Virus record (IMG/VR): IMGVR_UViG_3300031965_000019
Location: 2,490 to 66,489 of that record
DNA from: a virus
Direction: 5' to 3' (one strand)
Length of the DNA: 64,000 nucleotides
Positions 1-64,000 of this stretch are shown here, in pieces. The notes below the pieces were generated by a model. That model made no database searches. It was not told the DNA's origin and worked only from the letters and a program-made list of their open reading frames with translations. Both the position numbers and the translations under genes were made by a program. Numbering within the stretch: position 1 is the first letter of the stretch; the number at the start of each line of letters is the position of its first letter.

Positions 1-3000
1 AATTGCCTCTTCGTGGAGTCGTTGTCCTCAACAACCTCCCAGATCGGGTTATTTGGCTCTCCGTCCGCGCCGAACTCGTCAATATCCGTGCGGCGCATGA
101 CCATGATCTCTTCAGAAGTGCCATACGACCTGCGCCAGCGATTCTTCACGGTCAAATTAGTCTCGAACGGAAATCTTCCACGAACCATTTCGATGACACT
201 GGCTTTAAATAGGGCCATGGCAGGGACTACTGCGTCAGTAACCGCTGCGATCGCAACGTCGGTGTCCTGAAGAACAGGCACAAGGAATTGGTACCGAGCT
301 TCGTCCTGCGACCAGACGGCAACCCAGACTTCGCCCTGCTTGGCATTGCGGGCTTGGTTGCGGCTGTTATGCACAAGTACTCCGGAGCCGGAAAATCCTG
401 TTTCCGGCATTCGTCCAGAAAAATTTGTGCCAAAGCCTAGATTTCCCGCGTCTACTGTCACCCCAGAGGCATCGGAGTAGCTGAGTAAACCGCAGGGTGT
501 TGCCGTATTTCCCTCATAGTCGACCACATCATTTAACAGCCCCACCAACAGCGTCGCCGAATGGCTCTCGATCGAAATAATGTGCGCGGCTGGAAGTCCT
601 CCAATCACGCCAAAGGCGAGCGCGTAACCGTGAAAACCAGGCTGACTACTGCCGTCGGCGCCAGTGTAGGGTCCAGGGCCGGAAAACTTCATCAATAAGT
701 CGACGACTATGATATTTTGTTCCGGAGAGAGTGGAACTCCACTGTCGTCGACCAAGCGGGCCGACGCTTGCGTGAGACCGGCAGGCGAACTGAGTGTACT
801 TAACAACTCGAAACGATACACGACAGTTGGCGTGAATTCAGAAAATCTCTCCGTTTCGTAGTTCCCACTAGTGTCATTAAAACCGATGATCGTATCGTTA
901 TCTTCATAGGCCAGGCCAAAAGTATTGTTGAACGTCACGCTTGCGCCGGGATTCGGTCCAAAGATCGGCGAGACGCCATCGACGGTAAAAGTCGCCGTCG
1001 ATGGAAAGACCTGCCCCACTACTTGCCCCAGAATCACCGAGGCGGGGTAATTGTCGACGTGCTCCGTGAGTTCGTAGAGTTCGTTGTCTGGGTTGTAGGC
1101 AGCGAGCCACTTTTCGCCCGACTTGGCCTTGTCGGCGAGACTGCTTGATCCGGCATTGGAGACACGCACCAATCCTGGATCAGACTCCGGCGGCATCCGC
1201 GTGGCGAAAGGAGTGCCGATGCCGCGCAAATAAATGGCGTTGATATCGTCCATTGCCGGTTCAGAAGCCACGTTGCCAATCAATTCGACGATGATCGCCG
1301 GCATGAAGGCGTCGACAGAAATGACGTGCGCTCCGGGCTTGCCGGTCTCGTTGTAATCATCCGTGAACTTGATGGCCGTGCCGGCGAAACCAAATTGTGT
1401 CGTTCCATCAGCGCCGGTGTAAGTCGCCTTGCCGTTGAACTGGATGGTGTTGGAGACGACGTTGATCGTTTCCGTCGGCGAGACGGGAAGGCCGTCGTCT
1501 CCCAGCACTATGGCCGTCGTGGAAACGTCGGCTAGAAGTTTGTCTTCTGCCAGACTAAAGCGATAAATTTTGATGCCACTGCCAGAGAACTTATCCGTCT
1601 CAAAGTTTCCGGTATCCGCGCGCCGCCAGCCCATGATCTTGTCGTTATCTTCATAGACTTGGCTGAACGTGTTATTGAATGTCACGGTTTCCGTGGCACT
1701 GCCCGTGTCGAACCGCGGATCAACGCCGGAGATCAACGAAATGTTGTCCACGTCGAATGTCGCCGTGCCGGACGATACGCTGCCAACTACCTGGCCGAGG
1801 ATGATCGTGGTGTGACTGGCCACGGGGACGAAAAACTGATACTGACCGTCTAGTCCGAATTGATCCACTCGATAGAGCACGATCCAGCGGTCGCCAGTCT
1901 TGGCGTTCGCCGCCACGCCGTATTGGTCGCCCACTGGAAATTCCGTGGGAGCCTGAGTGATCTTCGGGCTGCGTCCGTTGAAGGGGTGTCCCAGCGGGTA
2001 GGAATCGTCCGTCAACTGAGTGCAAAGCGTCGTTCCCGGCTGGAGGCTTTCATAGAGTTCGACGAATAGGAACTGAGCCGGTCCTTCCATCGACAGGATT
2101 TCGTACCCGGCTTTGCCGGTCGGTCCGGCACCCGCGTCGTAGTCGTCGATGATCTTACGGGCATGACCGCGATAGCCGCGCTCGTTGGGCGGGACGGACG
2201 GCTCGGGGGTGTCTGGATTGTCCCACGCGACAAATCCTTCGTATTTGAGATGCTGGTCGATGACATAGAAATCATCCGCCGTGGTGACGAGATTGCCGTC
2301 GTTATCGACCGGCTTGGCGAGACTGTGTGGGTCGACCAAGTGCATGTCCTCGATCAACTCGAAATGAATAATCTCTCCGCCGGCCTCGGGCCGATCTCCA
2401 ATCTGCTGCAGTTGACTGGTGACTCCGAAATTCGCCGGCTGGGATCTCACTCGCGTAAACGTCGAGTAGTCCTGGTCGCGAATGGCGATCGGCAGGTCGC
2501 ACAGTTGGTCCGGATCGCGACGCTGCAAGAGCGCGTGCTCGACCCTGTTTTGATAGGCGACGTGCCACCAGACCCAATCGTCGTATCCGTTGACCACCAA
2601 GTCCTTGACGCCCGACCAACTGGTGTCGTACTGTCCGGCGAGCCACGCATAGAAAGCTGTGGCGATGGCCTCTGCCAGCGCTGTCACTTCGGTCGCATTT
2701 GTGGCCAGCGACGGCGTGTCGGCGTCGACATTGGCAAAAGCCGAGGTGTGAAAGAGCTTCGATTCGCCGGCGCTGGTCGCCAGCCCTTCAGATACCGCCG
2801 AGGCGGCGACGGTTTCCTCCCACAGCCCGTCCGTGAGGCTGGGGACCATGCCGCCGATCGTTTTTCGGAAAATGACGCGGACATCCTCGGGGTGAAGCGT
2901 TCGCCGAGGCTCGCTGGCCGCATTGCCGCCGCCCAAGAGAAAGTCAGAAATCGCTAGCCGCGAAGCCAGACTGCTAGCGGCAGTGTCGTGGAACTGGGCA

Positions 3001-3716
3001 TCGACCGCCCCGTTTGTCCGCCGGATCACCCGTAGCCCGACAGAGGCCGCTACGGCGTCCAGCAAGAGCCCTGCGTTGTCGAATTTCCGCAGTAGTTCCA
3101 CTTCATCCGGCCGCCCAAACCCCGCGTCTAGCGTGTTGTGGTTGATCGTGACCCCAAGTGCGGTCCCGAGCAGCGTAAAGAGCTGGGCCCAAGTGGTCTC
3201 GGTGTCGATCGTGAGGTCGCCCGTGCTCTTGAACTGCCAGAAATACCGCTCGTCCACCAGGCACAAGAGCCAGCAGTCCGCTGCGCTGGTGACATTCGTG
3301 ACGCGAACCGGCGGCAACAGATACATCGTGGTCGAAACGCTGCCGGCATTGGTTCTGGTAGTCGTGCCGTCGTCGATGATAAGTGTCTTGGCAGCGGTGG
3401 ACTGCGTGGCTGCCACGATCTGGTCGAGTTGCGATTGGCTGGCGAGAAAGAGCCCAATCGCATGGCGCCCGGCCCCAGTAGGCCACCAGAGCGTATTGAT
3501 CCGCCACTCGGGCGGCTGATAGGTCGAATAGTTGGGGACCGGCAGGCCGACGTCGCCGTCCCGCGGCCGCTGCCGACCCTCTACCAAGTCGCTCGATCCG
3601 CCGCCGCCGAACAGAGTGAGACCGTGCAGCGACAGCGTCCGCTCGAGCCAGACCTGAAACTCGAAGCCGGGATCCTCCAGCAAGAGCGGTACGCCGGCAA
3701 AGGTGATTTTCGCCAT
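1..3716 (-). CDS. Large tail tip / hub or fibre protein, >1238 aa, runs off the left edge
   Basis: Manual translation from ATG 3716 (MAKITFAGVPLLLEDPG...) is open to base 3; about three internal ~250-260 aa repeats; follows tail genes; absent from ORF track because there is no stop. Confidence 0.8.
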   Translation of the reverse strand, partial: MAKITFAGVPLLLEDPGFEFQVWLERTLSLHGLTLFGGGGSSDLVEGRQRPRDGDVGLPVPNYSTYQPPEWRINTLWWPTGAGRHAIGLFLASQSQLDQIVAATQSTAAKTLIIDDGTTTRTNAGSVSTTMYLLPPVRVTNVTSAADCWLLCLVDERYFWQFKSTGDLTIDTETTWAQLFTLLGTALGVTINHNTLDAGFGRPDEVELLRKFDNAGLLLDAVAASVGLRVIRRTNGAVDAQFHDTAASSLASRLAISDFLLGGGNAASEPRRTLHPEDVRVIFRKTIGGMVPSLTDGLWEETVAASAVSEGLATSAGESKLFHTSAFANVDADTPSLATNATEVTALAEAIATAFYAWLAGQYDTSWSGVKDLVVNGYDDWVWWHVAYQNRVEHALLQRRDPDQLCDLPIAIRDQDYSTFTRVRSQPANFGVTSQLQQIGDRPEAGGEIIHFELIEDMHLVDPHSLAKPVDNDGNLVTTADDFYVIDQHLKYEGFVAWDNPDTPEPSVPPNERGYRGHARKIIDDYDAGAGPTGKAGYEILSMEGPAQFLFVELYESLQPGTTLCTQLTDDSYPLGHPFNGRSPKITQAPTEFPVGDQYGVAANAKTGDRWIVLYRVDQFGLDGQYQFFVPVASHTTIILGQVVGSVSSGTATFDVDNISLISGVDPRFDTGSATETVTFNNTFSQVYEDNDKIMGWRRADTGNFETDKFSGSGIKIYRFSLAEDKLLADVSTTAIVLGDDGLPVSPTETINVVSNTIQFNGKATYTGADGTTQFGFAGTAIKFTDDYNETGKPGAHVISVDAFMPAIIVELIGNVASEPAMDDINAIYLRGIGTPFATRMPPESDPGLVRVSNAGSSSLADKAKSGEKWLAAYNPDNELYELTEHVDNYPASVILGQVVGQVFPSTATFTVDGVSPIFGPNPGASVTFNNTFGLAYEDNDTIIGFNDTSGNYETERFSEFTPTVVYRFELLSTLSSPAGLTQASARLVDDSGVPLSPEQNIIVVDLLMKFSGPGPYTGADGSSQPGFHGYALAFGVIGGLPAAHIISIESHSATLLVGLLNDVVDYEGNTATPCGLLSYSDASGVTVDAGNLGFGTNFSGRMPETGFSGSGVLVHNSRNQARNAKQGEVWVAVWSQDEARYQFLVPVLQDTDVAIAAVTDAVVPAMALFKASVIEMVRGRFPFETNLTVKNRWRRSYGTSEEIMVMRRTDIDEFGADGEPNNPIWEVVEDNDSTKRQ

Positions 3717-3736
3717 GAAGCCACCCGAGCGGTCCC

Positions 3737-4267
3737 CTAAGATAGATCCCAATCGAACATAAGGCTGAAGACGACGCCCACCAGTGCGATCCGCAGGTTT
3801 TCGTCTCCGGCATCATCGCCCACGACTTCCATGATTCGCGGTGCGACGCTGGAGCGCGGCGTGATTAGTTCACGCAGGCACTCGTTTCCTCCCACTTGCA
3901 GGTCGACGCCGGCCATCGACTTCAAGATTTTTCGCTTGATCTCCATGAGGCCCCTTGCCTCGCGAATGAGCGTCTGCTCGTCGGAGTCGGTTGGGTCGAG
4001 ATGGCAGCGCAGGTATCCGGTCACCTGAAACGAGCCGTCCTCGGTGCATTGCTCGACGACGCCGCCGGTCAGCAAGTCCTGCGGGAAAGTCCCTTCTCCC
4101 GCAGAGACCGCTAACCACCAATCGCCACCCTTGGGGATCCGCACGGACAGCGGGTCGGACGTGAGAATCACCCGTGTTGCGTGGAGGTTGATGGTCGCGG
4201 CATCGTTTCTGTAATGCGCGACAATCGCCTCCAACAAATCGAGTTGATTGACGTCGACCCGTGCCAT
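3737..4267 (-). CDS. Putative tail terminator / completion protein (176 aa)
   Basis: Size, position in tail operon, acidic beta-rich C-terminus ending FDWDLS; assignment by context only. Confidence 0.45.
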   Translation of the reverse strand: MARVDVNQLDLLEAIVAHYRNDAATINLHATRVILTSDPLSVRIPKGGDWWLAVSAGEGTFPQDLLTGGVVEQCTEDGSFQVTGYLRCHLDPTDSDEQTLIREARGLMEIKRKILKSMAGVDLQVGGNECLRELITPRSSVAPRIMEVVGDDAGDENLRIALVGVVFSLMFDWDLS

Positions 4268-4320
4268 GCGTGATCCGTTTCAATGCACCAACTGAAAACA
4301 CCATCTGAAAAACCAGACGA

Positions 4321-5190
4321 CTATGCCAATGCCAGACGCGAGTCCTGGTGGCAGAACCAATAGTCCAGCGTGAGAACTTGCGACGTCGTAGTACGCGCCG
4401 TGCCCACCGCGACCGGCGACAGGGCCGTGGCCGGATTTACCGCATCCGCGAGCGTCGCCTTGAGCACTTCGTTGATCCACGTCTTGGCCACGCCGAGCGT
4501 GCTAACGGTCATCAGCATGTCGAGGTAGGTAGCCGCGACCGGGACCACGGCCGAATCGACGTGAGTGGCGTCGACGTCGTCGGCCACTCCCACGGCCCGC
4601 AACGTGTCGGTCGTGGCGGCCGTGTCGTAAAGCAGACCAGCGGCGTCGGTGGCGTTCGACGTGAAAGTCGACGTCGCCAGAGTGAACGGCATTTCCAGAG
4701 TCGTCTCTGGCAGCACGTCCGTGAGGCCGAGATAAGCGGCGACTGCCGTCACGGCCGCGAGCTTGAATCGAGCGCCAAAGACGATCATTCGATCCTCAGG
4801 CGTCCAGACGAGCCCCTTGGCGAGCGAACTGCCGTCATTGGCCACTGTGTCGCCGACGTCTCCGGTCACCAGAGCGACCTCGCCGCGCAGCCCACCAGCG
4901 ACGATGGCAGCTATGGCTGCCGGAGAATCAATGCCGGCCGCCTTGTTGTAGCCGGCGTCAAGAGCAGAACCGGCGAAATGGTCCACCAAATACTTTTCCG
5001 CGGCGTCGTAAAACGTCCGCCCATCCTCGGGAAACCAAGTCTGGCGCCGACTGTCGAACACCAAGCTGCGCTGGTGATCGTCGGCAAAGTAGCGACTCCC
5101 GTGATTCGGAGTCCGTGGGCGCTGAGAAAACAGACCGCACGTATCGGAACCGTTGATGACTGTCGTGTTGCGTGTGAAAAAGGCAACCAT
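4321..5190 (-). CDS. Virion structural protein, beta-sandwich-like (289 aa)
   Basis: SD AAGGAG before ATG 5190 (track extends to 5262); Ala/Thr/Val-rich; in structural operon. Confidence 0.6.
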   Translation of the reverse strand: MVAFFTRNTTVINGSDTCGLFSQRPRTPNHGSRYFADDHQRSLVFDSRRQTWFPEDGRTFYDAAEKYLVDHFAGSALDAGYNKAAGIDSPAAIAAIVAGGLRGEVALVTGDVGDTVANDGSSLAKGLVWTPEDRMIVFGARFKLAAVTAVAAYLGLTDVLPETTLEMPFTLATSTFTSNATDAAGLLYDTAATTDTLRAVGVADDVDATHVDSAVVPVAATYLDMLMTVSTLGVAKTWINEVLKATLADAVNPATALSPVAVGTARTTTSQVLTLDYWFCHQDSRLALA

Positions 5191-5254
5191 GTAAATCTCC
5201 TTGAAGGGGGTGAGTTGGTGGTCTATGAGGGAAGTCGAATTACGCAATATCGGT

Positions 5255-6871
5255 TTAGCCAATGAGGCTGTCGGGGATGTTGGTCGTGCCTGCGGTCCGT
5301 AACAAGAGGCCGTTTTCTGCCATTGGGAACACTTGATTGAAACGCTCTTGAAACTCGCCGCCGTAGTCGTTCGCGGCTGTCACGGTCCACTTGTCGGCCA
5401 GCGCCGGCGGAGTTTTGCCCGGAAACATCGCCACGAAGGGACCGCCTGGATAGAGTTGCGTGGCGGGCGCGAGTATCACGTTGTCAATGACACCCGTATT
5501 CGTCGGCTCACCCACCGATATGGCGATTTCTAGATAGAGGTTGTCCGTCGGCGCGGCTGGCGACACTCTAAAGAAACCTTTCACCGTGGTGCGACTCGCA
5601 GTGGATATCGAACCGACAATCGTTTGGTTGTTACCAGCGTCATCGGTCACGAGACTGCCGCCGATGCCATTTCTCAAAGAGATAGTTACTGAGACTCCGT
5701 CAGAATTGCTCTGGTGAAACCAGAGGCAGACTGCATAAACCACGCGCGGCTCCAGCGATACTCTTTGATGCAGTGTCACCGTCGTCCCGAGAGATGTCAG
5801 GAATAGACCGTAGCCCTGGATTCCTTGAGCATCGCCATTGGTCACTGTGGCGTGTGCGATCGATCCCGGGGAACTGTTGTCTACCGATGTCAATTGCGCC
5901 AAGTTTCCTGCAAGGCCAACAAACGTCACGGTATGCTCGAAATTAGGGGAGCTACCGGTGGAGGTGACCGTCACGGCCGACAGACCGGGAAGTGTACGCA
6001 GCGCGGATTGCACTTGAGCGGCTGTTGCGTTGAATGGCAGGGGATCGGTCGCGTGAACAAGACTTGTGGCAGGATCAGTGTATCGCAGGTGATAGGTGCC
6101 TGCGGTGGGTGTGCCTGAAATCGTGACCGTCTGCACTTCTACATTAGTCCGTCGAAAGTCAGTCGTGGGAGATCCCACCGACGGGATCCAATTGTCTGGC
6201 AAGTTGGTATTGGTCCATGCCTCAAAATCGCCGTTCGTTAAGAGGCTGTCATCGATCGAAAGCGGCGAGAGATTCGAGTTCACTCCCGAGCCTGCGGGCC
6301 AGTTTTCCACTAGCTTGGAAGTCGCCGCCCGCTCGCCGAGGAAATCCAGCACGGCCGATTCCCCACCCGTGGTGCATTCCACCCGAATCACTTCCGCAAA
6401 AATATGGTCGAGCTGCGTCCCCATCTTGCCCACGTCGGTGGCGATGAGCACCAGATCGGTGGCACTGCCGCCGGCCACGACAGCGACCGCGACAGAAGCC
6501 GCAGAGGGATCGACGTAGCGATCGTCCGTCAGCATTGCGGCCAGCAAATACTGAAGACTTTCCACCAGACCGAGGCGGTTATTGAGCGAGTCCGCGCGGA
6601 CAGACTGCCTGAGAAAACCTTGGCAGTCAGAGGCGAGGGCCGAGACCAGCGAGGAGCCCGCTGATCGCCACGACTGCTCGGCCTGCGGCACACGATTGAC
6701 TGCCAAGTCGAACGCCAGGTCCGCGTCCGTTTTCGCCTTATAGGCGTCGATGGCGTCTTGGACCTCGTCGTACACGGTCACGCGACGCGCCGTGTTGAGC
6801 GTGTTCATGGCGTGGAAATACTTTCCCAGCACGGTGAAGATGCCGCCGGTTCCAGTGTAGGTGAGTGCCAT
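5255..6871 (-). CDS. Tail-associated protein (538 aa) with carbohydrate-binding-like segments
   Basis: LLTNGDFEAW and EVQTVTISGTPTAGTY...PFNATAAQVQSAL motifs typical of phage tail/surface proteins. Confidence 0.65.
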   Translation of the reverse strand: MALTYTGTGGIFTVLGKYFHAMNTLNTARRVTVYDEVQDAIDAYKAKTDADLAFDLAVNRVPQAEQSWRSAGSSLVSALASDCQGFLRQSVRADSLNNRLGLVESLQYLLAAMLTDDRYVDPSAASVAVAVVAGGSATDLVLIATDVGKMGTQLDHIFAEVIRVECTTGGESAVLDFLGERAATSKLVENWPAGSGVNSNLSPLSIDDSLLTNGDFEAWTNTNLPDNWIPSVGSPTTDFRRTNVEVQTVTISGTPTAGTYHLRYTDPATSLVHATDPLPFNATAAQVQSALRTLPGLSAVTVTSTGSSPNFEHTVTFVGLAGNLAQLTSVDNSSPGSIAHATVTNGDAQGIQGYGLFLTSLGTTVTLHQRVSLEPRVVYAVCLWFHQSNSDGVSVTISLRNGIGGSLVTDDAGNNQTIVGSISTASRTTVKGFFRVSPAAPTDNLYLEIAISVGEPTNTGVIDNVILAPATQLYPGGPFVAMFPGKTPPALADKWTVTAANDYGGEFQERFNQVFPMAENGLLLRTAGTTNIPDSLIG

Positions 6872-6897
6872 GACGTGCTTTCCAGTGGTTGGTCCGA

Positions 6898-8733
6898 TTA
6901 ACTATTGGTGAATGATCCGCCACTTGCGCTGATGCCCATGCTGCCGGTGAGGTCGAGTTGCGACGTGCCGTCGTAACCGGGGAATTTGGTGACTGGGTTG
7001 ATGCCCACGGGTAGCGGCGCATTTTCATTGAACGACCGATCCAGCAAGTACAGATAACGCGCCTTCGTTCGTTCAATGCGCTGCTGACCGTTCGGGGACC
7101 GGATCGGTGCCAATTTTTCCACGCCGAAGTATTGCAGGTACGCCTTCACTCCCCGATACATATACGTGTTCAGCGCCTTGGGAATCGCCGGCTCGGCATC
7201 GGCCCGCTCCAATTCGACTTCAATCTTGCGGTAGCACTGCGGTCTCGCCAGCGTCAGGATTTCGCTCGATTGACCGTTTGCCGCCGTGTTGGCAATTGGC
7301 ATTTGGACTCGCATGTGATTCGCACAGTGCGTGCTCGATACGTAGGCAAACGTGTAGATGCTCTGTGCCGTTTCTTGAGAGTACGTGCTACCGCTATCCC
7401 GGGTCGGCGTGTAGCCCGATTCCGTAACTTTAGTTCCTTCGTAGCGACGGCGATCTTCGGTTGGGATGGTGGTGCCCTGCGACGCCAGGCCGAAGCCGTG
7501 AAAATCCACACACGGCGATTGCAAATAACAATGGAGTAGTAATGTTGGCAGCGGGTTACGCGCCCAATCGAGGGCGTCTGAGTCGGCGCGATATCCGTAG
7601 ATTGCCGGAATGCGACTACGGAGTGGGTCGTACTCTGTGCCCCCAACGCCGCCACCCTCTCCTCTACCAGTCGCTAAGCTCGGCAACTCCAGTGGTGCCC
7701 CCATCTTTTCCACAACTGCACTCTGGAAAGTATTCAGCGGGTTGTCCGATGCTCTCTTAACGCTGGCCGCCGCCGTCACCGACGCCACTTCACCGATGCT
7801 CTCGGAGATAATAAAACTTTCAAGAAGCACGCCATTCTCCAGAGACATAAGTTCAAGGCGGGCGTTGAGAATTTGGATGGCGCGTTCCACGAGCAATCGC
7901 TTGTCGCACGCTTGGTCTCCCTCCAGCCTGACCTCCATGTGACTCGTGAAAAATGTCGAGTATTGCACAGACTCGCTGTATTGCGCGTGCATCTTCGTCG
8001 CTGGCCACGGTGCAGCGTCGTGAACTTGAATGTCGACAACGGTGTAATTGGCCGTCAAACCGTCTGCGGCAACACTAAAGTCGATCGAATCCCTACGGAA
8101 TGATGCCTCCAGTGGTGGCACGACGATGTTTTTGAAGGCGTGGCCGGCTGTCTCCACGCCTATACCAGGATCGAAGGTGCGAGAGAGACGCATTGTTCCG
8201 GTGATCGTTCGCGTGATGTAGCAATTCGCGTCCATGCGCTCGGCGATTGACCAGCGGTTATTGAGCACTAGCTGCTTGGTATCTCGCGGCTTGTCGCACG
8301 TCCCTACCATGACCTCTATTTCAAATGCCACGCGAAATACGTTACCGCCGATCGGAGTCACGTGAACATGCGTTGGTTTGGGTCCGTTGTTGATGTCCGA
8401 CGTCTCCGCTTGCACACCGCTCCGTGCCGGCGTAACGGTTAAGACGTTGACATTGTCCATCCAGACTTCAAACTGTAGGCGGGGCTCTTCGAGCGCTTTC
8501 CGCACCTCAGTTAGCCTGTCAAACACATTACTCAGCGATCCCGATGACTTCGCAATGTATGTGGCGCTATCCTGAATCGGCACTCGCTGCGAGTGCAGTA
8601 CTCCACGAAAGCGAAAAGTGGTTTTGTGTCCAATAAGGTCCGTCCGACTCGCGTCGTAGACAGTCTCTTGGTCCCACATATCCGTGAGGACGTTGTAGAG
8701 TTCAACGTCGCCGTAGATGACTCGCGTATTCAT
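6898..8733 (-). CDS. Tail protein, possibly distal-tail/baseplate (611 aa)
   Basis: Directly follows tape-measure-like gene; long ORF; no catalytic motif recognised. Confidence 0.6.
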   Translation of the reverse strand: MNTRVIYGDVELYNVLTDMWDQETVYDASRTDLIGHKTTFRFRGVLHSQRVPIQDSATYIAKSSGSLSNVFDRLTEVRKALEEPRLQFEVWMDNVNVLTVTPARSGVQAETSDINNGPKPTHVHVTPIGGNVFRVAFEIEVMVGTCDKPRDTKQLVLNNRWSIAERMDANCYITRTITGTMRLSRTFDPGIGVETAGHAFKNIVVPPLEASFRRDSIDFSVAADGLTANYTVVDIQVHDAAPWPATKMHAQYSESVQYSTFFTSHMEVRLEGDQACDKRLLVERAIQILNARLELMSLENGVLLESFIISESIGEVASVTAAASVKRASDNPLNTFQSAVVEKMGAPLELPSLATGRGEGGGVGGTEYDPLRSRIPAIYGYRADSDALDWARNPLPTLLLHCYLQSPCVDFHGFGLASQGTTIPTEDRRRYEGTKVTESGYTPTRDSGSTYSQETAQSIYTFAYVSSTHCANHMRVQMPIANTAANGQSSEILTLARPQCYRKIEVELERADAEPAIPKALNTYMYRGVKAYLQYFGVEKLAPIRSPNGQQRIERTKARYLYLLDRSFNENAPLPVGINPVTKFPGYDGTSQLDLTGSMGISASGGSFTNS

Positions 8734-9683
8734 CAGAATCGCCCCCCAGGGGGTTCCACTGGCCGGCGATGATGTCCTTGACTATTGGTGGCGTTGGTGT
8801 TGCTTTCCAGCTTGCGCAGCACATTGATTAAGTTTTGCTGGTCGTTTTGAAGTTTTCCGTTTCCCATCAAGTCGTTGAAATACTCGACAGTTTTTTTGAA
8901 TCCCCAATCCTCCATCATCCCGAGGATGGCAGCGCCAATATCTACCGGGATCGATTTCGCGAAATTCCAGAGATTCTCCGTGAGCGATTTATACGGTAAT
9001 GCCTCCTTGCGGAAGTCCATGATGTGTTTTGCCAATCGCTCAGTACTTTCGCCCACTAGGTTAGCGCGCGCAACGGACTGGCGAATCTCAAACAATTCCT
9101 GTCGACTTGCCAAGGCGGCCAGCCGTGGGCTATATCGCCGAAGTTCCTGAATTGCCGCATCGTTCGACGACTTGGCGAGTCTGATGAGAGCGCCAGTGGC
9201 AAACGCGGCTGCGGTTGCCATGCCCCCTGCTCGCAATGTGAACGACCTCACTTCCAGCGTGGCGTCCCTAAACTTCGGACCAAGCTCGGCGGCGTGCCTG
9301 TCCTCGCGCTCCCGCTGCTTGCTCCTCCGCAGCGTGTCGACTTGCTGGGCCAGTTGTGCCCGCAGCATCATCCGCTGCTGAGAACTCATCGGCCCCGCCG
9401 AGGCCAGCCGCTCCCGCATGTGAGATATGGCAGCCAGGTTCGGCCGGGGCAGTGTCGGCCTCGGGTCGTGAGTTCGCTGAAAGAAACCGCGAATGCCACC
9501 GCCGACCGTAGGGCCAGCCGCCTCAGCAGCAGCCTTGCCGGCGGCCTGTTTGGCTCCCTCGCGAGCGCCGAGCCCGCCCAGCATCCGAGTCATGCCCGGG
9601 CCCATCGACTGCGCAGCAGCCCCCATGCGACCCATGGCGCCACCGGCGAGCCTCAGTAACATTCCTGCCAGTGGGAGCGGCAT
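8733..9683 (-). CDS. Short tape-measure-like protein (316 aa)
   Basis: Follows frameshifted chaperone; Ala/Gly/Met-rich helical composition. Confidence 0.6.
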   Translation of the reverse strand: MPLPLAGMLLRLAGGAMGRMGAAAQSMGPGMTRMLGGLGAREGAKQAAGKAAAEAAGPTVGGGIRGFFQRTHDPRPTLPRPNLAAISHMRERLASAGPMSSQQRMMLRAQLAQQVDTLRRSKQREREDRHAAELGPKFRDATLEVRSFTLRAGGMATAAAFATGALIRLAKSSNDAAIQELRRYSPRLAALASRQELFEIRQSVARANLVGESTERLAKHIMDFRKEALPYKSLTENLWNFAKSIPVDIGAAILGMMEDWGFKKTVEYFNDLMGNGKLQNDQQNLINVLRKLESNTNATNSQGHHRRPVEPPGGRF

Positions 9684-9689
9684 AGTCTG

Positions 9690-10003
9690 CTATTCTCCGT
9701 AATTTCCCTGGGCCGCGGCTCGCTCGTCGTCACACTTCGCCATCGCCTCTTGACGCTCTTTCGCGAATTTGGCTTCCAGCGGGTCTAGCACCAAGGCGGA
9801 GAGCATTTCCAGGCTGTTGACCTTGGAAAATGCTTCCCCGATTCCCCTCGCGATGCGCGACGCCTGACGCAATTCCGAGCGGTAGAGATTGAGGTAAAGG
9901 CCGAAAATCAACTCATGGTCGCAGACGATTCCTCCGGCACGGGTGTCGAGGATTCCTGCGCCGTAGGTTGCCGCCAGGTCGGACCAGGGTCGATGTTTTT
10001 TTT
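9690..10003 (-). CDS. -1 frameshift extension of tail chaperone (gpT-like)
   Basis: -1 frame is open from the slippery site to TAG just before the tape-measure gene (…KKHRPWSDLAATYG…QGNYGE). Confidence 0.75.
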
Positions 10004-10327
10004 TACCTCGTCGCAGTATTCCATGAAGTCGGCCAGGATATCGAGGCACTCGGCGCCGGTGAGACCGAACCACGTATCCGGCGTGTAGAGCGTCACGTCG
10101 AAGATGTCGCAGATCGCCTCAAGGTAGACTTTGGTTTTGTCGGCGTGACCAGCGCGGACCATTTCAAAATCTTCCCAACTGAACGTGGGGTGCAACTCCA
10201 GCGCAATGTGCACTTGCAGCGGATCGAGTCTCCGCAATCGTCGGCCGTCGAAGTAGGCGAAGAGTTCACGGCGCCGTCGGGCAATGCGGCGATGAATCAG
10301 ATTGGCTATCCATCGAATGAGAATCAT
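9908..10327 (-). CDS. Tail assembly chaperone (gpG-like)
   Basis: Between tail tube and tape measure; contains the A9 slippery run near its 3' end. Confidence 0.75.
   Translation of the reverse strand: MILIRWIANLIHRRIARRRRELFAYFDGRRLRRLDPLQVHIALELHPTFSWEDFEMVRAGHADKTKVYLEAICDIFDVTLYTPDTWFGLTGAECLDILADFMEYCDEVKKNIDPGPTWRQPTAQESSTPVPEESSATMS
9995..10004 (-). promoter_or_regulatory. Programmed -1 frameshift slippery site A AAA AAC
   Basis: Minus strand GTA AAA AAA AAC; X XXY YYZ form at the canonical position. Confidence 0.8.
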
Positions 10328-10345
10328 GGTCGCTGTCCTGGCGGG

Positions 10346-10840
10346 CTATGTCGTGACGGCGTTGTATAGCACGCCGCTGCCATCCTTGTGGCACTCGAAT
10401 TCGCAAATGTAAGTCGAGAACTTGGTCCCGCGGCCGATCTCCTGCGCGTTGCGAGGAATCACGCGAGGGAAGTTTCTGGGGTCAGAGGCGGCGTTCAGTA
10501 AAAGTCGCATCGTGCGGACGCCACTGAACATAAGCGTACCTGCCGTGAACGGCTGACCAGCGGTGGCGCCACTAACACGACTGCGGACCACGTTGCAAAC
10601 GGTCAAGTCGTACTTGGTGAGTTCCAAGCGGACGATAGCGATTTCGCCGAGGTAGATGACTTCAATGGGAGGACCATCGTCGCCGCCGTTTTGATCCCCG
10701 GGCACATCCAGGAAAAACGCCTCTTTGCGAGTCTCGGCAAAGTTGCGGGTAAACCCAAGAGTTTGGAGAGCGCCAGCGGCGACGTCGGGGGCCGCGATCC
10801 GCACCTGACAGGCACCGGCGACGTTGACTGTTTCAGCCAT
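10346..10840 (-). CDS. Tail tube (major tail) protein (164 aa)
   Basis: Position before chaperone; beta-rich; size typical of tube proteins. Confidence 0.7.
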   Translation of the reverse strand: MAETVNVAGACQVRIAAPDVAAGALQTLGFTRNFAETRKEAFFLDVPGDQNGGDDGPPIEVIYLGEIAIVRLELTKYDLTVCNVVRSRVSGATAGQPFTAGTLMFSGVRTMRLLLNAASDPRNFPRVIPRNAQEIGRGTKFSTYICEFECHKDGSGVLYNAVTT

Positions 10841-10857
10841 GATTCGTTAGCCTCGCG

Positions 10858-11364
10858 CTATCTGCCCAACGGCAGACGTTCCTGCCGGCTCGGATAAAAA
10901 TGCCGCGTCCGATCGGGAATGAAGCGGATGTTGTTTTGGTACTGTTGAAACGACGGGCCGTCGATGTCCGGCAGGCCCGCGGCCAGGTTCGCCTCGATGT
11001 CGAGCACCCTGACGCCCTTGCGGATCTGCTCAAGCACTTCTTCCACGCCGTCGCGGACCTCTTTCGACGCCTTGCCATACTTTTCTGGACGTCGCCGCAA
11101 TAGGTACGACAGAGCGATTTCGCAGCAGAGCCGTTTCAGAAATGCCTGCGATTCTCCAGTAAGATTCGTGAGATCGTCGGGATCATATTGCCGGCCCACA
11201 AACAGCGCCGCCTTGATCGTGCCCGTGGCATCGTCAAGCGCGGAGGTCATTTTGGTATCGGTCGACAAGCTCGTCACCGGAGTATCGTCGTCGCTCACCA
11301 ATTCCTTGAGCGTCCGCTCGTCGAAGCGATTGACCATGTCGGCGGAAGTGGCGTAGGCGGCCAT
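10858..11364 (-). CDS. Head-tail adaptor, Mu gp36-like (DUF1320)
   Basis: YATSADMVNRF…ALDDATGTI…LKRLCCEIALSYL pattern. Confidence 0.8.
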   Translation of the reverse strand: MAAYATSADMVNRFDERTLKELVSDDDTPVTSLSTDTKMTSALDDATGTIKAALFVGRQYDPDDLTNLTGESQAFLKRLCCEIALSYLLRRRPEKYGKASKEVRDGVEEVLEQIRKGVRVLDIEANLAAGLPDIDGPSFQQYQNNIRFIPDRTRHFYPSRQERLPLGR

Positions 11365-11446
11365 ATCGGTGCACGTGATCGCTGGTAAGACGCCCCGGTC
11401 CGCGCGACCAACGACGGACCGGGGCGAAAGGCAAACAGTTCAACAG

Positions 11447-12490
11447 TTACGCCGCGGCATTCTGGAACAAGACGCCGCTGGCCGGGGCCACGATATCGTA
11501 AGTGATCGTGTCGACCACGCGGCCCTTGGTGCGACGGTTGTTGGCGTCGCGCAAGGTCTCGACCGTCATTTCCTCTTGAGCGAAGCCCACGCAGGTCGAA
11601 AAGTTCGGGGCATCGGCCACGCCCACTAGGCCACCCGGGCGAGCGACCATGAACGGCGTCGCCTTGGCGAGCACTTGGCTCTTGGCCGTGGTCGCGCCCT
11701 TTTTCGACGTAACCTTGCGGGTGGCCTCGACCACCAGCGGGAAGCCGTACAGCTTGTTGGGCAAACCGTACATGGTGTTTTCGCCGGGCAGTTCGCCCTT
11801 CACTTGGGCCAGCGCGTCGGGCGAGCCCTTGATATAGTCAGTTATTTCCTGACTCTGCGTCAGTTCGGCGGCCAGCGCCGAGTTGATCACCACAACCAGA
11901 TCATCCATTTCGATCGCCGCGAGCGTGTCGTCCAGGATCAGCTCGGCCGCGGTCTGGAGCGATCGCTTGATGTCCTGGCGCGCGGTCGTGCTCTGGGCCC
12001 AGTTGCCCGTGTTGTTGGCGATCGCCGACACGTCCAAAACGTGCGAGACCGAGTAGTTGGCCGTGTTGGTGAGCGCGGAGATCGCCAGTTGCGTCCGGGC
12101 CGTCATCGCCTTGCGGCTGTGAATGCTCGCGTGCTGATCAAGGATGTTCCACGACGCCTGATTGATCGTGAGATCGCCCAGACGGAACCCGTAAGCGTAG
12201 CGCTTGGCGGTGAACGGAAAGAACTCGAACGATTCGTTCCCGTCGATGCCTTCGGGCGCTTCCTGTCCGTCGTACCAGACATAGGTGCGCAGGTCGGCAT
12301 GAATGAGACGCCCCGCCTCTTCGACGGTCATGCGCAGAAAGTAGCCGCCGATTTTCTCGACGGGCACTACCTGCGTGTACTTGTTGACGGCGAACTTCTT
12401 GATGTTCCGCGCGAAGTCAATGACCATTTTGTTGGAATGTTCATGCGAGCGGATGTAGACGTTACTCGGTCCAGGATGTACGGCGGCCAT
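11447..12490 (-). CDS. Major capsid protein (347 aa)
   Basis: Position after protease and decoration gene; size; …LPNKLYGFPLVV… capsid-like C-terminal half. Confidence 0.85.
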   Translation of the reverse strand: MAAVHPGPSNVYIRSHEHSNKMVIDFARNIKKFAVNKYTQVVPVEKIGGYFLRMTVEEAGRLIHADLRTYVWYDGQEAPEGIDGNESFEFFPFTAKRYAYGFRLGDLTINQASWNILDQHASIHSRKAMTARTQLAISALTNTANYSVSHVLDVSAIANNTGNWAQSTTARQDIKRSLQTAAELILDDTLAAIEMDDLVVVINSALAAELTQSQEITDYIKGSPDALAQVKGELPGENTMYGLPNKLYGFPLVVEATRKVTSKKGATTAKSQVLAKATPFMVARPGGLVGVADAPNFSTCVGFAQEEMTVETLRDANNRRTKGRVVDTITYDIVAPASGVLFQNAAA

Positions 12491-12640
12491 GTTTGAATCT
12501 CCATAGCCGACCGCAGCGGCCCGCGTGTGTCACGACGGCGACTGGACGCGGTATCCAGTTTTTCGGGAGCGACCCTAGCCGTCGAGTTGTTTGAAAAAAG
12601 TGTGCGAGTAAGACAACTAAACCAAAACGATTGAAAGCTG

Positions 12641-13066
12641 TTACGTCAGCTCGGGACGGAACACCTCAGGATTGATCATCACCCGAATGAGTTCGTCCTC
12701 GTCGGCGGCGGCCTGTTGAGTCCGACCACCGCATTGCTGATTCGTGGTGGCCGCGGCGTCAATGGCGACCGCCTTGCCGTTGGTGTCGCTTTTGAAGAGC
12801 GTGCCGGCGGCAATGGCCGCTCCTGCGGCTACCATCGCCTCTTCCCCGGGCCCGCGAAGTTCGATTTGGTCACCGGCTTCCGCGTGCAGATTCGTGGTTA
12901 CCAGGTCGTTCAGCGGCGCAAACTTGGTCGCACCGGTGGAGGCGCCGATGATCGGATCGTTGGCCCCGGCTTGCGAGCCCGTGTGGTCGGCCGAAACGCT
13001 GGGGGTAATCAGACGGAACGTATTGACGTTTCCGCCCGCAATCAAACGTGGTGTGCCAAATGCCAT
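12641..13066 (-). CDS. Capsid decoration / cement protein (DUF2190-like)
   Basis: VAAGAAIAAGTLFKSDTNGKAV…AAADEDELIRV motif; between protease and capsid genes. Confidence 0.8.
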   Translation of the reverse strand: MAFGTPRLIAGGNVNTFRLITPSVSADHTGSQAGANDPIIGASTGATKFAPLNDLVTTNLHAEAGDQIELRGPGEEAMVAAGAAIAAGTLFKSDTNGKAVAIDAAATTNQQCGGRTQQAAADEDELIRVMINPEVFRPELT

Positions 13067-13141
13067 GACTGGTTACTCCTATGAGGACGCCCTTGGGCGA
13101 AACAAAATTCTGTTGACCTCGATTGATTCCACGTCTCCGAA

Positions 13142-14896
13142 TTAGGCGACATCTCCGTACTTGCCGTTTTTGACATCGGTGAGGACCGCCACGTAGTCCG
13201 CATCCTTCCCCTCGGCGATGAATCCCTCGCAGATCACCCGTGCCTTATCAGCACAAGCCTTGCCGTACTGCTCTTTCTGTAGCCGGTTTCCCGGGGCGGT
13301 CGGTTCGATCATGCCCGCGATCGGATCGTAAGGCAGATCGATCGTCGGCATCCGCTGATAGTGCTCGGTGATTGCCGCGATCGCGTCTGTGAACTGATCG
13401 TTGTTCACCTTGCCGGCGTTCAGACGCTCCATTTCCTTGTCAGGATCGAGCGCGTAGCCGTCCATCTGGAGCGCCTGCAGGTTTTGACGACGCTCGGCAT
13501 TGATCCTGGCATAGCGTTCGACCTGCAACTCTTTCTTGAGCTGCGCGGACTCATCGGAGACACGCCGCAAGTCGGCCTGGACCCGCTGATACTGGATGCT
13601 CTCGGCATGGCTGACGCGGGCGTAAGGTGCCGAAGCGTTTTTCCCATTTCCCGTGGCGTCGTCGACCGAACCGCTGGCCACGCTCATCGAACCGTCGGCG
13701 GAACCCTCGCCGCTGGGGTTTTGTGGACTGCCGTCAACCGAACCGTCCGCCTGATAAGAGGCTGGCCCCGTGGTTTCGTCGCGATCGACTTTCTTGCCGC
13801 CGAGGTCGCCCTCGTTGGCCGTCTGATACGACCCCGCGGCGTTTTCGCCATCGGCTGCGTATCTGCGCTGCTTACGGCTCGCCATGTAGCAATCGATATC
13901 CTCGTCGCTCATGTCGTCCATCGCGGCGTAGGCTTTCTGCATCTTGGCCTTTTGCTCGTCGTCGGACGGGACCGCTGGCGGCGAAACGTCTCCATTGGCA
14001 GCGGGCGGACTTGGCGGGGCAGCGTCCGGGGGAGGTGAAACCGGGGGCGCTGGAGAAGATGGCGGCGCTTGCGGCGTAGGCGGTGCCGGTGCCGTCGGTG
14101 CCGGACTCGGAGTGTCTCCGGCGACTTCGCCACCCGCCAAGCCACCCGACTGTTGAGCCATAAGAGTGCGGATGAATTGGAACTCTTCGGTTTGCCCGAG
14201 TGAATTGCAAATCTGTTGAATGTCTTGCTCGGTCAACATGGTTGAATCCCCAGTGTTGGAGGGTGAATAGTTTTGCCTCTCGTCCTCACTGTCGGGGACG
14301 AAAACATTACTAGGGCCAGGCGCGACGGCCGCGTACTTTTCACGCAGCACGCGCCGACCGCCGCGATGTAAAGTGGCCGAGTACAAGAGCCCCAGATCGA
14401 GTCGAGGCGCTTCCGCGCCCAAGAGCGCAATCGGGTCCAGGAACATTTCCTCGTAACGGTCCTCAAGCCACAGCTCCGGACTGCGTCTTGGGTAACGCTT
14501 GAAGCGATTGACTTCGTCGCGAAAGATGTGAAAATCGGCCAGAATAGCCCAGCGTTGACGAGTGCCAGCCTGGCCAATCTTACCCATGCGAAACGGGCCA
14601 GCGAAACCAACCACCTCGGGCTCGGCGCCGCCGCCAGGCTTTTGCGTGTGGCCGATGCACACGGCCGCGAAGTCGCCGCTTTCAGCAATGCGACGATTGC
14701 ACCGATCGCAGACCAGCTTGAGCTCGTTGTACGTGAACTTGAGATCACGGCCGCGTCGGTCCTGCGTCTCATGCTCGGCGAACACGGGCACGTTGGCGAT
14801 GCTGACGAACTCGTCGTCGGGGAAGTCGCCTGGCTGCCGGACGTTTCCTTGCGGAACGGCCATCGCCATGTCGGAGGCTTGGACGGTCGCGACCAT
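13142..14896 (-). CDS. Mu gpI-like prohead protease with scaffold (584 aa)
   Basis: IGHT and RRSPEL putative catalytic motifs, ALLGAEAP; Pro-rich linker; coiled-coil C-terminus. Confidence 0.8.
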   Translation of the reverse strand: MVATVQASDMAMAVPQGNVRQPGDFPDDEFVSIANVPVFAEHETQDRRGRDLKFTYNELKLVCDRCNRRIAESGDFAAVCIGHTQKPGGGAEPEVVGFAGPFRMGKIGQAGTRQRWAILADFHIFRDEVNRFKRYPRRSPELWLEDRYEEMFLDPIALLGAEAPRLDLGLLYSATLHRGGRRVLREKYAAVAPGPSNVFVPDSEDERQNYSPSNTGDSTMLTEQDIQQICNSLGQTEEFQFIRTLMAQQSGGLAGGEVAGDTPSPAPTAPAPPTPQAPPSSPAPPVSPPPDAAPPSPPAANGDVSPPAVPSDDEQKAKMQKAYAAMDDMSDEDIDCYMASRKQRRYAADGENAAGSYQTANEGDLGGKKVDRDETTGPASYQADGSVDGSPQNPSGEGSADGSMSVASGSVDDATGNGKNASAPYARVSHAESIQYQRVQADLRRVSDESAQLKKELQVERYARINAERRQNLQALQMDGYALDPDKEMERLNAGKVNNDQFTDAIAAITEHYQRMPTIDLPYDPIAGMIEPTAPGNRLQKEQYGKACADKARVICEGFIAEGKDADYVAVLTDVKNGKYGDVA

Positions 14897-14939
14897 CGCA
14901 TTGCAGTTGCTCGATTTTCTGAATGGCGTCGAGACAAAT

Positions 14940-14985
14940 AAAAAAGGCCGGGCCGCACCCGCTGTGGATGCGAACCCGGCCTTTT
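14940..14985 (-). terminator. Intrinsic terminator-like hairpin upstream of protease gene
   Basis: Minus strand GGCCGGG…CCCGGCC followed by TTTTTT. Confidence 0.65.
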
Positions 14986-15094
14986 GTGCTCGACCGGAAA
15001 TTTAAGTTTTGACTGCCAGCCCTGGGACTCCAGGGCAACGCCTGCATTCTTGATCGTTTAGGGAGGGTCTGTCAAGCCTTTTCGAGAAAAAGGC

Positions 15095-15292
15095 TCAATC
15101 CGGCGAGAGATTCTTGTTGAGGCTGCTGCGGGCATCGGTCGCTAGGCCATTGCTGATATTGATGTTGACCACGATATTTCCGCTGAGTTTCTTGGCTAGC
15201 ACAAGCCGTAGCAGCTCTTGAAGTTCCCGGACGGCGGCCAGCTTCCAGCGTTTACTGCTATCAGTATCGACTCCCTGGTGGACGATGCTCAC
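15095..15292 (-). CDS. Small hypothetical protein (65 aa)
   Basis: GTG start with GGGAG SD just after portal stop; track ORF 15095..15577 overextends it. Confidence 0.5.
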   Translation of the reverse strand: MSIVHQGVDTDSSKRWKLAAVRELQELLRLVLAKKLSGNIVVNINISNGLATDARSSLNKNLSPD

Positions 15293-15302
15293 CTGCCGCT
15301 CC

Positions 15303-18032
15303 CTAGACCATTTGCGCCATATAGGCTTCCAGGACTTGCTTGCGGAAGAACATTTCACGCTGGGCGCCGGTGAGCCGGCTCGGCCGCTTTGGTTTTGCGG
15401 CTTGCTGCCCCACATGGGACGGGTCGACGTCTTTGAACAGGCCGCGCTGGCCAGGCAGCGATGCCGCCTGCTTGGCCGGATGCTCCCAGCCGGTGAAGTC
15501 GATCGCCGCGAACTGACCGCCGCTGTCGCGATTGTGCTTGGATTCGCTCCAATCGGTGCCGTAGTCAATCCGATCATCGGCAGGATCGAACGTACCGCGG
15601 TTGCCGGTGGCGGATTTTATCTGGTTCGGATTGAAGGCAATCCAGACACGGCCGTAGTCACCTTCACGTTCAAGTCCAAGGCGGACGCTTCCAGCAACGT
15701 CCCCAGCCATGTGAGTTATTCCATCATATCCAGCAGAAGCGATGAGATCATTTACATGCGACTTAGTGCGGTAGTTTAAGAATAACCTCCAAAGATCTCG
15801 ATGCTTCATTCCATCATCATCTTTGTAGTAAAGAGAAACTGTGTCGTGGATTTCCTCGGATTCACGCTCTGAGATTAGTCGCGACTCGACAGTGCGAGAC
15901 ACAATCCTCTGGGCCTCTTCAAGCTCGATCGGCGAATCGTAGTCGAACGGCCTGCGGATATTGAGATAAACGGCGCGGATATGGCTGTCATCGGATGCGT
16001 ACATTGACGCGATTTCTTTGTTCTCGGCAAAATAAAACCCTTTGCCGACCATAGTCGCCCCTGATTTCTCAGGATCGAAGGCATCGAAATCTGCATCAGT
16101 GCCGTGGTAAACAACCTTGCCATCGCCGTGAGTTTCTTGTGGCTCACCAGTTCCCTTGTTGACCACCTTGCTAGAATTTGCCCGATCATTCTCCCAGTCA
16201 CCAAACCACGCCTTGAACTCTGGTGTCTCAGTCTGCTTGGAGCGGCTCTCAGTGGCCACCGCTGTTTCGCCGACGTCGGTGAACTTACCGTCATCGGATC
16301 GCGGGTGTTCCTCTTCTCGAAACGCCGCGTAACTCGCCAGCCGCTTGCGGTCGCTGTTCTCGCTCGGGAGTCCGTTGGCGACATACTCGGCTTGCTCCGC
16401 GGCCTCTGCCGGCGCGGAAGGCGTCGGCTCCGCAGACTGTCCATTCGAGCTCGGATCGCCGAACTGGCCAATGTTCGCCCCGGGGACCGGGCCCATCGCG
16501 CCCATCTGTGCCGATTGCGCCGCGGCCTGCTGCTCTTTCATCTGCTCGAATTTGTCCAGGACTTCGGAATCCGGCTCTGGCGCCGGCGCGCCTATGAGAT
16601 CGCGAAGCTGCTTGGCGTCCAGTCGCAGGCCCATCTCGTAAGCCTTCAAAAACGCCTCGATCATCGACTCCGCGTCGGGCTCGCGAGTGTGAATCACGAA
16701 CCTGAAGTCGACGTTGGCCATCCGCGGCAGGGCGAGCTTCTTAATCGGACTCAACAGGTCCGTAGTAATCGTTTCCTCCAGCAGCATGGAGTCGTAACGC
16801 ACGATCTGCATGAAGACATCCATTTGAACGTCGGCGAGATTCGAGCCGAGGCCCGTGGCCGACGCTTCCGTGGTGAGCGTCTGGCCGAGGATGTAGCGCT
16901 TGATCGAGTGGCCGAAGTATTCGGTAATGATGCTTTTGAGGGACTCGACTCCGCCCATGCCTGGCTCGATTCGCTCCACACCGTAGACCTGACCGTCCTC
17001 GCCCATCGGTCGCGGGACCATGATGATGTTGCGGCCGTTTTCGATTTTTTCCTCGGCGGCCTTGCGCATTTCGGCTTTGGCCGTCGCATTGCCCATTGGG
17101 TAATACCAGATTTCGATGCCCATTGCCGAGCGTTCCATGAAATCCATCATATTGGCGAGCGTCTCTTGCTTCTGGTACCAAGTCCAGTAAATGACGGAAC
17201 GAATACCGACTCCGTGAATCCGGCCGGCGTTAGCCGGATCGTGATAGTCGCCGTCCTCGATCCGGTGCTTGTGGACCGCCAGCAGAATCGACTCCCAAGT
17301 GTCCAGAAAATACGCCAGTCCGTGATCGGTCGCTTCCAACTTGCGGACCCGTTCCACCGTGCCTCGGAAGCCACGCGAGCGATAGTGGTCCTGCATCTGA
17401 CTCAACTGGTTGACGCCCGTGTAGATGCCCGCGCCGACTCGAATCCCGATCTGATCGGGCCGGTGGTCGTTCATGCCGTCGTCGTACCGAAACACGATCT
17501 TGTCGCCGTTCACTGGCAGCCACCGCAACGGCATGGGACGCATCTTGCCCGCGACTAAGCGGTAGCCCCACTTGTGCTGGATGCCGTATTTTCCGTACCA
17601 CGTCGCGTGCAGTAGATTCTCACGATACTGCATAAAGCGGGGAATCTTTTCCAGGATTTTCGTGAGGATCTGTGCCGCCTCTTTCTGCTCGGCATTGTTC
17701 GCGTCCTCGGGCTCGACGCTCCAATCCAAGAGTGCCACGGCCCGCTGCCGCATTTCGACGCACTCCATGATCGTGACGTCGTTACGCATGAATTTGGCAT
17801 TGTCGAAGCTGTCCTGGATTGCCTCGTCGCTGGCGCGATAGACTTTGGCCTGCGAGCCGGCAATGCCCTGAAAAGTGAAGGCGTGGCGCAATAGGTAGTC
17901 GCCCAGATTGGGCGGCATTCCGTCGATGCCGGATGCCGGATCGTCGCCCGCGTCAAACCGCTCGTCGCCTATTTTCAGCGGATCGCGACGCATGGAATCG
18001 CCAAGATCAATGACTGTGCCTGTAGCGGCCAT
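15303..18032 (-). CDS. Portal protein (DUF935 / Mu gp29-like) fused to C-terminal ADP-ribosyltransferase-like domain (909 aa)
   Basis: Start MAATGTVID at 18032 with AGGGGG SD; portal region …ILGQTLTT…; then EFKAWFGDW…YHGT…GFYF…QIKSATGNRGTFDP. Confidence 0.85.
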   Translation of the reverse strand: MAATGTVIDLGDSMRRDPLKIGDERFDAGDDPASGIDGMPPNLGDYLLRHAFTFQGIAGSQAKVYRASDEAIQDSFDNAKFMRNDVTIMECVEMRQRAVALLDWSVEPEDANNAEQKEAAQILTKILEKIPRFMQYRENLLHATWYGKYGIQHKWGYRLVAGKMRPMPLRWLPVNGDKIVFRYDDGMNDHRPDQIGIRVGAGIYTGVNQLSQMQDHYRSRGFRGTVERVRKLEATDHGLAYFLDTWESILLAVHKHRIEDGDYHDPANAGRIHGVGIRSVIYWTWYQKQETLANMMDFMERSAMGIEIWYYPMGNATAKAEMRKAAEEKIENGRNIIMVPRPMGEDGQVYGVERIEPGMGGVESLKSIITEYFGHSIKRYILGQTLTTEASATGLGSNLADVQMDVFMQIVRYDSMLLEETITTDLLSPIKKLALPRMANVDFRFVIHTREPDAESMIEAFLKAYEMGLRLDAKQLRDLIGAPAPEPDSEVLDKFEQMKEQQAAAQSAQMGAMGPVPGANIGQFGDPSSNGQSAEPTPSAPAEAAEQAEYVANGLPSENSDRKRLASYAAFREEEHPRSDDGKFTDVGETAVATESRSKQTETPEFKAWFGDWENDRANSSKVVNKGTGEPQETHGDGKVVYHGTDADFDAFDPEKSGATMVGKGFYFAENKEIASMYASDDSHIRAVYLNIRRPFDYDSPIELEEAQRIVSRTVESRLISERESEEIHDTVSLYYKDDDGMKHRDLWRLFLNYRTKSHVNDLIASAGYDGITHMAGDVAGSVRLGLEREGDYGRVWIAFNPNQIKSATGNRGTFDPADDRIDYGTDWSESKHNRDSGGQFAAIDFTGWEHPAKQAASLPGQRGLFKDVDPSHVGQQAAKPKRPSRLTGAQREMFFRKQVLEAYMAQMV

Positions 18033-18043
18033 CGGCTGACCCC

Positions 18044-19222
18044 CTATCGAAAGTTGAACGGGCTCGGTTTCATGGTCGCGCCGCTCGTAAGCACCTTGAT
18101 TTTTCCAGTGCTCACGCTCTTGACCCGGACGGTTCGCTGAACATACATTTCGCCTTCGGCCGTCATAGTAGCCTTGCGCGGGACGTAGTTGTTTCTGACG
18201 CCGACGAGCTGATAATCGTGCTGGTGGCCAGAAATCGTGCCGCGAATTCTCAGGCTGTCCCACACCCAGCCGCCCTTGGACGCCGCGGCGTGTAGTCCAA
18301 GAAACTTCTGGGGTCGTACATTCGCATAGCTGTAGAGGCTCCCCGCGACTCCGTAGACCATGTGCGACTGAAACCGCACGTAGAGCGTCCATGTGTCGAC
18401 GTCATAGGAATAGCTGTAGACGTTGGACGATTGGGGCGTGCGGACCATTTCCTTGGTGACAATCGGATGCGTCGCCGGGAACCTGCGCCGCGAGCCGTCG
18501 CCAAAGTCGACGTCGATCACCTTGCGTGGCTGACCGCGTCCGGTGGTTTTCGAGACACCGCCAGGATAGGTCGATTCGTCGACGGTTGTCGTGGGCTCGT
18601 CGCTCAGCCCTCGAGCCTTGGCAGCGGCCCCAGCCGCTCCCACCTTTCCGGCCTGTGGTTTTACTTCGTACCCGTGGGTTTCGAGGAATTCTTTGGCGGC
18701 TTCGATCTGGTCGGCGACTTCACGCGCGGACCGATTGGCGATCGGCTTTTGCAGACGAGACGCCTTGCGGCCGCGGGTCGAGAGCATATCTGGCGCTACC
18801 GCGTCCAGGAAATCCAACGCCGTCTGGATATCGCCACCGAGGCCGCTCTTGCGGGCCCTGCCGCCACTGGTCACCAGCGACCGGATGAGGGAGCCCACCG
18901 GACCCATCGTCGAGAGAAACTCGCCCAACAGTTGCGCAGTCGATCCCCCGAGGCGGGCGTAACGCTCCACTTCGCGTACCATGCGACCGAAGTCATTCGA
19001 CAACAGCGAGTTCCTCACCGTGTCGTTCAACCCGCCGCGTCCCCAAGACGTGAGGGCGTCGCGGATGGCCGTGCCGGCGCTGGCGTGTTTCCCAGAATTC
19101 AGCGCGGAGCGGACCTGGCCGATGGCTTTGGCCGCGGTCGTGCGTTGCCACTCGCGACGGGCCGATCTCTGGACGGTACGTGACGCGAGGCGAAACAACG
19201 GATTGATGTGAAAGTTGCCCAT
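18044..19222 (-). CDS. KTSC-domain protein (392 aa)
   Basis: SSNVYSYSYD…TLYVRF…YSYANV…AASKGGWVW KTSC pattern near C-terminus. Confidence 0.7.
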   Translation of the reverse strand: MGNFHINPLFRLASRTVQRSARREWQRTTAAKAIGQVRSALNSGKHASAGTAIRDALTSWGRGGLNDTVRNSLLSNDFGRMVREVERYARLGGSTAQLLGEFLSTMGPVGSLIRSLVTSGGRARKSGLGGDIQTALDFLDAVAPDMLSTRGRKASRLQKPIANRSAREVADQIEAAKEFLETHGYEVKPQAGKVGAAGAAAKARGLSDEPTTTVDESTYPGGVSKTTGRGQPRKVIDVDFGDGSRRRFPATHPIVTKEMVRTPQSSNVYSYSYDVDTWTLYVRFQSHMVYGVAGSLYSYANVRPQKFLGLHAAASKGGWVWDSLRIRGTISGHQHDYQLVGVRNNYVPRKATMTAEGEMYVQRTVRVKSVSTGKIKVLTSGATMKPSPFNFR

Positions 19223-19225
19223 GTG

Positions 19226-19606
19226 TCAGTTCACGCTTAGTTTCACCAAGCCATAGTGGAAAATCGGACTCGGCACGTATTCGGTAGTTGTCGGCATGAG
19301 CCGCAATACGTAGCAATCCGACGGATGGAACAATTCATGTTCGATCGCATCCACGATCGACAGACTATGGTGGAGCCACAGGAAATACTGCCAAGCCGCG
19401 ATCGGCCCTATCGGTATCACGATGTGAAATAGGCGATAGCGATGATGCTCGTATTCCGGCTGAAAACCGCCGACAAGGCAGTCGCCGGCCAGGACTTCGC
19501 ACCCGCTCTTGATTCGCGAACACTGAAACTTATCTTCGCGCTCTAGCTGCGCATGGAGCATCCCGTGCAAAGGTCCGCCGACGCAAATTGTTTCCAGACG
19601 TTCCAT
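19226..19606 (-). CDS. Hypothetical protein (126 aa)
   Basis: ATG 19606 just after TerL stop; CVGGPLHG start common in small phage proteins. Confidence 0.55.
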   Translation of the reverse strand: MERLETICVGGPLHGMLHAQLEREDKFQCSRIKSGCEVLAGDCLVGGFQPEYEHHRYRLFHIVIPIGPIAAWQYFLWLHHSLSIVDAIEHELFHPSDCYVLRLMPTTTEYVPSPIFHYGLVKLSVN

Positions 19607-19610
19607 TTGA

Positions 19611-21314
19611 CTATCGTCTCGGCATGATCCCGTTGGTGGCACGGCGCAGGGCCCGTTCGAGCTTCCCTCTGGAGAATTGTACCGACTTTCTGTCCGTGGC
19701 GCTCGATGTTTTTTTCGTGCTCTCGATAGTTTCCGACACGGGCAGTGCCGTAGTGAACACCAGATAGCGGAGCGCATCCACCGTATCATCATCCCGTTTC
19801 AGGGGTTCCGGCTTCGCGACTTGCGGATTGAGGACCGAGCCTTGCGTAGGCTTCCTACCGCGCTTCCAGCGATATTTGCGCAGCTCTTCAATGAGGTGCT
19901 TGCAACGGCTCGAAATCCGAATCCGAGGTTCGCCCGTAGTGGGGTGGCACTTGAGCGCCGTGCGAACCGCGTTGATCCCGTCGTAAACCGCATTGCGGGC
20001 CGGCCCGGTAGGAATCCCGTAGCGGCAGTATTCGTTGATCTCGCCCGGCCGCGCGGGATCCGCGTAGTTCATCCCCCATAGAGCATCGCGCGTGGTGAGC
20101 AATCGCTTGTGGACGCGAATCACTTCGCCACGCTCTTCTTGCTCGCCTGGTCGCAATTCCCGCACTCTGTTGGTGCTCACTGCGGTGCGATATGTCTCGA
20201 TCGGCCAGCCCCACCGCTCATAGATTTCCAGCATGGCGAGCGCGTGGTCCTCATTGATCTTGTTTTGATCGATCGACCAAAATTCGTCATATATCAGCCA
20301 GTCTCCTATCGTGTCCTGGCAGCCGAACACTGCGGTCTGCGGATGCTCGGCAGACGCTCCCCAGTCGGTAGCCGAGTTGTGCCGAGCCCCCACGGGGATG
20401 CGCACTTGATCCTCGGGGATGACGTGGATTCTCTGGTTGAACGACGGATAGATGACGCCCTCGAAAGACGCCAAGGCGCCGGTCTCGCGCGTGGCCCGCA
20501 TTTCGTCCGGCACCAAGGCGAAGAATTGCTCGTACCAGCCGGGTTGCAGATTCGGGACGTTTTTTAGCGTGTTGGCCCGATAGAACCGCCAGCCCGCGGG
20601 GACATTGTCCATCGCCTTTTCGACCCAGATCGAGAGCTCGGGATCCACCGGCGTAAACTCGGCAAACTGGCCGCCCGGGAACATATACTCGCGACAGCCG
20701 CGGAGCACCTCCAGAAAGATATCCAGCGGGAACTGCTCACTAAACCAGAAACCGCCGATCGAGCGGGCCTGCATCGCCTGTCGGCCTTGCTCGTAACTCT
20801 TGAACTCCAAACGCCAATTCTTGGTCGGACTGCCGCCGCGCGACTCCGGCCACGGCTTCAACGGCACGCTCTTGGGGCGATTGAGTTTCTCAGAAAACCA
20901 ACTCACCCGCTCCCAATCCACTTCGCAAGACGGGATGTGGCCGTGACCTTCGAGCTTCTCGCCCCAGCACACGTCCATGCACTGCTCGTAGGTCTCGGCG
21001 ATGATCCAAAACGGGGTGTCTTTTCGTGGCGGCGGCTGTTGGTGCAATAGGAACTGCGCGGTCTTAAAACTCGCGCATTCTGTGGTCCCGGAAGCATTTC
21101 CGCCAACCATGAATGAAACTTGGTCGCGGTTGTAGCAAAACGATTCCTGCTCGTCGAAGTCAGCTGGGGCATCTGGCCGCGGGATGAAACTGTAATAGAA
21201 ATCCTCGCCGTCCATCGACTCCAAAAATCCGCGCACGACGGGATCGATCTCGGCTAGGGCGAGCACTTCGTCGATCGTGACTTCGGGTGCGGAGACCATG
21301 CTAATTCTTCTCAC
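19611..21314 (-). CDS. terL: Terminase large subunit
   Basis: Degenerate Walker A GGNASGTT, FWFSEQ Walker B region, nuclease ATDWG and C-terminal DDDTVDALRY. Confidence 0.88.
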   Translation of the reverse strand: MRRISMVSAPEVTIDEVLALAEIDPVVRGFLESMDGEDFYYSFIPRPDAPADFDEQESFCYNRDQVSFMVGGNASGTTECASFKTAQFLLHQQPPPRKDTPFWIIAETYEQCMDVCWGEKLEGHGHIPSCEVDWERVSWFSEKLNRPKSVPLKPWPESRGGSPTKNWRLEFKSYEQGRQAMQARSIGGFWFSEQFPLDIFLEVLRGCREYMFPGGQFAEFTPVDPELSIWVEKAMDNVPAGWRFYRANTLKNVPNLQPGWYEQFFALVPDEMRATRETGALASFEGVIYPSFNQRIHVIPEDQVRIPVGARHNSATDWGASAEHPQTAVFGCQDTIGDWLIYDEFWSIDQNKINEDHALAMLEIYERWGWPIETYRTAVSTNRVRELRPGEQEERGEVIRVHKRLLTTRDALWGMNYADPARPGEINEYCRYGIPTGPARNAVYDGINAVRTALKCHPTTGEPRIRISSRCKHLIEELRKYRWKRGRKPTQGSVLNPQVAKPEPLKRDDDTVDALRYLVFTTALPVSETIESTKKTSSATDRKSVQFSRGKLERALRRATNGIMPRR

Positions 21315-21481
21315 TTCCAGTCGATTCCGCGTGCTTCGCAGTAAGCGATTACATCATCAACGGACATTGAATAAATCTTGGCAATTTGAATCACCGAAAC
21401 ATGCTCGGCCACCAGCTCTTCAATGCTGTCAATGTGTTTCTGCGGCGTCGGATCATTCTCTGAAAATTCAAAGCGGTTCAT
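21311..21481 (-). CDS. Small HTH-like protein (56 aa)
   Basis: IEELVAEHVSVIQIAKIYSMSVDDVIAYC resembles repeats in the 22822..23874 protein. Confidence 0.55.
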   Translation of the reverse strand: MNRFEFSENDPTPQKHIDSIEELVAEHVSVIQIAKIYSMSVDDVIAYCEARGIDWK

Positions 21482-21500
21482 TTCAATATCTTCCGTAACC

Positions 21501-22106
21501 CTAAACGGCCCGCACAAGTCGACAACGCGCATCCGCCGACAACTCGCTTCCCAGCAATCTCGCTTTATGCTGTGCGAGCGAAAGCACTTGTGTTCCAGAT
21601 GATCGCGTGCGAACTCTACCAGTATCCTTTTCGCACCATCGCAAGACATAGTTATCTCGGTCTGGGTAGTTTACGACATGCACATTCACGCCTTGTTCGA
21701 GTTCCTCGGCCCAATCCATCAGCGTGTCGTACCCCTCACTGTTGAGTAAGTATCCCAAGACTGAGTAAATCCCTTCGATGTAATCTCCGAATACGCCCAG
21801 TGCCACATTGCATCGTTGGCAAAGCAAGCCGCGAATTTTTCCGGTCGTGTGATTGTGGTCAACCAGAAGGCGTCCGTGCTTGGTCTTTGGTTCATCGGTT
21901 CGACAGATCGCGCATCGCCCGTGTTGCGCATGGAGTAAGTTGTTATAGTCCTCGTCGTCCATGCGATATTCACGAAACAAAGTATCTGAGTATCTTTTGT
22001 CTCGACTGTCCGAACGATCTAAATGGCGTTGCGCGCGAGCCAGAGCACCCGGGTACTCGACCTCGCGTTTTTCATTGACTTCTTTCAATAGCTTCGCCAT
22101 GCTCAT
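21501..22106 (-). CDS. Endonuclease VII-type HNH (homing) endonuclease
   Basis: Q.GRCAIC…VDHNH.TGKIRGLLCQRCN.ALG motif. Confidence 0.85.
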   Translation of the reverse strand: MSMAKLLKEVNEKREVEYPGALARAQRHLDRSDSRDKRYSDTLFREYRMDDEDYNNLLHAQHGRCAICRTDEPKTKHGRLLVDHNHTTGKIRGLLCQRCNVALGVFGDYIEGIYSVLGYLLNSEGYDTLMDWAEELEQGVNVHVVNYPDRDNYVLRWCEKDTGRVRTRSSGTQVLSLAQHKARLLGSELSADARCRLVRAV

Positions 22107-22116
22107 TGCAATAGTC

Positions 22117-22785
22117 CTAATTCTTGCCGGGGGTTGTCATGCGGCTGAACGCCCCGCTGGCTTCGGAAACTCTTGTCTCGTACTCGCGGCGCTCGATCGC
22201 CTTCGAGTGAATGCGCTTCATCATGTCCTGCATGAGCAATGCGGGGGTTGTGCCGGCCACGCGATACTCTTCGTGCTGAACGCGGAATTTCACGGCGGCA
22301 AAGTGGCCTTCGAGCCGGCAACGCGTGTCGATGCACCATTGGGCGATTTCCAGCCACGCCTTTTCGCCGTGCCGGTAAACGCTGGTGACGGCCCGCTCCA
22401 GCAGACTCTCGACGTTTTTGCGCTGCGCTTCCGGCAGAGTTTTCAGTTTGGCGATCTGCTGCTTGACCAGTTCCCGCCGCTCGGCCGGCTTCGTGCTGTA
22501 AAAGCATTTCCAGGCCACACGCTCCAATTCGTTGATCTTCAAAAGTTCGGCCGCGATCGAGCGCGTGGACGACGCCTGAATCATGGGAAAGATGTGCTTG
22601 TTGAAATGGTGCTGGATGGTGAACTTGCCCACGTCATAATGCGCGGCGATTTGCCGAAACGACCAGCCCTGACCGTAGAGTCGCATGATCTGGTCGTAAT
22701 CGTCCGGCACAATCTTCCGCTCGCCTGGCGGGGGACACCCGGACTTGCGCGCAGCGGTTTTCGGCGTTGGTTTTTTCTTCGCCAT
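22117..22785 (-). CDS. Putative terminase small subunit
   Basis: N-terminal HTH (GWSFRQIAAHYDVGKFTIQHH), helical body, upstream of TerL. Confidence 0.65.
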   Translation of the reverse strand: MAKKKPTPKTAARKSGCPPPGERKIVPDDYDQIMRLYGQGWSFRQIAAHYDVGKFTIQHHFNKHIFPMIQASSTRSIAAELLKINELERVAWKCFYSTKPAERRELVKQQIAKLKTLPEAQRKNVESLLERAVTSVYRHGEKAWLEIAQWCIDTRCRLEGHFAAVKFRVQHEEYRVAGTTPALLMQDMMKRIHSKAIERREYETRVSEASGAFSRMTTPGKN

Positions 22786-22821
22786 GTTTGCCTACTTGTT
22801 GTCGACTTGGTCGCGGAAACT

Positions 22822-23874
22822 CTATGCCGTAGGTTGCTCTACTTCCTGCCGCCGCCGGAGCACGGCCGCTACTTTCTGCGATGACGTTCCCAGCAGTTTG
22901 GCGATGTCCTTGGGCGGCTGTTCCGGATCGTTCTCGTAGGCCAAGAGAATCTGCTCTTCCAGGCTCAAGGGCTGGCCATCGTCAGGTCCGAACTCGTCGT
23001 CCTCACCTTCGCCTTCGACTTCGACTTCCAATTCATCTTCCAGCGCCCCCAGCGGACCGGCGTCGTCATCCGGGTCGAAAGAATTCCCTGCCGGCGTCGG
23101 CGACCCGTCAGTCGAGCCAGACGCACCGGCGATCGACGGTTCCAATTCGAGCCCGTGATCGCTGCAATACTTGAGCACGCTGCCGACCGGCATGACCTTC
23201 ACCTTGGCGATCTGCGCTGCACTGAGACCCTGTGCGACCAGCGTTTCGATCTTCTCGGGACCAGCCGTTGGCGCCGCCGGCGCTTTCTTGCCAATCTTTT
23301 CCTGCATCTGCTTCGCCTTGAGCCGATCCAATTCGCGCCGCTTTTTTTCTTTCTCGGCAATCTGCTTGACATAGCCCTGACCGTCGTGTTTCCCGGGGTT
23401 GTTGATCGCATCGCGGACCTTGGCCACGTCCGGGCTGCCGAATTCGTCGTACCAATCATAAATTTTGGCGATCTGATGCAGGGAAACTTTTTGGTTCACC
23501 AGTTCGGCGACTGGCTCCAGTTGCTTTTGAGCCTTGGGCGTGGCGCCGGTCCTAGCGGCCGCGATCGTGTCGATGCACGACCAGACGTTGTTGCCGGGCA
23601 ACAGGTCATCCTTGGGGCTCATTTCCGCTTGGGTGACGTGGGCCCGCCAATGCTTGGTGAACTCCTCGACGGCACGGCAGAGATTCCGGCACGATGCGGG
23701 GATAGTGCCTTTCGCGAAAGCGTCGACCACTTCTTGCGCGGCCATCCACAGCGGTCCGCCGACCGGCAGTCCGTTAATGGAGGTGTCGTCACTCCAGCGT
23801 TGCCGCTCTTCGAGCATGTTGTCGACGGAAAGAAACAGATACGTTTGTCTTTCTTGAAGTGATTCGAGTGACAT
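22822..23874 (-). CDS. Hypothetical protein with repeated HTH-like motifs (350 aa)
   Basis: Two ELV/TLV…QIAK repeats, acidic linker, C-terminal DIAKLLGTS HTH. Confidence 0.65.
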   Translation of the reverse strand: MSLESLQERQTYLFLSVDNMLEERQRWSDDTSINGLPVGGPLWMAAQEVVDAFAKGTIPASCRNLCRAVEEFTKHWRAHVTQAEMSPKDDLLPGNNVWSCIDTIAAARTGATPKAQKQLEPVAELVNQKVSLHQIAKIYDWYDEFGSPDVAKVRDAINNPGKHDGQGYVKQIAEKEKKRRELDRLKAKQMQEKIGKKAPAAPTAGPEKIETLVAQGLSAAQIAKVKVMPVGSVLKYCSDHGLELEPSIAGASGSTDGSPTPAGNSFDPDDDAGPLGALEDELEVEVEGEGEDDEFGPDDGQPLSLEEQILLAYENDPEQPPKDIAKLLGTSSQKVAAVLRRRQEVEQPTA

Positions 23875-23930
23875 AGTGTTTGCCTACCTGTTAAAAGACT
23901 TGGTGAAAGTGGAAAGACGATGGTCGCGAA

Positions 23931-24257
23931 CTAGCTCTTACATAACGTGAGAATGGACCGCTCGGCGGCTTCAGCGCCGTTCGATACCAAGCGAAGCTGG
24001 TTACAGCCGAACGCCGCATCCGGCAATCGTACGATCGTGCTGGCCGCAAACGTAATGCTCAGCGTGGCGCCCAGCGCATCCTTGATTGGAAACCACGAGC
24101 CGCTGTTTTGCAATCTGCCTTCGATAGCCAATGCAGTCCCGGTCATGGCGGCTGGAAGCTGCACGCTGCCAAAGGCCATGTCGTCGACTTCAAAGGCCGT
24201 GGATTCGGTCCCCGATTCGGCGATGACGACCGTCTTAGGTCTCCTGATTCTTTCCAT
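23931..24257 (-). CDS. Small virion beta-sandwich protein (108 aa)
   Basis: VQLPAAMTGT…LRLVS…AERSI pattern typical of small virion proteins. Confidence 0.55.
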   Translation of the reverse strand: MERIRRPKTVVIAESGTESTAFEVDDMAFGSVQLPAAMTGTALAIEGRLQNSGSWFPIKDALGATLSITFAASTIVRLPDAAFGCNQLRLVSNGAEAAERSILTLCKS

Positions 24258-24267
24258 GATAGCCTCG

Positions 24268-26397
24268 CTAAGATGCGCTGGGAATTAGTAACTGCTGCTG
24301 TCGATATTCATTGCTGCCGAAACTCGCGTTCGCATGAAGCTCTTCCATGAACAGTGCCGCCCCGAAAAACTCCGCTGCGTCGAAGTCAAGCGGGTGCGTG
24401 GTAAGACTGTCCAACAGCACGTTGCTGTAGGTGGTTGTGTGCGCCGTGTTGAACGCATCCATCCAAATGGCAGCTGCGCCGTTGGCGTCATTGTCGACGA
24501 GCGAGAAGCCGTCGCTAAAATCATCGAACGATGCGCCCTCTGTGAGCAGGTAGCCGGAGACGTAGCCGACATTGTCGTTGGCGGCGGCTATCGCGGCGGC
24601 GGCCAGCGTGTGATTCTCCGCGTCGATCCGTCCGGCTGCCATCGTGTTGCTGCCTTCGTGGACGTGCGGTGCGTAGATAATGATGGGCCAGCGCGGCTTT
24701 CCCATTGCATCGTGGCGGGCATTCATCCGATTGACGACGGCTTGATAGACCGTTTCATATTCTGCTTGCGTTTTGTTTTCGCGAGCGAAGTACATTGCGT
24801 AGAAACCGCGATTTGGCAGGGCACCGTGGTAGTTCGTGAGATTGGCGTCATCGAACTGCTTGGGCGTTCCGGCACTGCTTTCCGCGTCCACGCCGAAGCC
24901 GATGATCGGCCAGGAAGCGTCGGCTAGATTCGCGAAGATGATGCCGCCAGAAATGTCGGCCCGACGCACTACGAATCCGGCCAGGTCGAAGGTTTTGTTC
25001 TCTTGGCCGGTCCAGCCTGCGACTGGCTTGCTGAGAATCATGCCTCTACTACTGCCAGCGCCATCGCCCGTGTTGAATAGCTCACTTGTGACTGAGATTT
25101 CACCGGCAACGCCCGTCGAGAGATCGAGGTCTATGTATTCATCGAGTTCAACATCGTAAACGCCGATCACAAGCAGGGGATTTTGCGTCGAGGTTCGCTG
25201 GAGCAATCGAACGCCCACGGTCTCCTTAGTCGCGCCGGACAACCAACTAGACAGAACGCCTGAGAAGAGTATCAAGTCCGAAAATACGACAGAGAACACA
25301 TCGGGGTCGCCCACGTAGGGGCCAGCGCCAGTGTGCAGTTCCATGATCTGATTGACCGGCAGGCCGAAGTGCGTCGGCACGGACTCTAGTTTTTCGATCT
25401 CATAGTTAGTGCCGCTGTCTACTACTGCCCAAGTGTGCGTGTCGGGTGAAGTTATTGCTCCGTCGAATGGGTTGCCGGAATTAACCGACAGCGTATCCGC
25501 TCCGAGAATCAATTTCTCCAGCGGCAGACCCGTCAAGACCGCCAGTCTCTCCAGCGCATGGAACGGATAGCGGCTATAGATGTTCGCCACCGAAATACTA
25601 TCGCCCAACGCCACAAACGTCTTGTCCACGGACAGATTGACGATGCCGAGATTGGCGCTGGCAGGAGTGGCAGCGATGGCGGACGCAGCCCAGATCGGCG
25701 CGGCCTCGCCCGTGAAAAACGCCGAGTCGTCGCTGAACGTCGGCATGATGCCTGTGTCGAATAGCACCGTTCCGGTTTCGGCCGTGAGTGAATTCTTGAG
25801 CGATACGTTGCCCGTGGCATTTGCGCCAATCGCCGGCGTGGAAGTAGTCGTGTAAATCCGAATCGGGCTGGCCGAGTCGGCCATCATGGTATTGCGGTCA
25901 GCGGTCGTGAGCGTGGCCGTCGCCCATACCTGGATGCCGCCGATGCGCATGTTGTGGCCGGCGATTTGCGTTCCTCCCGTAGCGCGACCGATCCACAGCG
26001 TCGTCAACGCGGAATTAGGGATGCTCGTCGCCGTCGGGAAGGCGTTTGTCCCAGCTTGATCGACATACACGCTGAATGTGCCGCCCGTTAACCGCCAGTA
26101 GACGGTGTGCGGAATGCCGCCAGTGGCCAGATCGAGATTCACCGTCGCAGAGGCGGGCGTAGGCGTGTCGTTGCTGATCGTGATAACCAGCTTATTGGCG
26201 GTGTCTACTGCGAAAGAGATTTTGCTGCCGCCTGCGCTCAGGTATTCCAGAAACACCCGCTGCGAGCCGGGCGCGACTAGAGATTCGATAACGAACTTGC
26301 CGCCATACGCCGCGCCGGCAATCGAGGGGAATAGACTGGGCGACAACGTGCTATTTGTCACCAGGTAATTCGCGCGCGTGGAATTGAGAATGTACAC
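24268..26397 (-). CDS. Tail fibre/spike with LamG-like region and SGNH-type esterase (709 aa)
   Basis: LWIG…IGGIQVW lectin-like N-terminus; ALGDSIS block I; TTHP near C-terminus. Confidence 0.65.
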   Translation of the reverse strand: MYILNSTRANYLVTNSTLSPSLFPSIAGAAYGGKFVIESLVAPGSQRVFLEYLSAGGSKISFAVDTANKLVITISNDTPTPASATVNLDLATGGIPHTVYWRLTGGTFSVYVDQAGTNAFPTATSIPNSALTTLWIGRATGGTQIAGHNMRIGGIQVWATATLTTADRNTMMADSASPIRIYTTTSTPAIGANATGNVSLKNSLTAETGTVLFDTGIMPTFSDDSAFFTGEAAPIWAASAIAATPASANLGIVNLSVDKTFVALGDSISVANIYSRYPFHALERLAVLTGLPLEKLILGADTLSVNSGNPFDGAITSPDTHTWAVVDSGTNYEIEKLESVPTHFGLPVNQIMELHTGAGPYVGDPDVFSVVFSDLILFSGVLSSWLSGATKETVGVRLLQRTSTQNPLLVIGVYDVELDEYIDLDLSTGVAGEISVTSELFNTGDGAGSSRGMILSKPVAGWTGQENKTFDLAGFVVRRADISGGIIFANLADASWPIIGFGVDAESSAGTPKQFDDANLTNYHGALPNRGFYAMYFARENKTQAEYETVYQAVVNRMNARHDAMGKPRWPIIIYAPHVHEGSNTMAAGRIDAENHTLAAAAIAAANDNVGYVSGYLLTEGASFDDFSDGFSLVDNDANGAAAIWMDAFNTAHTTTYSNVLLDSLTTHPLDFDAAEFFGAALFMEELHANASFGSNEYRQQQLLIPSAS

Positions 26398-26410
26398 TGT
26401 TTCTACCTTC

Positions 26411-27673
26411 TCATGGCCAAACTAGATTTTCAACATTGGGAATTGCCACGTTGGCTTCATCGCGACAGCCGAAGCAATTGACATAGATGCCTGACACGCC
26501 GCTCGCGGAGAATACGTCCGTAATCGCCGACCAGCCCGTCCCCCGGAAACGATGCCCGTAGAAACTAACGACTTGCCGATGCGTAGTCATGCCCGTCGAG
26601 TTCCAAAGCACCGTGCCTTTTTCAATGCCCATCCCGCCATAGACATCAACAGCGCCAGAACCGCGTATCTCAAACAGGTGCGCACCATTGGCCTGATGCA
26701 CTGATCCAGAAATAATCGGGTTGTCGAATCGCACTTGCCAAGGGTCTTGAACTGGCATGCTCGGCAAGCACTGCACCAGCATTACGCCGGACATATACGC
26801 TGCACCAGCTTGCGCATCAGAAGCGAAGTTTCTTATGATGTGCTGTCCCGCATTGAAAGCGCCTTTAGCTAATCTGACGCAGACTACTGGGTTTACCGTA
26901 GTGACGCCATCAGCGTAGAATTTGGCATTCTGGGCCGTCAGATCAAATACAACGCCCGTTCCAGGTTCCCCTAGAGACGGTCCACCAACCTCTCCAGGAT
27001 TGGGAAATTGGAAAAACTCATAAATGTTGTCCTTGAAAAACCAACCCTGCGCTTGATTGTTCACCGCCCTAAAAGCAACGTCGTGGTTCTCTATCTTACA
27101 ACGCTCAACACGGCAGAGGTCGCAGTTACTATCTGTGGACGCTAGGCCAGCTTGAAAAGCAACCTTGCCTTTGTAGAGGTTCAGGTCATGGAAATAATGC
27201 TTGCCGGAGCCAAGCCCTGCATCGAATGGAACAAGGATCGTGACATCAGGATTCGTCCCATACTGATCTGTAAGCGTGTCGCCTTGTATGGAAAATTGGC
27301 CTATCTCGCAATTCGTGCCTCGCACTGTAATTACCGGAACGTCATCGGCTACGCTGTTGTCGCGCTGCAGCAGCGATACGCTGCCAAAAAGTGTGTGAGC
27401 GGGATTATGATGATTACTGTTGCCGTTGCCTAGAATCTTTAAGCCAGAGCGATTGGGTATCTCTATCCCACCGACCAGTTCAAGTCCTGGCTTGCCCCAG
27501 ACGATGCCTCTGGTGCGTGAAGCGTCGATCTGCGCCTGAATCGAGAGTCCGCCATTGAACGAAACATCAATGCGGTCGCTGACCTCGATTATCTCCGGCA
27601 CGTCGATCGGATCATCGACCTCGATCAGGTCGGGACCGTCCTGGACGACTTCAATGGTAAGTTCTTCGGCCAT
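26411..27673 (-). CDS. Beta-helix (pectate-lyase-like) tailspike (420 aa)
   Basis: SGLKILGNG…IGQFSIQGD…VERCKIEN parallel beta-helix pattern; AT-richer than flanks. Confidence 0.7.
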   Translation of the reverse strand: MAEELTIEVVQDGPDLIEVDDPIDVPEIIEVSDRIDVSFNGGLSIQAQIDASRTRGIVWGKPGLELVGGIEIPNRSGLKILGNGNSNHHNPAHTLFGSVSLLQRDNSVADDVPVITVRGTNCEIGQFSIQGDTLTDQYGTNPDVTILVPFDAGLGSGKHYFHDLNLYKGKVAFQAGLASTDSNCDLCRVERCKIENHDVAFRAVNNQAQGWFFKDNIYEFFQFPNPGEVGGPSLGEPGTGVVFDLTAQNAKFYADGVTTVNPVVCVRLAKGAFNAGQHIIRNFASDAQAGAAYMSGVMLVQCLPSMPVQDPWQVRFDNPIISGSVHQANGAHLFEIRGSGAVDVYGGMGIEKGTVLWNSTGMTTHRQVVSFYGHRFRGTGWSAITDVFSASGVSGIYVNCFGCRDEANVAIPNVENLVWP

Positions 27674-27700
27674 GCCGCCACGTCTCAGTAGGACTCTACC

Positions 27701-28072
27701 TTAGACTGCCACCGTTGGCAGGACATCGAAAATAATCTCGGCGATCTTGGTAGTCGTGCCGCCGCTCGACGTAATGAGGATGTCGCCCACCGGTTTCTGA
27801 CTTGCTTGTCTGCCGGCAGTCGAGCCCGTGAAGGCCGCCGTCACCGCACTCGAAAGCGATAACGTGATCGTGCCCAGCGCCACGTCGATGACCGGATTTA
27901 ATTCTGTTTTCGCGCCGAGAACGACCGCGCCGCCGCGATCCTCCAAGTCCGCCTTCGCCGTGTAGCCGGTCAAATCGAACGGTAGTCCTGTCGCCTTCAC
28001 CTTCATGGCAAAGACCTTGGAATAGGTCGCGCCCTTGTCGATTCGATGATTGAATGACGCTGGCTTTCTCAT
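27701..28072 (-). CDS. BppU-like N-terminal domain protein (123 aa)
   Basis: IDKGATY…PFDLTGYTAKA…GTITLSLS motif; ATGA overlap with upstream gene. Confidence 0.7.
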   Translation of the reverse strand: MRKPASFNHRIDKGATYSKVFAMKVKATGLPFDLTGYTAKADLEDRGGAVVLGAKTELNPVIDVALGTITLSLSSAVTAAFTGSTAGRQASQKPVGDILITSSGGTTTKIAEIIFDVLPTVAV

Positions 28073-28389
28073 CTGGCAACCTCCACCGCTCGCACCCGCC
28101 GCGAGGCTTTCAGCCGCTTCGCCTCGCACTCGATGCAGGTTTTCGTGACGATTTTATGCCCGCAGTCCGGACAGCGCCAGACGCGATTGCCAGTACGCGG
28201 CGACGGCACGTATTCCCTCTGCGCCTTAGTCGGCGTCCGCTTTCGTCGTTCCGAAGCCGACGTGATCCGATGCCCGGCAACGGCGTCCACAGTTTGTCGC
28301 GAGACTTCGCTCACCTCTGCTATCGTGCGACGTGAGAAGCCGCCGCGGAGCATGTTTTCTATCTGCTCGATTTTTTCGGCGGGGATCAT
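28069..28389 (-). CDS. HTH plus Zn-finger protein
   Basis: SRRTIAEVSEVSRQTV HTH; CPDC…CIEC. Confidence 0.7.
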   Translation of the reverse strand: MIPAEKIEQIENMLRGGFSRRTIAEVSEVSRQTVDAVAGHRITSASERRKRTPTKAQREYVPSPRTGNRVWRCPDCGHKIVTKTCIECEAKRLKASRRVRAVEVAR

Positions 28390-28667
28390 CGTTTATCCTC
28401 CAGCAGCTTTTCAATGCGCTCGCTGTTTACCTCTACAGCAGACTCGGCCCTATCCACGGCCGCCTCCGCTCTGATTACAGCAGACTCGGCTCTATCTACA
28501 GCAGATTCTGCTTTCTCCGAGTCCGTGGAAAGCTGCTCGACCTGCTTCCGCACGTCCACCAATGGCGTCACCACCAGTTGCACGCCTGCCGCGCCGATCA
28601 GCACCAACGCTACAATCAGCGCGATAAGCGGAGCGCGCAAGTCGTTACTTTGATCGTCCTGTTCCAT
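28386..28667 (-). CDS. Single-TM coiled-coil protein (spanin/holin-like, 93 aa)
   Basis: N-terminal TM followed by AESAVDR heptad repeats (21-nt DNA repeats). Confidence 0.6.
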   Translation of the reverse strand: MEQDDQSNDLRAPLIALIVALVLIGAAGVQLVVTPLVDVRKQVEQLSTDSEKAESAVDRAESAVIRAEAAVDRAESAVEVNSERIEKLLEDKR

Positions 28668-29067
28668 CGCCTTCCCACCCTGGATACCATTTATCCATCC
28701 ACCGGCGACCCATGTAGTCTCCCAGCGTCCCGGCAAGAAACGACACGATGATCAGCCAGCCTAGATTTTGCGCCGGCTGAAATACGATCTGACTCTCCTC
28801 TTTCAGCCATTTGTTGGCCAAGGCAACCACAGTCTCAGGCCCAAGCACGCTGACGGCAAACCCCAAAAACGCTCCGCAGGCTACGTCGAAAATCATCATC
28901 CGCGGCGTCGTGCGGCGGGCATTGCTGGTTGCCACCTGCACCACCACGCTGCCAATCACGCCAACAAACGCCGCCAACAATCCCGGCGGGAAATCTTCGT
29001 AAAAAGTCGCCAGCACGGTCACTACTCCGATGTTCGCGCACAATAGTAACAGGCTGGTATTGAACAT
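28645..29067 (-). CDS. Holin-like multi-TM protein (140 aa)
   Basis: Three to four hydrophobic segments and charged C-terminus. Confidence 0.55.
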   Translation of the reverse strand: MFNTSLLLLCANIGVVTVLATFYEDFPPGLLAAFVGVIGSVVVQVATSNARRTTPRMMIFDVACGAFLGFAVSVLGPETVVALANKWLKEESQIVFQPAQNLGWLIIVSFLAGTLGDYMGRRWMDKWYPGWEGDGTGRSK

Positions 29068-29177
29068 TGCATTTGTGCGTCCTGCTAAGTAAAACCCGCC
29101 GCACCGTTCAGAGGATGCAGAAACGGCACGACGGGCTCGGAATGAAGGCCCCGTTCAAGACCCTCATACGGCTGCAA

Positions 29178-29579
29178 CTACTCGCTACTGGCGCCTAGAC
29201 ACTCGGTCGTGCCCACGCAAGCCACGCCGACGCTTTGCAATCCGACAGCCGGAACGGTCGTCACCTGAACTTTAGTAGCACGGTTCTCTAGGCGCTGATT
29301 GCGTACTGCACGACGATTCGCCTTCACCTTCGACAGTAGACCAGGTCGGAGCGTGTAGGTGTCCGCCTCCTGCGCCACGGCAAGCGTGTACGCGGTTGCG
29401 CGCTGTTCGACGATCACCGGAGCACTTTGCACGACATACGCTTGCGGCGCCACGGCCACGGTCGGGGTTTCCACGGTAGCGGTCGCGGTTGCGACACCAG
29501 CAACAGCCGGACACGGCAACAGGCCCAGCGTCCACAGGGCGAAAGCTATCAGGACGGCGAGAATCAAAAACGGTTTCAT
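29178..29579 (-). CDS. Secreted/membrane low-complexity protein
   Basis: MKPFLILAVLIAF signal peptide; GAAAGGA SD. Confidence 0.6.
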   Translation of the reverse strand: MKPFLILAVLIAFALWTLGLLPCPAVAGVATATATVETPTVAVAPQAYVVQSAPVIVEQRATAYTLAVAQEADTYTLRPGLLSKVKANRRAVRNQRLENRATKVQVTTVPAVGLQSVGVACVGTTECLGASSE

Positions 29580-29710
29580 GGTAGGTTTCCTTTCAGAAAA
29601 CATCGGGGGAGAAAAAAGACATCGCGCTCAACGCCACGAGGGCCAGAGCGGCCAGAATCGCTAACAGGTTTTCCTTTCGTTCAATGGTCATGGGTCAATA
29701 GGACCGGATT

Positions 29711-30394
29711 TTACTCGCCGAGTTCGCAGTCCTCGCAATCGTCTGGTGTTTCGGGAAGTTCGTCCGGCGTCGGCTCCAGGCTCTGGACTTGAATCTGTTG
29801 CGCTTTCACGTCGCTGAGCGTCTCGCCGCGTTCTAGTGCGGCCGTCTTTCGCTCGGCTTCCAGTGCGATACGCTGCTGGTCTAACTCACTCTGACGCTTG
29901 ATCGCCGCGATCTTTCGTTGGCGAACGGCTAGGTCTAAGGCCGCCTTTGCGTTCGCCTCAGCAGATATCGCCGCGTCGAGTGGCAGCGGTTCGTCTTTCA
30001 CCGGCACACTGGAGGTCTCGGCGGACAGGGCGGCTCCGCACCCGTCGCAGATTCCATCTCCGTTGGCGTCGACGTGCTGCGCTCTGATGGTCGTGGGCGG
30101 AGCTCCGACGATGGTTCCGGTGCCGGGGTCGATGTAACCGGGTCGACCTCCGAACTCTTCTCGGGTGACCGGACCGGCGCCGGTCGCGGGACCACAGGGC
30201 TGGCCGGTGCGGTCGTCGAGTCCGTCTCCGTCGGCGTCGACGCATTGGGTGCGTGGTACGCTGGAGGGGATTTGGACCTGTCTGGCGGCTTTGCGAGCGG
30301 CACGCCGCTTAAACAACTGCGCATCAGCATCAGCAGCAGCATGAAAGATCATCGCGACGCCTACCAGCGCCGCAACTGCAATTCGAGTTCGCAT
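29711..30394 (-). CDS. Secreted protein with Dx[DN]xDG motifs and coiled coil (227 aa)
   Basis: Signal peptide; CVDADGDGLDD and VDANGDGICDGC; C-terminal coiled coil. Confidence 0.65.
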   Translation of the reverse strand: MRTRIAVAALVGVAMIFHAAADADAQLFKRRAARKAARQVQIPSSVPRTQCVDADGDGLDDRTGQPCGPATGAGPVTREEFGGRPGYIDPGTGTIVGAPPTTIRAQHVDANGDGICDGCGAALSAETSSVPVKDEPLPLDAAISAEANAKAALDLAVRQRKIAAIKRQSELDQQRIALEAERKTAALERGETLSDVKAQQIQVQSLEPTPDELPETPDDCEDCELGE

Positions 30395-30416
30395 GATAGT
30401 TTTCCTTGATTAAAGG

Positions 30417-30839
30417 TTAGCGGCGGCCCGCGCCTTTCCAGTTCGCGGGAGCCCAAACAAATGTGTAGTACGTTCTACCGCCAACGCTGTAGGCGGCAGC
30501 GCCGGCCCAGTAAGCTCTTGTGTCCGTTCCTGGATTGCCCCTCCCATTTGGGAAGTGGTAGCACGTCGAGATTCTGCGCCCATAAGGATCGTTGCCGTGT
30601 TGATAACCGACGCCTTCCCACGTTCCCGAGAGCATCCCGCCAACGTGGCCCATGCGTCCACGCGCGGCTTGCATTCTCACCGAACGATCGGCTACGGCCA
30701 TGAGTGCGGAGTGATATCGCACCGGCTGATAGCCGCTCTGGACCCGACGCAAATTGACCGCGTTTAACACGTGGATATCGGCCCAGCACTGCGCGGCCAG
30801 CAGCAGCACGAGAGCCAGCGATAGGATAGGTCGGGTCAC
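30417..30839 (-). CDS. Secreted CAP/SCP-domain protein
   Basis: Signal peptide; LNAVNLRR…L..VA…GRMGH CAP pattern. Confidence 0.75.
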   Translation of the reverse strand: MTRPILSLALVLLLAAQCWADIHVLNAVNLRRVQSGYQPVRYHSALMAVADRSVRMQAARGRMGHVGGMLSGTWEGVGYQHGNDPYGRRISTCYHFPNGRGNPGTDTRAYWAGAAAYSVGGRTYYTFVWAPANWKGAGRR

Positions 30840-31855
30840 TGGTCGCTTACTCTTTCCGGGTTTAACGTCCCCACCAGCCGCGCGCCGTCGGTCAGACCTG
30901 TGAGCTGTGCCGCGAACGATTGGGAAGCTATTGCAGGCGACTCCTCGCCGCCCAGCAATGAATCGTTGAGGTACTCGTAGAACAGGCGCTTGTAGTCGAT
31001 AAAGCCGCGCCCCGACACAAAGTCGTATCCAGGCTGCCCCAAATCTACCACATAGGTCTGTAGCTTTAGCAGCGCCTCATCATTCACCGACACGCGCTTG
31101 CCGAAGAACTTCTTCTCGCCAGCTGTCAGCAGCGAGCCGGTTCCAGCAACATGCGGACACGCGAACGACGTGCCATCCATAAGCTGCACCTGACCGTTAG
31201 GAAGAATGCACGGCACGGCCACGCCTGGGGCGACAAGATCAATACCTTCTCCGCCGTTGGAAAATCTCGCCACATTGAATTGTTCATCCATTGCGCCGGG
31301 AGCGACCGCGTAAAATGCCGGGTAGCTAACACTGCGTCGACGACCCTCATTGCCGCTCGCAAACACGCACGGCACGTTGTAGTCCTTAGCGTACTCAACG
31401 GCTTTCTCCAGTTCCTTGCTCGCGAATCGACCGCCGAACGCTCCGCTGATCCAGGTCGCGCCGTTGTCGACCGCGTAGCGAATCCCGGTAGCGATCCACT
31501 CGTTCGCGCCAGAGCCGCCATCGTCCAAGACTTTCACCGGCATGATGCTAGCCTGGGGATTGACCCCGTAGGTCTCGCCGGCTGCTACGCCAGCGGTTGC
31601 CGTGCCGTGGAAGTTACGGTCTCCCCAATCGTCGTCGTGGGGGATAAACGATCTCCCCTTGACGATACGTCCCGCAAACTCCGGGTGATTCTTGGTGATT
31701 CCGGTGTCGAGATTAGCGATTGTTTCACCGACGCCGCCAACGCGATCTTGGATGGCGCGGAGATTGAACAGTCTGAGATGCCAAGGCACTGTTTGAGCGA
31801 ATGCGTCGACTGCCGGCGACGCGAAGCCGACCCAGGGAATTCTTACGTCGTTCAT
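30836..31855 (-). CDS. Subtilisin-like S8 serine peptidase (339 aa)
   Basis: Catalytic triad motifs LDTGI, HGTATAG, GTSFACP; ASGN oxyanion motif. Confidence 0.92.
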   Translation of the reverse strand: MNDVRIPWVGFASPAVDAFAQTVPWHLRLFNLRAIQDRVGGVGETIANLDTGITKNHPEFAGRIVKGRSFIPHDDDWGDRNFHGTATAGVAAGETYGVNPQASIMPVKVLDDGGSGANEWIATGIRYAVDNGATWISGAFGGRFASKELEKAVEYAKDYNVPCVFASGNEGRRRSVSYPAFYAVAPGAMDEQFNVARFSNGGEGIDLVAPGVAVPCILPNGQVQLMDGTSFACPHVAGTGSLLTAGEKKFFGKRVSVNDEALLKLQTYVVDLGQPGYDFVSGRGFIDYKRLFYEYLNDSLLGGEESPAIASQSFAAQLTGLTDGARLVGTLNPERVSDQ

Positions 31856-32043
31856 TTCGCAACCTCACGGCGGGGTGAACAAAGGCGAATCGCATAGTCG
31901 ATCCCAGCCAACAAATACGGCAGCCAAGCGGAGTCGATCGTGCGCGGGACGCAATCAAGACAAACCGCGCCGCCCTCGCAACGCCGCAGGTCGTGCCAGC
32001 TTCGCTCTCGGTCGCAGATTTTGCAGTGCTCGTGCACGGTCAT
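31852..32043 (-). CDS. Small Cys-rich protein (63 aa)
   Basis: AGGAG SD, CKIC…C…CLDC. Confidence 0.5.
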   Translation of the reverse strand: MTVHEHCKICDRERSWHDLRRCEGGAVCLDCVPRTIDSAWLPYLLAGIDYAIRLCSPRREVAK

Positions 32044-32624
32044 ACTCCTACCAAGGTCCACCGGTAACGGTAGAACGAGCTCCGAGCCAAGTCTCCAGGC
32101 AGAGTGAACCGGTCTGCAAGATTCGCCACAGGATCAATCCCACCGCCGTAGTGGTCAGCCATAGCGCAAGCCTGCGAGCAAAAAGCCGGTAGGCCTGGTC
32201 GGTCTCCATTTTCAAGTTCGTAGTCATGGTCGATCACCAAGCGAATCACCGGCAAATGCTGGAAGGCCGCGCGATAGACGGCCAACCAGCCGTAGTCCTG
32301 ACCCGCAAATCGTCGCATGTAGCCCGCTGACGCCGCTCGATCAAACCCAGTCTTGTTTTCTGGATTCGCCGAGAACACATCGATCAGGCCGGCGTAATTT
32401 GCCACCTGACTCGCGAGCGTAACGATCCGGCCTCCCTTCAACTCGCGACACTCGACGCAATACAATTCACTCCCCAGTCGGTCGACCTTGGCGGCGTGCG
32501 AATACTTGCTACGCCCGCCAACCGCGATCAGCCGGCTAATCCAGCTCTGGCCGCGAAACAACAGCAAGTCCGCCGTCCGCAACTCGCCGGCTACTTCATG
32601 CAGCAGTCTTTCGTTGCGAATCAT
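32040..32624 (-). CDS. Permuted papain-like NlpC/P60 (YiiX/YaeF-like) enzyme
   Basis: DLLLFRG…SKYSHAA…FCSQ with His before Cys. Confidence 0.8.
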   Translation of the reverse strand: MIRNERLLHEVAGELRTADLLLFRGQSWISRLIAVGGRSKYSHAAKVDRLGSELYCVECRELKGGRIVTLASQVANYAGLIDVFSANPENKTGFDRAASAGYMRRFAGQDYGWLAVYRAAFQHLPVIRLVIDHDYELENGDRPGLPAFCSQACAMADHYGGGIDPVANLADRFTLPGDLARSSFYRYRWTLVGV

Positions 32625-33183
32625 GCAATCTCACCAATGCAAAGTGATTGCCGTCGGCAGTCTTGACCCCCACGACCGCGTAGCCGTCGTGCAGAGGCAC
32701 GACAGCGCCGGTTCCCGGATTGAGGCCCTCAAACAAGCCGATCAACTTCTGAATCGCGGCAATAATCTCGTCGATGTTTTCAATAAACCAGGTCAGCCAA
32801 TCGTTGAGCGGTTTTCCCGTGTCCGGCATCGGCGTCAAGTTCACGGTGGGGTCGTTGTCGATCTGCCACGCGAGCAAGTCGAGATTGCCGTCCTGAGCGA
32901 AGAAATTTCGCAGCACACTAACGCGGGTGTCGCGTCGGCCGAGCGAGCCTTGAAATCTTTTCAGCAGTCCGCCTAACAACCGCGTGTCGATGTTGCCACG
33001 GTTGAGCAGAATACCCTCGACGGCAGGCGTCGGCGATTCGTTCTGAACGGTGCTGAACTCAACCGACTCACCTGGTTGAACAACAATGGCCGGTCGAATC
33101 AATTGCAGCTTTAGTGGTCGCGCGTCGGCGGTAGTCGCGCCTAGTAGGACGGCAGCGAACAGGGCGAGCAAGATTTTCTTCAT
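32596..33183 (-). CDS. Secreted hypothetical protein (195 aa)
   Basis: MKKILLALFAAVLL signal peptide. Confidence 0.6.
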   Translation of the reverse strand: MKKILLALFAAVLLGATTADARPLKLQLIRPAIVVQPGESVEFSTVQNESPTPAVEGILLNRGNIDTRLLGGLLKRFQGSLGRRDTRVSVLRNFFAQDGNLDLLAWQIDNDPTVNLTPMPDTGKPLNDWLTWFIENIDEIIAAIQKLIGLFEGLNPGTGAVVPLHDGYAVVGVKTADGNHFALVRLHDSQRKTAA

Positions 33184-33230
33184 GGCGTGGTTCCTTTCAG
33201 ACTGAATCAGGTGGAAGGCGTGGATTGCTT

Positions 33231-33779
33231 TCATGCGTACAACTTCATGCTTTGGCTTTCAGGGCTCGGCTCGTAGCCGGGGGCGCGGTACACCATTTCG
33301 TAAGCGGCCTCGGGCGACTCTTCGTAATAGTCCCGCAATACTTTTGTCGCAGTGAATCCCATCGCCTTGAAAAACAACTGGGCGGAAAGATTGCTCTCGC
33401 GAACGTGCAAGACGATCATGCGCTTCCACCGTCGGCTTAGTTTGTTCTGCAAAGTCTCCATCATCATGCGGCCGACGCCCTGCCTGTTCGCATCGAACGC
33501 CACGGCGAAATTGAGTAGCGTCAGTTTGTGCTTGTACAGTTCGTAAACCATGTAGCCCAAAACCTTATCGTCTCGCTGAGCCACCATGCCCATGCAATTG
33601 CGTTGTCGAAGTGCATCGACAAAATCTCTCTTGTCCCAGGGAAACTCAAATCGCTCAAACTCGATGTCCAAAACCTCTTTCATGTGGCGGAGGATCATCC
33701 AGCGCATCGGCGGCGTGTACGGCGTGTCAGGTATTCGTTTCATCGTTCTAAAACCCCGTCGCGCGTATAGAGGTTGCAT
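33231..33779 (-). CDS. rimI: RimI-like GNAT N-acetyltransferase
   Basis: EFPW…RQRNCMGMVA…LNFAV…RQGVG…VRESNLSAQLFF…GF…YY…AY.M. Confidence 0.85.
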   Translation of the reverse strand: MQPLYARRGFRTMKRIPDTPYTPPMRWMILRHMKEVLDIEFERFEFPWDKRDFVDALRQRNCMGMVAQRDDKVLGYMVYELYKHKLTLLNFAVAFDANRQGVGRMMMETLQNKLSRRWKRMIVLHVRESNLSAQLFFKAMGFTATKVLRDYYEESPEAAYEMVYRAPGYEPSPESQSMKLYA

Positions 33780-34007
33780 CGTGGCTACGGTACAAACCCA
33801 GAGGGTATGAGAAGCTACGCACGACGGGGTCGGCGACGGGCTTGGCGGTGTTGGAAATTTCGGTCATCACCGGGGCGGCAGTGAATGTGGTCGTGGCGGA
33901 CGGCGGCAGTTCACCGAAGCTACTGCGCTTCCTGCCCCTACAGCGGTTGTGCATACCGTTTACTTTTTTCTGTCGATTTTTCTGTCTGCGTTTCTTATAC
34001 ATGGCGC

Positions 34008-34056
34008 AAAAAAAAGGCGCTCGGCTCCCTCCTCCAGCGGAGAGAATCGAACGCCC
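34008..34056 (-). terminator. Intrinsic terminator-like hairpin downstream of NUMOD4-HNH
   Basis: GGCGTTCG…CGAGCGCC followed by T8 on minus strand. Confidence 0.6.
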
Positions 34057-34085
34057 TTTCGGGTGGCCCATACGGGACTCTAAGT

Positions 34086-34712
34086 TTACGCAACAGCCAG
34101 CGCACAGCACCGGCACTTACTTCTCCTGTTGATCTTAATTGGACTCAAGCCCAAGTAGCTCCACCTCTTGCCCGAAAGTGCCTTCCTCGCAGTCGAGCGA
34201 GATACACATATCTCGCATGACCGCATGGAACAAATTAAACATAAACCAGATTTCACAAATTCGTAAAGCCTTCTCACATCTACCTCGGACATCTTGGCGC
34301 ATGCATTCTTTTCCCCGTCCCGTTCAATCAACTTCGTAGCAATTGAGTGCTGGATGTTCTCTAAATTAGTGACCCATTCCAGATTATTGACACAGTTGTT
34401 AGTTTTCACGCCGTCAATGTGATTAACTTCCTCAGCGCCATCCCTTGGCTCAAGAAACGCCTCGGCAACAAGACGATGCACTCGCCTTAGTTTAGTTCCA
34501 TTGCCTCCTGTACCAATTGTAACTACGTAGTAGCCCTGCTTATTGAGTTGTGGTTTTCTCTGCACGCTTGGCAATGTTTGACGCCATCCGTTCTTCCTGA
34601 TTATTACGCGGTCAACACTGCGCACATTGCCAATACTTGAGACTTCATAATATGGATTGTCTAGCATCTGCCTCCACTCTTGAACTATAATCGCCACCGT
34701 CTGAACCTCCAT
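34086..34712 (-). CDS. NUMOD4-HNH homing endonuclease
   Basis: EWRQM…YEVSSIGNVRS; VHRLVAEAF…VNHIDGVKTNN…NLEW. Confidence 0.9.
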   Translation of the reverse strand: MEVQTVAIIVQEWRQMLDNPYYEVSSIGNVRSVDRVIIRKNGWRQTLPSVQRKPQLNKQGYYVVTIGTGGNGTKLRRVHRLVAEAFLEPRDGAEEVNHIDGVKTNNCVNNLEWVTNLENIQHSIATKLIERDGEKNACAKMSEVDVRRLYEFVKSGLCLICSMRSCEICVSRSTARKALSGKRWSYLGLSPIKINRRSKCRCCALAVA

Positions 34713-34719
34713 GAAAGGT

Positions 34720-34895
34720 TTGGGCCATGCCCCGGTAGTTTGCGCTACGCGGGGCTCTTTTCAGATTTTAGAACAACCCCGCTGTTCACGGCTACAGGGC
34801 CGGCACTCAGCGGGGCACGGTTACAGGGTGTTTCCAGTTACATCTCAAACCTCTTTCAACAGTGACCATTCACGGTCCAGGAGTTACCTCCAGTA
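34720..34895 (-). ncRNA. Putative structured late-operon leader RNA
   Basis: Stems CCCCGCTG/CAGCGGGG and GCCCCG-GTAG/CTAC-CGGGGC; 13-nt direct repeat CCCTGTARCCGTG. Confidence 0.35.
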
Positions 34896-34901
34896 GCAGA
34901 T

Positions 34902-34931
34902 ATCCTAAGCCTTTCTGCGGAACTTTGTCAA
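34902..34931 (-). promoter_or_regulatory. Sigma70-like promoter facing the late operon
   Basis: TTGACA-18 nt-TAGGAT. Confidence 0.55.
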
Positions 34932-35103
34932 CCTCGGTGGGGGCCGCTGGGCCGGCAGTTCCTCCAGTAAAATGCGTATCTTGCCATTTCGCAGCACAAT
35001 TGCCGTTACGGCCCGGTTGGCCTCTGGGAACACGAACCGGCCGCCCGGCTCCAGGTCTCGGCTCCACTGTCGGTGTTTCGATGCTTCCATGCGGTCGGCT
35101 CTC

Positions 35104-35355
35104 CTAGTGCGATTCTGGCCAGACTTCTCGCTTGTGCCGTAAGAGCATTTGGATTACTTCATCCACTCGCTGGGGCGTTTTGATCCGGCAGACTAACTGC
35201 TCGCCCGACTCTAATTCAATTGCAATCGCAACAGCCTGGGGCGGTCCGCTGCCGTCTGGCGTTGGACACCACGACCCTACTGTGAAGCTCTCGACATTGC
35301 GCCCCCACATTTCCTTGCCGCCAAACTCGGCGGGTGGTAATCTTCGCTTTGCCAT
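35104..35355 (-). CDS. Hypothetical protein (83 aa)
   Basis: Compact ORF abutting neighbours. Confidence 0.6.
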   Translation of the reverse strand: MAKRRLPPAEFGGKEMWGRNVESFTVGSWCPTPDGSGPPQAVAIAIELESGEQLVCRIKTPQRVDEVIQMLLRHKREVWPESH

Positions 35356-35618
35356 TAGTTCGCTATCCTTTTGTCATCGGTGCGTAGCCGTTTGCCGCAA
35401 CACTTTTTGAATTTGACTCCGCTTCCGCACGGACACGGATCATTGCGAGAAATGCGCCGGACCTCTTTCACCTCAAGTGATTTTGTCTTTCCGGCCTCCA
35501 GCCGCTCTTGAGCGGCATCGCGGCGCGCGGCAAATGCCTCACGTAGCTTTTGCGACTCGAAGCCGAAAAGCCGGTCAGTAACTTGTCTGTCGCCAAAATC
35601 CTCTCGAATCTCTTGCAT
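35355..35618 (-). CDS. SEC-C motif protein
   Basis: [18 protein letters not shown]. Confidence 0.85.
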
Positions 35619-35632
35619 GATATTTTCCTTTC

Positions 35633-35986
35633 TCAGTGCCCACGCCGGGCCGTTAGCTCGGGATGCTTCAGGTACGCTCTCAGGTCGCGATAGAAGTCCT
35701 CCTGGGAACGGCAGAGCCAGTCCAGGTATTCGAGCGGCACATCATCGAACCGTTTGCCTTGGTACGCTCCGAAGGGCATGAGCGTGCTGCCGAGGCGGGC
35801 TATCGGCGTAGGCTGTTCGACCGAAATTTCGTCTTTCTTGCGATGCGGTAACAGCTTGGCAAGTTCCTTCAACAGGGACTCCGCAAAGTCGGCACCGAAT
35901 CCATCCTCCCATTCCAAGAGGTCGAACAGTTCTATCGCTTGCCTTCGGCCATCGATGCACGCCTGGATTCTTTGCCGTTCGTTCAT
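35633..35986 (-). CDS. DUF3820-like protein
   Basis: [22 protein letters not shown] motif. Confidence 0.75.
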
Positions 35987-36014
35987 GCGGTCGGCCTCCT
36001 GTGCCGAGGGGCGG

Positions 36015-36176
36015 CTAGTCCATACGGTACTGGACAACGAGTGCGAAAATGAACGCGATGCAGACAGGGATGATCTGGAAAATAATCAACTCAGGGTATT
36101 TCGTATTCGGCACCACCAGTATGGTCATGCAAATCGCATAGGAACACGCGATGATGATTAGTGCTAGTTGCTTCAT
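36015..36176 (-). CDS. Small two-TM membrane protein (53 aa; not in track)
   Basis: Manual translation MKQLALIIIACSYAICMTILVV…IFQIIPVCIAFIFALVVQYRMD; GAGAGA SD. Confidence 0.55.
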   Translation of the reverse strand: MKQLALIIIACSYAICMTILVVPNTKYPELIIFQIIPVCIAFIFALVVQYRMD

Positions 36177-36217
36177 CGTCTCTCACTTTCTCGCGCTGGG
36201 GCGGCTAATCGGTTTAA

Positions 36218-36433
36218 TTAAAGCAAGCGAGCTTTTTGACAGCTATCAATTATCGTTCCCAATGTTTCCAGGTCGGCGGGAGATAATTCGAGTTCATAGT
36301 CGTGAGATTGAATAAGCAACCGACCTGTCTCAGGATACCATTTCCAACTTCCTGCTCTATGAGAGTCGGGGTTGAACGGTTTTGTTTCCAACGTGATTTT
36401 TAACTCGGATGCAATACATTTAGTAATTTTCAT
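36218..36433 (-). CDS. Hypothetical protein (71 aa)
   Basis: ATGA overlap with upstream gene. Confidence 0.5.
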   Translation of the reverse strand: MKITKCIASELKITLETKPFNPDSHRAGSWKWYPETGRLLIQSHDYELELSPADLETLGTIIDSCQKARLL

Positions 36434-36816
36434 TTGTCGTCTCTCACCTTTCTCCGCGCTTGGCGGTGACTTGGTAACTCCCAATTTTCGATCACGATTT
36501 CCCAATCGACTTCATTAACTGGCGCATCCCCAAATGAGGCAATTTTGTTCATCTGCTCTTGGATATGCGGTAGTCGTAAACAGTCTGGGAACAGTTTTGC
36601 GACCTCCTCTGCGCCTAACGTGGCGGTAGGGCCAAGATCGGATTCCTTGATGAACCACGTCATCAAGCAATTTGCGCATGACTTTCCAGTCGTCTTAGTC
36701 CCACGACGAAAGTAGCTTGACGCCGACTTAGGCCCGACCTGACAAAGCCGTCCGCACCGCTCGCAAGACTTTTTAGTGACTGAAGATTCTTCCGAAAAAA
36801 GACTATGCTGTGTCAC
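36430..36816 (-). CDS. Zn-finger hypothetical protein
   Basis: CERC…CANC. Confidence 0.55.
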   Translation of the reverse strand: MTQHSLFSEESSVTKKSCERCGRLCQVGPKSASSYFRRGTKTTGKSCANCLMTWFIKESDLGPTATLGAEEVAKLFPDCLRLPHIQEQMNKIASFGDAPVNEVDWEIVIENWELPSHRQARRKVRDDK

Positions 36817-36965
36817 GGCCCGTCCTCTGCGTTGCGGCAGGCGAGGTTGTGGGTCAGGATTTTGTTCTGCGCCTTGAGTGCGGCGATCTCGTCACTGAGT
36901 GCTTTCAACACGCCGCGCAGGTCGGCTAATGCGGCGAGTATTTCGGCGGCAGTGGGCTTAAGCAT
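36813..36965 (-). CDS. Small coiled-coil protein (50 aa; not in track)
   Basis: MLKPTAAEILAALADLRGVLKALSDEIAALKAQN…; GGAGG SD. Confidence 0.55.
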   Translation of the reverse strand: MLKPTAAEILAALADLRGVLKALSDEIAALKAQNKILTHNLACRNAEDGP

Positions 36966-37185
36966 GACTTGCCTCCTCTAACTCTCGCACGCGATTGGTG
37001 AGGTCAGCGATGACATCACAGCCTGGACCCTTGTAGGTCACTCCAGTCGGTACAAAGTCAAACCAGATTTCCGTGCCGCACGCAAAATAGACGCGGAGAC
37101 GTTTTCCACCACAGTACAGCACGCCATATTCGTCAGCTCCGCATCGCTGGCACTTTTCAAGATCGACTGCCGCGTGCTCTTTCAT
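36958..37185 (-). CDS. Hypothetical Zn-ribbon protein (75 aa)
   Basis: CQRCG…C…CG; GGAGTGAAGG SD. Confidence 0.55.
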   Translation of the reverse strand: MKEHAAVDLEKCQRCGADEYGVLYCGGKRLRVYFACGTEIWFDFVPTGVTYKGPGCDVIADLTNRVRELEEASHA

Positions 37186-37232
37186 CCTTCACTCCTCTGG
37201 TTTCAATTTCCGCACGGCGTACCTACTGGTAA

Positions 37233-37540
37233 TCACTCACGTGGAGGAAAAACTCTGGCAACGGTCAGCGAAATCCAGGTAGACTGAATGCGTTCCCGTG
37301 CTTCGTGCTCAGACAAGAATTTCAACTTCATAGGCAACGGTTCGCGTGACCACGACCACCGCGGTCCGGTCAGCATCGATTGTTCCTTTTCTGTAAACAG
37401 AATCCTCGCGTCGATCTCTTTCACCACGTCGGGAATTTCCTCCGGCAGGTCGAATCGCTCGGCGATCGCCAGCCACAATCGCCGCTCGATCATGCCGATT
37501 TGCGTCACGGAATATCTGCGGTTTTCCCAATTCGACCACG
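37233..37540 (-). pseudogene. Remnant of HD-domain (YfbR-like) phosphohydrolase
   Basis: IERRLW.AIAERFDLP…VKEIDARIL.TE matches the C-terminal half; HD core missing. Confidence 0.55.
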
Positions 37541-37597
37541 CGACTCATGTAGCCATCCATGACGTTCCTGCCGAGGTTTTTGTGGATTCTTGTTCAA

Positions 37598-37629
37598 ACC
37601 CCGGGGCCGATTGCGCCGACCCCGGGGTG
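37598..37629 (-). terminator. Hairpin, possible terminator
   Basis: ACCCCGGGG…CCCCGGGGT followed by TTG. Confidence 0.45.
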
Positions 37630-37650
37630 TAAATCCTCTACGATCGAACA

Positions 37651-38313
37651 CTAGGCCGTCGGTCGCGATTGCAGCAACCGGACCACCTCGGGCGTGACCT
37701 CTTGGAAGAACGCCAACAGTTGCGGAGCTGGCAAACTGCGTTCAGCGAACTTCCGCGCCTCGTCGCCTTGCAGCACGTCCTCCAGCGAGGCCACCGTCAC
37801 AGTGCCTGTGCCAACGTGCTCGACAATGCGTCTCTCGACGATCGACAACGCTCGCACGGTGGTATCGTCTGCAGCCACCGTATTCAGCAGTTCAAAGATC
37901 GCTTTGCTCCGGACCATCGGCAGGCGGTTGCGAAGCGACTCGCGAACGAGTCCGACCATGATGCTGCCATCGGGATCCGCCGGAACTGTGACCGCGACAA
38001 TTGGCGCAGACTGCTCTGGCGCTGGCGGTGGGGCGAACGCCGGGGCATTCTCGGCAGGTGTCGTGGGTCCATTCTCCGGAGCAACCGGCGCGGCATCGGC
38101 TGTCTGAGGACCGCCGGTCTGAGTCTGACCCGTGTAAGCCTCACTGGCTTGCTCTACCGTTTGCGTCTCGACGGTTTGGGCCGGGGCTGGTGCGGCAGCG
38201 GGCGGAGTCGTTTCTTCCGCGGGTGCGGTCGGCGCGGCGGCCGATTCGGGCCCTGCAAATGATCCTTGCGATCCGGGGTCGATTGATCCTGTGGGGTTTT
38301 CTTCGTTGGACAT
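37651..38313 (-). CDS. Pro/Ala/Thr-rich hypothetical protein
   Basis: GGAGA SD before MSNEEN; disordered N-terminus, folded C-terminus. Confidence 0.6.
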   Translation of the reverse strand: MSNEENPTGSIDPGSQGSFAGPESAAAPTAPAEETTPPAAAPAPAQTVETQTVEQASEAYTGQTQTGGPQTADAAPVAPENGPTTPAENAPAFAPPPAPEQSAPIVAVTVPADPDGSIMVGLVRESLRNRLPMVRSKAIFELLNTVAADDTTVRALSIVERRIVEHVGTGTVTVASLEDVLQGDEARKFAERSLPAPQLLAFFQEVTPEVVRLLQSRPTA

Positions 38314-38370
38314 GGCATTGAGTCTCCTGCCTACGGGACAAAAAATCACCGCTACGCAGCGGTGGGAAAA

Positions 38371-39234
38371 CTAACCTTCACGAAGTCGATAACCATTTCC
38401 TACTTTCTCAAAGGCTTGGTCGTCAAGCACACGCTCCAGATGCTCGACGGAAAAGTTGGTGCGTCGTGATAGCTCGTTGATCGTGCGCGGCCAATCGGCG
38501 AGTGACAGTTCAGCGCGGACTATGTCGCGAGTTATAGTGCTACCCTTCTCTCCGCCGGCTTCGCGATCCATCTTCGCCAAAATTTCCGGAAGTGTGCGCT
38601 CTTTGCCTTTCTTGGAGTGGTTTGAATCAAGGGGCTTGCGCGTCTTGCTGGGCTGGCCTTTGGCGACAACTATTGGCGCCTCGACCCGGGCGAGTGGCGC
38701 GTTCGATTTCGGCAGTGGCTCGATATCTGGTTCGTCGGAAGGCTTATCCTCGTCGCGCGCTACCGGTTCCCTGAGTTGCGGTTTGGGCTGCGGTATTTTC
38801 TCGCCGTCATGCTGGTCTGTCTCCAGCAGTTTGATTTTGCCTTTGGGGTGAACGGCGACTTTTCCGGTGTCTTTTGCCAGCTTGATAATCAGAGTAGGAA
38901 TTCCCGTGTGCCTTTGGATAATTCCCGGGGCTCGCCAGCCAGGATTGTCACGCAGATACTCGAAAAGCGCTTCCAGGTGATCTTCGTCAGTGCGTTCGTC
39001 TACTTCCGGCTCGGCTTCGCTCGGCCCTTCCACTTCGGAGTCGTCGTCGACGTCTGATAGGTCATCGACCACCGATGCCTTTTCGGCGATGTCAGTGTCG
39101 TCGTCGACGTGACCTATCGCCCGCGCCACGCGCAGCACGAGGTCTGGATATTTCTCGGCGATTTCGACCAGTTCCTGCGCAGCGCCGAGCCGATCCTGTT
39201 CATCATGCAGCAGCGATTTAAGGGTTGCGTCCAT
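38371..39234 (-). CDS. Hypothetical protein with winged-helix-like segments
   Basis: LFEYLRDNPG…IQRHTGI and TINELSRRTNFS; track start 39369 is an alternative. Confidence 0.6.
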   Translation of the reverse strand: MDATLKSLLHDEQDRLGAAQELVEIAEKYPDLVLRVARAIGHVDDDTDIAEKASVVDDLSDVDDDSEVEGPSEAEPEVDERTDEDHLEALFEYLRDNPGWRAPGIIQRHTGIPTLIIKLAKDTGKVAVHPKGKIKLLETDQHDGEKIPQPKPQLREPVARDEDKPSDEPDIEPLPKSNAPLARVEAPIVVAKGQPSKTRKPLDSNHSKKGKERTLPEILAKMDREAGGEKGSTITRDIVRAELSLADWPRTINELSRRTNFSVEHLERVLDDQAFEKVGNGYRLREG

Positions 39235-39646
39235 GCGGGCGTGCCTTATGTAAACCTCTTCGGTGGGGGCGGCGGCGACGTAAGCACCGGACCAAGCGGC
39301 GGCAACGCCATACCGGTCCCGATGCAGGCGTGGCAAGTCGTGCGTTTGTGCCAGCGCCAGAATTGCCACCAGTGGCCGTAGTAACCATAGATTTTTCTAC
39401 GGATACGGTTCTGTACTCTTTCTCAGTCGCGACGTTCTCGTTCAATGGTTGCTCATTCTGCGTCTTCAGTGCGGCGTTCTCGTCAATGAGCTCTCTCAGC
39501 ACGCGGCGCAGGTCGTCGAATCTCAAGTTGCGGTCGGGCCAGCCGGGGAGTGGTAGGGAACGAAGACGGACGGCCCAGCACGTGTAGACATCGAACTCAC
39601 CACCATCAATCGCGGCGAGAATTTCTTGGACGTTGGGCTCACGCAT
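39218..39646 (-). CDS. Hypothetical protein
   Basis: ORF between neighbours; N-terminus resembles the 36813..36965 protein. Confidence 0.45.
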
Positions 39647-40166
39647 GGTCGGCCTCAACTTTCTGGTTTGGGAACTCTCTCACGCGCAAATCTTCCGGCC
39701 ATTGCGACCAGTCGCCGCCTTTGGAGTCTCGAATCTCAGACAGCTCGCACTCGATGTCTGCGCAAGGACAACTGCCAAGCTGCTTGACAAAGCATGGCAC
39801 ACCGACCGCTCGGCACTGCTCAATCAATGTACTAATCCATTCAGTGTCGCATCGCCTCGCCTTCGGCCCACTTTCTCCACCGACAATCACCCAACTGGGC
39901 GCGATGCCGTTTCGGATCACAGCCCAGAGGTCGATCGCTTCAATCAGCGGCTCAATAGCTTTGAAAACTTTCTTGCCGATATGGGATTGCGGCCATCGCC
40001 ACAGCATTCTCTGGACCGATACCCAGACAATGACGGACCGTACTCGCCAAGCAATTGCCGCTGGGCAACCAAGAGCCAGCAAGCCCGCAACCGTCGACCA
40101 GCGCGAAGGTAGCCCGAGCACCGCGATATGCTGCTTGAAAATCGCTTGCGGTAGAAGTGGTTTCAT
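39639..40166 (-). pseudogene. DUF5131 (Gp37/Gp68-like) C-terminal fragment with foreign 5' part
   Basis: IEPL…WVIVGGESG…FVKQLG…[15 protein letters not shown]; N-terminal Cys cluster absent. Confidence 0.75.
39950..40112 (+). pseudogene. Inverted HNH endonuclease fragment
   Basis: [46 protein letters not shown]. Confidence 0.8.
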
Positions 40167-40169
40167 GGT

Positions 40170-40466
40170 TCACCAGTTTCGTTGCGGTTGATGGAACGGC
40201 ACGCCCATCGAGTCCTTCGGCGGATTGCCATTAGGCGCCGGCGTTTCATCTTTGTCCGCGGCCTTCAACTTCGCATCTTGCGCCGTTATTTTGTCGATGA
40301 TGGCCTCGATGCAAAACAGGTTCATCGAGAGCCTGGCCCCGGGATCGCGTACGCGCGAATTGAATTCGATCACCGCTGCCTTAGTGCGCTCGTGCAGGCT
40401 CTTCGGCATCCTCACGGTTATGACTCGAATGACTTCCACTTCGGAATTCGTGCTATTCGTTTCCAT
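40170..40466 (-). CDS. Ribbon-helix-helix (Arc-like) regulator
   Basis: VITVRMPKSLHERTKAA…LSMNLFCIEAI. Confidence 0.7.
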   Translation of the reverse strand: METNSTNSEVEVIRVITVRMPKSLHERTKAAVIEFNSRVRDPGARLSMNLFCIEAIIDKITAQDAKLKAADKDETPAPNGNPPKDSMGVPFHQPQRNW

Positions 40467-40650
40467 TCTGAGAATCTCCCTTGGGTTTGTCGCGGGCGAG
40501 TAATTCGCTCCGCAAAATCTTCACATACGGCGGCGCCTCAATGCCCAAACACACTCCGGGTGGATCGCAGCCTTTCAACCTCGTGACCATGATGCGAATG
40601 TCGTCGCCAATCAAAATCGACTCGTTCAACTTGCGTGAAAGTATGAGCAC
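40453..40650 (-). CDS. csrA: CsrA-family translational regulator
   Basis: MLILSRKLNESILIGDDIRI…LGIEAP..VKILRSEL. Confidence 0.9.
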   Translation of the reverse strand: MLILSRKLNESILIGDDIRIMVTRLKGCDPPGVCLGIEAPPYVKILRSELLARDKPKGDSQNGNE

Positions 40651-40809
40651 TGCGAATCCTTTCTTGAAAATCCATGACCAGCGGCCCCGTCCGTGCGACC
40701 GCCGGTCGATTGTGCTTTACCTCGCGTGTAAACGATTCCTCAGAGGTCCGTCCCCGTTTCGTTCACCAGTTCGGTAAAGACTTTTAGCCGCCGACATCGT
40801 GCCAGCGGG

Positions 40810-41028
40810 TTAGCGTTGTCTGCCGAGTCTGTCTCGCTTCTTGTCCCTGGCCCGGTCCTCACGTTCGAGACGAGCCGCCACGTTGAAGTCGCTGTAGTCC
40901 GAACCCTCGTCCGGATCAGAGTCAAAATACGCGCCGCAGGCTTCGCATCGGTACTGGCCGCCGCCGATCGACTTCACCCGCTTCACGCGACCGCAACCCG
41001 GGCATTTTGGTTTCGTGCTCGTGCTCAT
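40810..41028 (-). CDS. Zn-ribbon protein
   Basis: CPGC…CEAC; GGAGA SD. Confidence 0.6.
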   Translation of the reverse strand: MSTSTKPKCPGCGRVKRVKSIGGGQYRCEACGAYFDSDPDEGSDYSDFNVAARLEREDRARDKKRDRLGRQR

Positions 41029-41066
41029 GTCTTTTCTCCTCAAGTCATCTCGCGACTGGCGGCCAA

Positions 41067-41402
41067 TCAACCCTTCTGGTTTACCTTCACGACTTTGACG
41101 CTCTCGACGCCCGGCTCAATGTAGTATTTTTTGCCCGACACGATGTAGCAATCCAGTTCGTGCTCATGCAGCGCCGCGGCAATGTCTTGCAGCCGGGCAT
41201 CCATCCCGTCCTTGAGCGACTTTCGTTTCTCCCGGTCGGCTTGATCGGCATTGCACAATTCATCGAGTGCGGGGATCCGCTCGTCGACGTCCTCCATGCC
41301 TTCGAGCGGATTTTGTCTCGGATTCCAAACGTCGAGTCCGTTCTCCGCCGGCACGATCTTGGCCGCTCCCGCTCGTTTGCGCTGTCTCGTCTTGGTCGCC
41401 AT
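41067..41402 (-). CDS. Hypothetical protein (111 aa)
   Basis: GGAG SD, coiled-coil core. Confidence 0.6.
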   Translation of the reverse strand: MATKTRQRKRAGAAKIVPAENGLDVWNPRQNPLEGMEDVDERIPALDELCNADQADREKRKSLKDGMDARLQDIAAALHEHELDCYIVSGKKYYIEPGVESVKVVKVNQKG

Positions 41403-41430
41403 CGGTAATCTCCTTGGTTAGGGGGAAAGG

Positions 41431-42033
41431 TTAAAACATGCTTGGTTGTGGCGTAGGCGCCACCGTTGGCGCCGGCCTCTTTTTCTTGGGGCTCTGGATG
41501 CCCAGCACCGTGTCGGCCGCTTCGCGTTGCGCCGCGATCTCAGGCTCGGCCAATCCTTCGGCAACCAAGCCGAGACGGTAGAGCCCGTAGGCGTCGTACT
41601 CGTCGTTCGAGCTCAATAAGACGCCGTAGCGTTTCGTGAGATGCGCCGCGATCATGTCCTTCGTGCCTTTGCCAACGCCCGTGCAAAACTTTTTCAGCGT
41701 CGACGGCGCGACCTCGAAAATTCGCGGCGTGAGTTCCGCCAAATGCCAGCGCAAAATTCCGCCGTACTCTGCGATCCCGGAGACGGCGTTGCCCATGCTG
41801 GCGAAGCTGTAGCCCTCGATGTAGACCGCGGCGATCGGACCGTCGCCAATCCAGTCCATGATCCGCGCGACCAAGTCGTCGTAACGCGCGACGCGCCCGG
41901 ACACGTTTTTGCCGCATGGCAGCGACGAGAAAACGGCCAAGCTGTAACTGTCCGTGTCGGCGCCGCCCTGAATGACCGCCGTGCTGGTCAGCGACGGATC
42001 GATGGCTAGGATGTTTTTTGCGACGTCGGTCAT
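41431..42033 (-). CDS. RuvC-like Holliday junction resolvase
   Basis: ILAIDPSL…YIEGY…KKFCTGVGKGTK…DEYDA. Confidence 0.85.
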   Translation of the reverse strand: MTDVAKNILAIDPSLTSTAVIQGGADTDSYSLAVFSSLPCGKNVSGRVARYDDLVARIMDWIGDGPIAAVYIEGYSFASMGNAVSGIAEYGGILRWHLAELTPRIFEVAPSTLKKFCTGVGKGTKDMIAAHLTKRYGVLLSSNDEYDAYGLYRLGLVAEGLAEPEIAAQREAADTVLGIQSPKKKRPAPTVAPTPQPSMF

Positions 42034-42269
42034 TTCATTTCCTCCAGTACGTACCGGTGACACAGCAGCAGCTTGCCGCCCACGTCCTCAAATCGTTTTT
42101 TGCACTCCTCGTAATCTCGCCGGCTCCCCGCCAACTCCACGCAGCGGATCATGCGCGACGTGCGCGGCACCGGCTGTTCGTACACGATGCGGATGATCTC
42201 CTTCGGCGCCAGCTCGCGACTCAGGCCGAACTCGAAGGCGATCTCGGATGTGTGATCGTGGTCAGGCAT
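42030..42269 (-). CDS. Hypothetical protein (79 aa)
   Basis: Overlapping stop/start with neighbours. Confidence 0.55.
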   Translation of the reverse strand: MPDHDHTSEIAFEFGLSRELAPKEIIRIVYEQPVPRTSRMIRCVELAGSRRDYEECKKRFEDVGGKLLLCHRYVLEEMK

Positions 42270-43239
42270 TGTCGTCTCCCGGCGGTGCTGACGGGCTATT
42301 TTTTTCGGCCTTCGCGGCAGACTTCGAACTCGGCTGGTTCGTAGGCGGCATGGTGATCGCCTTCCACTGCGCGTCGAAGTTTAGGCCAGCAGCTTTGCAG
42401 ACGCGAATCAGTTCGCTTTTTAGGTACCCCCACGGTCGCCGGATGACTTCACCTCTCAGAGTTCGCTCCTCGATCTGGACGACGATCGCCATAATGCTAT
42501 CACGCAGGTCTGGGTAGGCTGCAGCGATCGCCGCTGTCTTAACGACCAACTCGTAATTCGCGAGAGATAGCTTGCCATGCCCAGGTTGGACACGACCTGC
42601 AATGCTCTTGCTCTTGGCGCGCAAAGCTTCCCAAACCTTCCCCACATCCACCGGACGGACGGCACGGACGGCACGGACGGGAGCGACGGGCGGTTTCTCT
42701 CCGTCGTCCGTCCGTCCGTCCGTTAGGTCCGTTAGGTCCGTTAGGTCCGTAGTCTGGGTATTGCCCAGGTGACGACTGGGTGACGACTGGGTATCTACTG
42801 GGTGTCGGCTGGGTGGTGTCTGTTGGCCGGACTGGTTACTGTCTGGGTGTTGCCCAGGTGACGACTGGTCGGGAATACCATCCCAGGTTTCAAGCCATCC
42901 GATCTCCGCTTTTGAAGCCCACTCGAAGAGCCGTTCGAACTGGTCTGCGGAAGCCATTCCTTGACTCAGCGCGGCGAGCCGATCGAAGGTGTAGGGAACG
43001 CCACGAGAGGTCGCTAGAACGCCTCTCTCTGGCGCCTGTGAGGCGATGGCCACTAGAATGCACCAAATGCCGTACACCTCGGCTGCCCCATCCTGGTGCG
43101 CGTCAGCGAGCATCTGGCAACCATTAGAACCGAGATTGGTGGGCATGGATATCCAAGGCAGGGAGCGAAATCGTCGGCTGTCGGCAGTTTCGAAAGTCTC
43201 CCGCCACTTGGCGATTTTGTAGATTGTCTTTTCAGGCAT
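42262..43239 (-). CDS. Replication initiator (lambda O-like)
   Basis: YKIAKW…WISMP N-terminus, repeat-rich linker, helical C-terminus. Confidence 0.7.
   Translation of the reverse strand: MPEKTIYKIAKWRETFETADSRRFRSLPWISMPTNLGSNGCQMLADAHQDGAAEVYGIWCILVAIASQAPERGVLATSRGVPYTFDRLAALSQGMASADQFERLFEWASKAEIGWLETWDGIPDQSSPGQHPDSNQSGQQTPPSRHPVDTQSSPSRHLGNTQTTDLTDLTDLTDGRTDDGEKPPVAPVRAVRAVRPVDVGKVWEALRAKSKSIAGRVQPGHGKLSLANYELVVKTAAIAAAYPDLRDSIMAIVVQIEERTLRGEVIRRPWGYLKSELIRVCKAAGLNFDAQWKAITMPPTNQPSSKSAAKAEKNSPSAPPGDDNA
42652..42868. repeat. Iteron cluster, probable replication origin
   Basis: GGACGG vs CCGTCC inverted arrays; GTCCGTTAG x3; 11-bp-spaced CTGGGT; 28-bp duplication at 42752 and 42841. Confidence 0.7.
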
Positions 43240-43281
43240 CTATAGCCCTCCCCCTCTACTGCTGACCCCTGGTTTCGTCCA

Positions 43282-43821
43282 CTAAACGGCCCTAGCAAAT
43301 TCGCCGTGTAATTTACTTATCCCAGCAGCGTAGGCGCGATGCGCTTCGTCTGGGGTCTTGAATGAACCGAAGTAATGCGGAATTCCGTCTTTTTTGCCCA
43401 CCGCTACCCAACTACCGCGGATGAGGCGAACACCCTTAATACCATAACGATTATGGCATCGACGGTTGGCGTTGTTCTGCGAAATTGTAGCCTCCCGAAG
43501 GTTCTCAATCCTGTTGTCGTCACGGCATCCATTCTTGTGATCGAGAAGCATTCGCGGATGACACCCGTGGTAGTGAAGCCACGCGACATTGTGGGCACCG
43601 AGCATGCGGCAGCCTAGCAATGAGATATGTCGATAGCCTGTTTTGTTGTTGACGGAGCCAGCGATTGCCCCAACGTTTACACTGGTTTTATAGGGTCTCT
43701 TGCGCCATCTGAGTTGGCCCGTGTGCGGGTTGTAATCGAAGTATTCTCGAACAGTATCCGCCGAAATTTTTTTGATCTTGGGACTCAAGACCACCGCCTC
43801 CGGCTTAGTTTTCTTGGCCAT
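43282..43821 (-). CDS. HNH-AP2 homing endonuclease
   Basis: YNPHTGQLRW…LDHKNGCRDDNRIENLREAT…GIKGV…GSFKTPDEAHRAY. Confidence 0.9.
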   Translation of the reverse strand: MAKKTKPEAVVLSPKIKKISADTVREYFDYNPHTGQLRWRKRPYKTSVNVGAIAGSVNNKTGYRHISLLGCRMLGAHNVAWLHYHGCHPRMLLDHKNGCRDDNRIENLREATISQNNANRRCHNRYGIKGVRLIRGSWVAVGKKDGIPHYFGSFKTPDEAHRAYAAGISKLHGEFARAV

Positions 43822-43898
43822 GATCGGCCTCCAGAGTTAGGGGTTTGACTCTAATCTCCGCACAAGTTCGACAAATGCCACAGCAGCTTGCAACGGAC

Positions 43899-44429
43899 TC
43901 AAGCCACGCCAATCCTATCCAGTAACTCCAGCCGATAGTTGGCGATAACGAAATCAAGTAAATCGTCCACTCGTTGGCCGTATGGATGCGTTCTGCATGT
44001 CCACAATTCTAGATTCTCAATACTATTGTCATGAGAATTGCCATTGCGATGATGCACAGATTCCGTGGCAAGTAATCTCCGCCGCAGATGTCGCTCCATC
44101 ACAGCACGGTGTTCTAAAACCCTTCTGCCATCGTGCATGACAACTCGTCGGTACTTTTTGTGCATTGGTTTTTGTTGGTGTCCAAGAGTTTGTGAACGTG
44201 CGCTGCACTTAGTCGAGCAAAACTTATCCCTTGATGCTTTTGGCTGGAACTCATTGCCGCACGATGAGCACGTAATTGGCACGAGCTTTCTTCGTAGCGC
44301 TGATGCGCATGCGTGGCTGCAAGCTCGCCGCGATTCCCATCGGTTTAACTGCCAACGAGGTTTTCGATGGAACTGCTTTCCGCAATATCGACAAATCTTC
44401 GGCTTAGTCGGCGTCATCTTCTTGCCCAT
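43899..44429 (-). CDS. HNH endonuclease with Zn-ribbon repeats
   Basis: CxxC repeats; EHRAVME…VHHRNGNSHDN.IENLEL. Confidence 0.88.
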   Translation of the reverse strand: MGKKMTPTKPKICRYCGKQFHRKPRWQLNRWESRRACSHACASALRRKLVPITCSSCGNEFQPKASRDKFCSTKCSARSQTLGHQQKPMHKKYRRVVMHDGRRVLEHRAVMERHLRRRLLATESVHHRNGNSHDNSIENLELWTCRTHPYGQRVDDLLDFVIANYRLELLDRIGVA

Positions 44430-45546
44430 ATCCCAGCCCTTTCAGTAAGAACGACAAACGATAGTGCTGCTTGCAACGGAACGCAACCATTTCCTGCGCA
44501 GCGAAGCTGATCGGATCGGCTCGCGTCCACCACCAAGGTGAGCCCATCAACCAGCACACGAACGCCGGGTTTAACCGCCGGCGCTCGGAAGTCGAAAGAG
44601 CCGTCGGCGACAACTCGATCCCATCCGTCGAAGTCACCGGGACCAGGGGCGAAAAGTTCGCCGCTTGATCCGGCAACAAGTCCTCGCGCTCTTCCGCTCC
44701 CACTTGGCAGCGGCTCGTGTGCATCTGGCCCGCTGGGGTCTGCCACTGGTCGACCTGGTTCGCCAACTGAATCCCGTGATCCACTTCGCGAGGCGTTTGC
44801 GTTCGCTCGTGGGAGTTCGGCGTTGCCCACTGCTGCGCCTGTCCCGCCAGCAACGGCTCGTCGATCCGCTCCCCGCCCCGGCTCACGCTGCCGCCGCCCA
44901 TCCCGTTCGGACTCGCCCATTGACTCGTCGCTCCAGTCAGCGTTGGCTGAGTTGTCCCATCCTTTTGATTCTGGTAATCGCCGACTTCGTGCGAACGGAT
45001 GGTAGGCCAAGATGAACACTCGCTCGCGTCGATGCGACGCGCCAACCGCCTCAGCAGTGATAAAGAGCGGGCTTTCGATTTCATAACCCAGTCGGCATAG
45101 TTCCTCTCCGAAAGATCGAAACCATCCTCCTCGAACCCAGGCAGGGACGTTTTCGAGGAACACCAGGGCGGGTCGCATTTCTCCCACGATGCGGAGGAAA
45201 TGGGGCAAGGGGCCGTCGCCGTCTCCGAAGCTGCGATGGTCGGCGTTGCCAAGCTGCCTGCCAGCGCAAGAGTATGGCTGACACGGCAGGCCCGCAATTG
45301 CGATGTCCACCATGCCGTGAAACGGTCTGCCGTCAAAGGTTGCGATATCGTCCCAGACAAGAGCATCATCCAACGACGATTCCGCCATCCTCGCCACGAT
45401 AACGGACGCTGCGTATGCGTCCCGCTCAATGTAAGCCAAACTTTTATATCGTACGCCGAGCAATTCGCATCCTGCACGAATGCCTTCCGACAACCAACCA
45501 ACGCCGGCACACACTTCGATTCCATTCCAGGTACATGAAGCCACAC
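44404..45546 (-). CDS. Alternate-frame methyltransferase partner chain (motif IX-like)
   Basis: Open 380 aa; W[PAQ]TP-type repeats and RLNPAFVCWLMG.PWWWT. Confidence 0.7.
   Translation of the reverse strand: MWLHVPGMESKCVPALVGCRKAFVQDANCSAYDIKVWLTLSGTHTQRPLSWRGWRNRRWMMLLSGTISQPLTADRFTAWWTSQLRACRVSHTLALAGSLATPTIAASETATAPCPISSASWEKCDPPWCSSKTSLPGFEEDGFDLSERNYADWVMKSKARSLSLLRRLARRIDASECSSWPTIRSHEVGDYQNQKDGTTQPTLTGATSQWASPNGMGGGSVSRGGERIDEPLLAGQAQQWATPNSHERTQTPREVDHGIQLANQVDQWQTPAGQMHTSRCQVGAEEREDLLPDQAANFSPLVPVTSTDGIELSPTALSTSERRRLNPAFVCWLMGSPWWWTRADPISFAAQEMVAFRCKQHYRLSFLLKGLGYGQEDDAD
44414..45544 (-). CDS. C5 cytosine methyltransferase, catalytic chain
   Basis: EVCAGVG (I), GLPCQPYS (IV), ENV (VI), HRRERVF (VIII), LRCAGNG (X). 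Confidence 0.9.
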   Translation of the reverse strand: MASCTWNGIEVCAGVGWLSEGIRAGCELLGVRYKSLAYIERDAYAASVIVARMAESSLDDALVWDDIATFDGRPFHGMVDIAIAGLPCQPYSCAGRQLGNADHRSFGDGDGPLPHFLRIVGEMRPALVFLENVPAWVRGGWFRSFGEELCRLGYEIESPLFITAEAVGASHRRERVFILAYHPFARSRRLPESKGWDNSANADWSDESMGESERDGRRQREPGRGADRRAVAGGTGAAVGNAELPRANANASRSGSRDSVGEPGRPVADPSGPDAHEPLPSGSGRARGLVAGSSGELFAPGPGDFDGWDRVVADGSFDFRAPAVKPGVRVLVDGLTLVVDASRSDQLRCAGNGCVPLQAALSFVVLTERAGIWARR

Positions 45547-45547
45547 G

Positions 45548-46066
45548 TCATGCCCTCCATGCTTTTGCTCGGATGGCGTAAGCGTATGATTCGCTCATAC
45601 CCAACCGCTTGCGGACACTAGACACATCCGACGCTACGCACAAACGAATCTGTGCAATCTGATCGTCTGTAAATTTTGCCGAACCATTCTTGCCGCCAAC
45701 AGCAGCGTTCCCGTTGACTGCCTTATCAGACTCATTGCCTGATTGAGTGCCCCATCTAAGATTTCCGACAGCGTTGTTCCTGGGATCATCATCGCTATGC
45801 AACACCTGCGGAAGCTTCCGTGGGTTTTCAATGAACGCCAACGCGACAAGTCGGTGAACAAAGCAATTCATCTTTCGTCCGTTCACGACTGGTGTTACGC
45901 GAAGATAGCCCCGCCGCCCATGCGGTGATGGCATTAACGCTTTGCCGGAAATCTGAGAAATAATTGAGCCGTCGCTTCCAGCTATGTAGCCAGCAACGCC
46001 AGGAATATCACGATATTCGATCATGCCGACTCCGAATGATGCTGTAGTGATGATGGGAGAAGCCAC
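45548..46066 (-). CDS. HNH (NUMOD4-like) endonuclease
   Basis: YRDIPG..GY…VHRLVALAF…VLHSDDDPRNNAVGNLRWGT. Confidence 0.88.
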   Translation of the reverse strand: MASPIITTASFGVGMIEYRDIPGVAGYIAGSDGSIISQISGKALMPSPHGRRGYLRVTPVVNGRKMNCFVHRLVALAFIENPRKLPQVLHSDDDPRNNAVGNLRWGTQSGNESDKAVNGNAAVGGKNGSAKFTDDQIAQIRLCVASDVSSVRKRLGMSESYAYAIRAKAWRA

Positions 46067-46067
46067 A

Positions 46068-46454
46068 TCAATCGACCCTCCCGTACTCCGCCAGCGAGGC
46101 GCCGAAAGAATCGTGAACGATGGGGACAGTCATCGGCTCTGTGTGGCCTTCCGGCAGGTATTCGAGACCGGCGCGTGATCGTCGATCGCTGTGCGACCAG
46201 CGGAGTTGAATGAGCCGACAGAGGTCCGCGATTTCCTCGGGCGACGGCGCGTAGCAGAGATCACGGTATTCGACGAGCCGCGTCTGCGTGGTGCCTTCGA
46301 GGCGGACCACGATCCGATAGGTCAACAGCCGGGTGATCCTGGCGAACTCTCCTGCCTCGACTGTCCGACAGCCGCGCACGAAGATTTGCACTCTGTCGCC
46401 GACGCGCAATTGGTGGTCCGTGAGGTCGATATCATCCGTGACGTTTCGGATCAT
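46068..46454 (-). CDS. Hypothetical protein (128 aa)
   Basis: AGGAG SD; SH3-like LRVGDRVQI start. Confidence 0.6.
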   Translation of the reverse strand: MIRNVTDDIDLTDHQLRVGDRVQIFVRGCRTVEAGEFARITRLLTYRIVVRLEGTTQTRLVEYRDLCYAPSPEEIADLCRLIQLRWSHSDRRSRAGLEYLPEGHTEPMTVPIVHDSFGASLAEYGRVD

Positions 46455-46550
46455 CCTTAACTACTCCTGAGATCAATGATTCCAGTGCCATCCGGCCAGC
46501 GCGGCCTTGCGCCAGTACAATTTGGGGCCGCGCCGACCGGTGGATTTTGA

Positions 46551-46955
46551 TTACAAGTTACTGACCTCTTCCGGATCCAATTCACCTAATCGTTCGGCCT
46601 GTGAACGGGAGATTTCGTCGCCAGGCGAGTTCTCTTCCAGCGGCTTAAACGAAATCGAGTTCGGGTGAATTTCGTAAACCCGGCCGGTAGCGACGTCCTC
46701 GACCATTGCCGTGTTGACACGCCTGATCGGCCCTCCCTTGCCACCGCCCACAGTCTTACTGCCGAAGAGGTGGAAGATGCCTGGCTTCCACTCGGCGTTC
46801 TCATTCAACCGATACCAACAAGCCCGTTGCTTGCTGGTGAGCCGATCGAACACGTCGACCATTTCGGTAAAACTTCTCATTGACTCCGTGAAATCGCTGA
46901 GTGCCGCAATCGATTCCTCATTCAACGCAAGTGTGTCTGACATGCTGTCCTCCAT
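46551..46955 (-). CDS. Hypothetical protein (134 aa)
   Basis: Typical composition, in operon. Confidence 0.55.
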   Translation of the reverse strand: MEDSMSDTLALNEESIAALSDFTESMRSFTEMVDVFDRLTSKQRACWYRLNENAEWKPGIFHLFGSKTVGGGKGGPIRRVNTAMVEDVATGRVYEIHPNSISFKPLEENSPGDEISRSQAERLGELDPEEVSNL

Positions 46956-47019
46956 TCTTATGGGTAAAACTGGGGCCGTGAGTTTTCCATTGCACTTCCG
47001 CCCCGCTGGTGGCTACCAA

Positions 47020-47364
47020 TCACTCGATTGGCTCTCCCGAGATCAGGTCCACTCCGCAACTCGGCCTCGCCCGCTCCACTGTCTCGCGTCGCGGACCATT
47101 CAATCGCTGTGGCTGGAGCGTGTGGTCGCGAACCACGGTGAGCGAGTCTTTGGCCATCGCGGCCGCAAAGCGAACTCGCCGCGATACGTCGAAGTCGGCC
47201 AACAATTCGTCACATAGGTCCAGGGCTCGCTCGAGGGCGGTCTCGCCGACGTTGTACAGTTGCGTCCGGCCAGGCAACAGGTTGTGGTGGAAATGGGGCA
47301 TAACAAACCTAGGTACCGATGTAATCTTGGCTGTCGAATAGTTCTTGCAGCATCCGTGCTTCAC
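47020..47364 (-). CDS. Hypothetical protein (114 aa)
   Basis: GGAAAGAGAAG before GTG start. Confidence 0.45.
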   Translation of the reverse strand: MKHGCCKNYSTAKITSVPRFVMPHFHHNLLPGRTQLYNVGETALERALDLCDELLADFDVSRRVRFAAAMAKDSLTVVRDHTLQPQRLNGPRRETVERARPSCGVDLISGEPIE

Positions 47365-47674
47365 TTCTCTTTCCTGTTGTCTGTTTCTTCGGCCAACTGT
47401 CGGGAATTCTCATATTCAGATTCGCTCTTCCATTGAGCTTCATGTAATCCACACAGTCGGAGAACATCTGCAATCCTTCACTGCGCAGAAATTCGAGCGG
47501 TAAGAACAACCAACCAGCGGGGCAATTGGTGATGTTCTTTTCTTCCGAAACCATCATGCCGAGATGGCCTCCCGTGTTGAGCATGCAGCCGCCCTGTTCT
47601 AGCGTATTTTTGAAATAAGACCGCCGCGAGATCGGGCAGGAGAATCCTTCGGGATATTTCATGGGTCGAAGCAT
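47309..47674 (-). CDS. Hypothetical protein
   Basis: GGAG SD before MLRPMKYPEG. Confidence 0.5.
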   Translation of the reverse strand: MLRPMKYPEGFSCPISRRSYFKNTLEQGGCMLNTGGHLGMMVSEEKNITNCPAGWLFLPLEFLRSEGLQMFSDCVDYMKLNGRANLNMRIPDSWPKKQTTGKRSEARMLQELFDSQDYIGT

Positions 47675-47676
47675 GG

Positions 47677-48525
47677 TCAAACTCCCGCCTCGGGGGCCCG
47701 CGGATCGTGCTGATTGCATTTCGCCCAAAACTTCCTCTCGTCCGCGCGCATCAACAGCAGGTGAGCAATGACGTCGTCAGTCGGGACCATGCTGCCGGCG
47801 TAAGTGCCACGATAGAATCCGATCGGGTGCATACACAGCGCGGCAAGGATTTTCGTATTGTCATGGCCAAGCATTGGGGCAATGGCGAGCGTCGGCCGGC
47901 ACTTGCGGAAGAAGTAGATGATCTTTGATCGCTTGCTGGTTTCCAGGAACGTGCCTGTCAGCAGGTAATAGCGGAAGGCACGGGAAGTGACCAAACCCTT
48001 GAGGCTGGCAAGTGCAGTGAACTCTGCCCTGACGCTCCAGGCTTGGGACGCACAGAGGGTATCTAGCACTATACTCGCCCGCTGCGACGACGTGCGATTC
48101 GGGATGGCCATGCACTTTACTTGACCATCCTCGCGATAGACGATGATCTGCCGCCCACGCTCGCGGTCGATCCACTGATTGACGATCTCGCAGTTATCGT
48201 GATCGACAGGATCGTCTTTTTTGGAAAGCGATGCGCCGTTGAGAGTGGCGTAGAGCGGGTGCCTCGGCTCGATTTCGAGACTCACGTCAACCATCGGCAT
48301 GGGGTAGCCGGCCCAATTTCCGCCCTCGCCGGCCAGTGTGACGATCCTCTGTCGAATGTTTTCCCAACCGTCGTCGAGGCCCTCCAGTAGCGTGTGCTGA
48401 GACTCCAAGTCGCCACACTTCTCGATGCGCCGAGCCAATCGCGCCAGCGACTTGAGTTCTCGCTCCCGCTTTTTGTTGGCCAGCTTTTTTTTGGTGGCAT
48501 TACCTGCCATTTCAACCTCCAGCAC
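47677..48525 (-). CDS. Hypothetical phage protein (~280 aa)
   Basis: Long ORF with conserved-looking LCMHPIGFY…D..IAHLL C-terminus. Confidence 0.65.
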   Translation of the reverse strand: MLEVEMAGNATKKKLANKKRERELKSLARLARRIEKCGDLESQHTLLEGLDDGWENIRQRIVTLAGEGGNWAGYPMPMVDVSLEIEPRHPLYATLNGASLSKKDDPVDHDNCEIVNQWIDRERGRQIIVYREDGQVKCMAIPNRTSSQRASIVLDTLCASQAWSVRAEFTALASLKGLVTSRAFRYYLLTGTFLETSKRSKIIYFFRKCRPTLAIAPMLGHDNTKILAALCMHPIGFYRGTYAGSMVPTDDVIAHLLLMRADERKFWAKCNQHDPRAPEAGV

Positions 48526-48907
48526 TTGGCGCGACGCCGGTCACGGACGTCGTCTTGGCGGATACTCTGCGACCATTGCCGCGTCCACGCTTTGATGGAG
48601 TAGGCGGCTTGGTGCCTGGCTTCGTTTCCTCATCCAAAGGAATCGGCGGCGCTGTCGGACCATCTGCAATCACGTACTCGCATGTCTTAGCGTCGAACCG
48701 TTTCACGCGGACGAATTCGCCGTCGACCTTGGCGAACAGCATGTAGCCCCGTTTGAGCATGTCTTTCACGACGCGCTCCGCCCGGGCCACTTCTAGCGGG
48801 TCTTTGCTGTCGAACGAAAAAACCATGTCGCCGGCTCCGCAGTTGAGGACCGACACGTTGGCGGGAATCGGTATCAGTGTCATGGGTTGTCCAGTGGTAA
48901 AACGCAA
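48512..48907 (-). CDS. Hypothetical protein (131 aa)
   Basis: LNCGAGD…APSAGG; upstream of the 280-aa gene. Confidence 0.6.
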   Translation of the reverse strand: MRFTTGQPMTLIPIPANVSVLNCGAGDMVFSFDSKDPLEVARAERVVKDMLKRGYMLFAKVDGEFVRVKRFDAKTCEYVIADGPTAPPIPLDEETKPGTKPPTPSKRGRGNGRRVSAKTTSVTGVAPSAGG

Positions 48908-48934
48908 AAGTAGGACTGTGTCATAAAGTCATAA

Positions 48935-49004
48935 AATGCTGTGCTGTGCATGGCAATGCGTTGCGACGCGCTGCTCAGCGATGCGTAGCACCGCCTCGCT
49001 TAGC
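48935..49004 (-). ncRNA. 5-nt periodic repeat unit F (14 pentamers), putative guide RNA
   Basis: GCTAA GCGAG GCGGT GCTAC GCATC GCTGA GCAGC GCGTC GCAAC GCATT GCCAT GCACA GCACA GCATT TT. Confidence 0.7.
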
Positions 49005-49011
49005 AGGATTA

Positions 49012-49731
49012 TCAAACAATCCACGCTGTAAACTTTCCAAACGGGCCGCCAGACGATTTCTTATTCCTGCCGCGCGGCTTGATGTAAGCCCTGAACGCGC
49101 CGAGACCAACACTCATTCCAGCGAATCGTAAAATGTCCTCGAAATAGTTTGAGATGACCCCCATGCAGTCCGTGTTACTCGTGTCGACGATCAACTTAAA
49201 ATTCGCCGCCCAAGTGTCGAAGCGAGGTCGGATTGCCACGATGGCCCCGCCCGTGTTGCCGTTGACCGCCCGCCGCATGTCAATCGCGTAGTCTTTTTCC
49301 GTGAGCGGTTTTCCCGTCTTGGGGTCGACCAACTTCGTGAGCGTCGTTTCATAGTCGAAGGTAAGACCGGCCTGGAGAATGGAAGCGGCGGAAGGGGCAT
49401 AGCGCCCCGACCCGACTTTCAGCTTCATAAGTTCGGCGGCGTCCATGATGCAGGAGAACAAGGCGACGTTTGGAAATGCACAGTGGCCGTCCCCGTCGAT
49501 GTAGGATTGTCGCCTGGCTACCGCCGCCGGCGCATTGTCTTGTTGCTTCTTGGTCCGTGTCGCGCCGCTTTCTTCCGGCTGCATATCGGCGGGATTCGCG
49601 CAAAGCAGCGGCGTGATTCCTTCCACATGGATTGTGAGCCGGTCCAGATTGAACAGCGTGGACTTCGCCGGCATGGCGGCTCCATTCTTTTCGATACGAT
49701 TGGTGGGCTTCGTTTTCGTTTTCGTGGCCAC
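49012..49731 (-). CDS. Stand-alone RAMP / Cas7-like protein (239 aa)
   Basis: IHVEGITPLL first strand, AFPNVALFSCIMDAA, IRPRFDTW, Gly-rich C-terminal AGMSVGLGAFR…GPFGKF; fold is inferred. Confidence 0.65.
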   Translation of the reverse strand: MATKTKTKPTNRIEKNGAAMPAKSTLFNLDRLTIHVEGITPLLCANPADMQPEESGATRTKKQQDNAPAAVARRQSYIDGDGHCAFPNVALFSCIMDAAELMKLKVGSGRYAPSAASILQAGLTFDYETTLTKLVDPKTGKPLTEKDYAIDMRRAVNGNTGGAIVAIRPRFDTWAANFKLIVDTSNTDCMGVISNYFEDILRFAGMSVGLGAFRAYIKPRGRNKKSSGGPFGKFTAWIV

Positions 49732-49753
49732 TTGGTTGTCTCCTATTAGTTAA

Positions 49754-49818
49754 AGGGCTGTGCTGTGCTTGGCCGAGCATCGCCATGCGAGGCCCGGTTT
49801 CGCGCAGCATTGCCTCGC
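49754..49818 (-). ncRNA. 5-nt periodic repeat unit E (13 pentamers)
   Basis: GCGAG GCAAT GCTGC GCGAA ACCGG GCCTC GCATG GCGAT GCTCG GCCAA GCACA GCACA GCCCT TT. Confidence 0.7.
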
Positions 49819-49842
49819 TCCTAAACGATGAATCGTAAAATC

Positions 49843-49892
49843 TGTGCTGTGGTTTGCGATGCGCCGCAATGCACCACACTGCTGGGCAAAGC
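49843..49892 (-). ncRNA. 5-nt periodic repeat unit D (10 pentamers)
   Basis: GCTTT GCCCA GCAGT GTGGT GCATT GCGGC GCATC GCAAA CCACA GCACA GATTTT. Confidence 0.65.
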
Positions 49893-49918
49893 AACGAAAC
49901 ATTTGTTCGATTAAATCC

Positions 49919-49978
49919 TGTGCTGTGCTGCGCTGCGCCACGCGTCGCGCTGCAAAGCGCTGCCACGCAGTGCCACGC
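49919..49978 (-). ncRNA. 5-nt periodic repeat unit C (12 pentamers)
   Basis: GCGTG GCACT GCGTG GCAGC GCTTT GCAGC GCGAC GCGTG GCGCA GCGCA GCACA GCACA GGATTT. Confidence 0.7.
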
Positions 49979-49989
49979 ACTGAAACATT

Positions 49990-50655
49990 TCACGCCACCA
50001 ACAGCACCTCCAAGGCGTGGTGTAATTTCTGGAGCCGGGCGAACAGCTTTTCGTCATCCGGCAGGGACTTCGATTCCAACAGCTTCAATAGCACGTTGAC
50101 GTGGTAGGAAGCGGTCTGCCCGCCGACGTGCTCATAAACATCCTCTTGTATCTTGGTGAGTTTCGTGCCGGCAAGGTGGGCCATCGGACGGCGGAGAACT
50201 ACGTCACCGCGGGAGCCTTTGGCGGAGCGACTGCCAACGATATCCGTCAGCTTCTCCCGCGTGACGTGAAGCGCCGTCGCCAATTTCTCCCGTGAGATGC
50301 GGAACTTCTTTCCGAGTGTCGCACAGCGGGCAATGTCCGCCGTCGTGAGCCTTCGGCCGTGGGTCGCGTTGCGGGCAATAGCGTCCAGCACCATTTCCGC
50401 TTCGTTCTTGAAATCGACCAGCATGACTTCCATCTCGGCATCATCGCCAGATACTTTGATATTGGCTCGACGCCGGTGGAAACCGTCAGTGAGCCGCAAG
50501 CTCTTGACATCGGCGACGCAGGGAGGCAGCGCCGCCCCAGCCCGAATTGATTCCGCCAGATCGTAGACGTGGCCATCGAACACGCAGTTGCGCGGGTAGA
50601 TGGAAAAATCTTCGATCAGTTCCGAGGCTTTCAGGACTTTAGTTTTGTGAGTCAT
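49990..50655 (-). CDS. ParB/Srx-like N-terminal domain protein (221 aa)
   Basis: SIYPR…LAESIRAG..LPP…LTDGFHRRRA; GAAAGGA SD before ATG 50655. Confidence 0.8.
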   Translation of the reverse strand: MTHKTKVLKASELIEDFSIYPRNCVFDGHVYDLAESIRAGAALPPCVADVKSLRLTDGFHRRRANIKVSGDDAEMEVMLVDFKNEAEMVLDAIARNATHGRRLTTADIARCATLGKKFRISREKLATALHVTREKLTDIVGSRSAKGSRGDVVLRRPMAHLAGTKLTKIQEDVYEHVGGQTASYHVNVLLKLLESKSLPDDEKLFARLQKLHHALEVLLVA

Positions 50656-50682
50656 GCGAATCCTTTCTGGTTGACAAAAATC

Positions 50683-50742
50683 TGTGCTTTGCTTTGCGCG
50701 GCGATGCATAGCCTGGCCCAGGCTCGCGGCGCCGTGCATTAC
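50683..50742 (-). ncRNA. 5-nt periodic repeat unit B (12 pentamers)
   Basis: GTAAT GCACG GCGCC GCGAG CCTGG GCCAG GCTAT GCATC GCCGC GCAAA GCAAA GCACA GATTTTT. Confidence 0.65.
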
Positions 50743-50775
50743 GGGGTCGCTACTTGATGAATTGGTTCATAAAAC

Positions 50776-50850
50776 TGTGCTGTGCTTTGCGTAACAACGC
50801 TTCGCCGCGCCCGACTAAGCTGGGCCCCGCGTCGCCGAGCCGCGCCTCGC
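50776..50850 (-). ncRNA. 5-nt periodic repeat unit A (15 pentamers)
   Basis: GCGAG GCGCG GCTCG GCGAC GCGGG GCCCA GCTTA GTCGG GCGCG GCGAA GCGTT GTTAC GCAAA GCACA GCACA GTTTT. Confidence 0.7.
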
Positions 50851-50858
50851 GGCGACAA

Positions 50859-52277
50859 CTAATAAATCTCCGCTCTCAGTTCACCGTCCGCCGCTTCCGC
50901 GCTGAGGATGATGATTTGCTTTTCATGCGCGAACTCAATAATCTCTTGCCGATTGGTTGGATCGAGGCTCTCGAAGTCCCCTTGGTCGACCACAACCACG
51001 CCGCCAGGGCCGACGCGCGAAGCCACCAGCCGGACCCCCAGCTTTACACGCTCGCCATGCGACAGCTCGCCGATCGGCTCGGCGCCGCGATCTGTGTTTA
51101 CACGCAGCAGGCCCTTCTCGACGAACAGACCGATGTCCAGTCCGGCCACGGCGTCGGAGAGTACGCTGTCGATACCCAGCGCGGCGGAGCGGAAGAGGTC
51201 TGCGATTTCGTCCGCGGCCTTCCCCTGCTGGAGTTCCTTGTCGGCCAGCGCCTTCGCCTTGTCGTACTCGCGGGCTTTCACGCCAGTTTCGACGGCGTCG
51301 CGGGCTGTATCGACACGCTGCGATGCCGCCAGAACTTCGCTGATCGTGATGGGCTGCGGTAGTTCAGTGGCGAGGATCTTCTCGAAACCATCGCGCATGG
51401 CGACAAGCCGTTTGTCGGCAAGCACAGCCGCCTCGGCCAATTTGTACTCGGTTGCCGCCTCGGACTGGATTCGCTGGGCTTCCGCCAGCGCCGCTTCCGC
51501 CCTATTCAGTGACTCGACTGCCGCAACCATACGGGAGTCCACTACTGCCGAATCTGCGGCTGGCAACTTCGCCAGCCTCGCCTCGGCTTCCTCGCGTTTG
51601 ACGGCTTGGTCCTGTTGGTCACGGTCCCGCTGTTCAATCGAAGATTGTTCGCGGATCGCCGCCTCCAACTGCGCCTGCAGCTTGGCCGAGTCCCGCTCTT
51701 GCGTGGGCCCAAACTCGGTGGCGTTGGCCATGAGGCCGGTCGACTTTTGATGGTGGGCCACGGCGCGGGCCGAATTGTCTCTAGCCCCTTGCTCAAGTTT
51801 GCGTTTCACGCGGCCAGCGTACTCGACCAGATCCTCGCAGGGCTCCACGGCCAGCGACTCGAAAACCGGCGTGGGAATCAGCCGCGGCGTGAACAGCGCC
51901 GCATCGCCCGTGACGCCCCGGATCGCCAGCAGACTCTTGATCCGTTTCGCGTCGGCCGAGGCCGGATCGTCGATGCCAGGGTCGATGAACGCGGCCAGGT
52001 CCAGCTTGCCCTCGATGCTCTGGACATCCAGGTGTCCGCTCTTCGTGATCCTAGGCCCGATGTTGATTCTCGCCCCCCAGCCCTCGGCCGTCCCCTTATC
52101 GGCCCCGTCATGGACGGTCGGACGCTCGTCTCCGCCCAATAGGCGCTTGACCGTGTCGAGCCCGTGAGACTTGCCAGTACCATTCGCTCCGCGGAGCAAA
52201 ATGAGCCCGCCCCCCTCGGGAGTCTGAAACTCGATCGACTTGACCGCTCCGGAATTTTCAATGGTTACAGTCGCCAT
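50859..52277 (-). CDS. SMC/Rad50-like ABC ATPase (472 aa)
   Basis: Walker A GANGTGKS, long coiled coil, LSHGE signature, VVVDQ Walker B. Confidence 0.85.
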   Translation of the reverse strand: MATVTIENSGAVKSIEFQTPEGGGLILLRGANGTGKSHGLDTVKRLLGGDERPTVHDGADKGTAEGWGARINIGPRITKSGHLDVQSIEGKLDLAAFIDPGIDDPASADAKRIKSLLAIRGVTGDAALFTPRLIPTPVFESLAVEPCEDLVEYAGRVKRKLEQGARDNSARAVAHHQKSTGLMANATEFGPTQERDSAKLQAQLEAAIREQSSIEQRDRDQQDQAVKREEAEARLAKLPAADSAVVDSRMVAAVESLNRAEAALAEAQRIQSEAATEYKLAEAAVLADKRLVAMRDGFEKILATELPQPITISEVLAASQRVDTARDAVETGVKAREYDKAKALADKELQQGKAADEIADLFRSAALGIDSVLSDAVAGLDIGLFVEKGLLRVNTDRGAEPIGELSHGERVKLGVRLVASRVGPGGVVVVDQGDFESLDPTNRQEIIEFAHEKQIIILSAEAADGELRAEIY

Positions 52278-52330
52278 GATTCACTCGCTTTCTAGAACTG
52301 ATTGGTTTGTCACCGTGTCGGCCAACGCCG

Positions 52331-53416
52331 CTACTTCGTTTTCCCCCACTCGGCCAACTTGACCGCGTGCTGGGCTATGGCGAGCCGGTCCGGCGCCACC
52401 GCTTCGTCCGCCTGCATCTCGCCGAGCACGACTTTCTTGTCGGCGACTGTGGGCGCGGCGGCAATCTCAGCTTCGTAGTCGCGAGTGATGCTAGGCTCTG
52501 CCTCCGCTTCGGGAGACGGCCACACCACCCCCAGAGCATCCAGCCGCTTGGCGGCCGCGTCCTGGATCATGTCGACCAGTTCGGTCGGCAGTTTCGTGCC
52601 CGGCGAGCACCACATACTCAGCAGCGCTTCAATGCCCGCCTCGTCGGCCATGACCATCTTGTCTAGGACTCCTTGCAGCCAATCTGGCAACGGCTCTCCG
52701 GTGCTTTCCGGTTTCTCGCCGTTGGCATCGTTCGTCTCCGGCTTGTTGAGGATCTTGTCGGCGAGCGTGTTGAGCGTCGTTGGGGCCACTGGTTCCGCCG
52801 GTGCGGAAGGCGCTGACATACGCTCCAGATCGTCGTCGGTCAGTACGCCCATAATCACTTCCGGGCAGTAGCGCCGAGCCCACTTGATCGCGCCGCTATA
52901 GCACAGCTTTTGGTCCGGGTCTTTCTTCCACATATCGTTCTCGGTCTTGGCCTGTTTGACCGACAATTCGATCGTGAGCACCTTTTCGGAGCCCTGGAAA
53001 GTTGCCGAGACGATGACCGTGCGCTCGTCGCCTTCGCCTTTGAAGTCGTAAGCCAGCCGTTCTTTCAGGCCAGCGCGGGAATTGACAACGGCCGCGACAA
53101 GTTTCCCCTGATAGCCGAGTTTCCCGTGAACGACATAGGACTCGTCGGCAACAGCAAAAGGATCAAACCCCCAGCGGTAGGCTTGGTTCACGACACGCAA
53201 ACAGTTGCCGACAGTTTCGGACTGATTGCTACCTTTCAGGTGTTTCGGGCAGAGCGAACTGCCGCCGATGGCTATTGCGACACGCTGCATTTGGTTGAAG
53301 GTTTCAGTCTGCAACAACGCGCTTTGAGCGCCGGCCGGTTGCATGGCCAACGGCGAGGGAGTGCTGGGGACAAGAGCGGAACTTACGGTCGGTTCTGGGG
53401 CGGTTACGGTACTCAT
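52331..53416 (-). CDS. recT: RecT-family single-strand annealing protein
   Basis: WGFDPFAVA…GKLGYQGKLV…WKKDPDQKL.Y…WARRYCPEVIMGV. Confidence 0.85.
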   Translation of the reverse strand: MSTVTAPEPTVSSALVPSTPSPLAMQPAGAQSALLQTETFNQMQRVAIAIGGSSLCPKHLKGSNQSETVGNCLRVVNQAYRWGFDPFAVADESYVVHGKLGYQGKLVAAVVNSRAGLKERLAYDFKGEGDERTVIVSATFQGSEKVLTIELSVKQAKTENDMWKKDPDQKLCYSGAIKWARRYCPEVIMGVLTDDDLERMSAPSAPAEPVAPTTLNTLADKILNKPETNDANGEKPESTGEPLPDWLQGVLDKMVMADEAGIEALLSMWCSPGTKLPTELVDMIQDAAAKRLDALGVVWPSPEAEAEPSITRDYEAEIAAAPTVADKKVVLGEMQADEAVAPDRLAIAQHAVKLAEWGKTK

Positions 53417-54618
53417 GCGAAGGTCTCCACGGGTAAGGTCGCGTCGCTGCCACGCTTGTTATTGCACGCGGCGCAGGCGAGCGCGATGTTGTTGGGATCG
53501 TTCGTCCCGCCCACGCTGAGCGGAATAACGTGTTCGAGCGTGGCCGTCTTGGCCGTCAATGTTGCTCCGCACCACTTGCAATGCGGGTCTTGCTCCAAGA
53601 GTTGCCGCTTGATCCAGCGCGGCAATTGCTTGCGTTCGGCAACGCAATAGTCCTCAGGTTCCGGCAGGGCCACGCCCTTGGGCGCCTTGCAGGTCCGCAG
53701 GGTGCGGAAAGATGTCGCCGCGACTTCATACGCCGTGCGGTCGGTGGTCTTGAGAGAGAGCCAGCGGGCGTCAGGCGTTACGCCATAAGTGCTGTCACCG
53801 ATCCATGCCTTGAACTGATTCTTGATCCGTTCGATACGGCGGTCGCAAGCCTTGGCGACGCGTTGGGCCCGTTCGTACATGGAAAGAATTGCATCGGCTT
53901 CGGCCGGCAATGCCGCTACCGTGCCGTCATCGTCTGGATGAAGTCTCGCGAGGGCCTTGGCTGTCGCCGCGGATTCGTCCATCGGCGGCTCGATCTGGTC
54001 CACGACGTAACCCCAAAACTCTTCCAGCGCCACCAACAGCGCGTCGATGAAGTGCTGGTTACGCTCGAAATAGAATTGCTCCAGGCTTTGGCTGCCGAAG
54101 AATACGGCGACCACACCCCAGTCCCAGCCGGTCACCAGTAACTCTTGCATCAGTTGCACTTGCACGGCCACCGGCGGCTCGTCGCGCCAATCGCCGCGGC
54201 CAAACTCGCTCCAAGTCTTGATACTGAATGAGCCAGGCCGATCACCAAACCGTTCCGAATGAAACACCACGGCATCCGGAGTGCAGTGAATGTGGCTGTG
54301 GTCTGGATGGCGCGCCAGCGTGTGCTCGGGCCAGCTCTCGATGCGACCGCCAAACTTGCTGGTGTAAAGCCGCTGGACCCATCCCTCCATGCCGAGCCCG
54401 ATCTGCTGCCGTTCGGTGGACACCGACAGTAGCGGTGGACGCACCTTGTCGGCCCAGACCTTCACGGGTGAACTGTAATCGCCGGCGAGGCCGAGGATGG
54501 CCGGGCTGTCGCTGCCACCGATACTCTTGGCCCGCTCTTCCAGCCAGTGCTGCCGGTCACGGCACTGGACCAACTCGGCCGTGGTGAGCTTGGCGATGGT
54601 GGCGAGGTCGTTTTTCAT
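53413..54618 (-). CDS. YqaJ / lambda-exonuclease fused to C-terminal HNH domain
   Basis: IGGSD…HCTPDA…SIKT…Q.QL; CKWC…LEHVIPLSVGGTND..NIALAC..CN. Confidence 0.88.
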   Translation of the reverse strand: MKNDLATIAKLTTAELVQCRDRQHWLEERAKSIGGSDSPAILGLAGDYSSPVKVWADKVRPPLLSVSTERQQIGLGMEGWVQRLYTSKFGGRIESWPEHTLARHPDHSHIHCTPDAVVFHSERFGDRPGSFSIKTWSEFGRGDWRDEPPVAVQVQLMQELLVTGWDWGVVAVFFGSQSLEQFYFERNQHFIDALLVALEEFWGYVVDQIEPPMDESAATAKALARLHPDDDGTVAALPAEADAILSMYERAQRVAKACDRRIERIKNQFKAWIGDSTYGVTPDARWLSLKTTDRTAYEVAATSFRTLRTCKAPKGVALPEPEDYCVAERKQLPRWIKRQLLEQDPHCKWCGATLTAKTATLEHVIPLSVGGTNDPNNIALACAACNNKRGSDATLPVETFA

Positions 54619-54918
54619 ATCGTTCTCAACATCTTCAACTCGACTGACGCACCGTTTCCCGAACGACTTCCTGCCGCAGTTGCCATGCGATATGGGGATC
54701 GCTAGCGCCCGATCGCGACGCTGGAAGGCATGTCCGGCCGTGCTCCCGCACGTCCCCGTCTGTCCGTGAGTGTTCGCGCCATGCTGGGCATGGTCTCGGT
54801 CGTCGCAGTGAGTCAGTCAAGTTGCCCATATCGTTCTCAAACTCCGCCGCCGGCAGGTGCTAACGACTTGCATCCCGGCCCGGTGAACGCGGACAGGTGC
54901 CTGCCGGCAGCGGGGCGT

Positions 54919-55089
54919 TCACTCCTGAAACCGTTTTTTCAAATGTTCGTAGAGTTCTCTCAATTCACTGATAACAAGTGCGTCGCAGATCACCTCAATC
55001 TGTTTGTAAGACTCCAAGCACTGCAAGGCATCGATCGCAATCTTCACAAGTTGATCTGCGTTCACGTTGTTAATCGTTATGTGGTGCAT
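54919..55089 (-). CDS. Small hypothetical protein (56 aa; not in track)
   Basis: GGAGAGGTG SD; MHHITINNVNADQLVKIAIDAL…. Confidence 0.5.
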   Translation of the reverse strand: MHHITINNVNADQLVKIAIDALQCLESYKQIEVICDALVISELRELYEHLKKRFQE

Positions 55090-55092
55090 CGC

Positions 55093-55308
55093 TCACCTCT
55101 CCAGCACTCTCAGCGCCAATACGGAAATCGCCACCAGCCCGGCCACGGCGAGGCAAATCAGCGCAGCCCAGACGGAGTCCAAAAACTCCGCGGGGCTCGG
55201 CTCTGGCTCGCTGTCCAGCAGATCGTCGTCCGGCTCGGGAGTCGGCGTGGACGTGGTTTCCCATGGACCGGGGTAATCGCGATAGCTGCGTGAGTAGGGG
55301 TCGCTCAT
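55093..55308 (-). CDS. Small membrane protein (71 aa)
   Basis: Acidic N-terminus, C-terminal TM; GGAGG SD. Confidence 0.6.
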   Translation of the reverse strand: MSDPYSRSYRDYPGPWETTSTPTPEPDDDLLDSEPEPSPAEFLDSVWAALICLAVAGLVAISVLALRVLER

Positions 55309-55727
55309 GGCGTAGCCTCCACTCCAGCCTTTTCAAACTGCGACCGCACAAAAATGTCGAGTTCGTTGAGTTCACTGGCTAATTGGGCCACTATGATGGC
55401 CAATCTTGGCAGCGGCTCCATGTCTGGACGCTCTCTGCCGAGAGTGCACCTCGTCAGTTCGTACCGCAACTGATGCGATTTGTGTCGAAGCAACCCTGTC
55501 CTGTCGGCAGAGGGGATGTTCACCAGCGAACTCCTGCCGTCCGCGCTAGTTCCGTCCTGCAGGAACGTCTGGATCGCCTCGACGTCGCCCTTATACTTGA
55601 CCAATGCAATGATTGGGCCGACATGTGGTGAGCCACCCTTGTCAGTGCAAATTATTCGGGCGCTTCGGCCGTCGGTCGTTACAACTGGTTTTGTTGGATC
55701 GAACTTTCGCTGCGCAGCAACGGACAT
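55305..55727 (-). CDS. Hypothetical phage protein
   Basis: KPVVTTDGRSARIICTD…PIIALV pattern common in phage proteins. Confidence 0.6.
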   Translation of the reverse strand: MSVAAQRKFDPTKPVVTTDGRSARIICTDKGGSPHVGPIIALVKYKGDVEAIQTFLQDGTSADGRSSLVNIPSADRTGLLRHKSHQLRYELTRCTLGRERPDMEPLPRLAIIVAQLASELNELDIFVRSQFEKAGVEATP

Positions 55728-55874
55728 GGGTAAACCCCGTATTATGTGCCTCAGGCTGCCGGCCAGATGCGTCCGAACGCTTTGGCGAGAAGCCGTAATC
55801 GTTACGAGTGCCGATCCTGGCCGCGACACCAGGAATACGCTTGATCGGCAGGTACTTTTAACCCAACTGGCGTT

Positions 55875-55902
55875 ATATTATCACGCAGCGGGACAATTGC
55901 AA
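55875..55902 (-). promoter_or_regulatory. Leftward early promoter candidate
   Basis: TTGCAA-16 nt-TAATAT with TG extension. Confidence 0.5.
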
Positions 55903-55951
55903 CACCAAAACACCCATATCGTGAGAATTTTTGAGAAAAAAACAAGCCGGC

Positions 55952-56203
55952 TCATTCATTTGCCGGGCGGCCCCTGGAATTACGCTCTTTTTTGTAGCGG
56001 GCGATCTCGGCCTTGTGGATATACCAGTCTGCGCCAGGGCTCATTTGGAAGCCTTCTAGGGCAGGGCTCTTTTTTTCCAGGAAATTATTGCAGTAGCGGC
56101 GCACGGAGTCGGCAGTCAGCCCAAGGGCCTCTGCCGCCTCGGCACAGGTGAGATAGTCCTTAGTTTCAATCGTGGGCATACTCATGGCCCTTGAAATTAT
56201 CAC
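55952..56203 (-). CDS. Excisionase-like HTH protein
   Basis: YLTCAEAAEALGLTADSVRRYC. Confidence 0.8.
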   Translation of the reverse strand: MIISRAMSMPTIETKDYLTCAEAAEALGLTADSVRRYCNNFLEKKSPALEGFQMSPGADWYIHKAEIARYKKERNSRGRPANE

Positions 56204-56338
56204 GAAGCGTGTGTAAAGTCAATGCTCTCTGGAGCGGTCGTAACGATTCCGGCAGGAGCTAGAATGTTCGGCGCCTCGCGGCTAACCGCCACTCCAGAGA
56301 GCCATGTATTGCGGATTGGTCATGGGCTAAGTTGGTTG

Positions 56339-56407
56339 CACGGAAAACCCTGGAGCGGGCGTAAACGATTCTCGGCAGGACCAAGAACCGAGTCGGGGCC
56401 TCACGGC
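56339..56407. repeat. 69-bp direct repeat, copy 1
   Basis: One mismatch to 56748..56816. Confidence 0.9.
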
Positions 56408-56443
56408 ATCCGGGCCTCTCCCATAGTTCAGGAGGTTCCTTTA

Positions 56444-56704
56444 ATGAACAGTTCAAAAACAAATGAGAATTGCGGTGAATTGGTCGGCGACTTCGACGAA
56501 TTCATGGCCCTTCTCGCGAGGCTAAAAAAGACGCTGCCGACACTATCTCCAGAACTCAAGGATCGACTTCGCCGAATCCTTGATCTTCCGGGTGAAGCCG
56601 GCACCCTTGAAACTGAAACCACAGGACGGACAGTCAAAGTCACGCTGCGCCCTTCGCACAGTCTGCTTGAAATTGCGGCCGCAGCCGGGGCACTTGACGT
56701 CTAG
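56444..56704 (+). CDS. Small protein (86 aa), antisense to the Zn-ribbon gene
   Basis: AGGAGG SD before ATG 56444. Confidence 0.5.
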   Translation: MNSSKTNENCGELVGDFDEFMALLARLKKTLPTLSPELKDRLRRILDLPGEAGTLETETTGRTVKVTLRPSHSLLEIAAAAGALDV

Positions 56705-56731
56705 CTTCGCGTTCTGGTCGATCACTCCCAT
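56543..56731 (-). CDS. Small Zn-ribbon protein (62 aa)
   Basis: GGAGGTG SD; CPGC…CPSC. Confidence 0.6.
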   Translation of the reverse strand: MGVIDQNAKLDVKCPGCGRNFKQTVRRAQRDFDCPSCGFSFKGAGFTRKIKDSAKSILEFWR

Positions 56732-56747
56732 TGTTCACCTCCAAATT

Positions 56748-56816
56748 CACGGAAAACCCTGGAGCGGGCGTAAACGATTCTCGGCAGGACCAGGAACCGA
56801 GTCGGGGCCTCACGGC
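56748..56816. repeat. 69-bp direct repeat, copy 2
   Basis: One mismatch to 56339..56407. Confidence 0.9.
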
Positions 56817-56908
56817 TGACCGCCACTCCAGGGGGGAACTGTGGGGACGGGGCCAAGAGGCCCCTTTTTTCTTGACGTCTGCCAATCCACCTGCGCTGTG
56901 GAACAAAG

Positions 56909-56980
56909 CTCCCGGGGCTGGACTCGAACCAGCAACCGATCGGTTAACAGCCGATTGCTCTACCATTGAGCTACCCGGGA
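56909..56980 (-). tRNA. tRNA-Asn(GTT), no encoded CCA
   Basis: TCCCGGG/CCCGGGA acceptor, GCTC/GAGC D-stem, ATCGG-CTGTTAA-CCGAT anticodon arm, GGTTCGAGTCC T-arm. Confidence 0.95.
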
Positions 56981-57143
56981 CCGCGTTTCCCCTCCAGCGC
57001 TACTAAGCCGCTTGCGTTGGAAGTCGCTGGAAAGCGGCGAAAAGTTGTTGTCCCCGACCCCCACTGGAACTATATTGAAGCCAACACCCTAACGGCCGGC
57101 TGAGTCGGCATGGAGAACAACGGATTGCGCGGAGAGACGCGCC

Positions 57144-57965
57144 ATGATTGCCGTCGCCGATTCTTTTGTCGCCCATGCCGAGCGATACATGCTGGCTAAT
57201 CCTTGCTGTCGAAAGCACCGGGAAAACATACGGGGTCGCATCCGTCGCTTCGTGGCGTGGTTCCCGGGCTCCCCGAAATCGCTGGCGCCCGAAGACCTGA
57301 ATGGCTTTCTGGCTTCCCTGGAGCGCGCCGGCCTCAGCGCTCACACTGTCAACGGCTACCGCGCGACAATCATGGCTGTCTGGCGGTTCGTGCTGGGAGA
57401 AAGAATTCGTTGGAAGATAAGGCGGGTACGTCCGCCGCAGAGAGAAGTGAAAGCCTGGAGCGTCGGCCAAGTGCGACAACTGCTGAGCGTTGCCGTGACG
57501 TTGCGTGGCCGGCTGCCCAACGGCGTGCAGCGGCGGCTGTTTTTCCTAACGGCGATCCACGCCGGGTTTTCCACGGGACAGAGATACGGGGATCTGGCCA
57601 GACTGCCAGTGGCGGCGATTCGAGCCGATAGGACGGCGACCTTCGTTCAATCCAAGACGGGCCGTCGCGTCACTGTTCGTTTCAGCGATAAGGCGGTGCG
57701 CTGCATTCGAGCTCACGGGCAGGCGACGGTAATTCCCAATCCGCACACGCAGCAGTGGTTTTGCGTGGCGTTCGGCGATTTGGTGGAACGAGCCGGGATC
57801 AGGCGCGGGAGCTTCAGGTGGCTCCGCCGCAGCGCGGGCTCGTATGTCGAGCGGGCGACTGGGCGAGGGCCGGAACTGCTGGGGAACACCAGAGCCGTGT
57901 TCGAGGCGAATTATCAGGCGGAGTCAATCACGAGGCGAGCACCGCCGGAGCCGCCGCGGCTGTAG
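57144..57965 (+). CDS. int: Tyrosine recombinase / integrase (273 aa, divergent)
   Basis: SAM-like N-terminus, TGQRYGDL, QSKTG, FRWLRR, LLGN, Tyr in ANY. Confidence 0.8.
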   Translation: MIAVADSFVAHAERYMLANPCCRKHRENIRGRIRRFVAWFPGSPKSLAPEDLNGFLASLERAGLSAHTVNGYRATIMAVWRFVLGERIRWKIRRVRPPQREVKAWSVGQVRQLLSVAVTLRGRLPNGVQRRLFFLTAIHAGFSTGQRYGDLARLPVAAIRADRTATFVQSKTGRRVTVRFSDKAVRCIRAHGQATVIPNPHTQQWFCVAFGDLVERAGIRRGSFRWLRRSAGSYVERATGRGPELLGNTRAVFEANYQAESITRRAPPEPPRL

Positions 57966-58172
57966 CTACCACGGGTCGTCTACTTCACGGTAGTGAATTA
58001 TTGCCGAGCCGTTCGGCGTCCGCCCCAGGAGGATCGCGTCGAATTCCGAACCGCGCACGGACACCACGAATCCACCGCTCGCGGACCGCTGGAGCACGCT
58101 CCAGGGATCGTCGTGGAACGCTAGTCGCGCGTGAGCGATAACGTCGGTTTCAGTGAGAGCTATTGCGTTCAT
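57966..58172 (-). CDS. Hypothetical protein (68 aa)
   Basis: ATGA overlap with PEP-CTERM gene. Confidence 0.45.
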   Translation of the reverse strand: MNAIALTETDVIAHARLAFHDDPWSVLQRSASGGFVVSVRGSEFDAILLGRTPNGSAIIHYREVDDPW

Positions 58173-59095
58173 TCGTTCAACCCCTTGCGGCGTATTCCTA
58201 CAAAGCACCAAATCAACAGCAATAGGGTAGCCGGCTCCGGCACACTTACTGCCCCCAGTGGGCCAACGCCGCTTCCGTACTCACGTTGCCAGGCGAGAAA
58301 ATCATTACCATCCAGATCATCGCCGTAGCGGGTTTCCCAACCAAGGGTCGAGTGTGTGAGGTCGGCGTTGTCCACATCGCCGTCACCATCGAAGTCGGCT
58401 GACGGGCTCACGCCGCTACGGGGCTCATTTAATAACGCAAGCCACGCGACCGGGTGGATTCTCTCAGGATCGTACTCGCCGCTCAGCACGGTCGCCACCG
58501 TTCCCTTGAGCACGTTTTGCATGAAAACGCTCGCGTGGGAGTTGGCGTCGCGGTAGAGGTCTGTGCCCTCTGGCATGTTGGCGAAAATGTTGCCGGTGGG
58601 AATCAGGTAGACGGGATTCGGGATCGTCGGCGCCACGGCGTCAAAAAACGCTTGATAGGTTTCCTGGTCCCATAGGTCTTTGTTAATTTCGCCGCCCACA
58701 TTTGGAGCGTACCATTGTCCCAGCTTTTCCTCGATCGGCCACGCTGCGTAGATGAACACCTTAGTGAGTGGGTTGTTGTTGAGGGTAAGAAAATTTTGCA
58801 GAGCCGCAGACTCCGCTGCAATGTATTGGGATTGCGAATAAGAGTGAGCCGGATGCGTCTGGAACACCAGAGCATCCCACAAATTGTTCGGCAATGCTTC
58901 GGTAAACTTCCCGTAGCTACTCGACGGCACGTTAATCGTGTCCGGATCATTCCAAATATCTTCCATTGGCGATGAGGACCGGATGTGCCAGCCGCCTTGC
59001 AGATGGTCGTACACGTTCGGGTAGAATTTAGGCTGCGAGTCCCAAAGGAACGAAGCCCCGATGGCGAAGTACGTGATAAGGTTTGGCATGTTCAT
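58169..59095 (-). CDS. PEP-CTERM protein with SGNH-like domain and dockerin-like repeat
   Basis: IGASF…DANSH; ADFDGDGDVD…DGNDFLAWQR; VPEP, TM and RRK tail. Confidence 0.85.
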   Translation of the reverse strand: MNMPNLITYFAIGASFLWDSQPKFYPNVYDHLQGGWHIRSSSPMEDIWNDPDTINVPSSSYGKFTEALPNNLWDALVFQTHPAHSYSQSQYIAAESAALQNFLTLNNNPLTKVFIYAAWPIEEKLGQWYAPNVGGEINKDLWDQETYQAFFDAVAPTIPNPVYLIPTGNIFANMPEGTDLYRDANSHASVFMQNVLKGTVATVLSGEYDPERIHPVAWLALLNEPRSGVSPSADFDGDGDVDNADLTHSTLGWETRYGDDLDGNDFLAWQREYGSGVGPLGAVSVPEPATLLLLIWCFVGIRRKGLNE

Positions 59096-59128
59096 ACTCC
59101 CTCTGGAATGTTGACCGGGACGAGCGGC

Positions 59129-59458
59129 TCATTTCCGCCTCACGTAGCGTTGAAGAAACTCGCGAATGACTTTCGATGGGGTGGTTTCCTCTTGGTATGC
59201 CCTCAACTTGAGAGCGTTCCATAGTTCATCTGACAGCCTAAATGTTCTTGTTGGTTCCTGACCAGTTGCGGGACGACCAACTTTTTTAGCATTTGCATTG
59301 GCGCGTATTCTTTTAATGGGAATCAACGATTGCCTGTTGTACTTGGGACGAAGTTTCTTGATCCACCAGCGTTCAATGACTCCCATGCCACAATTGTCGC
59401 ACGGTAGTACGAACATTGCCTGATCGATAGATTCGTGGATGGGCTGCCTACTTCTCAT
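59129..59458 (-). CDS. GIY-YIG-like fragment plus RHH DNA-binding protein
   Basis: IERWWIKKLRPKYN; GRPATG..PTRTFRLSDELW…VIREFL. Confidence 0.6.
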   Translation of the reverse strand: MRSRQPIHESIDQAMFVLPCDNCGMGVIERWWIKKLRPKYNRQSLIPIKRIRANANAKKVGRPATGQEPTRTFRLSDELWNALKLRAYQEETTPSKVIREFLQRYVRRK

Positions 59459-59639
59459 TTCGTAGCTTCCTCTTGGCTGCCCTCAATAGCGTGTCGCGAG
59501 CCCAAACCGATGGCTGCGGAGCCCCCGCATTATCAATGAGGGACCGTTCATCCACCGTCAGTTTGATAAACAGCGGCGTGGCGTCCTTGGCTTCGCCAGG
59601 GGCCTTGGGAGGCCTGCCACGCGTGATTTTCTTACCCAT
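59448..59639 (-). CDS. RHH-like small regulator (63 aa)
   Basis: GRPPK…IKLTVDERSLI…SVWARDTLL. Confidence 0.7.
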   Translation of the reverse strand: MGKKITRGRPPKAPGEAKDATPLFIKLTVDERSLIDNAGAPQPSVWARDTLLRAAKRKLRNEK

Positions 59640-59717
59640 GCGGCCATTATCCACGTGGTTCTCATTATCGGCAAGCCTGAAAGTCAGAAAAATTTCCAAA
59701 TTTCGTACCTACACCTA

Positions 59718-59745
59718 TTTACAGGCTAGCCGATAATGTTATACT
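59718..59745 (+). promoter_or_regulatory. Rightward promoter candidate
   Basis: TTTACA-16 nt-TATACT with TG extension. Confidence 0.55.
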
Positions 59746-59807
59746 GAGGGTGTCGGCTGAGGCGTTTCAAGCGGTAATTCGGTTTTGACGAAAGCGAGGG
59801 TAAGACA

Positions 59808-60230
59808 ATGACAGACGCCCATTTTGACCACAGTGCTACCTATTCCCCCGAGGACAACAAGTTGCGGCTCTATCCAGCCTATCGGCTGCCGAAAGACGAG
59901 TACGATCGTTTGCGGGCCGCTGGCTTCAAGTGGGCGCCGCGGCAGGAACTATTCGTCGCTCCCATGTGGACCCCGCAACGGGAGGACTTGCTGATCGAAA
60001 TGGCCGGAGAGATCGGGGACGAGGACACGTCTCTGGTCGACCGGGCCGCAGAGCGGGCGGAGCGGTTTGGCGAGTATTCTGACGCTCGGCGTCATGCCGC
60101 CGAGTCGGCCAGGAAAGCCGTCGACCGAATCGCGGATGACTGGATTGACCTGCCGGCCGGGTCGTTCAAGAATGCCGGGACCAACGTCAACGCGGCGATC
60201 GTGGTGATCGGAGCCGCAGAAAGCGAGTGA
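59808..60230 (+). pseudogene. Internally deleted DUF3560-methyltransferase fusion
   Basis: ATYSPEDNKLRLY…GFKWAP…RAERF joined directly to LPAGSFKNAGTNVNAAIVVI. Confidence 0.65.
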
Positions 60231-60295
60231 AGAACTGACCGCTAGCGGCTAAAATTCACTCGCCAAGGATGCCGCGGGAGGTGTAGAATAAGGCC

Positions 60296-60553
60296 ATGAG
60301 CCGATTGAGTACCAAGCATGTTTTTCTTCCGCTCACCAATCGCACGGGACGCACGATCAGGGTCGGCGAGATACTACTTCCGCATCCGCTGATAGTCGAT
60401 CCCACCGAGCATGTCATCGAGCGCGACATACAACCTGGGCACCATGTTTACGTCGCCATTACCGAAGGATTGGAGGGCTCGCAACTCGATATCGTGGAAG
60501 AGGATTGCTGTTTGGTAATGAGAACCATTTCCAATGGTAAGGATGCCCCATGA
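60296..60553 (+). CDS. Hypothetical protein (85 aa)
   Basis: Co-oriented ORF. Confidence 0.45.
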   Translation: MSRLSTKHVFLPLTNRTGRTIRVGEILLPHPLIVDPTEHVIERDIQPGHHVYVAITEGLEGSQLDIVEEDCCLVMRTISNGKDAP

Positions 60554-60837
60554 ACAGTCAATTGATGCTTGTTGTCGATGTAGATCTCGCCACGCAACAC
60601 AGCAATGGTCGCACGCCTAGGCAAATGATGAACGACTTAGGCGTTCGCCATGAAAGTGAAGGCGACGTTTTCGCGCAGTTTGTGGGACCGACTAAATATG
60701 GTCAGTGCCTATTCGGCGGTATCGATGAATCTACATTGCCGGCAGAGTTGCCAGTGTGGGTTAAGGCGATAAACACATCTGCCGGTGGAAATCTTGGACG
60801 ATCGCAAGTCGCTGCTGCGCCGTGCTGCGGAACTTGA
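60550..60837 (+). CDS. Hypothetical protein (95 aa)
   Basis: ATGA overlap. Confidence 0.5.
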   Translation: MNSQLMLVVDVDLATQHSNGRTPRQMMNDLGVRHESEGDVFAQFVGPTKYGQCLFGGIDESTLPAELPVWVKAINTSAGGNLGRSQVAAAPCCGT

Positions 60838-60910
60838 AACACAGGGCAAGCGAGTGTTTTTCTTCGTTTGGGCCGATTACTGGGATAGCCAACCAAGGTG
60901 AGGGATTGCC

Positions 60911-63900
60911 ATGAACGCCACGCTCGCCATCCGCAAAGCCTTCCGCATCCAGCGTTACCGAGAACGATTCCGCGCCGCCACCGACCAGCGGATCCACGTC
61001 CGAGACAGAGCGGCGCTCGTCGCCGCGCTCAATGAGCAATTCTCACGGCAGCGCTACGCGGCCGACGATCACCAGTGGGTCACCATCGGCGGCAGTGCCG
61101 AAGGCGGTAAGAAACACGCCGGCGGGACGCCAGTCAGGCTGGACGAGTCTGGGCAGATTACCGCGGGCCCACCATCGCTTGAAGGCAAGTCGATTCACAG
61201 TCTCGGCAAGGCACCGGAGTCTGAGCCAGACGGCGATCTCTTTAGCGACGTCAAAGCGGCCGACAAGGCCGGTGCGTTCACGGGTCGGAAGTCGGAACCG
61301 GCCAGCGATGCGATTCCCAAGGCGCAGCCAGCTCGCGTCGGCGGCATCGACGCACCTTCCGTCAAATCCATGCCAGACGGGCGCAAGGTGGGACTCACGC
61401 TGCTGCGTCCCGACGAAATGGAAGCGGACCCGGCGCGATTCCAGTACAAGGTGAGCGGCATCGGCGACGAAGGCGTCACGGAAGAGTTGAAAGAGATCGA
61501 GCGATTCCGGCCGGAGTTCGCCGGACAACTCTTGGTGTGGCACGATCCGAAGGATGGAAAGACGTATGTCGTCAACGGTCACCATCGTTTCGAGCTCGCC
61601 CGCCGCTCTGGATACGACCAGCCGCTTCCAGTCTATCTCATCGATGTAAAGGATGAACGTGGGGCCCGTGCTCAAGGGGCACTGGCCAATATCGCCGAGG
61701 GCCGTGGCACCGCGATTGACGCGGCCAAGTTTTTCCGCGAGTCCGACATGACGCCGGATGAACTCAAGTCCGAGGGCGTATCGATGAAGGGCAAGACAGC
61801 CGACGAGGGCCTTAGTTTGTCGAAGCTATCGGAAAACTCCTTTACTGCTCTGGTAAACGATCAACTCGACGAGAAACGGGCGCTGGCCATTACCAGGAAC
61901 GTCGACGATCACGACAAGCAGGACGAGATTCTGCGATCCGTCCGCCGTTACGAGCAAGCTGGCCGGCCTATGCGCGACGATGCCGTGGAGGAAATGGCGA
62001 TCGACGCCGCGCTCACGGAATCGGTGGTCGAAGAGCAAACCGACCTGTTCGGGACAGAAGAGGTGAAGCGGTCGCTCGCCGCCGAGCGGGGCGTGCTCAA
62101 AGCGGCGGTGAAGAGCGAACTATCGCGGGAAGCTCGTGCTTTCACCGAGGTCGGGTGCCGCGGCCGCGCCGAAACACTGGCCGAGGCGGGCAACGTACTG
62201 GATATCTCCGGCAATCAGCAGCGGGCACAAGCGGCGCAACAATTATTGGCACAGTTTGTCAGCGATACCAAATTCAAGGGAGGAATCAACGATGTCATCA
62301 ACGAATTCAGCAATCGACTCACCAAAGAACCCAAGCGAGAAAAAGAACTCATCCGAGAGCTCGTCGCCCAAGTCCGAACCATTTTATCACAAGCTGACTC
62401 CGGAAGAGAAAAAGCATCTGGCCCGGCAGACGGCGGAGATTCAGCGGCTCGAGAAGGCTACCGGAAGAGAACAGAGCGGGCCGTCTTTACGCTAAGGGAA
62501 TCGCTCACCAACATGCGGTTCGCGCGGCAACTCGCTTACGGGATCGAGGCGCTGCGGTACGCCAAGGGATTCGTCGAGTCTGAGCATCCGCGGGACGATG
62601 AGGGGCAGTTCACCAGCAACGGCAGTTCCGCGAAGCCGCCGGCAGAAACGGAAATCATAAATCCTTCCAAGTCTCTGGCGGACCGGTTCGGAGATGACGC
62701 GAAGCAAGTTCCGGCGAAGATTTCCGAGGGACGCAGCCAACGTGAAATCAATCGCTGGCAAGAGAAACTGAACAAGGATGGTGACAAGGCGCTCCAAGCG
62801 CTCAGCGGTTATCTCGCCAGCCTCATTATTGGCCGCGACTTCAACGAACAACCCGACAAGTATTTCGAGCGGCAAGGGCTCACGGAGTTCGTGAAATGGT
62901 CTCGCACCGCCAAAGCTGATCTACAAAAGTCAGCCGAAGATCCCACGCCACGTCGAAAAGACGGTAAGCCAATTTGGAACCAATCGAATCGAGGACTACA
63001 AAACAGGTCGTTGCAAGTCGCGATGGCAGCGGGGCACAAAAACTGGAAAGTGAGCGACTTGCCGAATTCCGCTCAGGAAGTATTGGCCGATAAGAAAATA
63101 GACAGAAACCTCGGCTTGTTGCCGGAAGATGCCGACCAGAGAATCGCCAAGGCATTCGAGGATACGCCGGCCGCGATGCGAGCAGGACTCGTAACTGTGT
63201 TGCGTGATCGACTTGATCCCTGGTTTTACGACTGGGTTCCGACCCCAGAGGGTCGCACCGCCAAGACCGAGACGGGCGACGATAGGGACCAACTCCAGCG
63301 GGAAATGTTCCACCGCATCGCCGGCCACTTACTCCGCTACGGAATGCTGGAGCACAACGCGACTTGCTTCGGCGGGGACTGCTACGTGCTGGACAAGCCC
63401 AAGCCGCGGCAACAGGACTACGCGGCCGGACAATGGGACGAGTCAAAACACCCACGCGCGGCTGACGGCAAGTTCGGCAGCGGGTTCGGCCAGGCAGCGA
63501 CCGCGGAGCCGCCGTCCACGCCATCCACAGACGCGCCACAGGCCCACGGTGAGGCGCAGAGTCAGTCGGCTGATCTTAGTGAGATTCACCGCCGCTACCC
63601 GCCGCACAATCCCGATGGCCACGACACGCAGTCGCGATACAAGCGTCCCGACGGATCGTACACACCCGAGCGAAAGCGGCTCCATGATTCGATCATCGGC
63701 AAGCACCTGGAGGGCGTGACGCCGTCGGAGTCGCCCACGGTCTACATGCTCGGCGGCGGGACGGCCTCCGGCAAAACTAGTGCCATCAAGTCGGGCCTCA
63801 TCAAACTGCCGACCAACGCGGCACAGGTCGACCCGGATGCCATCAAGGGCGAGCTCCCCGAGTACGCGGCTCTCACAGAGGCCCGAGACGTGATAGCGTC

Positions 63901-64000
63901 CGCGTTCGCGCACGAGGAATCGTCGGACCTCTCGAAACAGGTGATTGCGGCCGGACTCTCCAGCGGCGTCGACGTCGTGGTCGACACCACGGGCGACAAC
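60911..64000 (+). CDS. Large polyvalent protein (>1030 aa): ParB-like domain, HPR-x3-G-x-F motifs, zeta-toxin-like kinase; runs off the right edge
   Basis: Manual translation is open from ATG 60911; YVVNGHHR; GGGTASGKT at 63752; DPDAIK; AHEESS; VVDTT. Confidence 0.88.
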   Translation, partial: MNATLAIRKAFRIQRYRERFRAATDQRIHVRDRAALVAALNEQFSRQRYAADDHQWVTIGGSAEGGKKHAGGTPVRLDESGQITAGPPSLEGKSIHSLGKAPESEPDGDLFSDVKAADKAGAFTGRKSEPASDAIPKAQPARVGGIDAPSVKSMPDGRKVGLTLLRPDEMEADPARFQYKVSGIGDEGVTEELKEIERFRPEFAGQLLVWHDPKDGKTYVVNGHHRFELARRSGYDQPLPVYLIDVKDERGARAQGALANIAEGRGTAIDAAKFFRESDMTPDELKSEGVSMKGKTADEGLSLSKLSENSFTALVNDQLDEKRALAITRNVDDHDKQDEILRSVRRYEQAGRPMRDDAVEEMAIDAALTESVVEEQTDLFGTEEVKRSLAAERGVLKAAVKSELSREARAFTEVGCRGRAETLAEAGNVLDISGNQQRAQAAQQLLAQFVSDTKFKGGINDVINEFSNRLTKEPKREKELIRELVAQVRTILSQADSGREKASGPADGGDSAAREGYRKRTERAVFTLRESLTNMRFARQLAYGIEALRYAKGFVESEHPRDDEGQFTSNGSSAKPPAETEIINPSKSLADRFGDDAKQVPAKISEGRSQREINRWQEKLNKDGDKALQALSGYLASLIIGRDFNEQPDKYFERQGLTEFVKWSRTAKADLQKSAEDPTPRRKDGKPIWNQSNRGLQNRSLQVAMAAGHKNWKVSDLPNSAQEVLADKKIDRNLGLLPEDADQRIAKAFEDTPAAMRAGLVTVLRDRLDPWFYDWVPTPEGRTAKTETGDDRDQLQREMFHRIAGHLLRYGMLEHNATCFGGDCYVLDKPKPRQQDYAAGQWDESKHPRAADGKFGSGFGQAATAEPPSTPSTDAPQAHGEAQSQSADLSEIHRRYPPHNPDGHDTQSRYKRPDGSYTPERKRLHDSIIGKHLEGVTPSESPTVYMLGGGTASGKTSAIKSGLIKLPTNAAQVDPDAIKGELPEYAALTEARDVIASAFAHEESSDLSKQVIAAGLSSGVDVVVDTTGDN
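62292..62495 (+). CDS. Nested out-of-frame small ORF (67 aa)
   Basis: GGAGG SD 8 nt before ATG; C-terminal amphipathic helix. Confidence 0.4.
   Translation: MSSTNSAIDSPKNPSEKKNSSESSSPKSEPFYHKLTPEEKKHLARQTAEIQRLEKATGREQSGPSLR

What the first reader, a model, noticed from the sequence alone, without database searches (positions are those of the whole stretch)
48935..50742. Five further distinct putative guides (B-F) with unknown targets
Seen, variable dinucleotides 5'-3' on the minus strand. B: AA AC GC GA TG CA TA AT CG AA AA AC. C: GT AC GT AG TT AG GA GT GC GC AC AC. D: TT CC AG GG AT GG AT AA AC AC. E: GA AA TG GA CG CT AT GA TC CA AC AC CC. F: TA GA GG TA AT TG AG GT AA AT CA AC AC AT. 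Inference: a multiplexed repertoire analogous to a spacer set. I found no convincing target inside the window by eye.
Basis: partly seen in the sequence, partly recalled or inferred. Interest (0 to 1): 0.7.

Follow-up and report, generated by a model that had tools for sequence, protein, structure and literature searches.

The report
Five phage VIPR guide RNAs, targets unknown
These five runs of five-base repeats are very probably guide-RNA genes of a phage-borne VIPR system, a CRISPR-like gene silencer first described in 2026, but none of the sequence collections I could search held a convincing target for any of them.

Summary
Observation confirmed. The five dinucleotide strings reproduce exactly. 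Units B-F, with unit A next door, are six arrays of 8-14 in-phase GC-N-N-N pentamers on the minus strand. They occur nowhere else in this 67.8-kb soil phage, and shuffled sequence never exceeds 8.

They lie around a Cas7-like gene (49012-49731) and a ParB/KorB-like gene (49990-50655). The Cas7-like protein aligns with the Vipr protein of phage SUSP1 (hhalign probability 94%). Twenty-six homologues always sit beside the same partner gene and 3-11 similar arrays, each ending in GCAAA-sCACA-GCACA-G plus a T-rich stretch. This is a VIPR system (bioRxiv 2026.04.26.720920) with the non-canonical unit xGC/NN. The scan has met VIPR before on other DNA.

The published one-base-skip rule works here. Unit A matches a rival phage's ATPase gene at 23 of 24 read bases, and only with skip 1.

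B-F gave nothing above shuffled controls in 245 kb of relatives or in exact scans of large collections. One weak lead: C matches the conserved VTVRFS strand of the phage's own integrase family, in frame, at 16/20.

New detail: the fifth base of each unit behaves like a codon's third base. B-E therefore read as peptides (NTAEWQYIR, VTVSFSDVA, FPSGIGI, ENCERLMDS).

The parts
50682..50742 (-). vrRNA B. Guide units lie at 50698-50742 (read bases AA AC GC GA TG CA TA AT CG). The tail units GCAAA GCAAA GCACA G lie at 50682-50697 and are followed by ATTTTTGTCAACC. It sits just upstream of the ParB-like gene.
49918..49978 (-). vrRNA C. Guide units lie at 49934-49978 (GT AC GT AG TT AG GA GT GC). The tail is (GCGCA) GCACA GCACA G plus GATTTAATCGAAC. 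It is the first of three back-to-back units between the two genes.
49842..49892 (-). vrRNA D. It is the shortest guide, at 49858-49892 (TT CC AG GG AT GG AT). The tail is GCAAA CCACA GCACA G plus ATTTTACGATTCA.
49758..49818 (-). vrRNA E. The guide lies at 49774-49818 (GA AA TG GA CG CT AT GA TC). The tail is GCCAA GCACA GCACA G. It runs straight into the ribosome-binding site and GTG start of the Cas7-like gene.
48939..49004 (-). vrRNA F. The guide lies at 48955-49004 (TA GA GG TA AT TG AG GT AA AT). The tail is GCCAT GCACA GCACA G plus CATTTTATGAC. It is the only guide with stop triplets (TAA, TGA) in the sense reading. It marks the downstream edge of the cassette.
49012..49731 (-). vipr, a 239-aa Cas7/Csm3-like RAMP protein (P0002) and the presumed effector that polymerises on the guides.
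   Evidence: AlphaFold2 pLDDT 75. The top 50 Foldseek PDB hits are all Csm3/Cas7. hhalign to SUSP1 Vipr gives probability 94%, E 1.4e-7. There are 26 homologues at 54-74% identity.
49990..50655 (-). vap-like accessory gene, a 221-aa ParB/Noc/KorB-fold protein (P0003) with a GFHRRR arginine patch.
   Evidence: It has no Pfam hit. The fold search top hits are pNOB8 ParB, Noc, ParB-CDP and KorB. A 61-75% identical gene lies next to vipr in every related locus.
50776..50850 (-). vrRNA A. It lies outside the finding and served as the positive control. Its 12 guide units spell the last 12 codons of a rival's ATPase gene.

Best explanation
B-F are five guide-RNA genes (vrRNAs) of a phage-borne VIPR system.

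Inferred from the published mechanism: each is transcribed from the minus strand, and one Vipr protomer (P0002) binds each 5-nt unit. The constant G and C are clamped and flipped out, and the two following bases are presented for pairing. The filament then binds double-stranded DNA whose sequence repeats those base pairs with one base skipped between them, and silences transcription there, probably helped by the ParB/KorB-like partner. The most likely targets are genes of competing phages, satellites or prophages in the same host.

Shown here: the repeat architecture; homology of the protein to SUSP1 Vipr; conservation of the gene pair, arrays and tail across 11 related loci; and validity of the skip-1 rule for unit A and for one guide of a sister locus.

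Not shown: transcription, RNA ends, binding, or any target of B-F.
For: 1. Six arrays of 8-14 in-phase GCNNN units are confined to the 1.9-kb cassette.
2. P0002 has a Cas7/Csm3 fold. It aligns over its full length with SUSP1 Vipr (probability 94%). The residues that hold G2 and Y3 in the SUSP1 structure are kept: R138, W178, R179 correspond to R168, F213, R214. The two residues that hold G1 (H17, D177) are Ala here, which matches the loss of the first constant base in these units (structure paper read).
3. All related loci fetched pair vipr with the same 221-aa gene and carry 3-11 arrays. Their variable parts differ, but they share the tail GCAAA-sCACA-GCACA-G plus a T-rich stretch.
4. Unit A matches the end of the ATPase gene in phage G001, which lacks the cassette, at 23/24 read bases. 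Skip 1 gives P=0.00 against shuffles, while skips 0, 2 and 3 give P of 0.30-0.88. A guide in locus L009 matches the neighbouring capsid gene at 20/22, in frame.
5. Guide triplets of the clade are depleted of stop codons in the sense frame: 4 observed against 10.2 expected, P 0.013; 32 of 35 guides are stop-free, P 0.005. Base composition at the three free positions resembles codon positions 1, 2 and 3 of the phage's genes.
6. The discovery paper lists YNNNG-type repeats as an alternative vrRNA form. A later preprint reports 21 clusters with non-canonical units.
Against: No target for any of B-F passed shuffled controls under any skip size. No RNA data exist for this phage. The arrays show no conserved tail hairpin or pseudoknot like the one described for the SUSP1 clade (folding z-scores -2.3 to +0.1). 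No sigma-70-like promoter was predicted in the cassette. D has only 7 guide units, fewer than the 9-16 repeats given for whole vrRNAs, although a six-unit footprint is reported to work in SUSP1.
Confidence: 0.85

Rival explanations
1. B-F are vrRNA-shaped, and Vipr may load onto them, but they do not currently silence anything. They could be orphaned guides whose targets have died out or escaped. They could be decoys that soak up a rival's Vipr. They could also be raw material for new guides.
For: No target was found in any collection. Most guides of sister loci also lack targets in the pooled data. Satellite-borne decoy vrRNAs are documented in the SUSP1 system (abstract). F contains stop triplets, and D is very short.
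Against: The GC scaffold and tail of all five are as intact as in unit A, which argues for continued selection. Relatives of this phage are so scarce in the collections that a blank result is expected even for working guides.
Confidence: 0.1
2. The arrays act mainly in cis. Vipr or the ParB-like protein would coat them on the leader RNA or the DNA to set expression of the downstream genes, as TRAP does on its 5-nt-spaced triplets. The variable bases would then carry no address.
For: B, E and F lie directly upstream of genes, and E ends 15 nt before the ribosome-binding site of vipr. The 5-nt spacing resembles TRAP sites; this was my first hypothesis and rests on my own knowledge.
Against: Unit A and the L009 guide carry clear addresses. 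C and D have no gene behind them. The variable bases look like codons rather than noise. The protein is a Vipr homologue.
Confidence: 0.04
3. The period-5 GC pattern is a compositional accident or a plain repeat with no function.
For: None beyond the high GC content of the region.
Against: Shuffled sequence never reaches the observed run lengths. The pattern recurs beside every homologue of P0002 in unrelated phage backgrounds.
Confidence: 0.01

Closest known systems
VIPR type II of Escherichia phage SUSP1 and the Pseudomonas fulva prophage (Vipr + vap1 + vrRNAs; bioRxiv 10.64898/2026.04.26.720920, .720927, 2026.10.15.759431)
   Same: A lone Cas7-like protein homologous to SUSP1 Vipr, with a small DNA-binding partner gene. 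Several 5-nt-periodic guide genes sit in the flanking intergenic DNA, followed by a constant 3' tail. The setting is a phage. Targets are read with one base skipped, shown here for unit A, and codon-aligned targets lie in competitors' genes.
   Different: The constant part is xGC (only G2 and C3 fixed) instead of GGY. The tail is made of pentamer-like units plus a T-rich stretch, with no detectable hairpin or pseudoknot. The partner has a ParB/KorB fold, and that name does not occur in the main text of the two papers I searched for it. The guides are scattered before, between and after the two genes. The fifth base of each unit tracks the target's skipped base.
Non-canonical VIPR arrays: YNNNG, NNNGG and NNNNG repeats in the discovery paper's methods; GAC/NN, CAC/NN, WGT/NN and TGH/NN clusters in bioRxiv 10.64898/2026.10.21.760802
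   Same: Five-nt period, about 10 units, a nearby Vipr-like fold, and a constant part that departs from GGY. The unit here, written C-N-N-x-G, fits the YNNNG class.
   Different: The texts I could read name neither an NGC/NN unit nor this protein clade, and the figures are not held. None of them states that the degenerate position carries target information.
Class 1 CRISPR crRNA-Cas7 filaments (type III Csm3, type I Cas7)
   Same: RAMP fold. One protomer binds each fixed stretch of guide, a thumb breaks the guide-target duplex periodically, and a multiplexed guide set is directed against mobile elements.
   Different: There are no repeat-spacer array, no Cas6/Cas5/Cas10/Cas1-2 genes and no 6-nt period. 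The window holds only three small tandem repeats. Each guide is its own short gene.

Membership tests
VIPR system | Vipr protein: a minimal RAMP (RRM core, glycine-rich loop, thumb) related to the published Vipr family | tested here: met
   The AF2 model's top 50 PDB hits are all Csm3/Cas7 (E from 2e-4). The profile of 25 family members against SUSP1 Vipr (KT454805 28474-29061) gives probability 94%, E 1.4e-7, over 173 columns. The RP.F..W and G.G..R motifs and a C-terminal FG+F motif (FGKF here, FGRF in SUSP1) are shared.
VIPR system | vrRNA body: about 9-16 tandem 5-nt units with a conserved trinucleotide (GGY or a related consensus) alternating with hypervariable NN | tested here: met
   There are 10-13 units per array here (7-10 guide units plus about 3 tail units). 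G is 92% and C is 96% conserved, and the other positions are near even. Only two of the three 'constant' bases are fixed, which corresponds to the YNNNG variant named in the discovery paper.
VIPR system | Invariable 3' tail after the repeat tract, structured (pseudoknot) in the SUSP1 clade | tested here: inconclusive
   A conserved tail exists in all 44 tail matches (overlapping registers included) in the window and six related loci: GCAAA-sCACA-GCACA-G plus wTTTw..AATCA. No stable or conserved fold was detected (z -2.3 to +0.1).
VIPR system | Minimal locus: vipr plus one accessory vap gene with a DNA-related function, long flanking intergenic regions, no CRISPR array, mostly viral | tested here: met
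   A ParB/KorB-fold gene lies adjacent in all loci. The contig is a 67.8-kb virus record. No CRISPR-like array is present in the window.
VIPR system | Targets follow the one-base-skip rule at 80% or more of read bases, usually with the skipped base on the codon wobble position | tested here: inconclusive
   The rule is met for the locus through unit A (23/24, skip 1 only, wobble-aligned) and for sister locus L009 (20/22). It is not met for B-F: the best is C at 16/20 on the phage's own integrase (P about 0.06), and the others are at shuffle level.
VIPR system | vrRNAs are expressed as discrete RNAs of about 100 nt that co-purify with Vipr | not testable with these tools
   Only two DNA runs hold the stretch, and no RNA holder is listed.
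TRAP-like ring-protein RNA site (considered early) | A TRAP (TrpBP) family protein encoded nearby, and triplets of fixed sequence spaced by 2-3 nt in a regulated leader | tested here: not met
   The four cassette-region proteins have no Pfam TrpBP hit. The adjacent protein is a RAMP. Two arrays have no downstream gene.

The most novel reading that the evidence does not exclude
In this Vipr clade the guide unit may be 'GC + codon'. All three free bases would mirror one codon of the target's sense strand, so the filament would read DNA contiguously: three bases paired and two flipped per unit, with no skipped target base.

The family has replaced both residues that clamp the first constant G in SUSP1 Vipr (H17 and D177) with alanine, which would free that base to pair.

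If this is right, B-E are direct nucleotide images of the peptides NTAEWQYIR, VTVSFSDVA, FPSGIGI and ENCERLMDS in still unsampled competitors. It would also mean that a competitor can escape without changing its protein through any synonymous change.

A weaker alternative is that the fifth base is only a historical imprint of how guides are copied from targets. That would itself bear on the unknown origin of new vrRNAs.
Probability: 0.3. Interest if true: 0.65.

Novelty: new member of a known kind. Interest (0 to 1): 0.35.

Why it matters
VIPR was described only in 2026, and the experimental work is on Escherichia and Pseudomonas elements. This locus extends it to a soil phage clade with three differences: a reduced constant motif (xGC), a ParB/KorB-like partner, and guide genes scattered around the operon.

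For the finding as given, the practical outcome is a clean catalogue of five guides with defined guide and tail boundaries. It also records that their targets are not in current public collections.

Two by-products can be tested. First, the fifth base of each unit behaves like a codon's third base, which either changes the reading rule in this clade or records how guides are made. Second, in the clearest pairs the guides differ from their near-targets at Leu, Arg and Ser codon-family switches. Under a wobble-blind code these are the only changes that escape a guide without altering the protein.

Tried and rejected
1. TRAP-like or iteron-like protein-binding sites were my first hypothesis. I dropped it once the adjacent protein proved to be a RAMP and unit A had a target.
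2. Rfam: no family matched in 44000-56000.
3. Own genome, skips 0-3, full-length and tail-trimmed guides: nothing for B-F. The best was B at 18/24 (P 0.04, full length), which fell to shuffle level after tail trimming.
4. The B hit in the protease-scaffold ORF (QTEEFQFIRT against NTAEWQYIR, in frame) is no better than shuffles at either DNA or BLOSUM level.
5. Whole relative G001 (49 kb): only A is significant. C scores 16/20 at an unrelated site and 15/20 at the integrase.
6. Exact NNx patterns in IMG/VR contigs gave no hits for B (9 units), C (9 and 10), D (9, extended 5'), and F (units 1-10 and 2-11).
7. E (9 units) gave one exact IMG/VR hit, in L016. It lies antisense in a tape-measure gene, with the skipped base on codon position 1 and the tenth unit mismatched. 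The contig has 65% GC, shows no similarity to this phage, and gives no hit for the other guides. I treat it as chance.
8. C (9 units) in 596 Gb of prokaryote genomes gave 6 hits, none in an integrase.
9. The contiguous 36-mer of unit A in JGI metagenomes gave 0 hits.
10. Integrase-family loci from metagenomes (7) and ATPase-family contigs (3) gave no B-F match.
11. The Vipr profile in genome contigs found no relative, so no host could be assigned.
12. tblastn of P0002 against 50,697 phage genomes gave no match.
13. Sequencing runs: no RNA holder is listed. Contigs of the source soil run include a low-depth integrase allele with 24 differences over about 146 bases (about 84% identical) that spans the C site, but its letters there were not displayed.
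14. A D skip-3 hit in L021 (13/14) has no GC scaffold and is chance.
15. Peptide-level search of large protein collections with the 7-9 residue readings was not possible with the tools' length limits.
Full report
**What is there.** Read on the minus strand, the stretch 48935-50742 holds five blocks in which GC recurs every five bases. Each block ends in GCACAGCACAG followed by a T-rich stretch. A sixth block, unit A, lies at 50776-50850. In the complete 67,819-base contig, runs of 8 to 14 in-phase GC occur only at these six places. Shuffled versions of the contig give on average 1.1 runs of six or more, and never more than eight.

**What surrounds it.** All six blocks are on the coding strand of a small cassette. 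It follows the stop codon of an SMC-like ATPase gene (50859-52277). The order is unit A, unit B, a 221-aa gene (49990-50655), units C, D and E back to back, a 239-aa gene (49012-49731), then unit F. Neither protein has a Pfam match.

- The 239-aa protein, modelled with 24 homologues (pLDDT 75), finds only Csm3/Cas7 subunits of type III, type VII and Cas7-11 CRISPR effectors among its best 50 PDB matches.
- The 221-aa protein has the fold of ParB, Noc and KorB, including a GFHRRR arginine patch.
- The nearest relative of the phage, a 49-kb IMG/VR contig (G001), has the ATPase gene but not the cassette. There the ATPase stop is followed after about 190 bases by the sequence that in this window follows unit F.

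**It is a known kind.** A note from this scan on unit A (e1-5325043) pointed me to VIPR, which I then checked in the papers. The discovery preprint (10.64898/2026.04.26.720920) describes mainly viral systems. Each has a minimal RAMP protein (Vipr), an accessory vap gene and vrRNAs made of 9-16 five-base units, in which a constant GGY alternates with a hypervariable NN, followed by a constant 3' tail. The NN pairs specify double-stranded DNA targets in which every third base is skipped. Natural targets are accepted at 80% or more of read bases. The methods also name alternative NNNGG, YNNNG and NNNNG repeats. A later preprint reports 21 clusters with other non-canonical units.

I tested membership directly.

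- The profile of the 239-aa family aligns over the whole length of the SUSP1 Vipr protein (KT454805, 28474-29061) with hhalign probability 94% and E 1.4e-7.
- In the cryo-EM description (10.64898/2026.04.26.720927), G2 of the unit is held by R138 and W178 and Y3 by R179. In the alignment these correspond to R168, F213 and R214 here, and R168 and R214 are invariant in the family.
- G1 is held by H17 and D177, and these correspond to Ala45 and the invariant Ala212.
- This fits the RNA. Written in the published register, the unit here is x-G-C-N-N, with G at 92%, C at 96% and the first position free.

**Family context.** The large protein collection holds 26 homologues at 54-74% identity. I fetched eleven loci for six of them, seven of them distinct contigs. 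These lie in quite different phage neighbourhoods: early regions, beside integrases, and between the head protease and the capsid gene. All of them encode the same ParB-like partner next to vipr, at 61-75% identity. All of them carry 3 to 11 GCNNN arrays. The variable bases differ from locus to locus, while the last three units and what follows are conserved: GCAAA, C/G-CACA, GCACA, G, then T-rich and often AATCA. I therefore take the last three units as tail. That leaves guides of 9 (B), 9-10 (C), 7 (D), 9-10 (E) and 10-11 (F) units. Unlike the SUSP1 tail, this one shows no stable or conserved fold.

**Does the reading rule hold here?** Yes, for the controls.

- The twelve guide units of unit A match the last twelve codons of the ATPase gene of G001 at 23 of 24 read bases. 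In a pooled 245 kb of this phage, G001 and 13 other fetched contigs, only skip 1 stands out (P 0.00 against shuffled guides). Skips 0, 2 and 3 give P of 0.30-0.88.
- The phage's own ATPase gene matches at only 18/24.
- A guide in sister locus L009 matches the capsid gene next to it at 20 of 22 read bases, in frame.

**Targets of B-F.** I found none that I can defend. The evidence is as follows.

- No skip size gives a hit above shuffled guides in the pooled 245 kb, in the own genome with full or trimmed guides, or in the whole of G001.
- Exact one-skip patterns found nothing in the IMG/VR contigs for B, C, D or F.
- E gave a single IMG/VR hit, in an unrelated 65% GC contig. It lies antisense in a tape-measure gene with the skipped base on codon position 1, and no other guide matches that contig. 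With 18 specified bases, a chance hit among the four patterns of that length scanned would not be unusual.
- C in 596 Gb of prokaryote genomes gave six hits, none in a recombinase.
- Relatives of this phage are very scarce in the collections. The ATPase found one in IMG/VR, the integrase profile found seven loci in the JGI metagenomes, and the Vipr profile found none in the species-representative genomes.
- Most guides of the sister loci also find nothing.

A blank result here therefore says little about whether the guides work.

**One weak lead.** Guide C matches the phage's own tyrosine-integrase gene at 57669-57697 (plus strand) at 16 of 20 read bases. The match is in frame and on the sense strand (P about 0.06 in the genome, the same level as unit A against its own gene, which gives P 0.08-0.09). 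The footprint covers V176-V185 (VTVRFSDKAV) and matches every residue that is invariant in this integrase family: V178, F180, S181 and A184. Two points count against it.

- G001 has an equally good match at an unrelated site.
- No known allele reaches 80% over a longer stretch.

Silencing of a competitor's recombinase at a conserved strand is what the SUSP1 system does to its satellite (10.64898/2026.10.15.759431), so the lead is biologically reasonable. I put it at about one in three.

**A feature of this clade.** The fifth base of each unit follows the two read bases, so it lines up with the target's skipped base. It is not random.

- In the two validated pairs it equals the target's third codon base in 14 of 23 units, against about 28% expected (P about 0.001).
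- The guide triplets of unit A translate to EASDGPLRAEVY, exactly the C-terminus of the G001 protein. Those of the L009 guide translate to YEYSGPQGGYL, exactly the capsid peptide.
- Across 35 distinct guides of the clade, stop triplets in this reading number 4 against 10.2 expected when each position's composition is kept (P 0.013). Thirty-two guides are stop-free (P 0.005).
- After TA the fifth base is a pyrimidine in 9 of 11 units (P 0.009).
- Base composition at the three free positions resembles codon positions 1, 2 and 3 of the phage's own genes.

Two readings are possible. Either the fifth base also pairs with the target, giving a contiguous three-of-five code, which the loss of the G1-clamping residues would permit. 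Or it is an imprint of how guides arise from target sequence. Another note of this scan (e1-5346858) reported something similar for a GA-NNN system. I did not check that locus.

On this reading B, C, D and E spell NTAEWQYIR, VTVSFSDVA, FPSGIGI and ENCERLMDS. F carries TAA and TGA, so it is not an in-frame sense copy. It may address a non-coding site or the other strand.

**Mismatches between guides and near-targets.** The only mismatched unit between unit A and G001 is TTA against CTG (both Leu). The only one between the L009 guide and its capsid gene is TCC against AGC (both Ser). One of the five between unit A and the phage's own ATPase gene is CGG against AGA (both Arg), and another is TTA against CTG (both Leu). 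Under a code that ignores the wobble base, switches between the two codon families of Leu, Arg and Ser are the only escapes that leave the protein unchanged. The sample is small.

**Verdict.** The interpretation as a guide repertoire is supported by architecture, by homology and by a working control in the same cassette. It is not supported by any target of B-F. The system is a new member of the published VIPR kind, in the variant with a two-base scaffold, and the scan has already met VIPR on other DNA several times. Interest is moderate to low for the finding as stated. The codon-like fifth base is the part worth following up.

Noticed in passing
window 49990-50655 (-): The accessory gene next to vipr has a ParB/Noc/KorB fold with a GFHRRR arginine patch like the CTP-binding motif of ParB clamps. 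This raises the idea that a sliding clamp spreads silencing from the Vipr-bound site. ParB is not mentioned in the main text of the discovery and competition papers, the two I searched for the word.
   Followed up: partly
window 50863-50897 (-); L001:11408-11442; L009:7554-7586: In the two best-matched pairs the only mismatched unit is a synonymous switch between codon families: Leu TTA/CTG (unit A against G001) and Ser TCC/AGC (the L009 guide). Unit A against the phage's own ATPase gene adds an Arg switch (CGG/AGA) and a Leu switch among its five mismatched units. Under a wobble-blind code these are the only escapes that leave the protein unchanged.
   Followed up: partly
L009:6709-6780 and L009:7554-7588: In a sister phage the VIPR pair sits inside the head module. 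The guide downstream of vipr spells YEYSGPQGGYL of the adjacent major capsid gene (20/22 read bases) and is followed by an intrinsic terminator.
   Followed up: yes
window 57144-57965 (+): This is a tyrosine integrase, 95% identical to that of G001. Contigs of the source soil run include a second low-depth allele with 24 differences over about 146 bases (about 84% identical) covering 57585-57730, so a related phage co-occurs in the same sample.
   Followed up: partly
window 58169-59095 (-): A 308-aa protein with a dockerin-like DGDGDVD stretch and a C-terminal PEP-CTERM-like sorting signal (VPEPATLLLL...RRK). It looks like a host-derived surface protein carried by the phage.
   Followed up: no
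window 48880-48935 (-) versus L001:11590-11680: The sequence CATTTTATGAC..GACACAGTCCTAC that follows unit F is also present in the cassette-free relative, where the small downstream gene is cut to 9 codons. The cassette edge therefore coincides with a motif that resembles the vrRNA tail's T-rich part.
   Followed up: partly
L004:4355-5476: An IS605 OrfB/TnpB (Cas12f-like) gene lies 2.5 kb from the VIPR pair in the closest sister locus. CsrA homologues occur in two related phage contigs (L002:11877-12038, L031:14917-15153).
   Followed up: no
L016:10527-10552 (-): This is the only exact 9-unit match of guide E in IMG/VR. It falls on the LDESIALL motif of a tape-measure gene in an unrelated high-GC phage contig, read from the antisense strand with the skipped base on codon position 1. 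It is probably chance.
   Followed up: yes

What the first reader, a model, noticed from the sequence alone, without database searches (positions are those of the whole stretch)
50776..50897. Unit A decodes, as a gapped NN-x code, to a near-copy of the adjacent ATPase gene end
Seen: unit A dinucleotides are GA GC TC GA GG CC TT CG GC GA GT TA AA. The last 13 codons of the neighbouring SMC-like gene (50897 to 50859) have first-two bases GA GC GC GA GG GA CT AG GC GA AT TA TA. That is 19/26 identical, with 7/13 dinucleotides exact. Decoded as codons the unit spells [DE]AS[DE]GP[LF]RA[DE]VY versus the phage's own EAADGELRAEIY; several mismatches are synonymous (Leu, Arg) or conservative (V/I). 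Inference: the unit guides recognition of the homologous gene in a related competing phage, or of the cassette-free allele at the insertion site. Skipping every third base would tolerate wobble changes, and the phage's own copy is mismatched enough to avoid self-targeting. A match this good could occur once by chance somewhere in 64 kb; adjacency and protein-level conservation are what make it notable.
Basis: partly seen in the sequence, partly recalled or inferred. Interest (0 to 1): 0.88.

Follow-up and report, generated by a model that had tools for sequence, protein, structure and literature searches.

The report
VIPR guide RNA aimed at rival's ATPase

Summary
Unit A (window 50851-50775, minus strand) is 15 pentamers of the form xGC-NN. 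Its NN pairs match the phage's own ATPase end at 19/26. Read as triplets, this is the single best hit in the 67.8-kb genome.

The decisive result is a related viral contig (L001). It lacks the whole 1.9-kb cassette, and its ATPase ends in EASDGPLRAEVY, exactly the peptide unit A spells. The NN match there is 23/24 with a one-base skip, against 17-18/24 for other skips and a maximum of 18/24 in 200 shuffled guides.

The cassette is a VIPR system (bioRxiv 10.64898/2026.04.26.720920 and companions). It has:
- a 239-aa Cas7-like Vipr protein;
- a ParB_N-like accessory gene;
- six vrRNAs with the published alternative YNNNG repeat.

The published rule (NN pairs, wobble base skipped, natural targets at 80% or more, no self hit at 80% or more) fits: 96% on the rival, 75% on self.

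This scan has already found VIPR systems in at least 53 other genomes.

Two things appear to be new. First, the guide targets the empty-site allele directly beside its own cassette. Second, there is a hint that the relaxed x base tracks the target's wobble base.

Verdict: new member of a known kind.

The parts
50792..50851 (-). Guide part of vrRNA A: 12 xGC-NN pentamers whose NN pairs spell codon positions 1-2 of EASDGPLRAEVY.
   Evidence: Parse. NN match of 23/24 to L001:5408-5443.
50775..50791 (-). Constant 3' repeats of vrRNA A (CGCAA AGCAC AGCAC AG). They are shared by all six units and do not match the target.
   Evidence: The NN pairs AA AC AC against TG GT TT in L001 give 0/6.
50742..50774 (-). 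T-rich 3' tail or linker after unit A, containing a small hairpin. The ends of the RNA are not known.
   Evidence: Similar linkers follow every unit here and in sister loci.
50862..50897 (-). Own near-target: the last 12 sense codons of the phage's ATPase (EAADGELRAEIY). NN match to guide A is 18/24.
50859..52277 (-). SMC/Rad50-like ATPase gene (472 aa) in the RecE-RecT recombination module.
   Evidence: The C-terminal motif TAEA[AST]DGELRAE[VI] is conserved in homologues.
50682..50738 (-). vrRNA B (11 pentamers). Target unknown.
   Evidence: No perfect hit.
49990..50655 (-). vap: accessory gene (221 aa) with a ParB N-terminal-like domain and the motif DGFHRRR. It sits next to vipr in every sister locus.
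   Evidence: phrog_1033 E 8e-7. TIGR00180 E 3e-4, below its cut-off. Protein atlas score 0.98 to ParB_N clusters. Synteny, alignment.
49918..49979 (-). vrRNA C (12 pentamers). Its best own-genome hit is in frame on the integrase motif VTVRFS.
49842..49893 (-). vrRNA D (10 pentamers). Target unknown.
49758..49819 (-). vrRNA E (12 pentamers). Target unknown.
   Evidence: No perfect hit.
49012..49731 (-). vipr: 239-aa stand-alone Cas7-like RAMP.
   Evidence: The family profile hits PDB 36pp_D 'SUSP1 Vipr protein' at E 0.0018. The AF2 model has pLDDT 74. The best Foldseek hits are all Csm3/Cas7/gRAMP, E 5e-5 and probability 1.0. 26 homologues, each one fetched sitting beside pentamer arrays.
48939..49005 (-). 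vrRNA F (13 pentamers), the last unit of the cassette.
   Evidence: No perfect hit.
48860..48936 (-). Island of homology with the cassette-free relative. It resumes right after unit F (L001:5565-5640) and marks the far edge of the cassette.
   Evidence: The contig of run X1 shows a joint L001:5384|5565 with 1981 nt in between.

Best explanation
Unit A is the gene for a VIPR guide RNA (vrRNA).

The 1.9-kb cassette at window 48939-50851 (minus strand) holds a Cas7-like Vipr protein (239 aa), a ParB_N-like accessory gene (vap) and six vrRNAs. Each vrRNA has 10-15 pentamers of the form xGC-NN, ending in constant GCACA repeats and a T-rich tail.

By analogy with the SUSP1 system solved by cryo-EM, one Vipr protomer binds each pentamer. 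It buries the constant bases and presents the NN pair. The filament then pairs with double-stranded DNA, two bases read and one skipped, and blocks transcription.

Guide A reads the last 12 codons (codon positions 1-2) of the SMC-like ATPase gene as they occur in a related, mosaic, temperate phage lineage (L001 type) that lacks the cassette at this very site. The carrier's own allele differs at 6 of the 24 read positions.

Shown here: the anatomy, the family membership by sequence and fold, the one-base-skip match, and the existence of the empty-site target allele in several metagenomes.

Inferred, not shown: transcription of the unit, RNP formation, silencing of the rival's early operon, and immunity of the own allele.
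For: - Repeat logo over 254 pentamers from 31 units in 5 loci: x is any base, G 93%, C 96%, then NN variable. This is the published alternative 'YNNNG' repeat. Units have 7-16 repeats, against a published range of 9-16.
- Vipr protein: a profile hit to the SUSP1 Vipr protein in PDB 36pp, with RP(R/I)F(D/R)xW aligned. This includes the Arg that corresponds to SUSP1 R138, a residue essential for silencing. The Foldseek hits with E <= 0.001 listed are all type III/VII CRISPR RAMP effector proteins (Csm3/Cas7, gRAMP, Cas7-11).
- All five sister contigs fetched carry vipr, the same vap and the same arrays, inside different phage backbones.
- Target: L001's ATPase ends in EASDGPLRAEVY. NN match is 23/24 with skip 1, against 17/17/18 for skips 0/2/3. 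The shuffled-guide maximum is 18/24. The NN-x pattern finds only this contig in the viral and metagenome collections.
- The skipped base is the codon wobble position, and the guide hits a motif conserved across the ATPase family. Both are as published for natural VIPR targets.
- L001's contig has no vipr and no pentamer array.
- The empty-site allele, including the target, occurs at 99% identity or more in contigs of two further soil or sediment runs (X4, X5). Run X3, the likely source of L001, holds all of its sampled words.
- The two phages share an 89%-identical integrase region (95% at protein level), so they plausibly compete for the same host.
Against: - There is no expression data. No RNA run holds the locus, and no sigma-70-like promoter or intrinsic terminator was found.
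- No pseudoknotted tail like that of SUSP1 was detected, and the unit folds are no better than shuffles.
- The match to L001 is not perfect (Leu is CT, not TT), and no perfect target was found in any collection.
- Guides B, C, E and F have no perfect hit.
- The sequence link to SUSP1 Vipr is weak (E 0.0018). The Vipr structures are not in the Foldseek library, so fold identity with Vipr itself, as opposed to Cas7, could not be measured.
- The mismatch tolerance of this clade is unknown, so 'self is spared at 75%' rests on a bioinformatic threshold.
Confidence: 0.85

Rival explanations
1. Chance resemblance. A GC-rich periodic repeat happens to resemble the GC-rich end of the neighbouring gene.
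For: On NN identity alone the own-genome score (18/24) is reached somewhere in the genome by 9% of shuffled guides.
Against: The hit is the genome-wide best by three measures and lies directly adjacent. No shuffle out of 300 reaches 9 amino-acid matches. The independent contig L001 gives 23/24 NN and 12/12 amino acids at the orthologous site.
Confidence: 0.01
2. Self-regulation. vrRNA A binds the phage's own ATPase 3' end despite six mismatches and tunes read-through transcription into the cassette or the downstream early genes. The match to L001 would then only reflect shared ancestry of the two alleles.
For: The site lies immediately upstream of the cassette on the same strand. The mismatch tolerance of this clade is untested.
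Against: The guide fits the foreign allele far better (96% against 75%), including the lineage-specific Ser and Pro codons. In SUSP1, perturbing NN pairing abolished silencing, and no natural guide had a self hit at 80% or more. Published solo guides likewise score lower on self than on rivals.
Confidence: 0.05
3. A protein-binding RNA array for attenuation or translational control, in the manner of TRAP (11 triplets spaced 5 nt apart), or a period-5 DNA site for the ParB-like protein. On this reading no guide function exists.
For: Period-5 arrays of 10-15 units lie in intergenic regions and end in T-runs. A ParB-like gene lies between them.
Against: This does not explain why the variable bases spell a rival's codons at 23/24. 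It does not explain the obligatory pairing with a Cas7-like RAMP in all sister loci. No terminator hairpins were found.
Confidence: 0.03
4. A fossil guide. The unit is a genuine vrRNA, but the cassette or this guide is no longer functional, or its target lineage is not a present-day competitor.
For: There is one NN mismatch to the only known target, and no perfect target was found anywhere. There is no expression evidence.
Against: The G and C scaffold positions are intact in 13 of 15 repeats, and the other two carry GT, which is allowed as Y. The vipr and vap reading frames are intact and highly conserved. The target allele is present in several recent soil and sediment metagenomes.
Confidence: 0.06

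Closest known systems
VIPR systems (Vipr + vap + vrRNA): type II of Escherichia phage SUSP1 and the P. fulva prophage. Sources: bioRxiv 10.64898/2026.04.26.720920 (also PMC13142463), 10.64898/2026.04.26.720927 and 10.64898/2026.10.15.759431.
   Same: - A small stand-alone RAMP protein, one accessory gene, and several vrRNAs flanking the genes.
- Pentamer repeats with a constant scaffold and variable NN pairs.
- A constant 3' end.
- A target read with a one-base skip that falls on the codon wobble position.
- The target is a conserved coding motif of a competing phage.
- Self identity lies below 80%.
   Different: - The repeat is xGC-NN (the published minor 'YNNNG' form), with the first G relaxed to any base.
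- Vipr is 239 aa rather than about 200 aa, and is barely alignable to SUSP1 Vipr (E 0.0018).
- The vap gene is ParB_N-like.
- The 3' handle is 2-3 constant repeats plus a short T-rich linker, with no detectable pseudoknot.
- The source is a soil phage.
- The one identified target is the allele of the gene directly beside the cassette, in relatives with an empty site.
Class 1 CRISPR-Cas backbone (Cas7/Csm3 filaments on crRNA)
   Same: The RAMP fold with a glycine-rich loop and thumb. One protomer binds per RNA period, with periodic interruption of the guide-target duplex.
   Different: - The period is 5 nt with 2 bases read, not 6 nt with 5 read.
- The guide information is interleaved with scaffold bases, so it cannot be a simple captured spacer.
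- There are no CRISPR repeats, no cas1/cas2 and no other cas genes in the 67.8-kb genome region examined.
Free-standing homing endonuclease genes of T-even phages (intronless homing, or marker exclusion; from general knowledge)
   Same: A selfish cassette sits between genes. It recognises a site in the flanking gene of relatives that lack the cassette. The carrier's own flanking allele carries protective substitutions.
   Different: Recognition here is RNA-guided, and the known VIPR output is transcriptional silencing, not cleavage. No nuclease activity has been shown for the ParB_N-like vap. No conversion of empty sites has been shown.
TRAP-type ring proteins binding 5-nt-spaced triplets in RNA leaders
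   Same: Around 11 short motifs at 5-nt spacing in a non-coding RNA.
   Different: In TRAP targets the motif is constant and the spacers carry no meaning. Here the variable bases carry a target address, and the partner protein is a RAMP.

Membership tests
VIPR system | A Vipr protein: a small stand-alone RAMP (RRM core, glycine-rich loop, thumb). | tested here: met
   The profile of 26 family members hits 'SUSP1 Vipr protein' (PDB 36pp_D) at E 0.0018, with the RPxFxxW block aligned. The AF2 model (pLDDT 74) has best Foldseek hits that are all Csm3/Cas7/gRAMP, at probability 1.0. Invariant glycine-rich segments are present.
VIPR system | vrRNAs: tandem pentamers (9-16) with a conserved GGY or related scaffold (YNNGG, NNNGG, YNNNG, NNNNG) alternating with hypervariable NN. 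| tested here: met
   Logo: x is any base, G 0.93, C 0.96, then NN variable, i.e. YNNNG. Units have 7-16 repeats. No two units share their NN.
VIPR system | An invariable, structured 3' tail (a pseudoknot in the SUSP1 clade). | tested here: inconclusive
   The constant GCAAA/GCACA/GCACA-G end and the T-rich linker are conserved within each locus. No fold is better than shuffles, and no conserved pseudoknot was found.
VIPR system | An adjacent accessory gene (vap) predicted to interact with DNA. | tested here: met
   A 221-225-aa ParB_N-like protein lies next to vipr in the window and in L005, L006, L007, L009 and L010.
VIPR system | A natural target recognised under the one-base-skip rule at 80% NN or more, with the skipped base at the codon wobble position. 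| tested here: met
   Guide A against the L001 ATPase end: 23/24 (96%) with skip 1, in frame. Skips 0/2/3 give 17/17/18 of 24. The shuffled-guide maximum is 18/24.
VIPR system | No self-target at 80% NN or more. | tested here: inconclusive
   Guide A scores 75% on self (met). Guides B and C each have one own-genome site at exactly 16/20 (80%). The B site is out of frame and looks like chance. The C site is in frame in the integrase gene.
VIPR system | vrRNAs are expressed, co-purify with Vipr, and silence transcription at the target. | not testable with these tools
   Only DNA metagenome runs hold the locus.
VIPR system | Mostly encoded by phages or proviruses. | tested here: met
   The 67.8-kb viral record carries RecE/RecT, an integrase and structural genes. 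The sister loci are also phage-like.
CRISPR-Cas (class 1) | A CRISPR array of identical direct repeats separated by contiguous captured spacers, together with adaptation genes. | tested here: not met
   The only repeat family in the window near these genes is the pentamer units. The variable part is punctuated by GC every 5 nt. Rfam finds nothing. The Pfam, PHROG and PADLOC scans of the neighbouring genes show no other cas protein.
Free-standing homing endonuclease cassette | A nuclease that cleaves the empty-site allele and drives copying of the cassette. | not tested
   The vap protein has only a weak ParB_N-like signature. No evidence of cleavage or conversion exists.

The most novel reading that the evidence does not exclude
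The cassette may behave as a selfish, linkage-protected element, an RNA-guided counterpart of marker exclusion by homing endonucleases.

Its first guide is aimed at the empty-site allele lying 8 nt from its own insertion point. In mixed infections, genomes without the cassette are therefore hit at that locus. Resistance (the diverged last 20-40 codons of the ATPase) can only be inherited together with the cassette.

In addition, in this YNNNG clade the relaxed x base is not neutral. It tracks the target's wobble base. This would mean either a three-base reading unit or a fossil of how new guides are copied from targets, a question the preprints leave open.
Probability: 0.2. Interest if true: 0.72.

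Novelty: new member of a known kind. Interest (0 to 1): 0.45.

Why it matters
- It gives an independent natural guide-target pair for a VIPR clade that has not been characterised: soil phages, a YNNNG repeat and a ParB_N-like accessory gene. It shows that the one-base-skip, wobble-blind code holds outside the enterobacterial and Pseudomonas systems studied so far.
- A guide aimed at the empty-site allele of the flanking gene suggests that VIPR cassettes may secure their own inheritance, not only fight satellites and prophages.
- The variable x position offers a direct way to ask whether some Vipr proteins read three bases, or how guides originate.
- For the scan itself, it shows that a reader without tools can recover the VIPR code from sequence alone.

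Tried and rejected
- **TRAP-like or ParB-site reading of the period-5 arrays.** This was my first idea. I dropped it once the RAMP partner and the 23/24 target match were found.
- **Rfam.** Nothing between 46 and 54 kb at E <= 1.
- **Sigma-70 promoters and intrinsic terminators.** None on the relevant strand. Unit folds are no better than shuffles, except unit E at z = -2.3.
- **Phage GenBank collection.** No DNA match to the cassette. No vipr relative in viral contigs by pattern scan.
- **Perfect-match NN-x scans.** Guides B, C, E and F in viral contigs, F in genome contigs, and one 13-repeat guide of L007: no hits. These scans need every NN to match, so they are weak evidence of absence. Guide D was not scanned because it has too few informative bases.
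- **Guides B-F against L001's contig and all fetched loci.** Nothing above the shuffled-guide null.
- **Generality of 'the guide hits its own flank'.** In sister loci L005, L006, L007 and L009, no guide has a significant near-match within 400 nt of the cassette. The test is weak because it needs the own allele to resemble the target.
- **'Own allele specially recoded to escape'.** Own versus L001 over the 12 target codons is 19/24, at the 34th percentile of 12-codon windows. The own residues A and E are the family consensus, whereas S and P are specific to L001. Not supported.
- **Co-occurrence of both phages in the window's source sample.** The L001 k-mers found in run X1 come from the window phage itself. 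Not shown.
- **Spurious hits.** The PDB hits of vap to GFP constructs are treated as spurious.
Full report
**1. What is there**

Between 48.9 and 50.9 kb the window carries six non-coding units, and nowhere else. This also holds for the whole 67.8-kb viral record. All six lie on the minus strand, co-directional with the surrounding early genes.

The gene order is: a RecE/YqaJ-HNH exonuclease, RecT, a 472-aa SMC-like ATPase, units A and B, a 221-aa ParB-like gene, units C, D and E, a 239-aa gene, and unit F.

Each unit is a run of 10-15 pentamers. It ends in the constant GCAAA/GCACA/GCACA-G, followed by a T-rich stretch. Over 254 pentamers from 31 such units in five loci, the frame is x-G-C-N-N. 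G is present in 93%, C in 96% (T in most of the rest), and x and NN are variable.

**2. The observation**

- On NN identity alone the match to the phage's own ATPase end is not exceptional. It scores 18/24, and 9% of base-shuffled guides do as well somewhere in the genome.
- Taking the x after each NN as a third base, the unit reads EASDGPLRAEVYKTT. The adjacent gene end (EAADGELRAEIY, then stop) is then the single best hit on both strands of the genome by nucleotides, by codon positions 1-2 and by amino acids.
- No shuffle of triplet order out of 300 reaches 9 amino-acid matches anywhere.

**3. The decisive result**

The only close relative of the ATPase in the collections is on viral contig IMGVR_UViG_3300033407_000029, fetched as L001 (75% aa identity in the tblastn hit, 77% in the pairwise alignment). 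Its gene ends in SAEASDGPLRAEVY followed by a stop. That is a 12/12 match to the decoded unit, 31/36 at nucleotide level and 23/24 at the NN positions.

L001 lacks the cassette. About 120 nt after its stop codon, the sequence that in the window follows unit F resumes. A contig of the window's source run joins L001:5384 to 5565 with 1981 other letters in between. L001's 49-kb contig has no vipr relative and no period-5 array.

With 0, 1, 2 or 3 skipped bases, the best NN score in that contig is 17, 23, 17 and 18 of 24. 200 shuffled guides never exceed 18/24.

The same empty-site allele, target included, is present at 99% identity or more in contigs of two other soil or sediment runs, X4 and X5. 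Run X3, the likely source of L001, holds all of its sampled words.

**4. What it is**

The 239-aa protein has 26 metagenomic homologues (54-74% identity, no Pfam family). In every contig fetched, it sits beside a 221-225-aa homologue of the ParB-like gene. Both genes are flanked by arrays of the same units, up to 11 per locus, inside otherwise different phage backbones.

A profile of the family hits one solved structure, 'SUSP1 Vipr protein' (PDB 36pp, E 0.0018). The aligned RPxFxxW block includes the arginine equivalent to SUSP1 R138. The AlphaFold model (pLDDT 74) finds Csm3/Cas7/gRAMP chains as its best matches.

[quoted passage not shown] Their findings:

- A small ancestral RAMP (Vipr), an accessory gene (vap) and vrRNAs of 9-16 GGY/NN pentamers with a constant 3' tail.
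- The NN pairs base-pair with double-stranded DNA while every third target base is skipped, and that skipped base is usually the codon wobble position.
- The complex silences transcription of competing phages and satellites, without a PAM and on either strand.
- Alternative scaffolds, including YNNNG, are reported. xGC-NN is that form.

The accessory gene here is ParB_N-like, on weak but concordant evidence: PHROG 8e-7, TIGR00180 3e-4 and protein-atlas score 0.98. The preprints describe vaps as DNA-binding proteins or enzymes. I could not see their figures, so I cannot assign a type.

**5. How it most likely works**

- Shown: the anatomy, the family membership, and the one-base-skip match to a rival's allele.
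- Inferred from the SUSP1 work: Vipr protomers polymerise on the transcript of unit A, one per pentamer, and present 12 NN pairs. The filament opens the rival's DNA at the last 36 bp of its ATPase gene into a gapped R-loop triplex and blocks transcription into the downstream early genes.

The three constant 3' repeats do not match the target (0/6) and act as a handle.

The guide addresses a motif, TAEA[AST]DGELRAE[VI], that is conserved across the ATPase family. This mirrors the published preference for constrained coding sites. The Ser and Pro positions make it specific for the L001 lineage.

The carrier's own allele matches at 75%, below the 80% used in the preprints, which report no self hits at that level.

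The two phages are mosaic relatives. About 11 kb aligns at 88% identity, including the integrase region (95% at protein level). They are therefore plausible competitors for one host.

**6. What is not explained by the literature I could read**

(a) *Adjacency.* The one identified target lies 8 nt from the cassette, in relatives with an empty site.
- Nucleotide identity between the two ATPase genes is about 0.9 for codons -100 to -40. It falls to 0.57-0.67 in the last 20 codons, as if the gene end travelled with the cassette.
- This is the logic of marker exclusion by free-standing homing endonucleases.
- The words 'homing' and 'insertion site' do not occur in two of the three preprints (the discovery paper and the competition paper). 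The structural preprint was not searched for them.
- It rests on one locus. A weak test in sister loci found nothing.

(b) *The x base.* In unit A, x equals the target's wobble base in 8/12 cases (chance 0.275, P = 0.005).
- Across 31 guides, NN plus x is more codon-like than after permuting x in the sense orientation (p = 0.013). It is not so when the better of two orientations is taken (p = 0.40), and stop codons are not depleted.
- This is suggestive only.

**7. Comparison and verdict**

This is a VIPR system, and unit A is one of its vrRNAs.

The kind has been in print since April 2026. This scan has already reported it in at least 53 other genomes, though not with a guide aimed at the neighbour gene's empty-site allele.

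I rate it a new member of a known kind. Interest is moderate, and it is raised by the clean natural guide-target pair, the adjacency and the x-base hint.

Noticed in passing
window 57669-57698 (+), inside the tyrosine-integrase gene 57144-57965: Guide C (49979-49918, minus) has its best own-genome hit here: 16/20 NN, in frame, on the conserved integrase motif SKTG..VTVRFS. Arg is CGT in the gene but AG in the guide. 3.5% of shuffled guides score as well somewhere in the genome. None of 19 integrase homologues carries the exact peptide the guide spells. It may target the integrase of a relative, as published VIPRs target satellite recombinases.
   Followed up: partly
x position of all xGC-NN repeats (window units and L005, L006, L007, L009): The scaffold base that is a fixed G in SUSP1 is variable here. 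It matches the target's wobble base 8/12 times in guide A (P = 0.005). It is GC-richer than the NN bases in the GC-richer loci, and it is weakly codon-like in the sense orientation (p = 0.013, but 0.40 for the best orientation).
   Followed up: partly
window 50859-50980 versus L001:5325-5446: Nucleotide identity between the two ATPase genes drops from about 0.9 to about 0.6 over the last 20-40 codons next to the cassette. This looks like a recombination breakpoint inside the gene end.
   Followed up: partly
run X4, contig laid on L001:5382-5637: A sediment-metagenome contig has the empty site and the target allele. It then continues into a gene like the window's 123-aa ORF (48512-48883), not into L001's downstream sequence. 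This is a third mosaic arrangement of the junction.
   Followed up: no
L007:2394-4638 (GCA_005804565.1 contig SXGT01430915.1): A sister VIPR locus has 11 vrRNAs in three arrays around vipr and vap, each followed by a nearly identical linker of about 25 nt. Several guides contain internal duplicated modules.
   Followed up: no
L006:6613-6657 versus L006:16246: A short guide (7 informative NN) matches its own contig at 13/14, in frame in a 123-aa gene 10 kb downstream. Given the guide's length, this is either chance or a self-target.
   Followed up: no
window 56339-56407 and 56748-56816: Two 69-bp direct repeats, 99% identical and 409 bp apart, lie upstream of the integrase region.
   Followed up: no
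window 46560-48860: About 2.3 kb of genes downstream of the cassette (for example the 282-aa ORF 47677-48525, with no family hit) are also absent from L001. Its homology resumes at window 46559, so the region is a hotspot of mosaic exchange.
   Followed up: no
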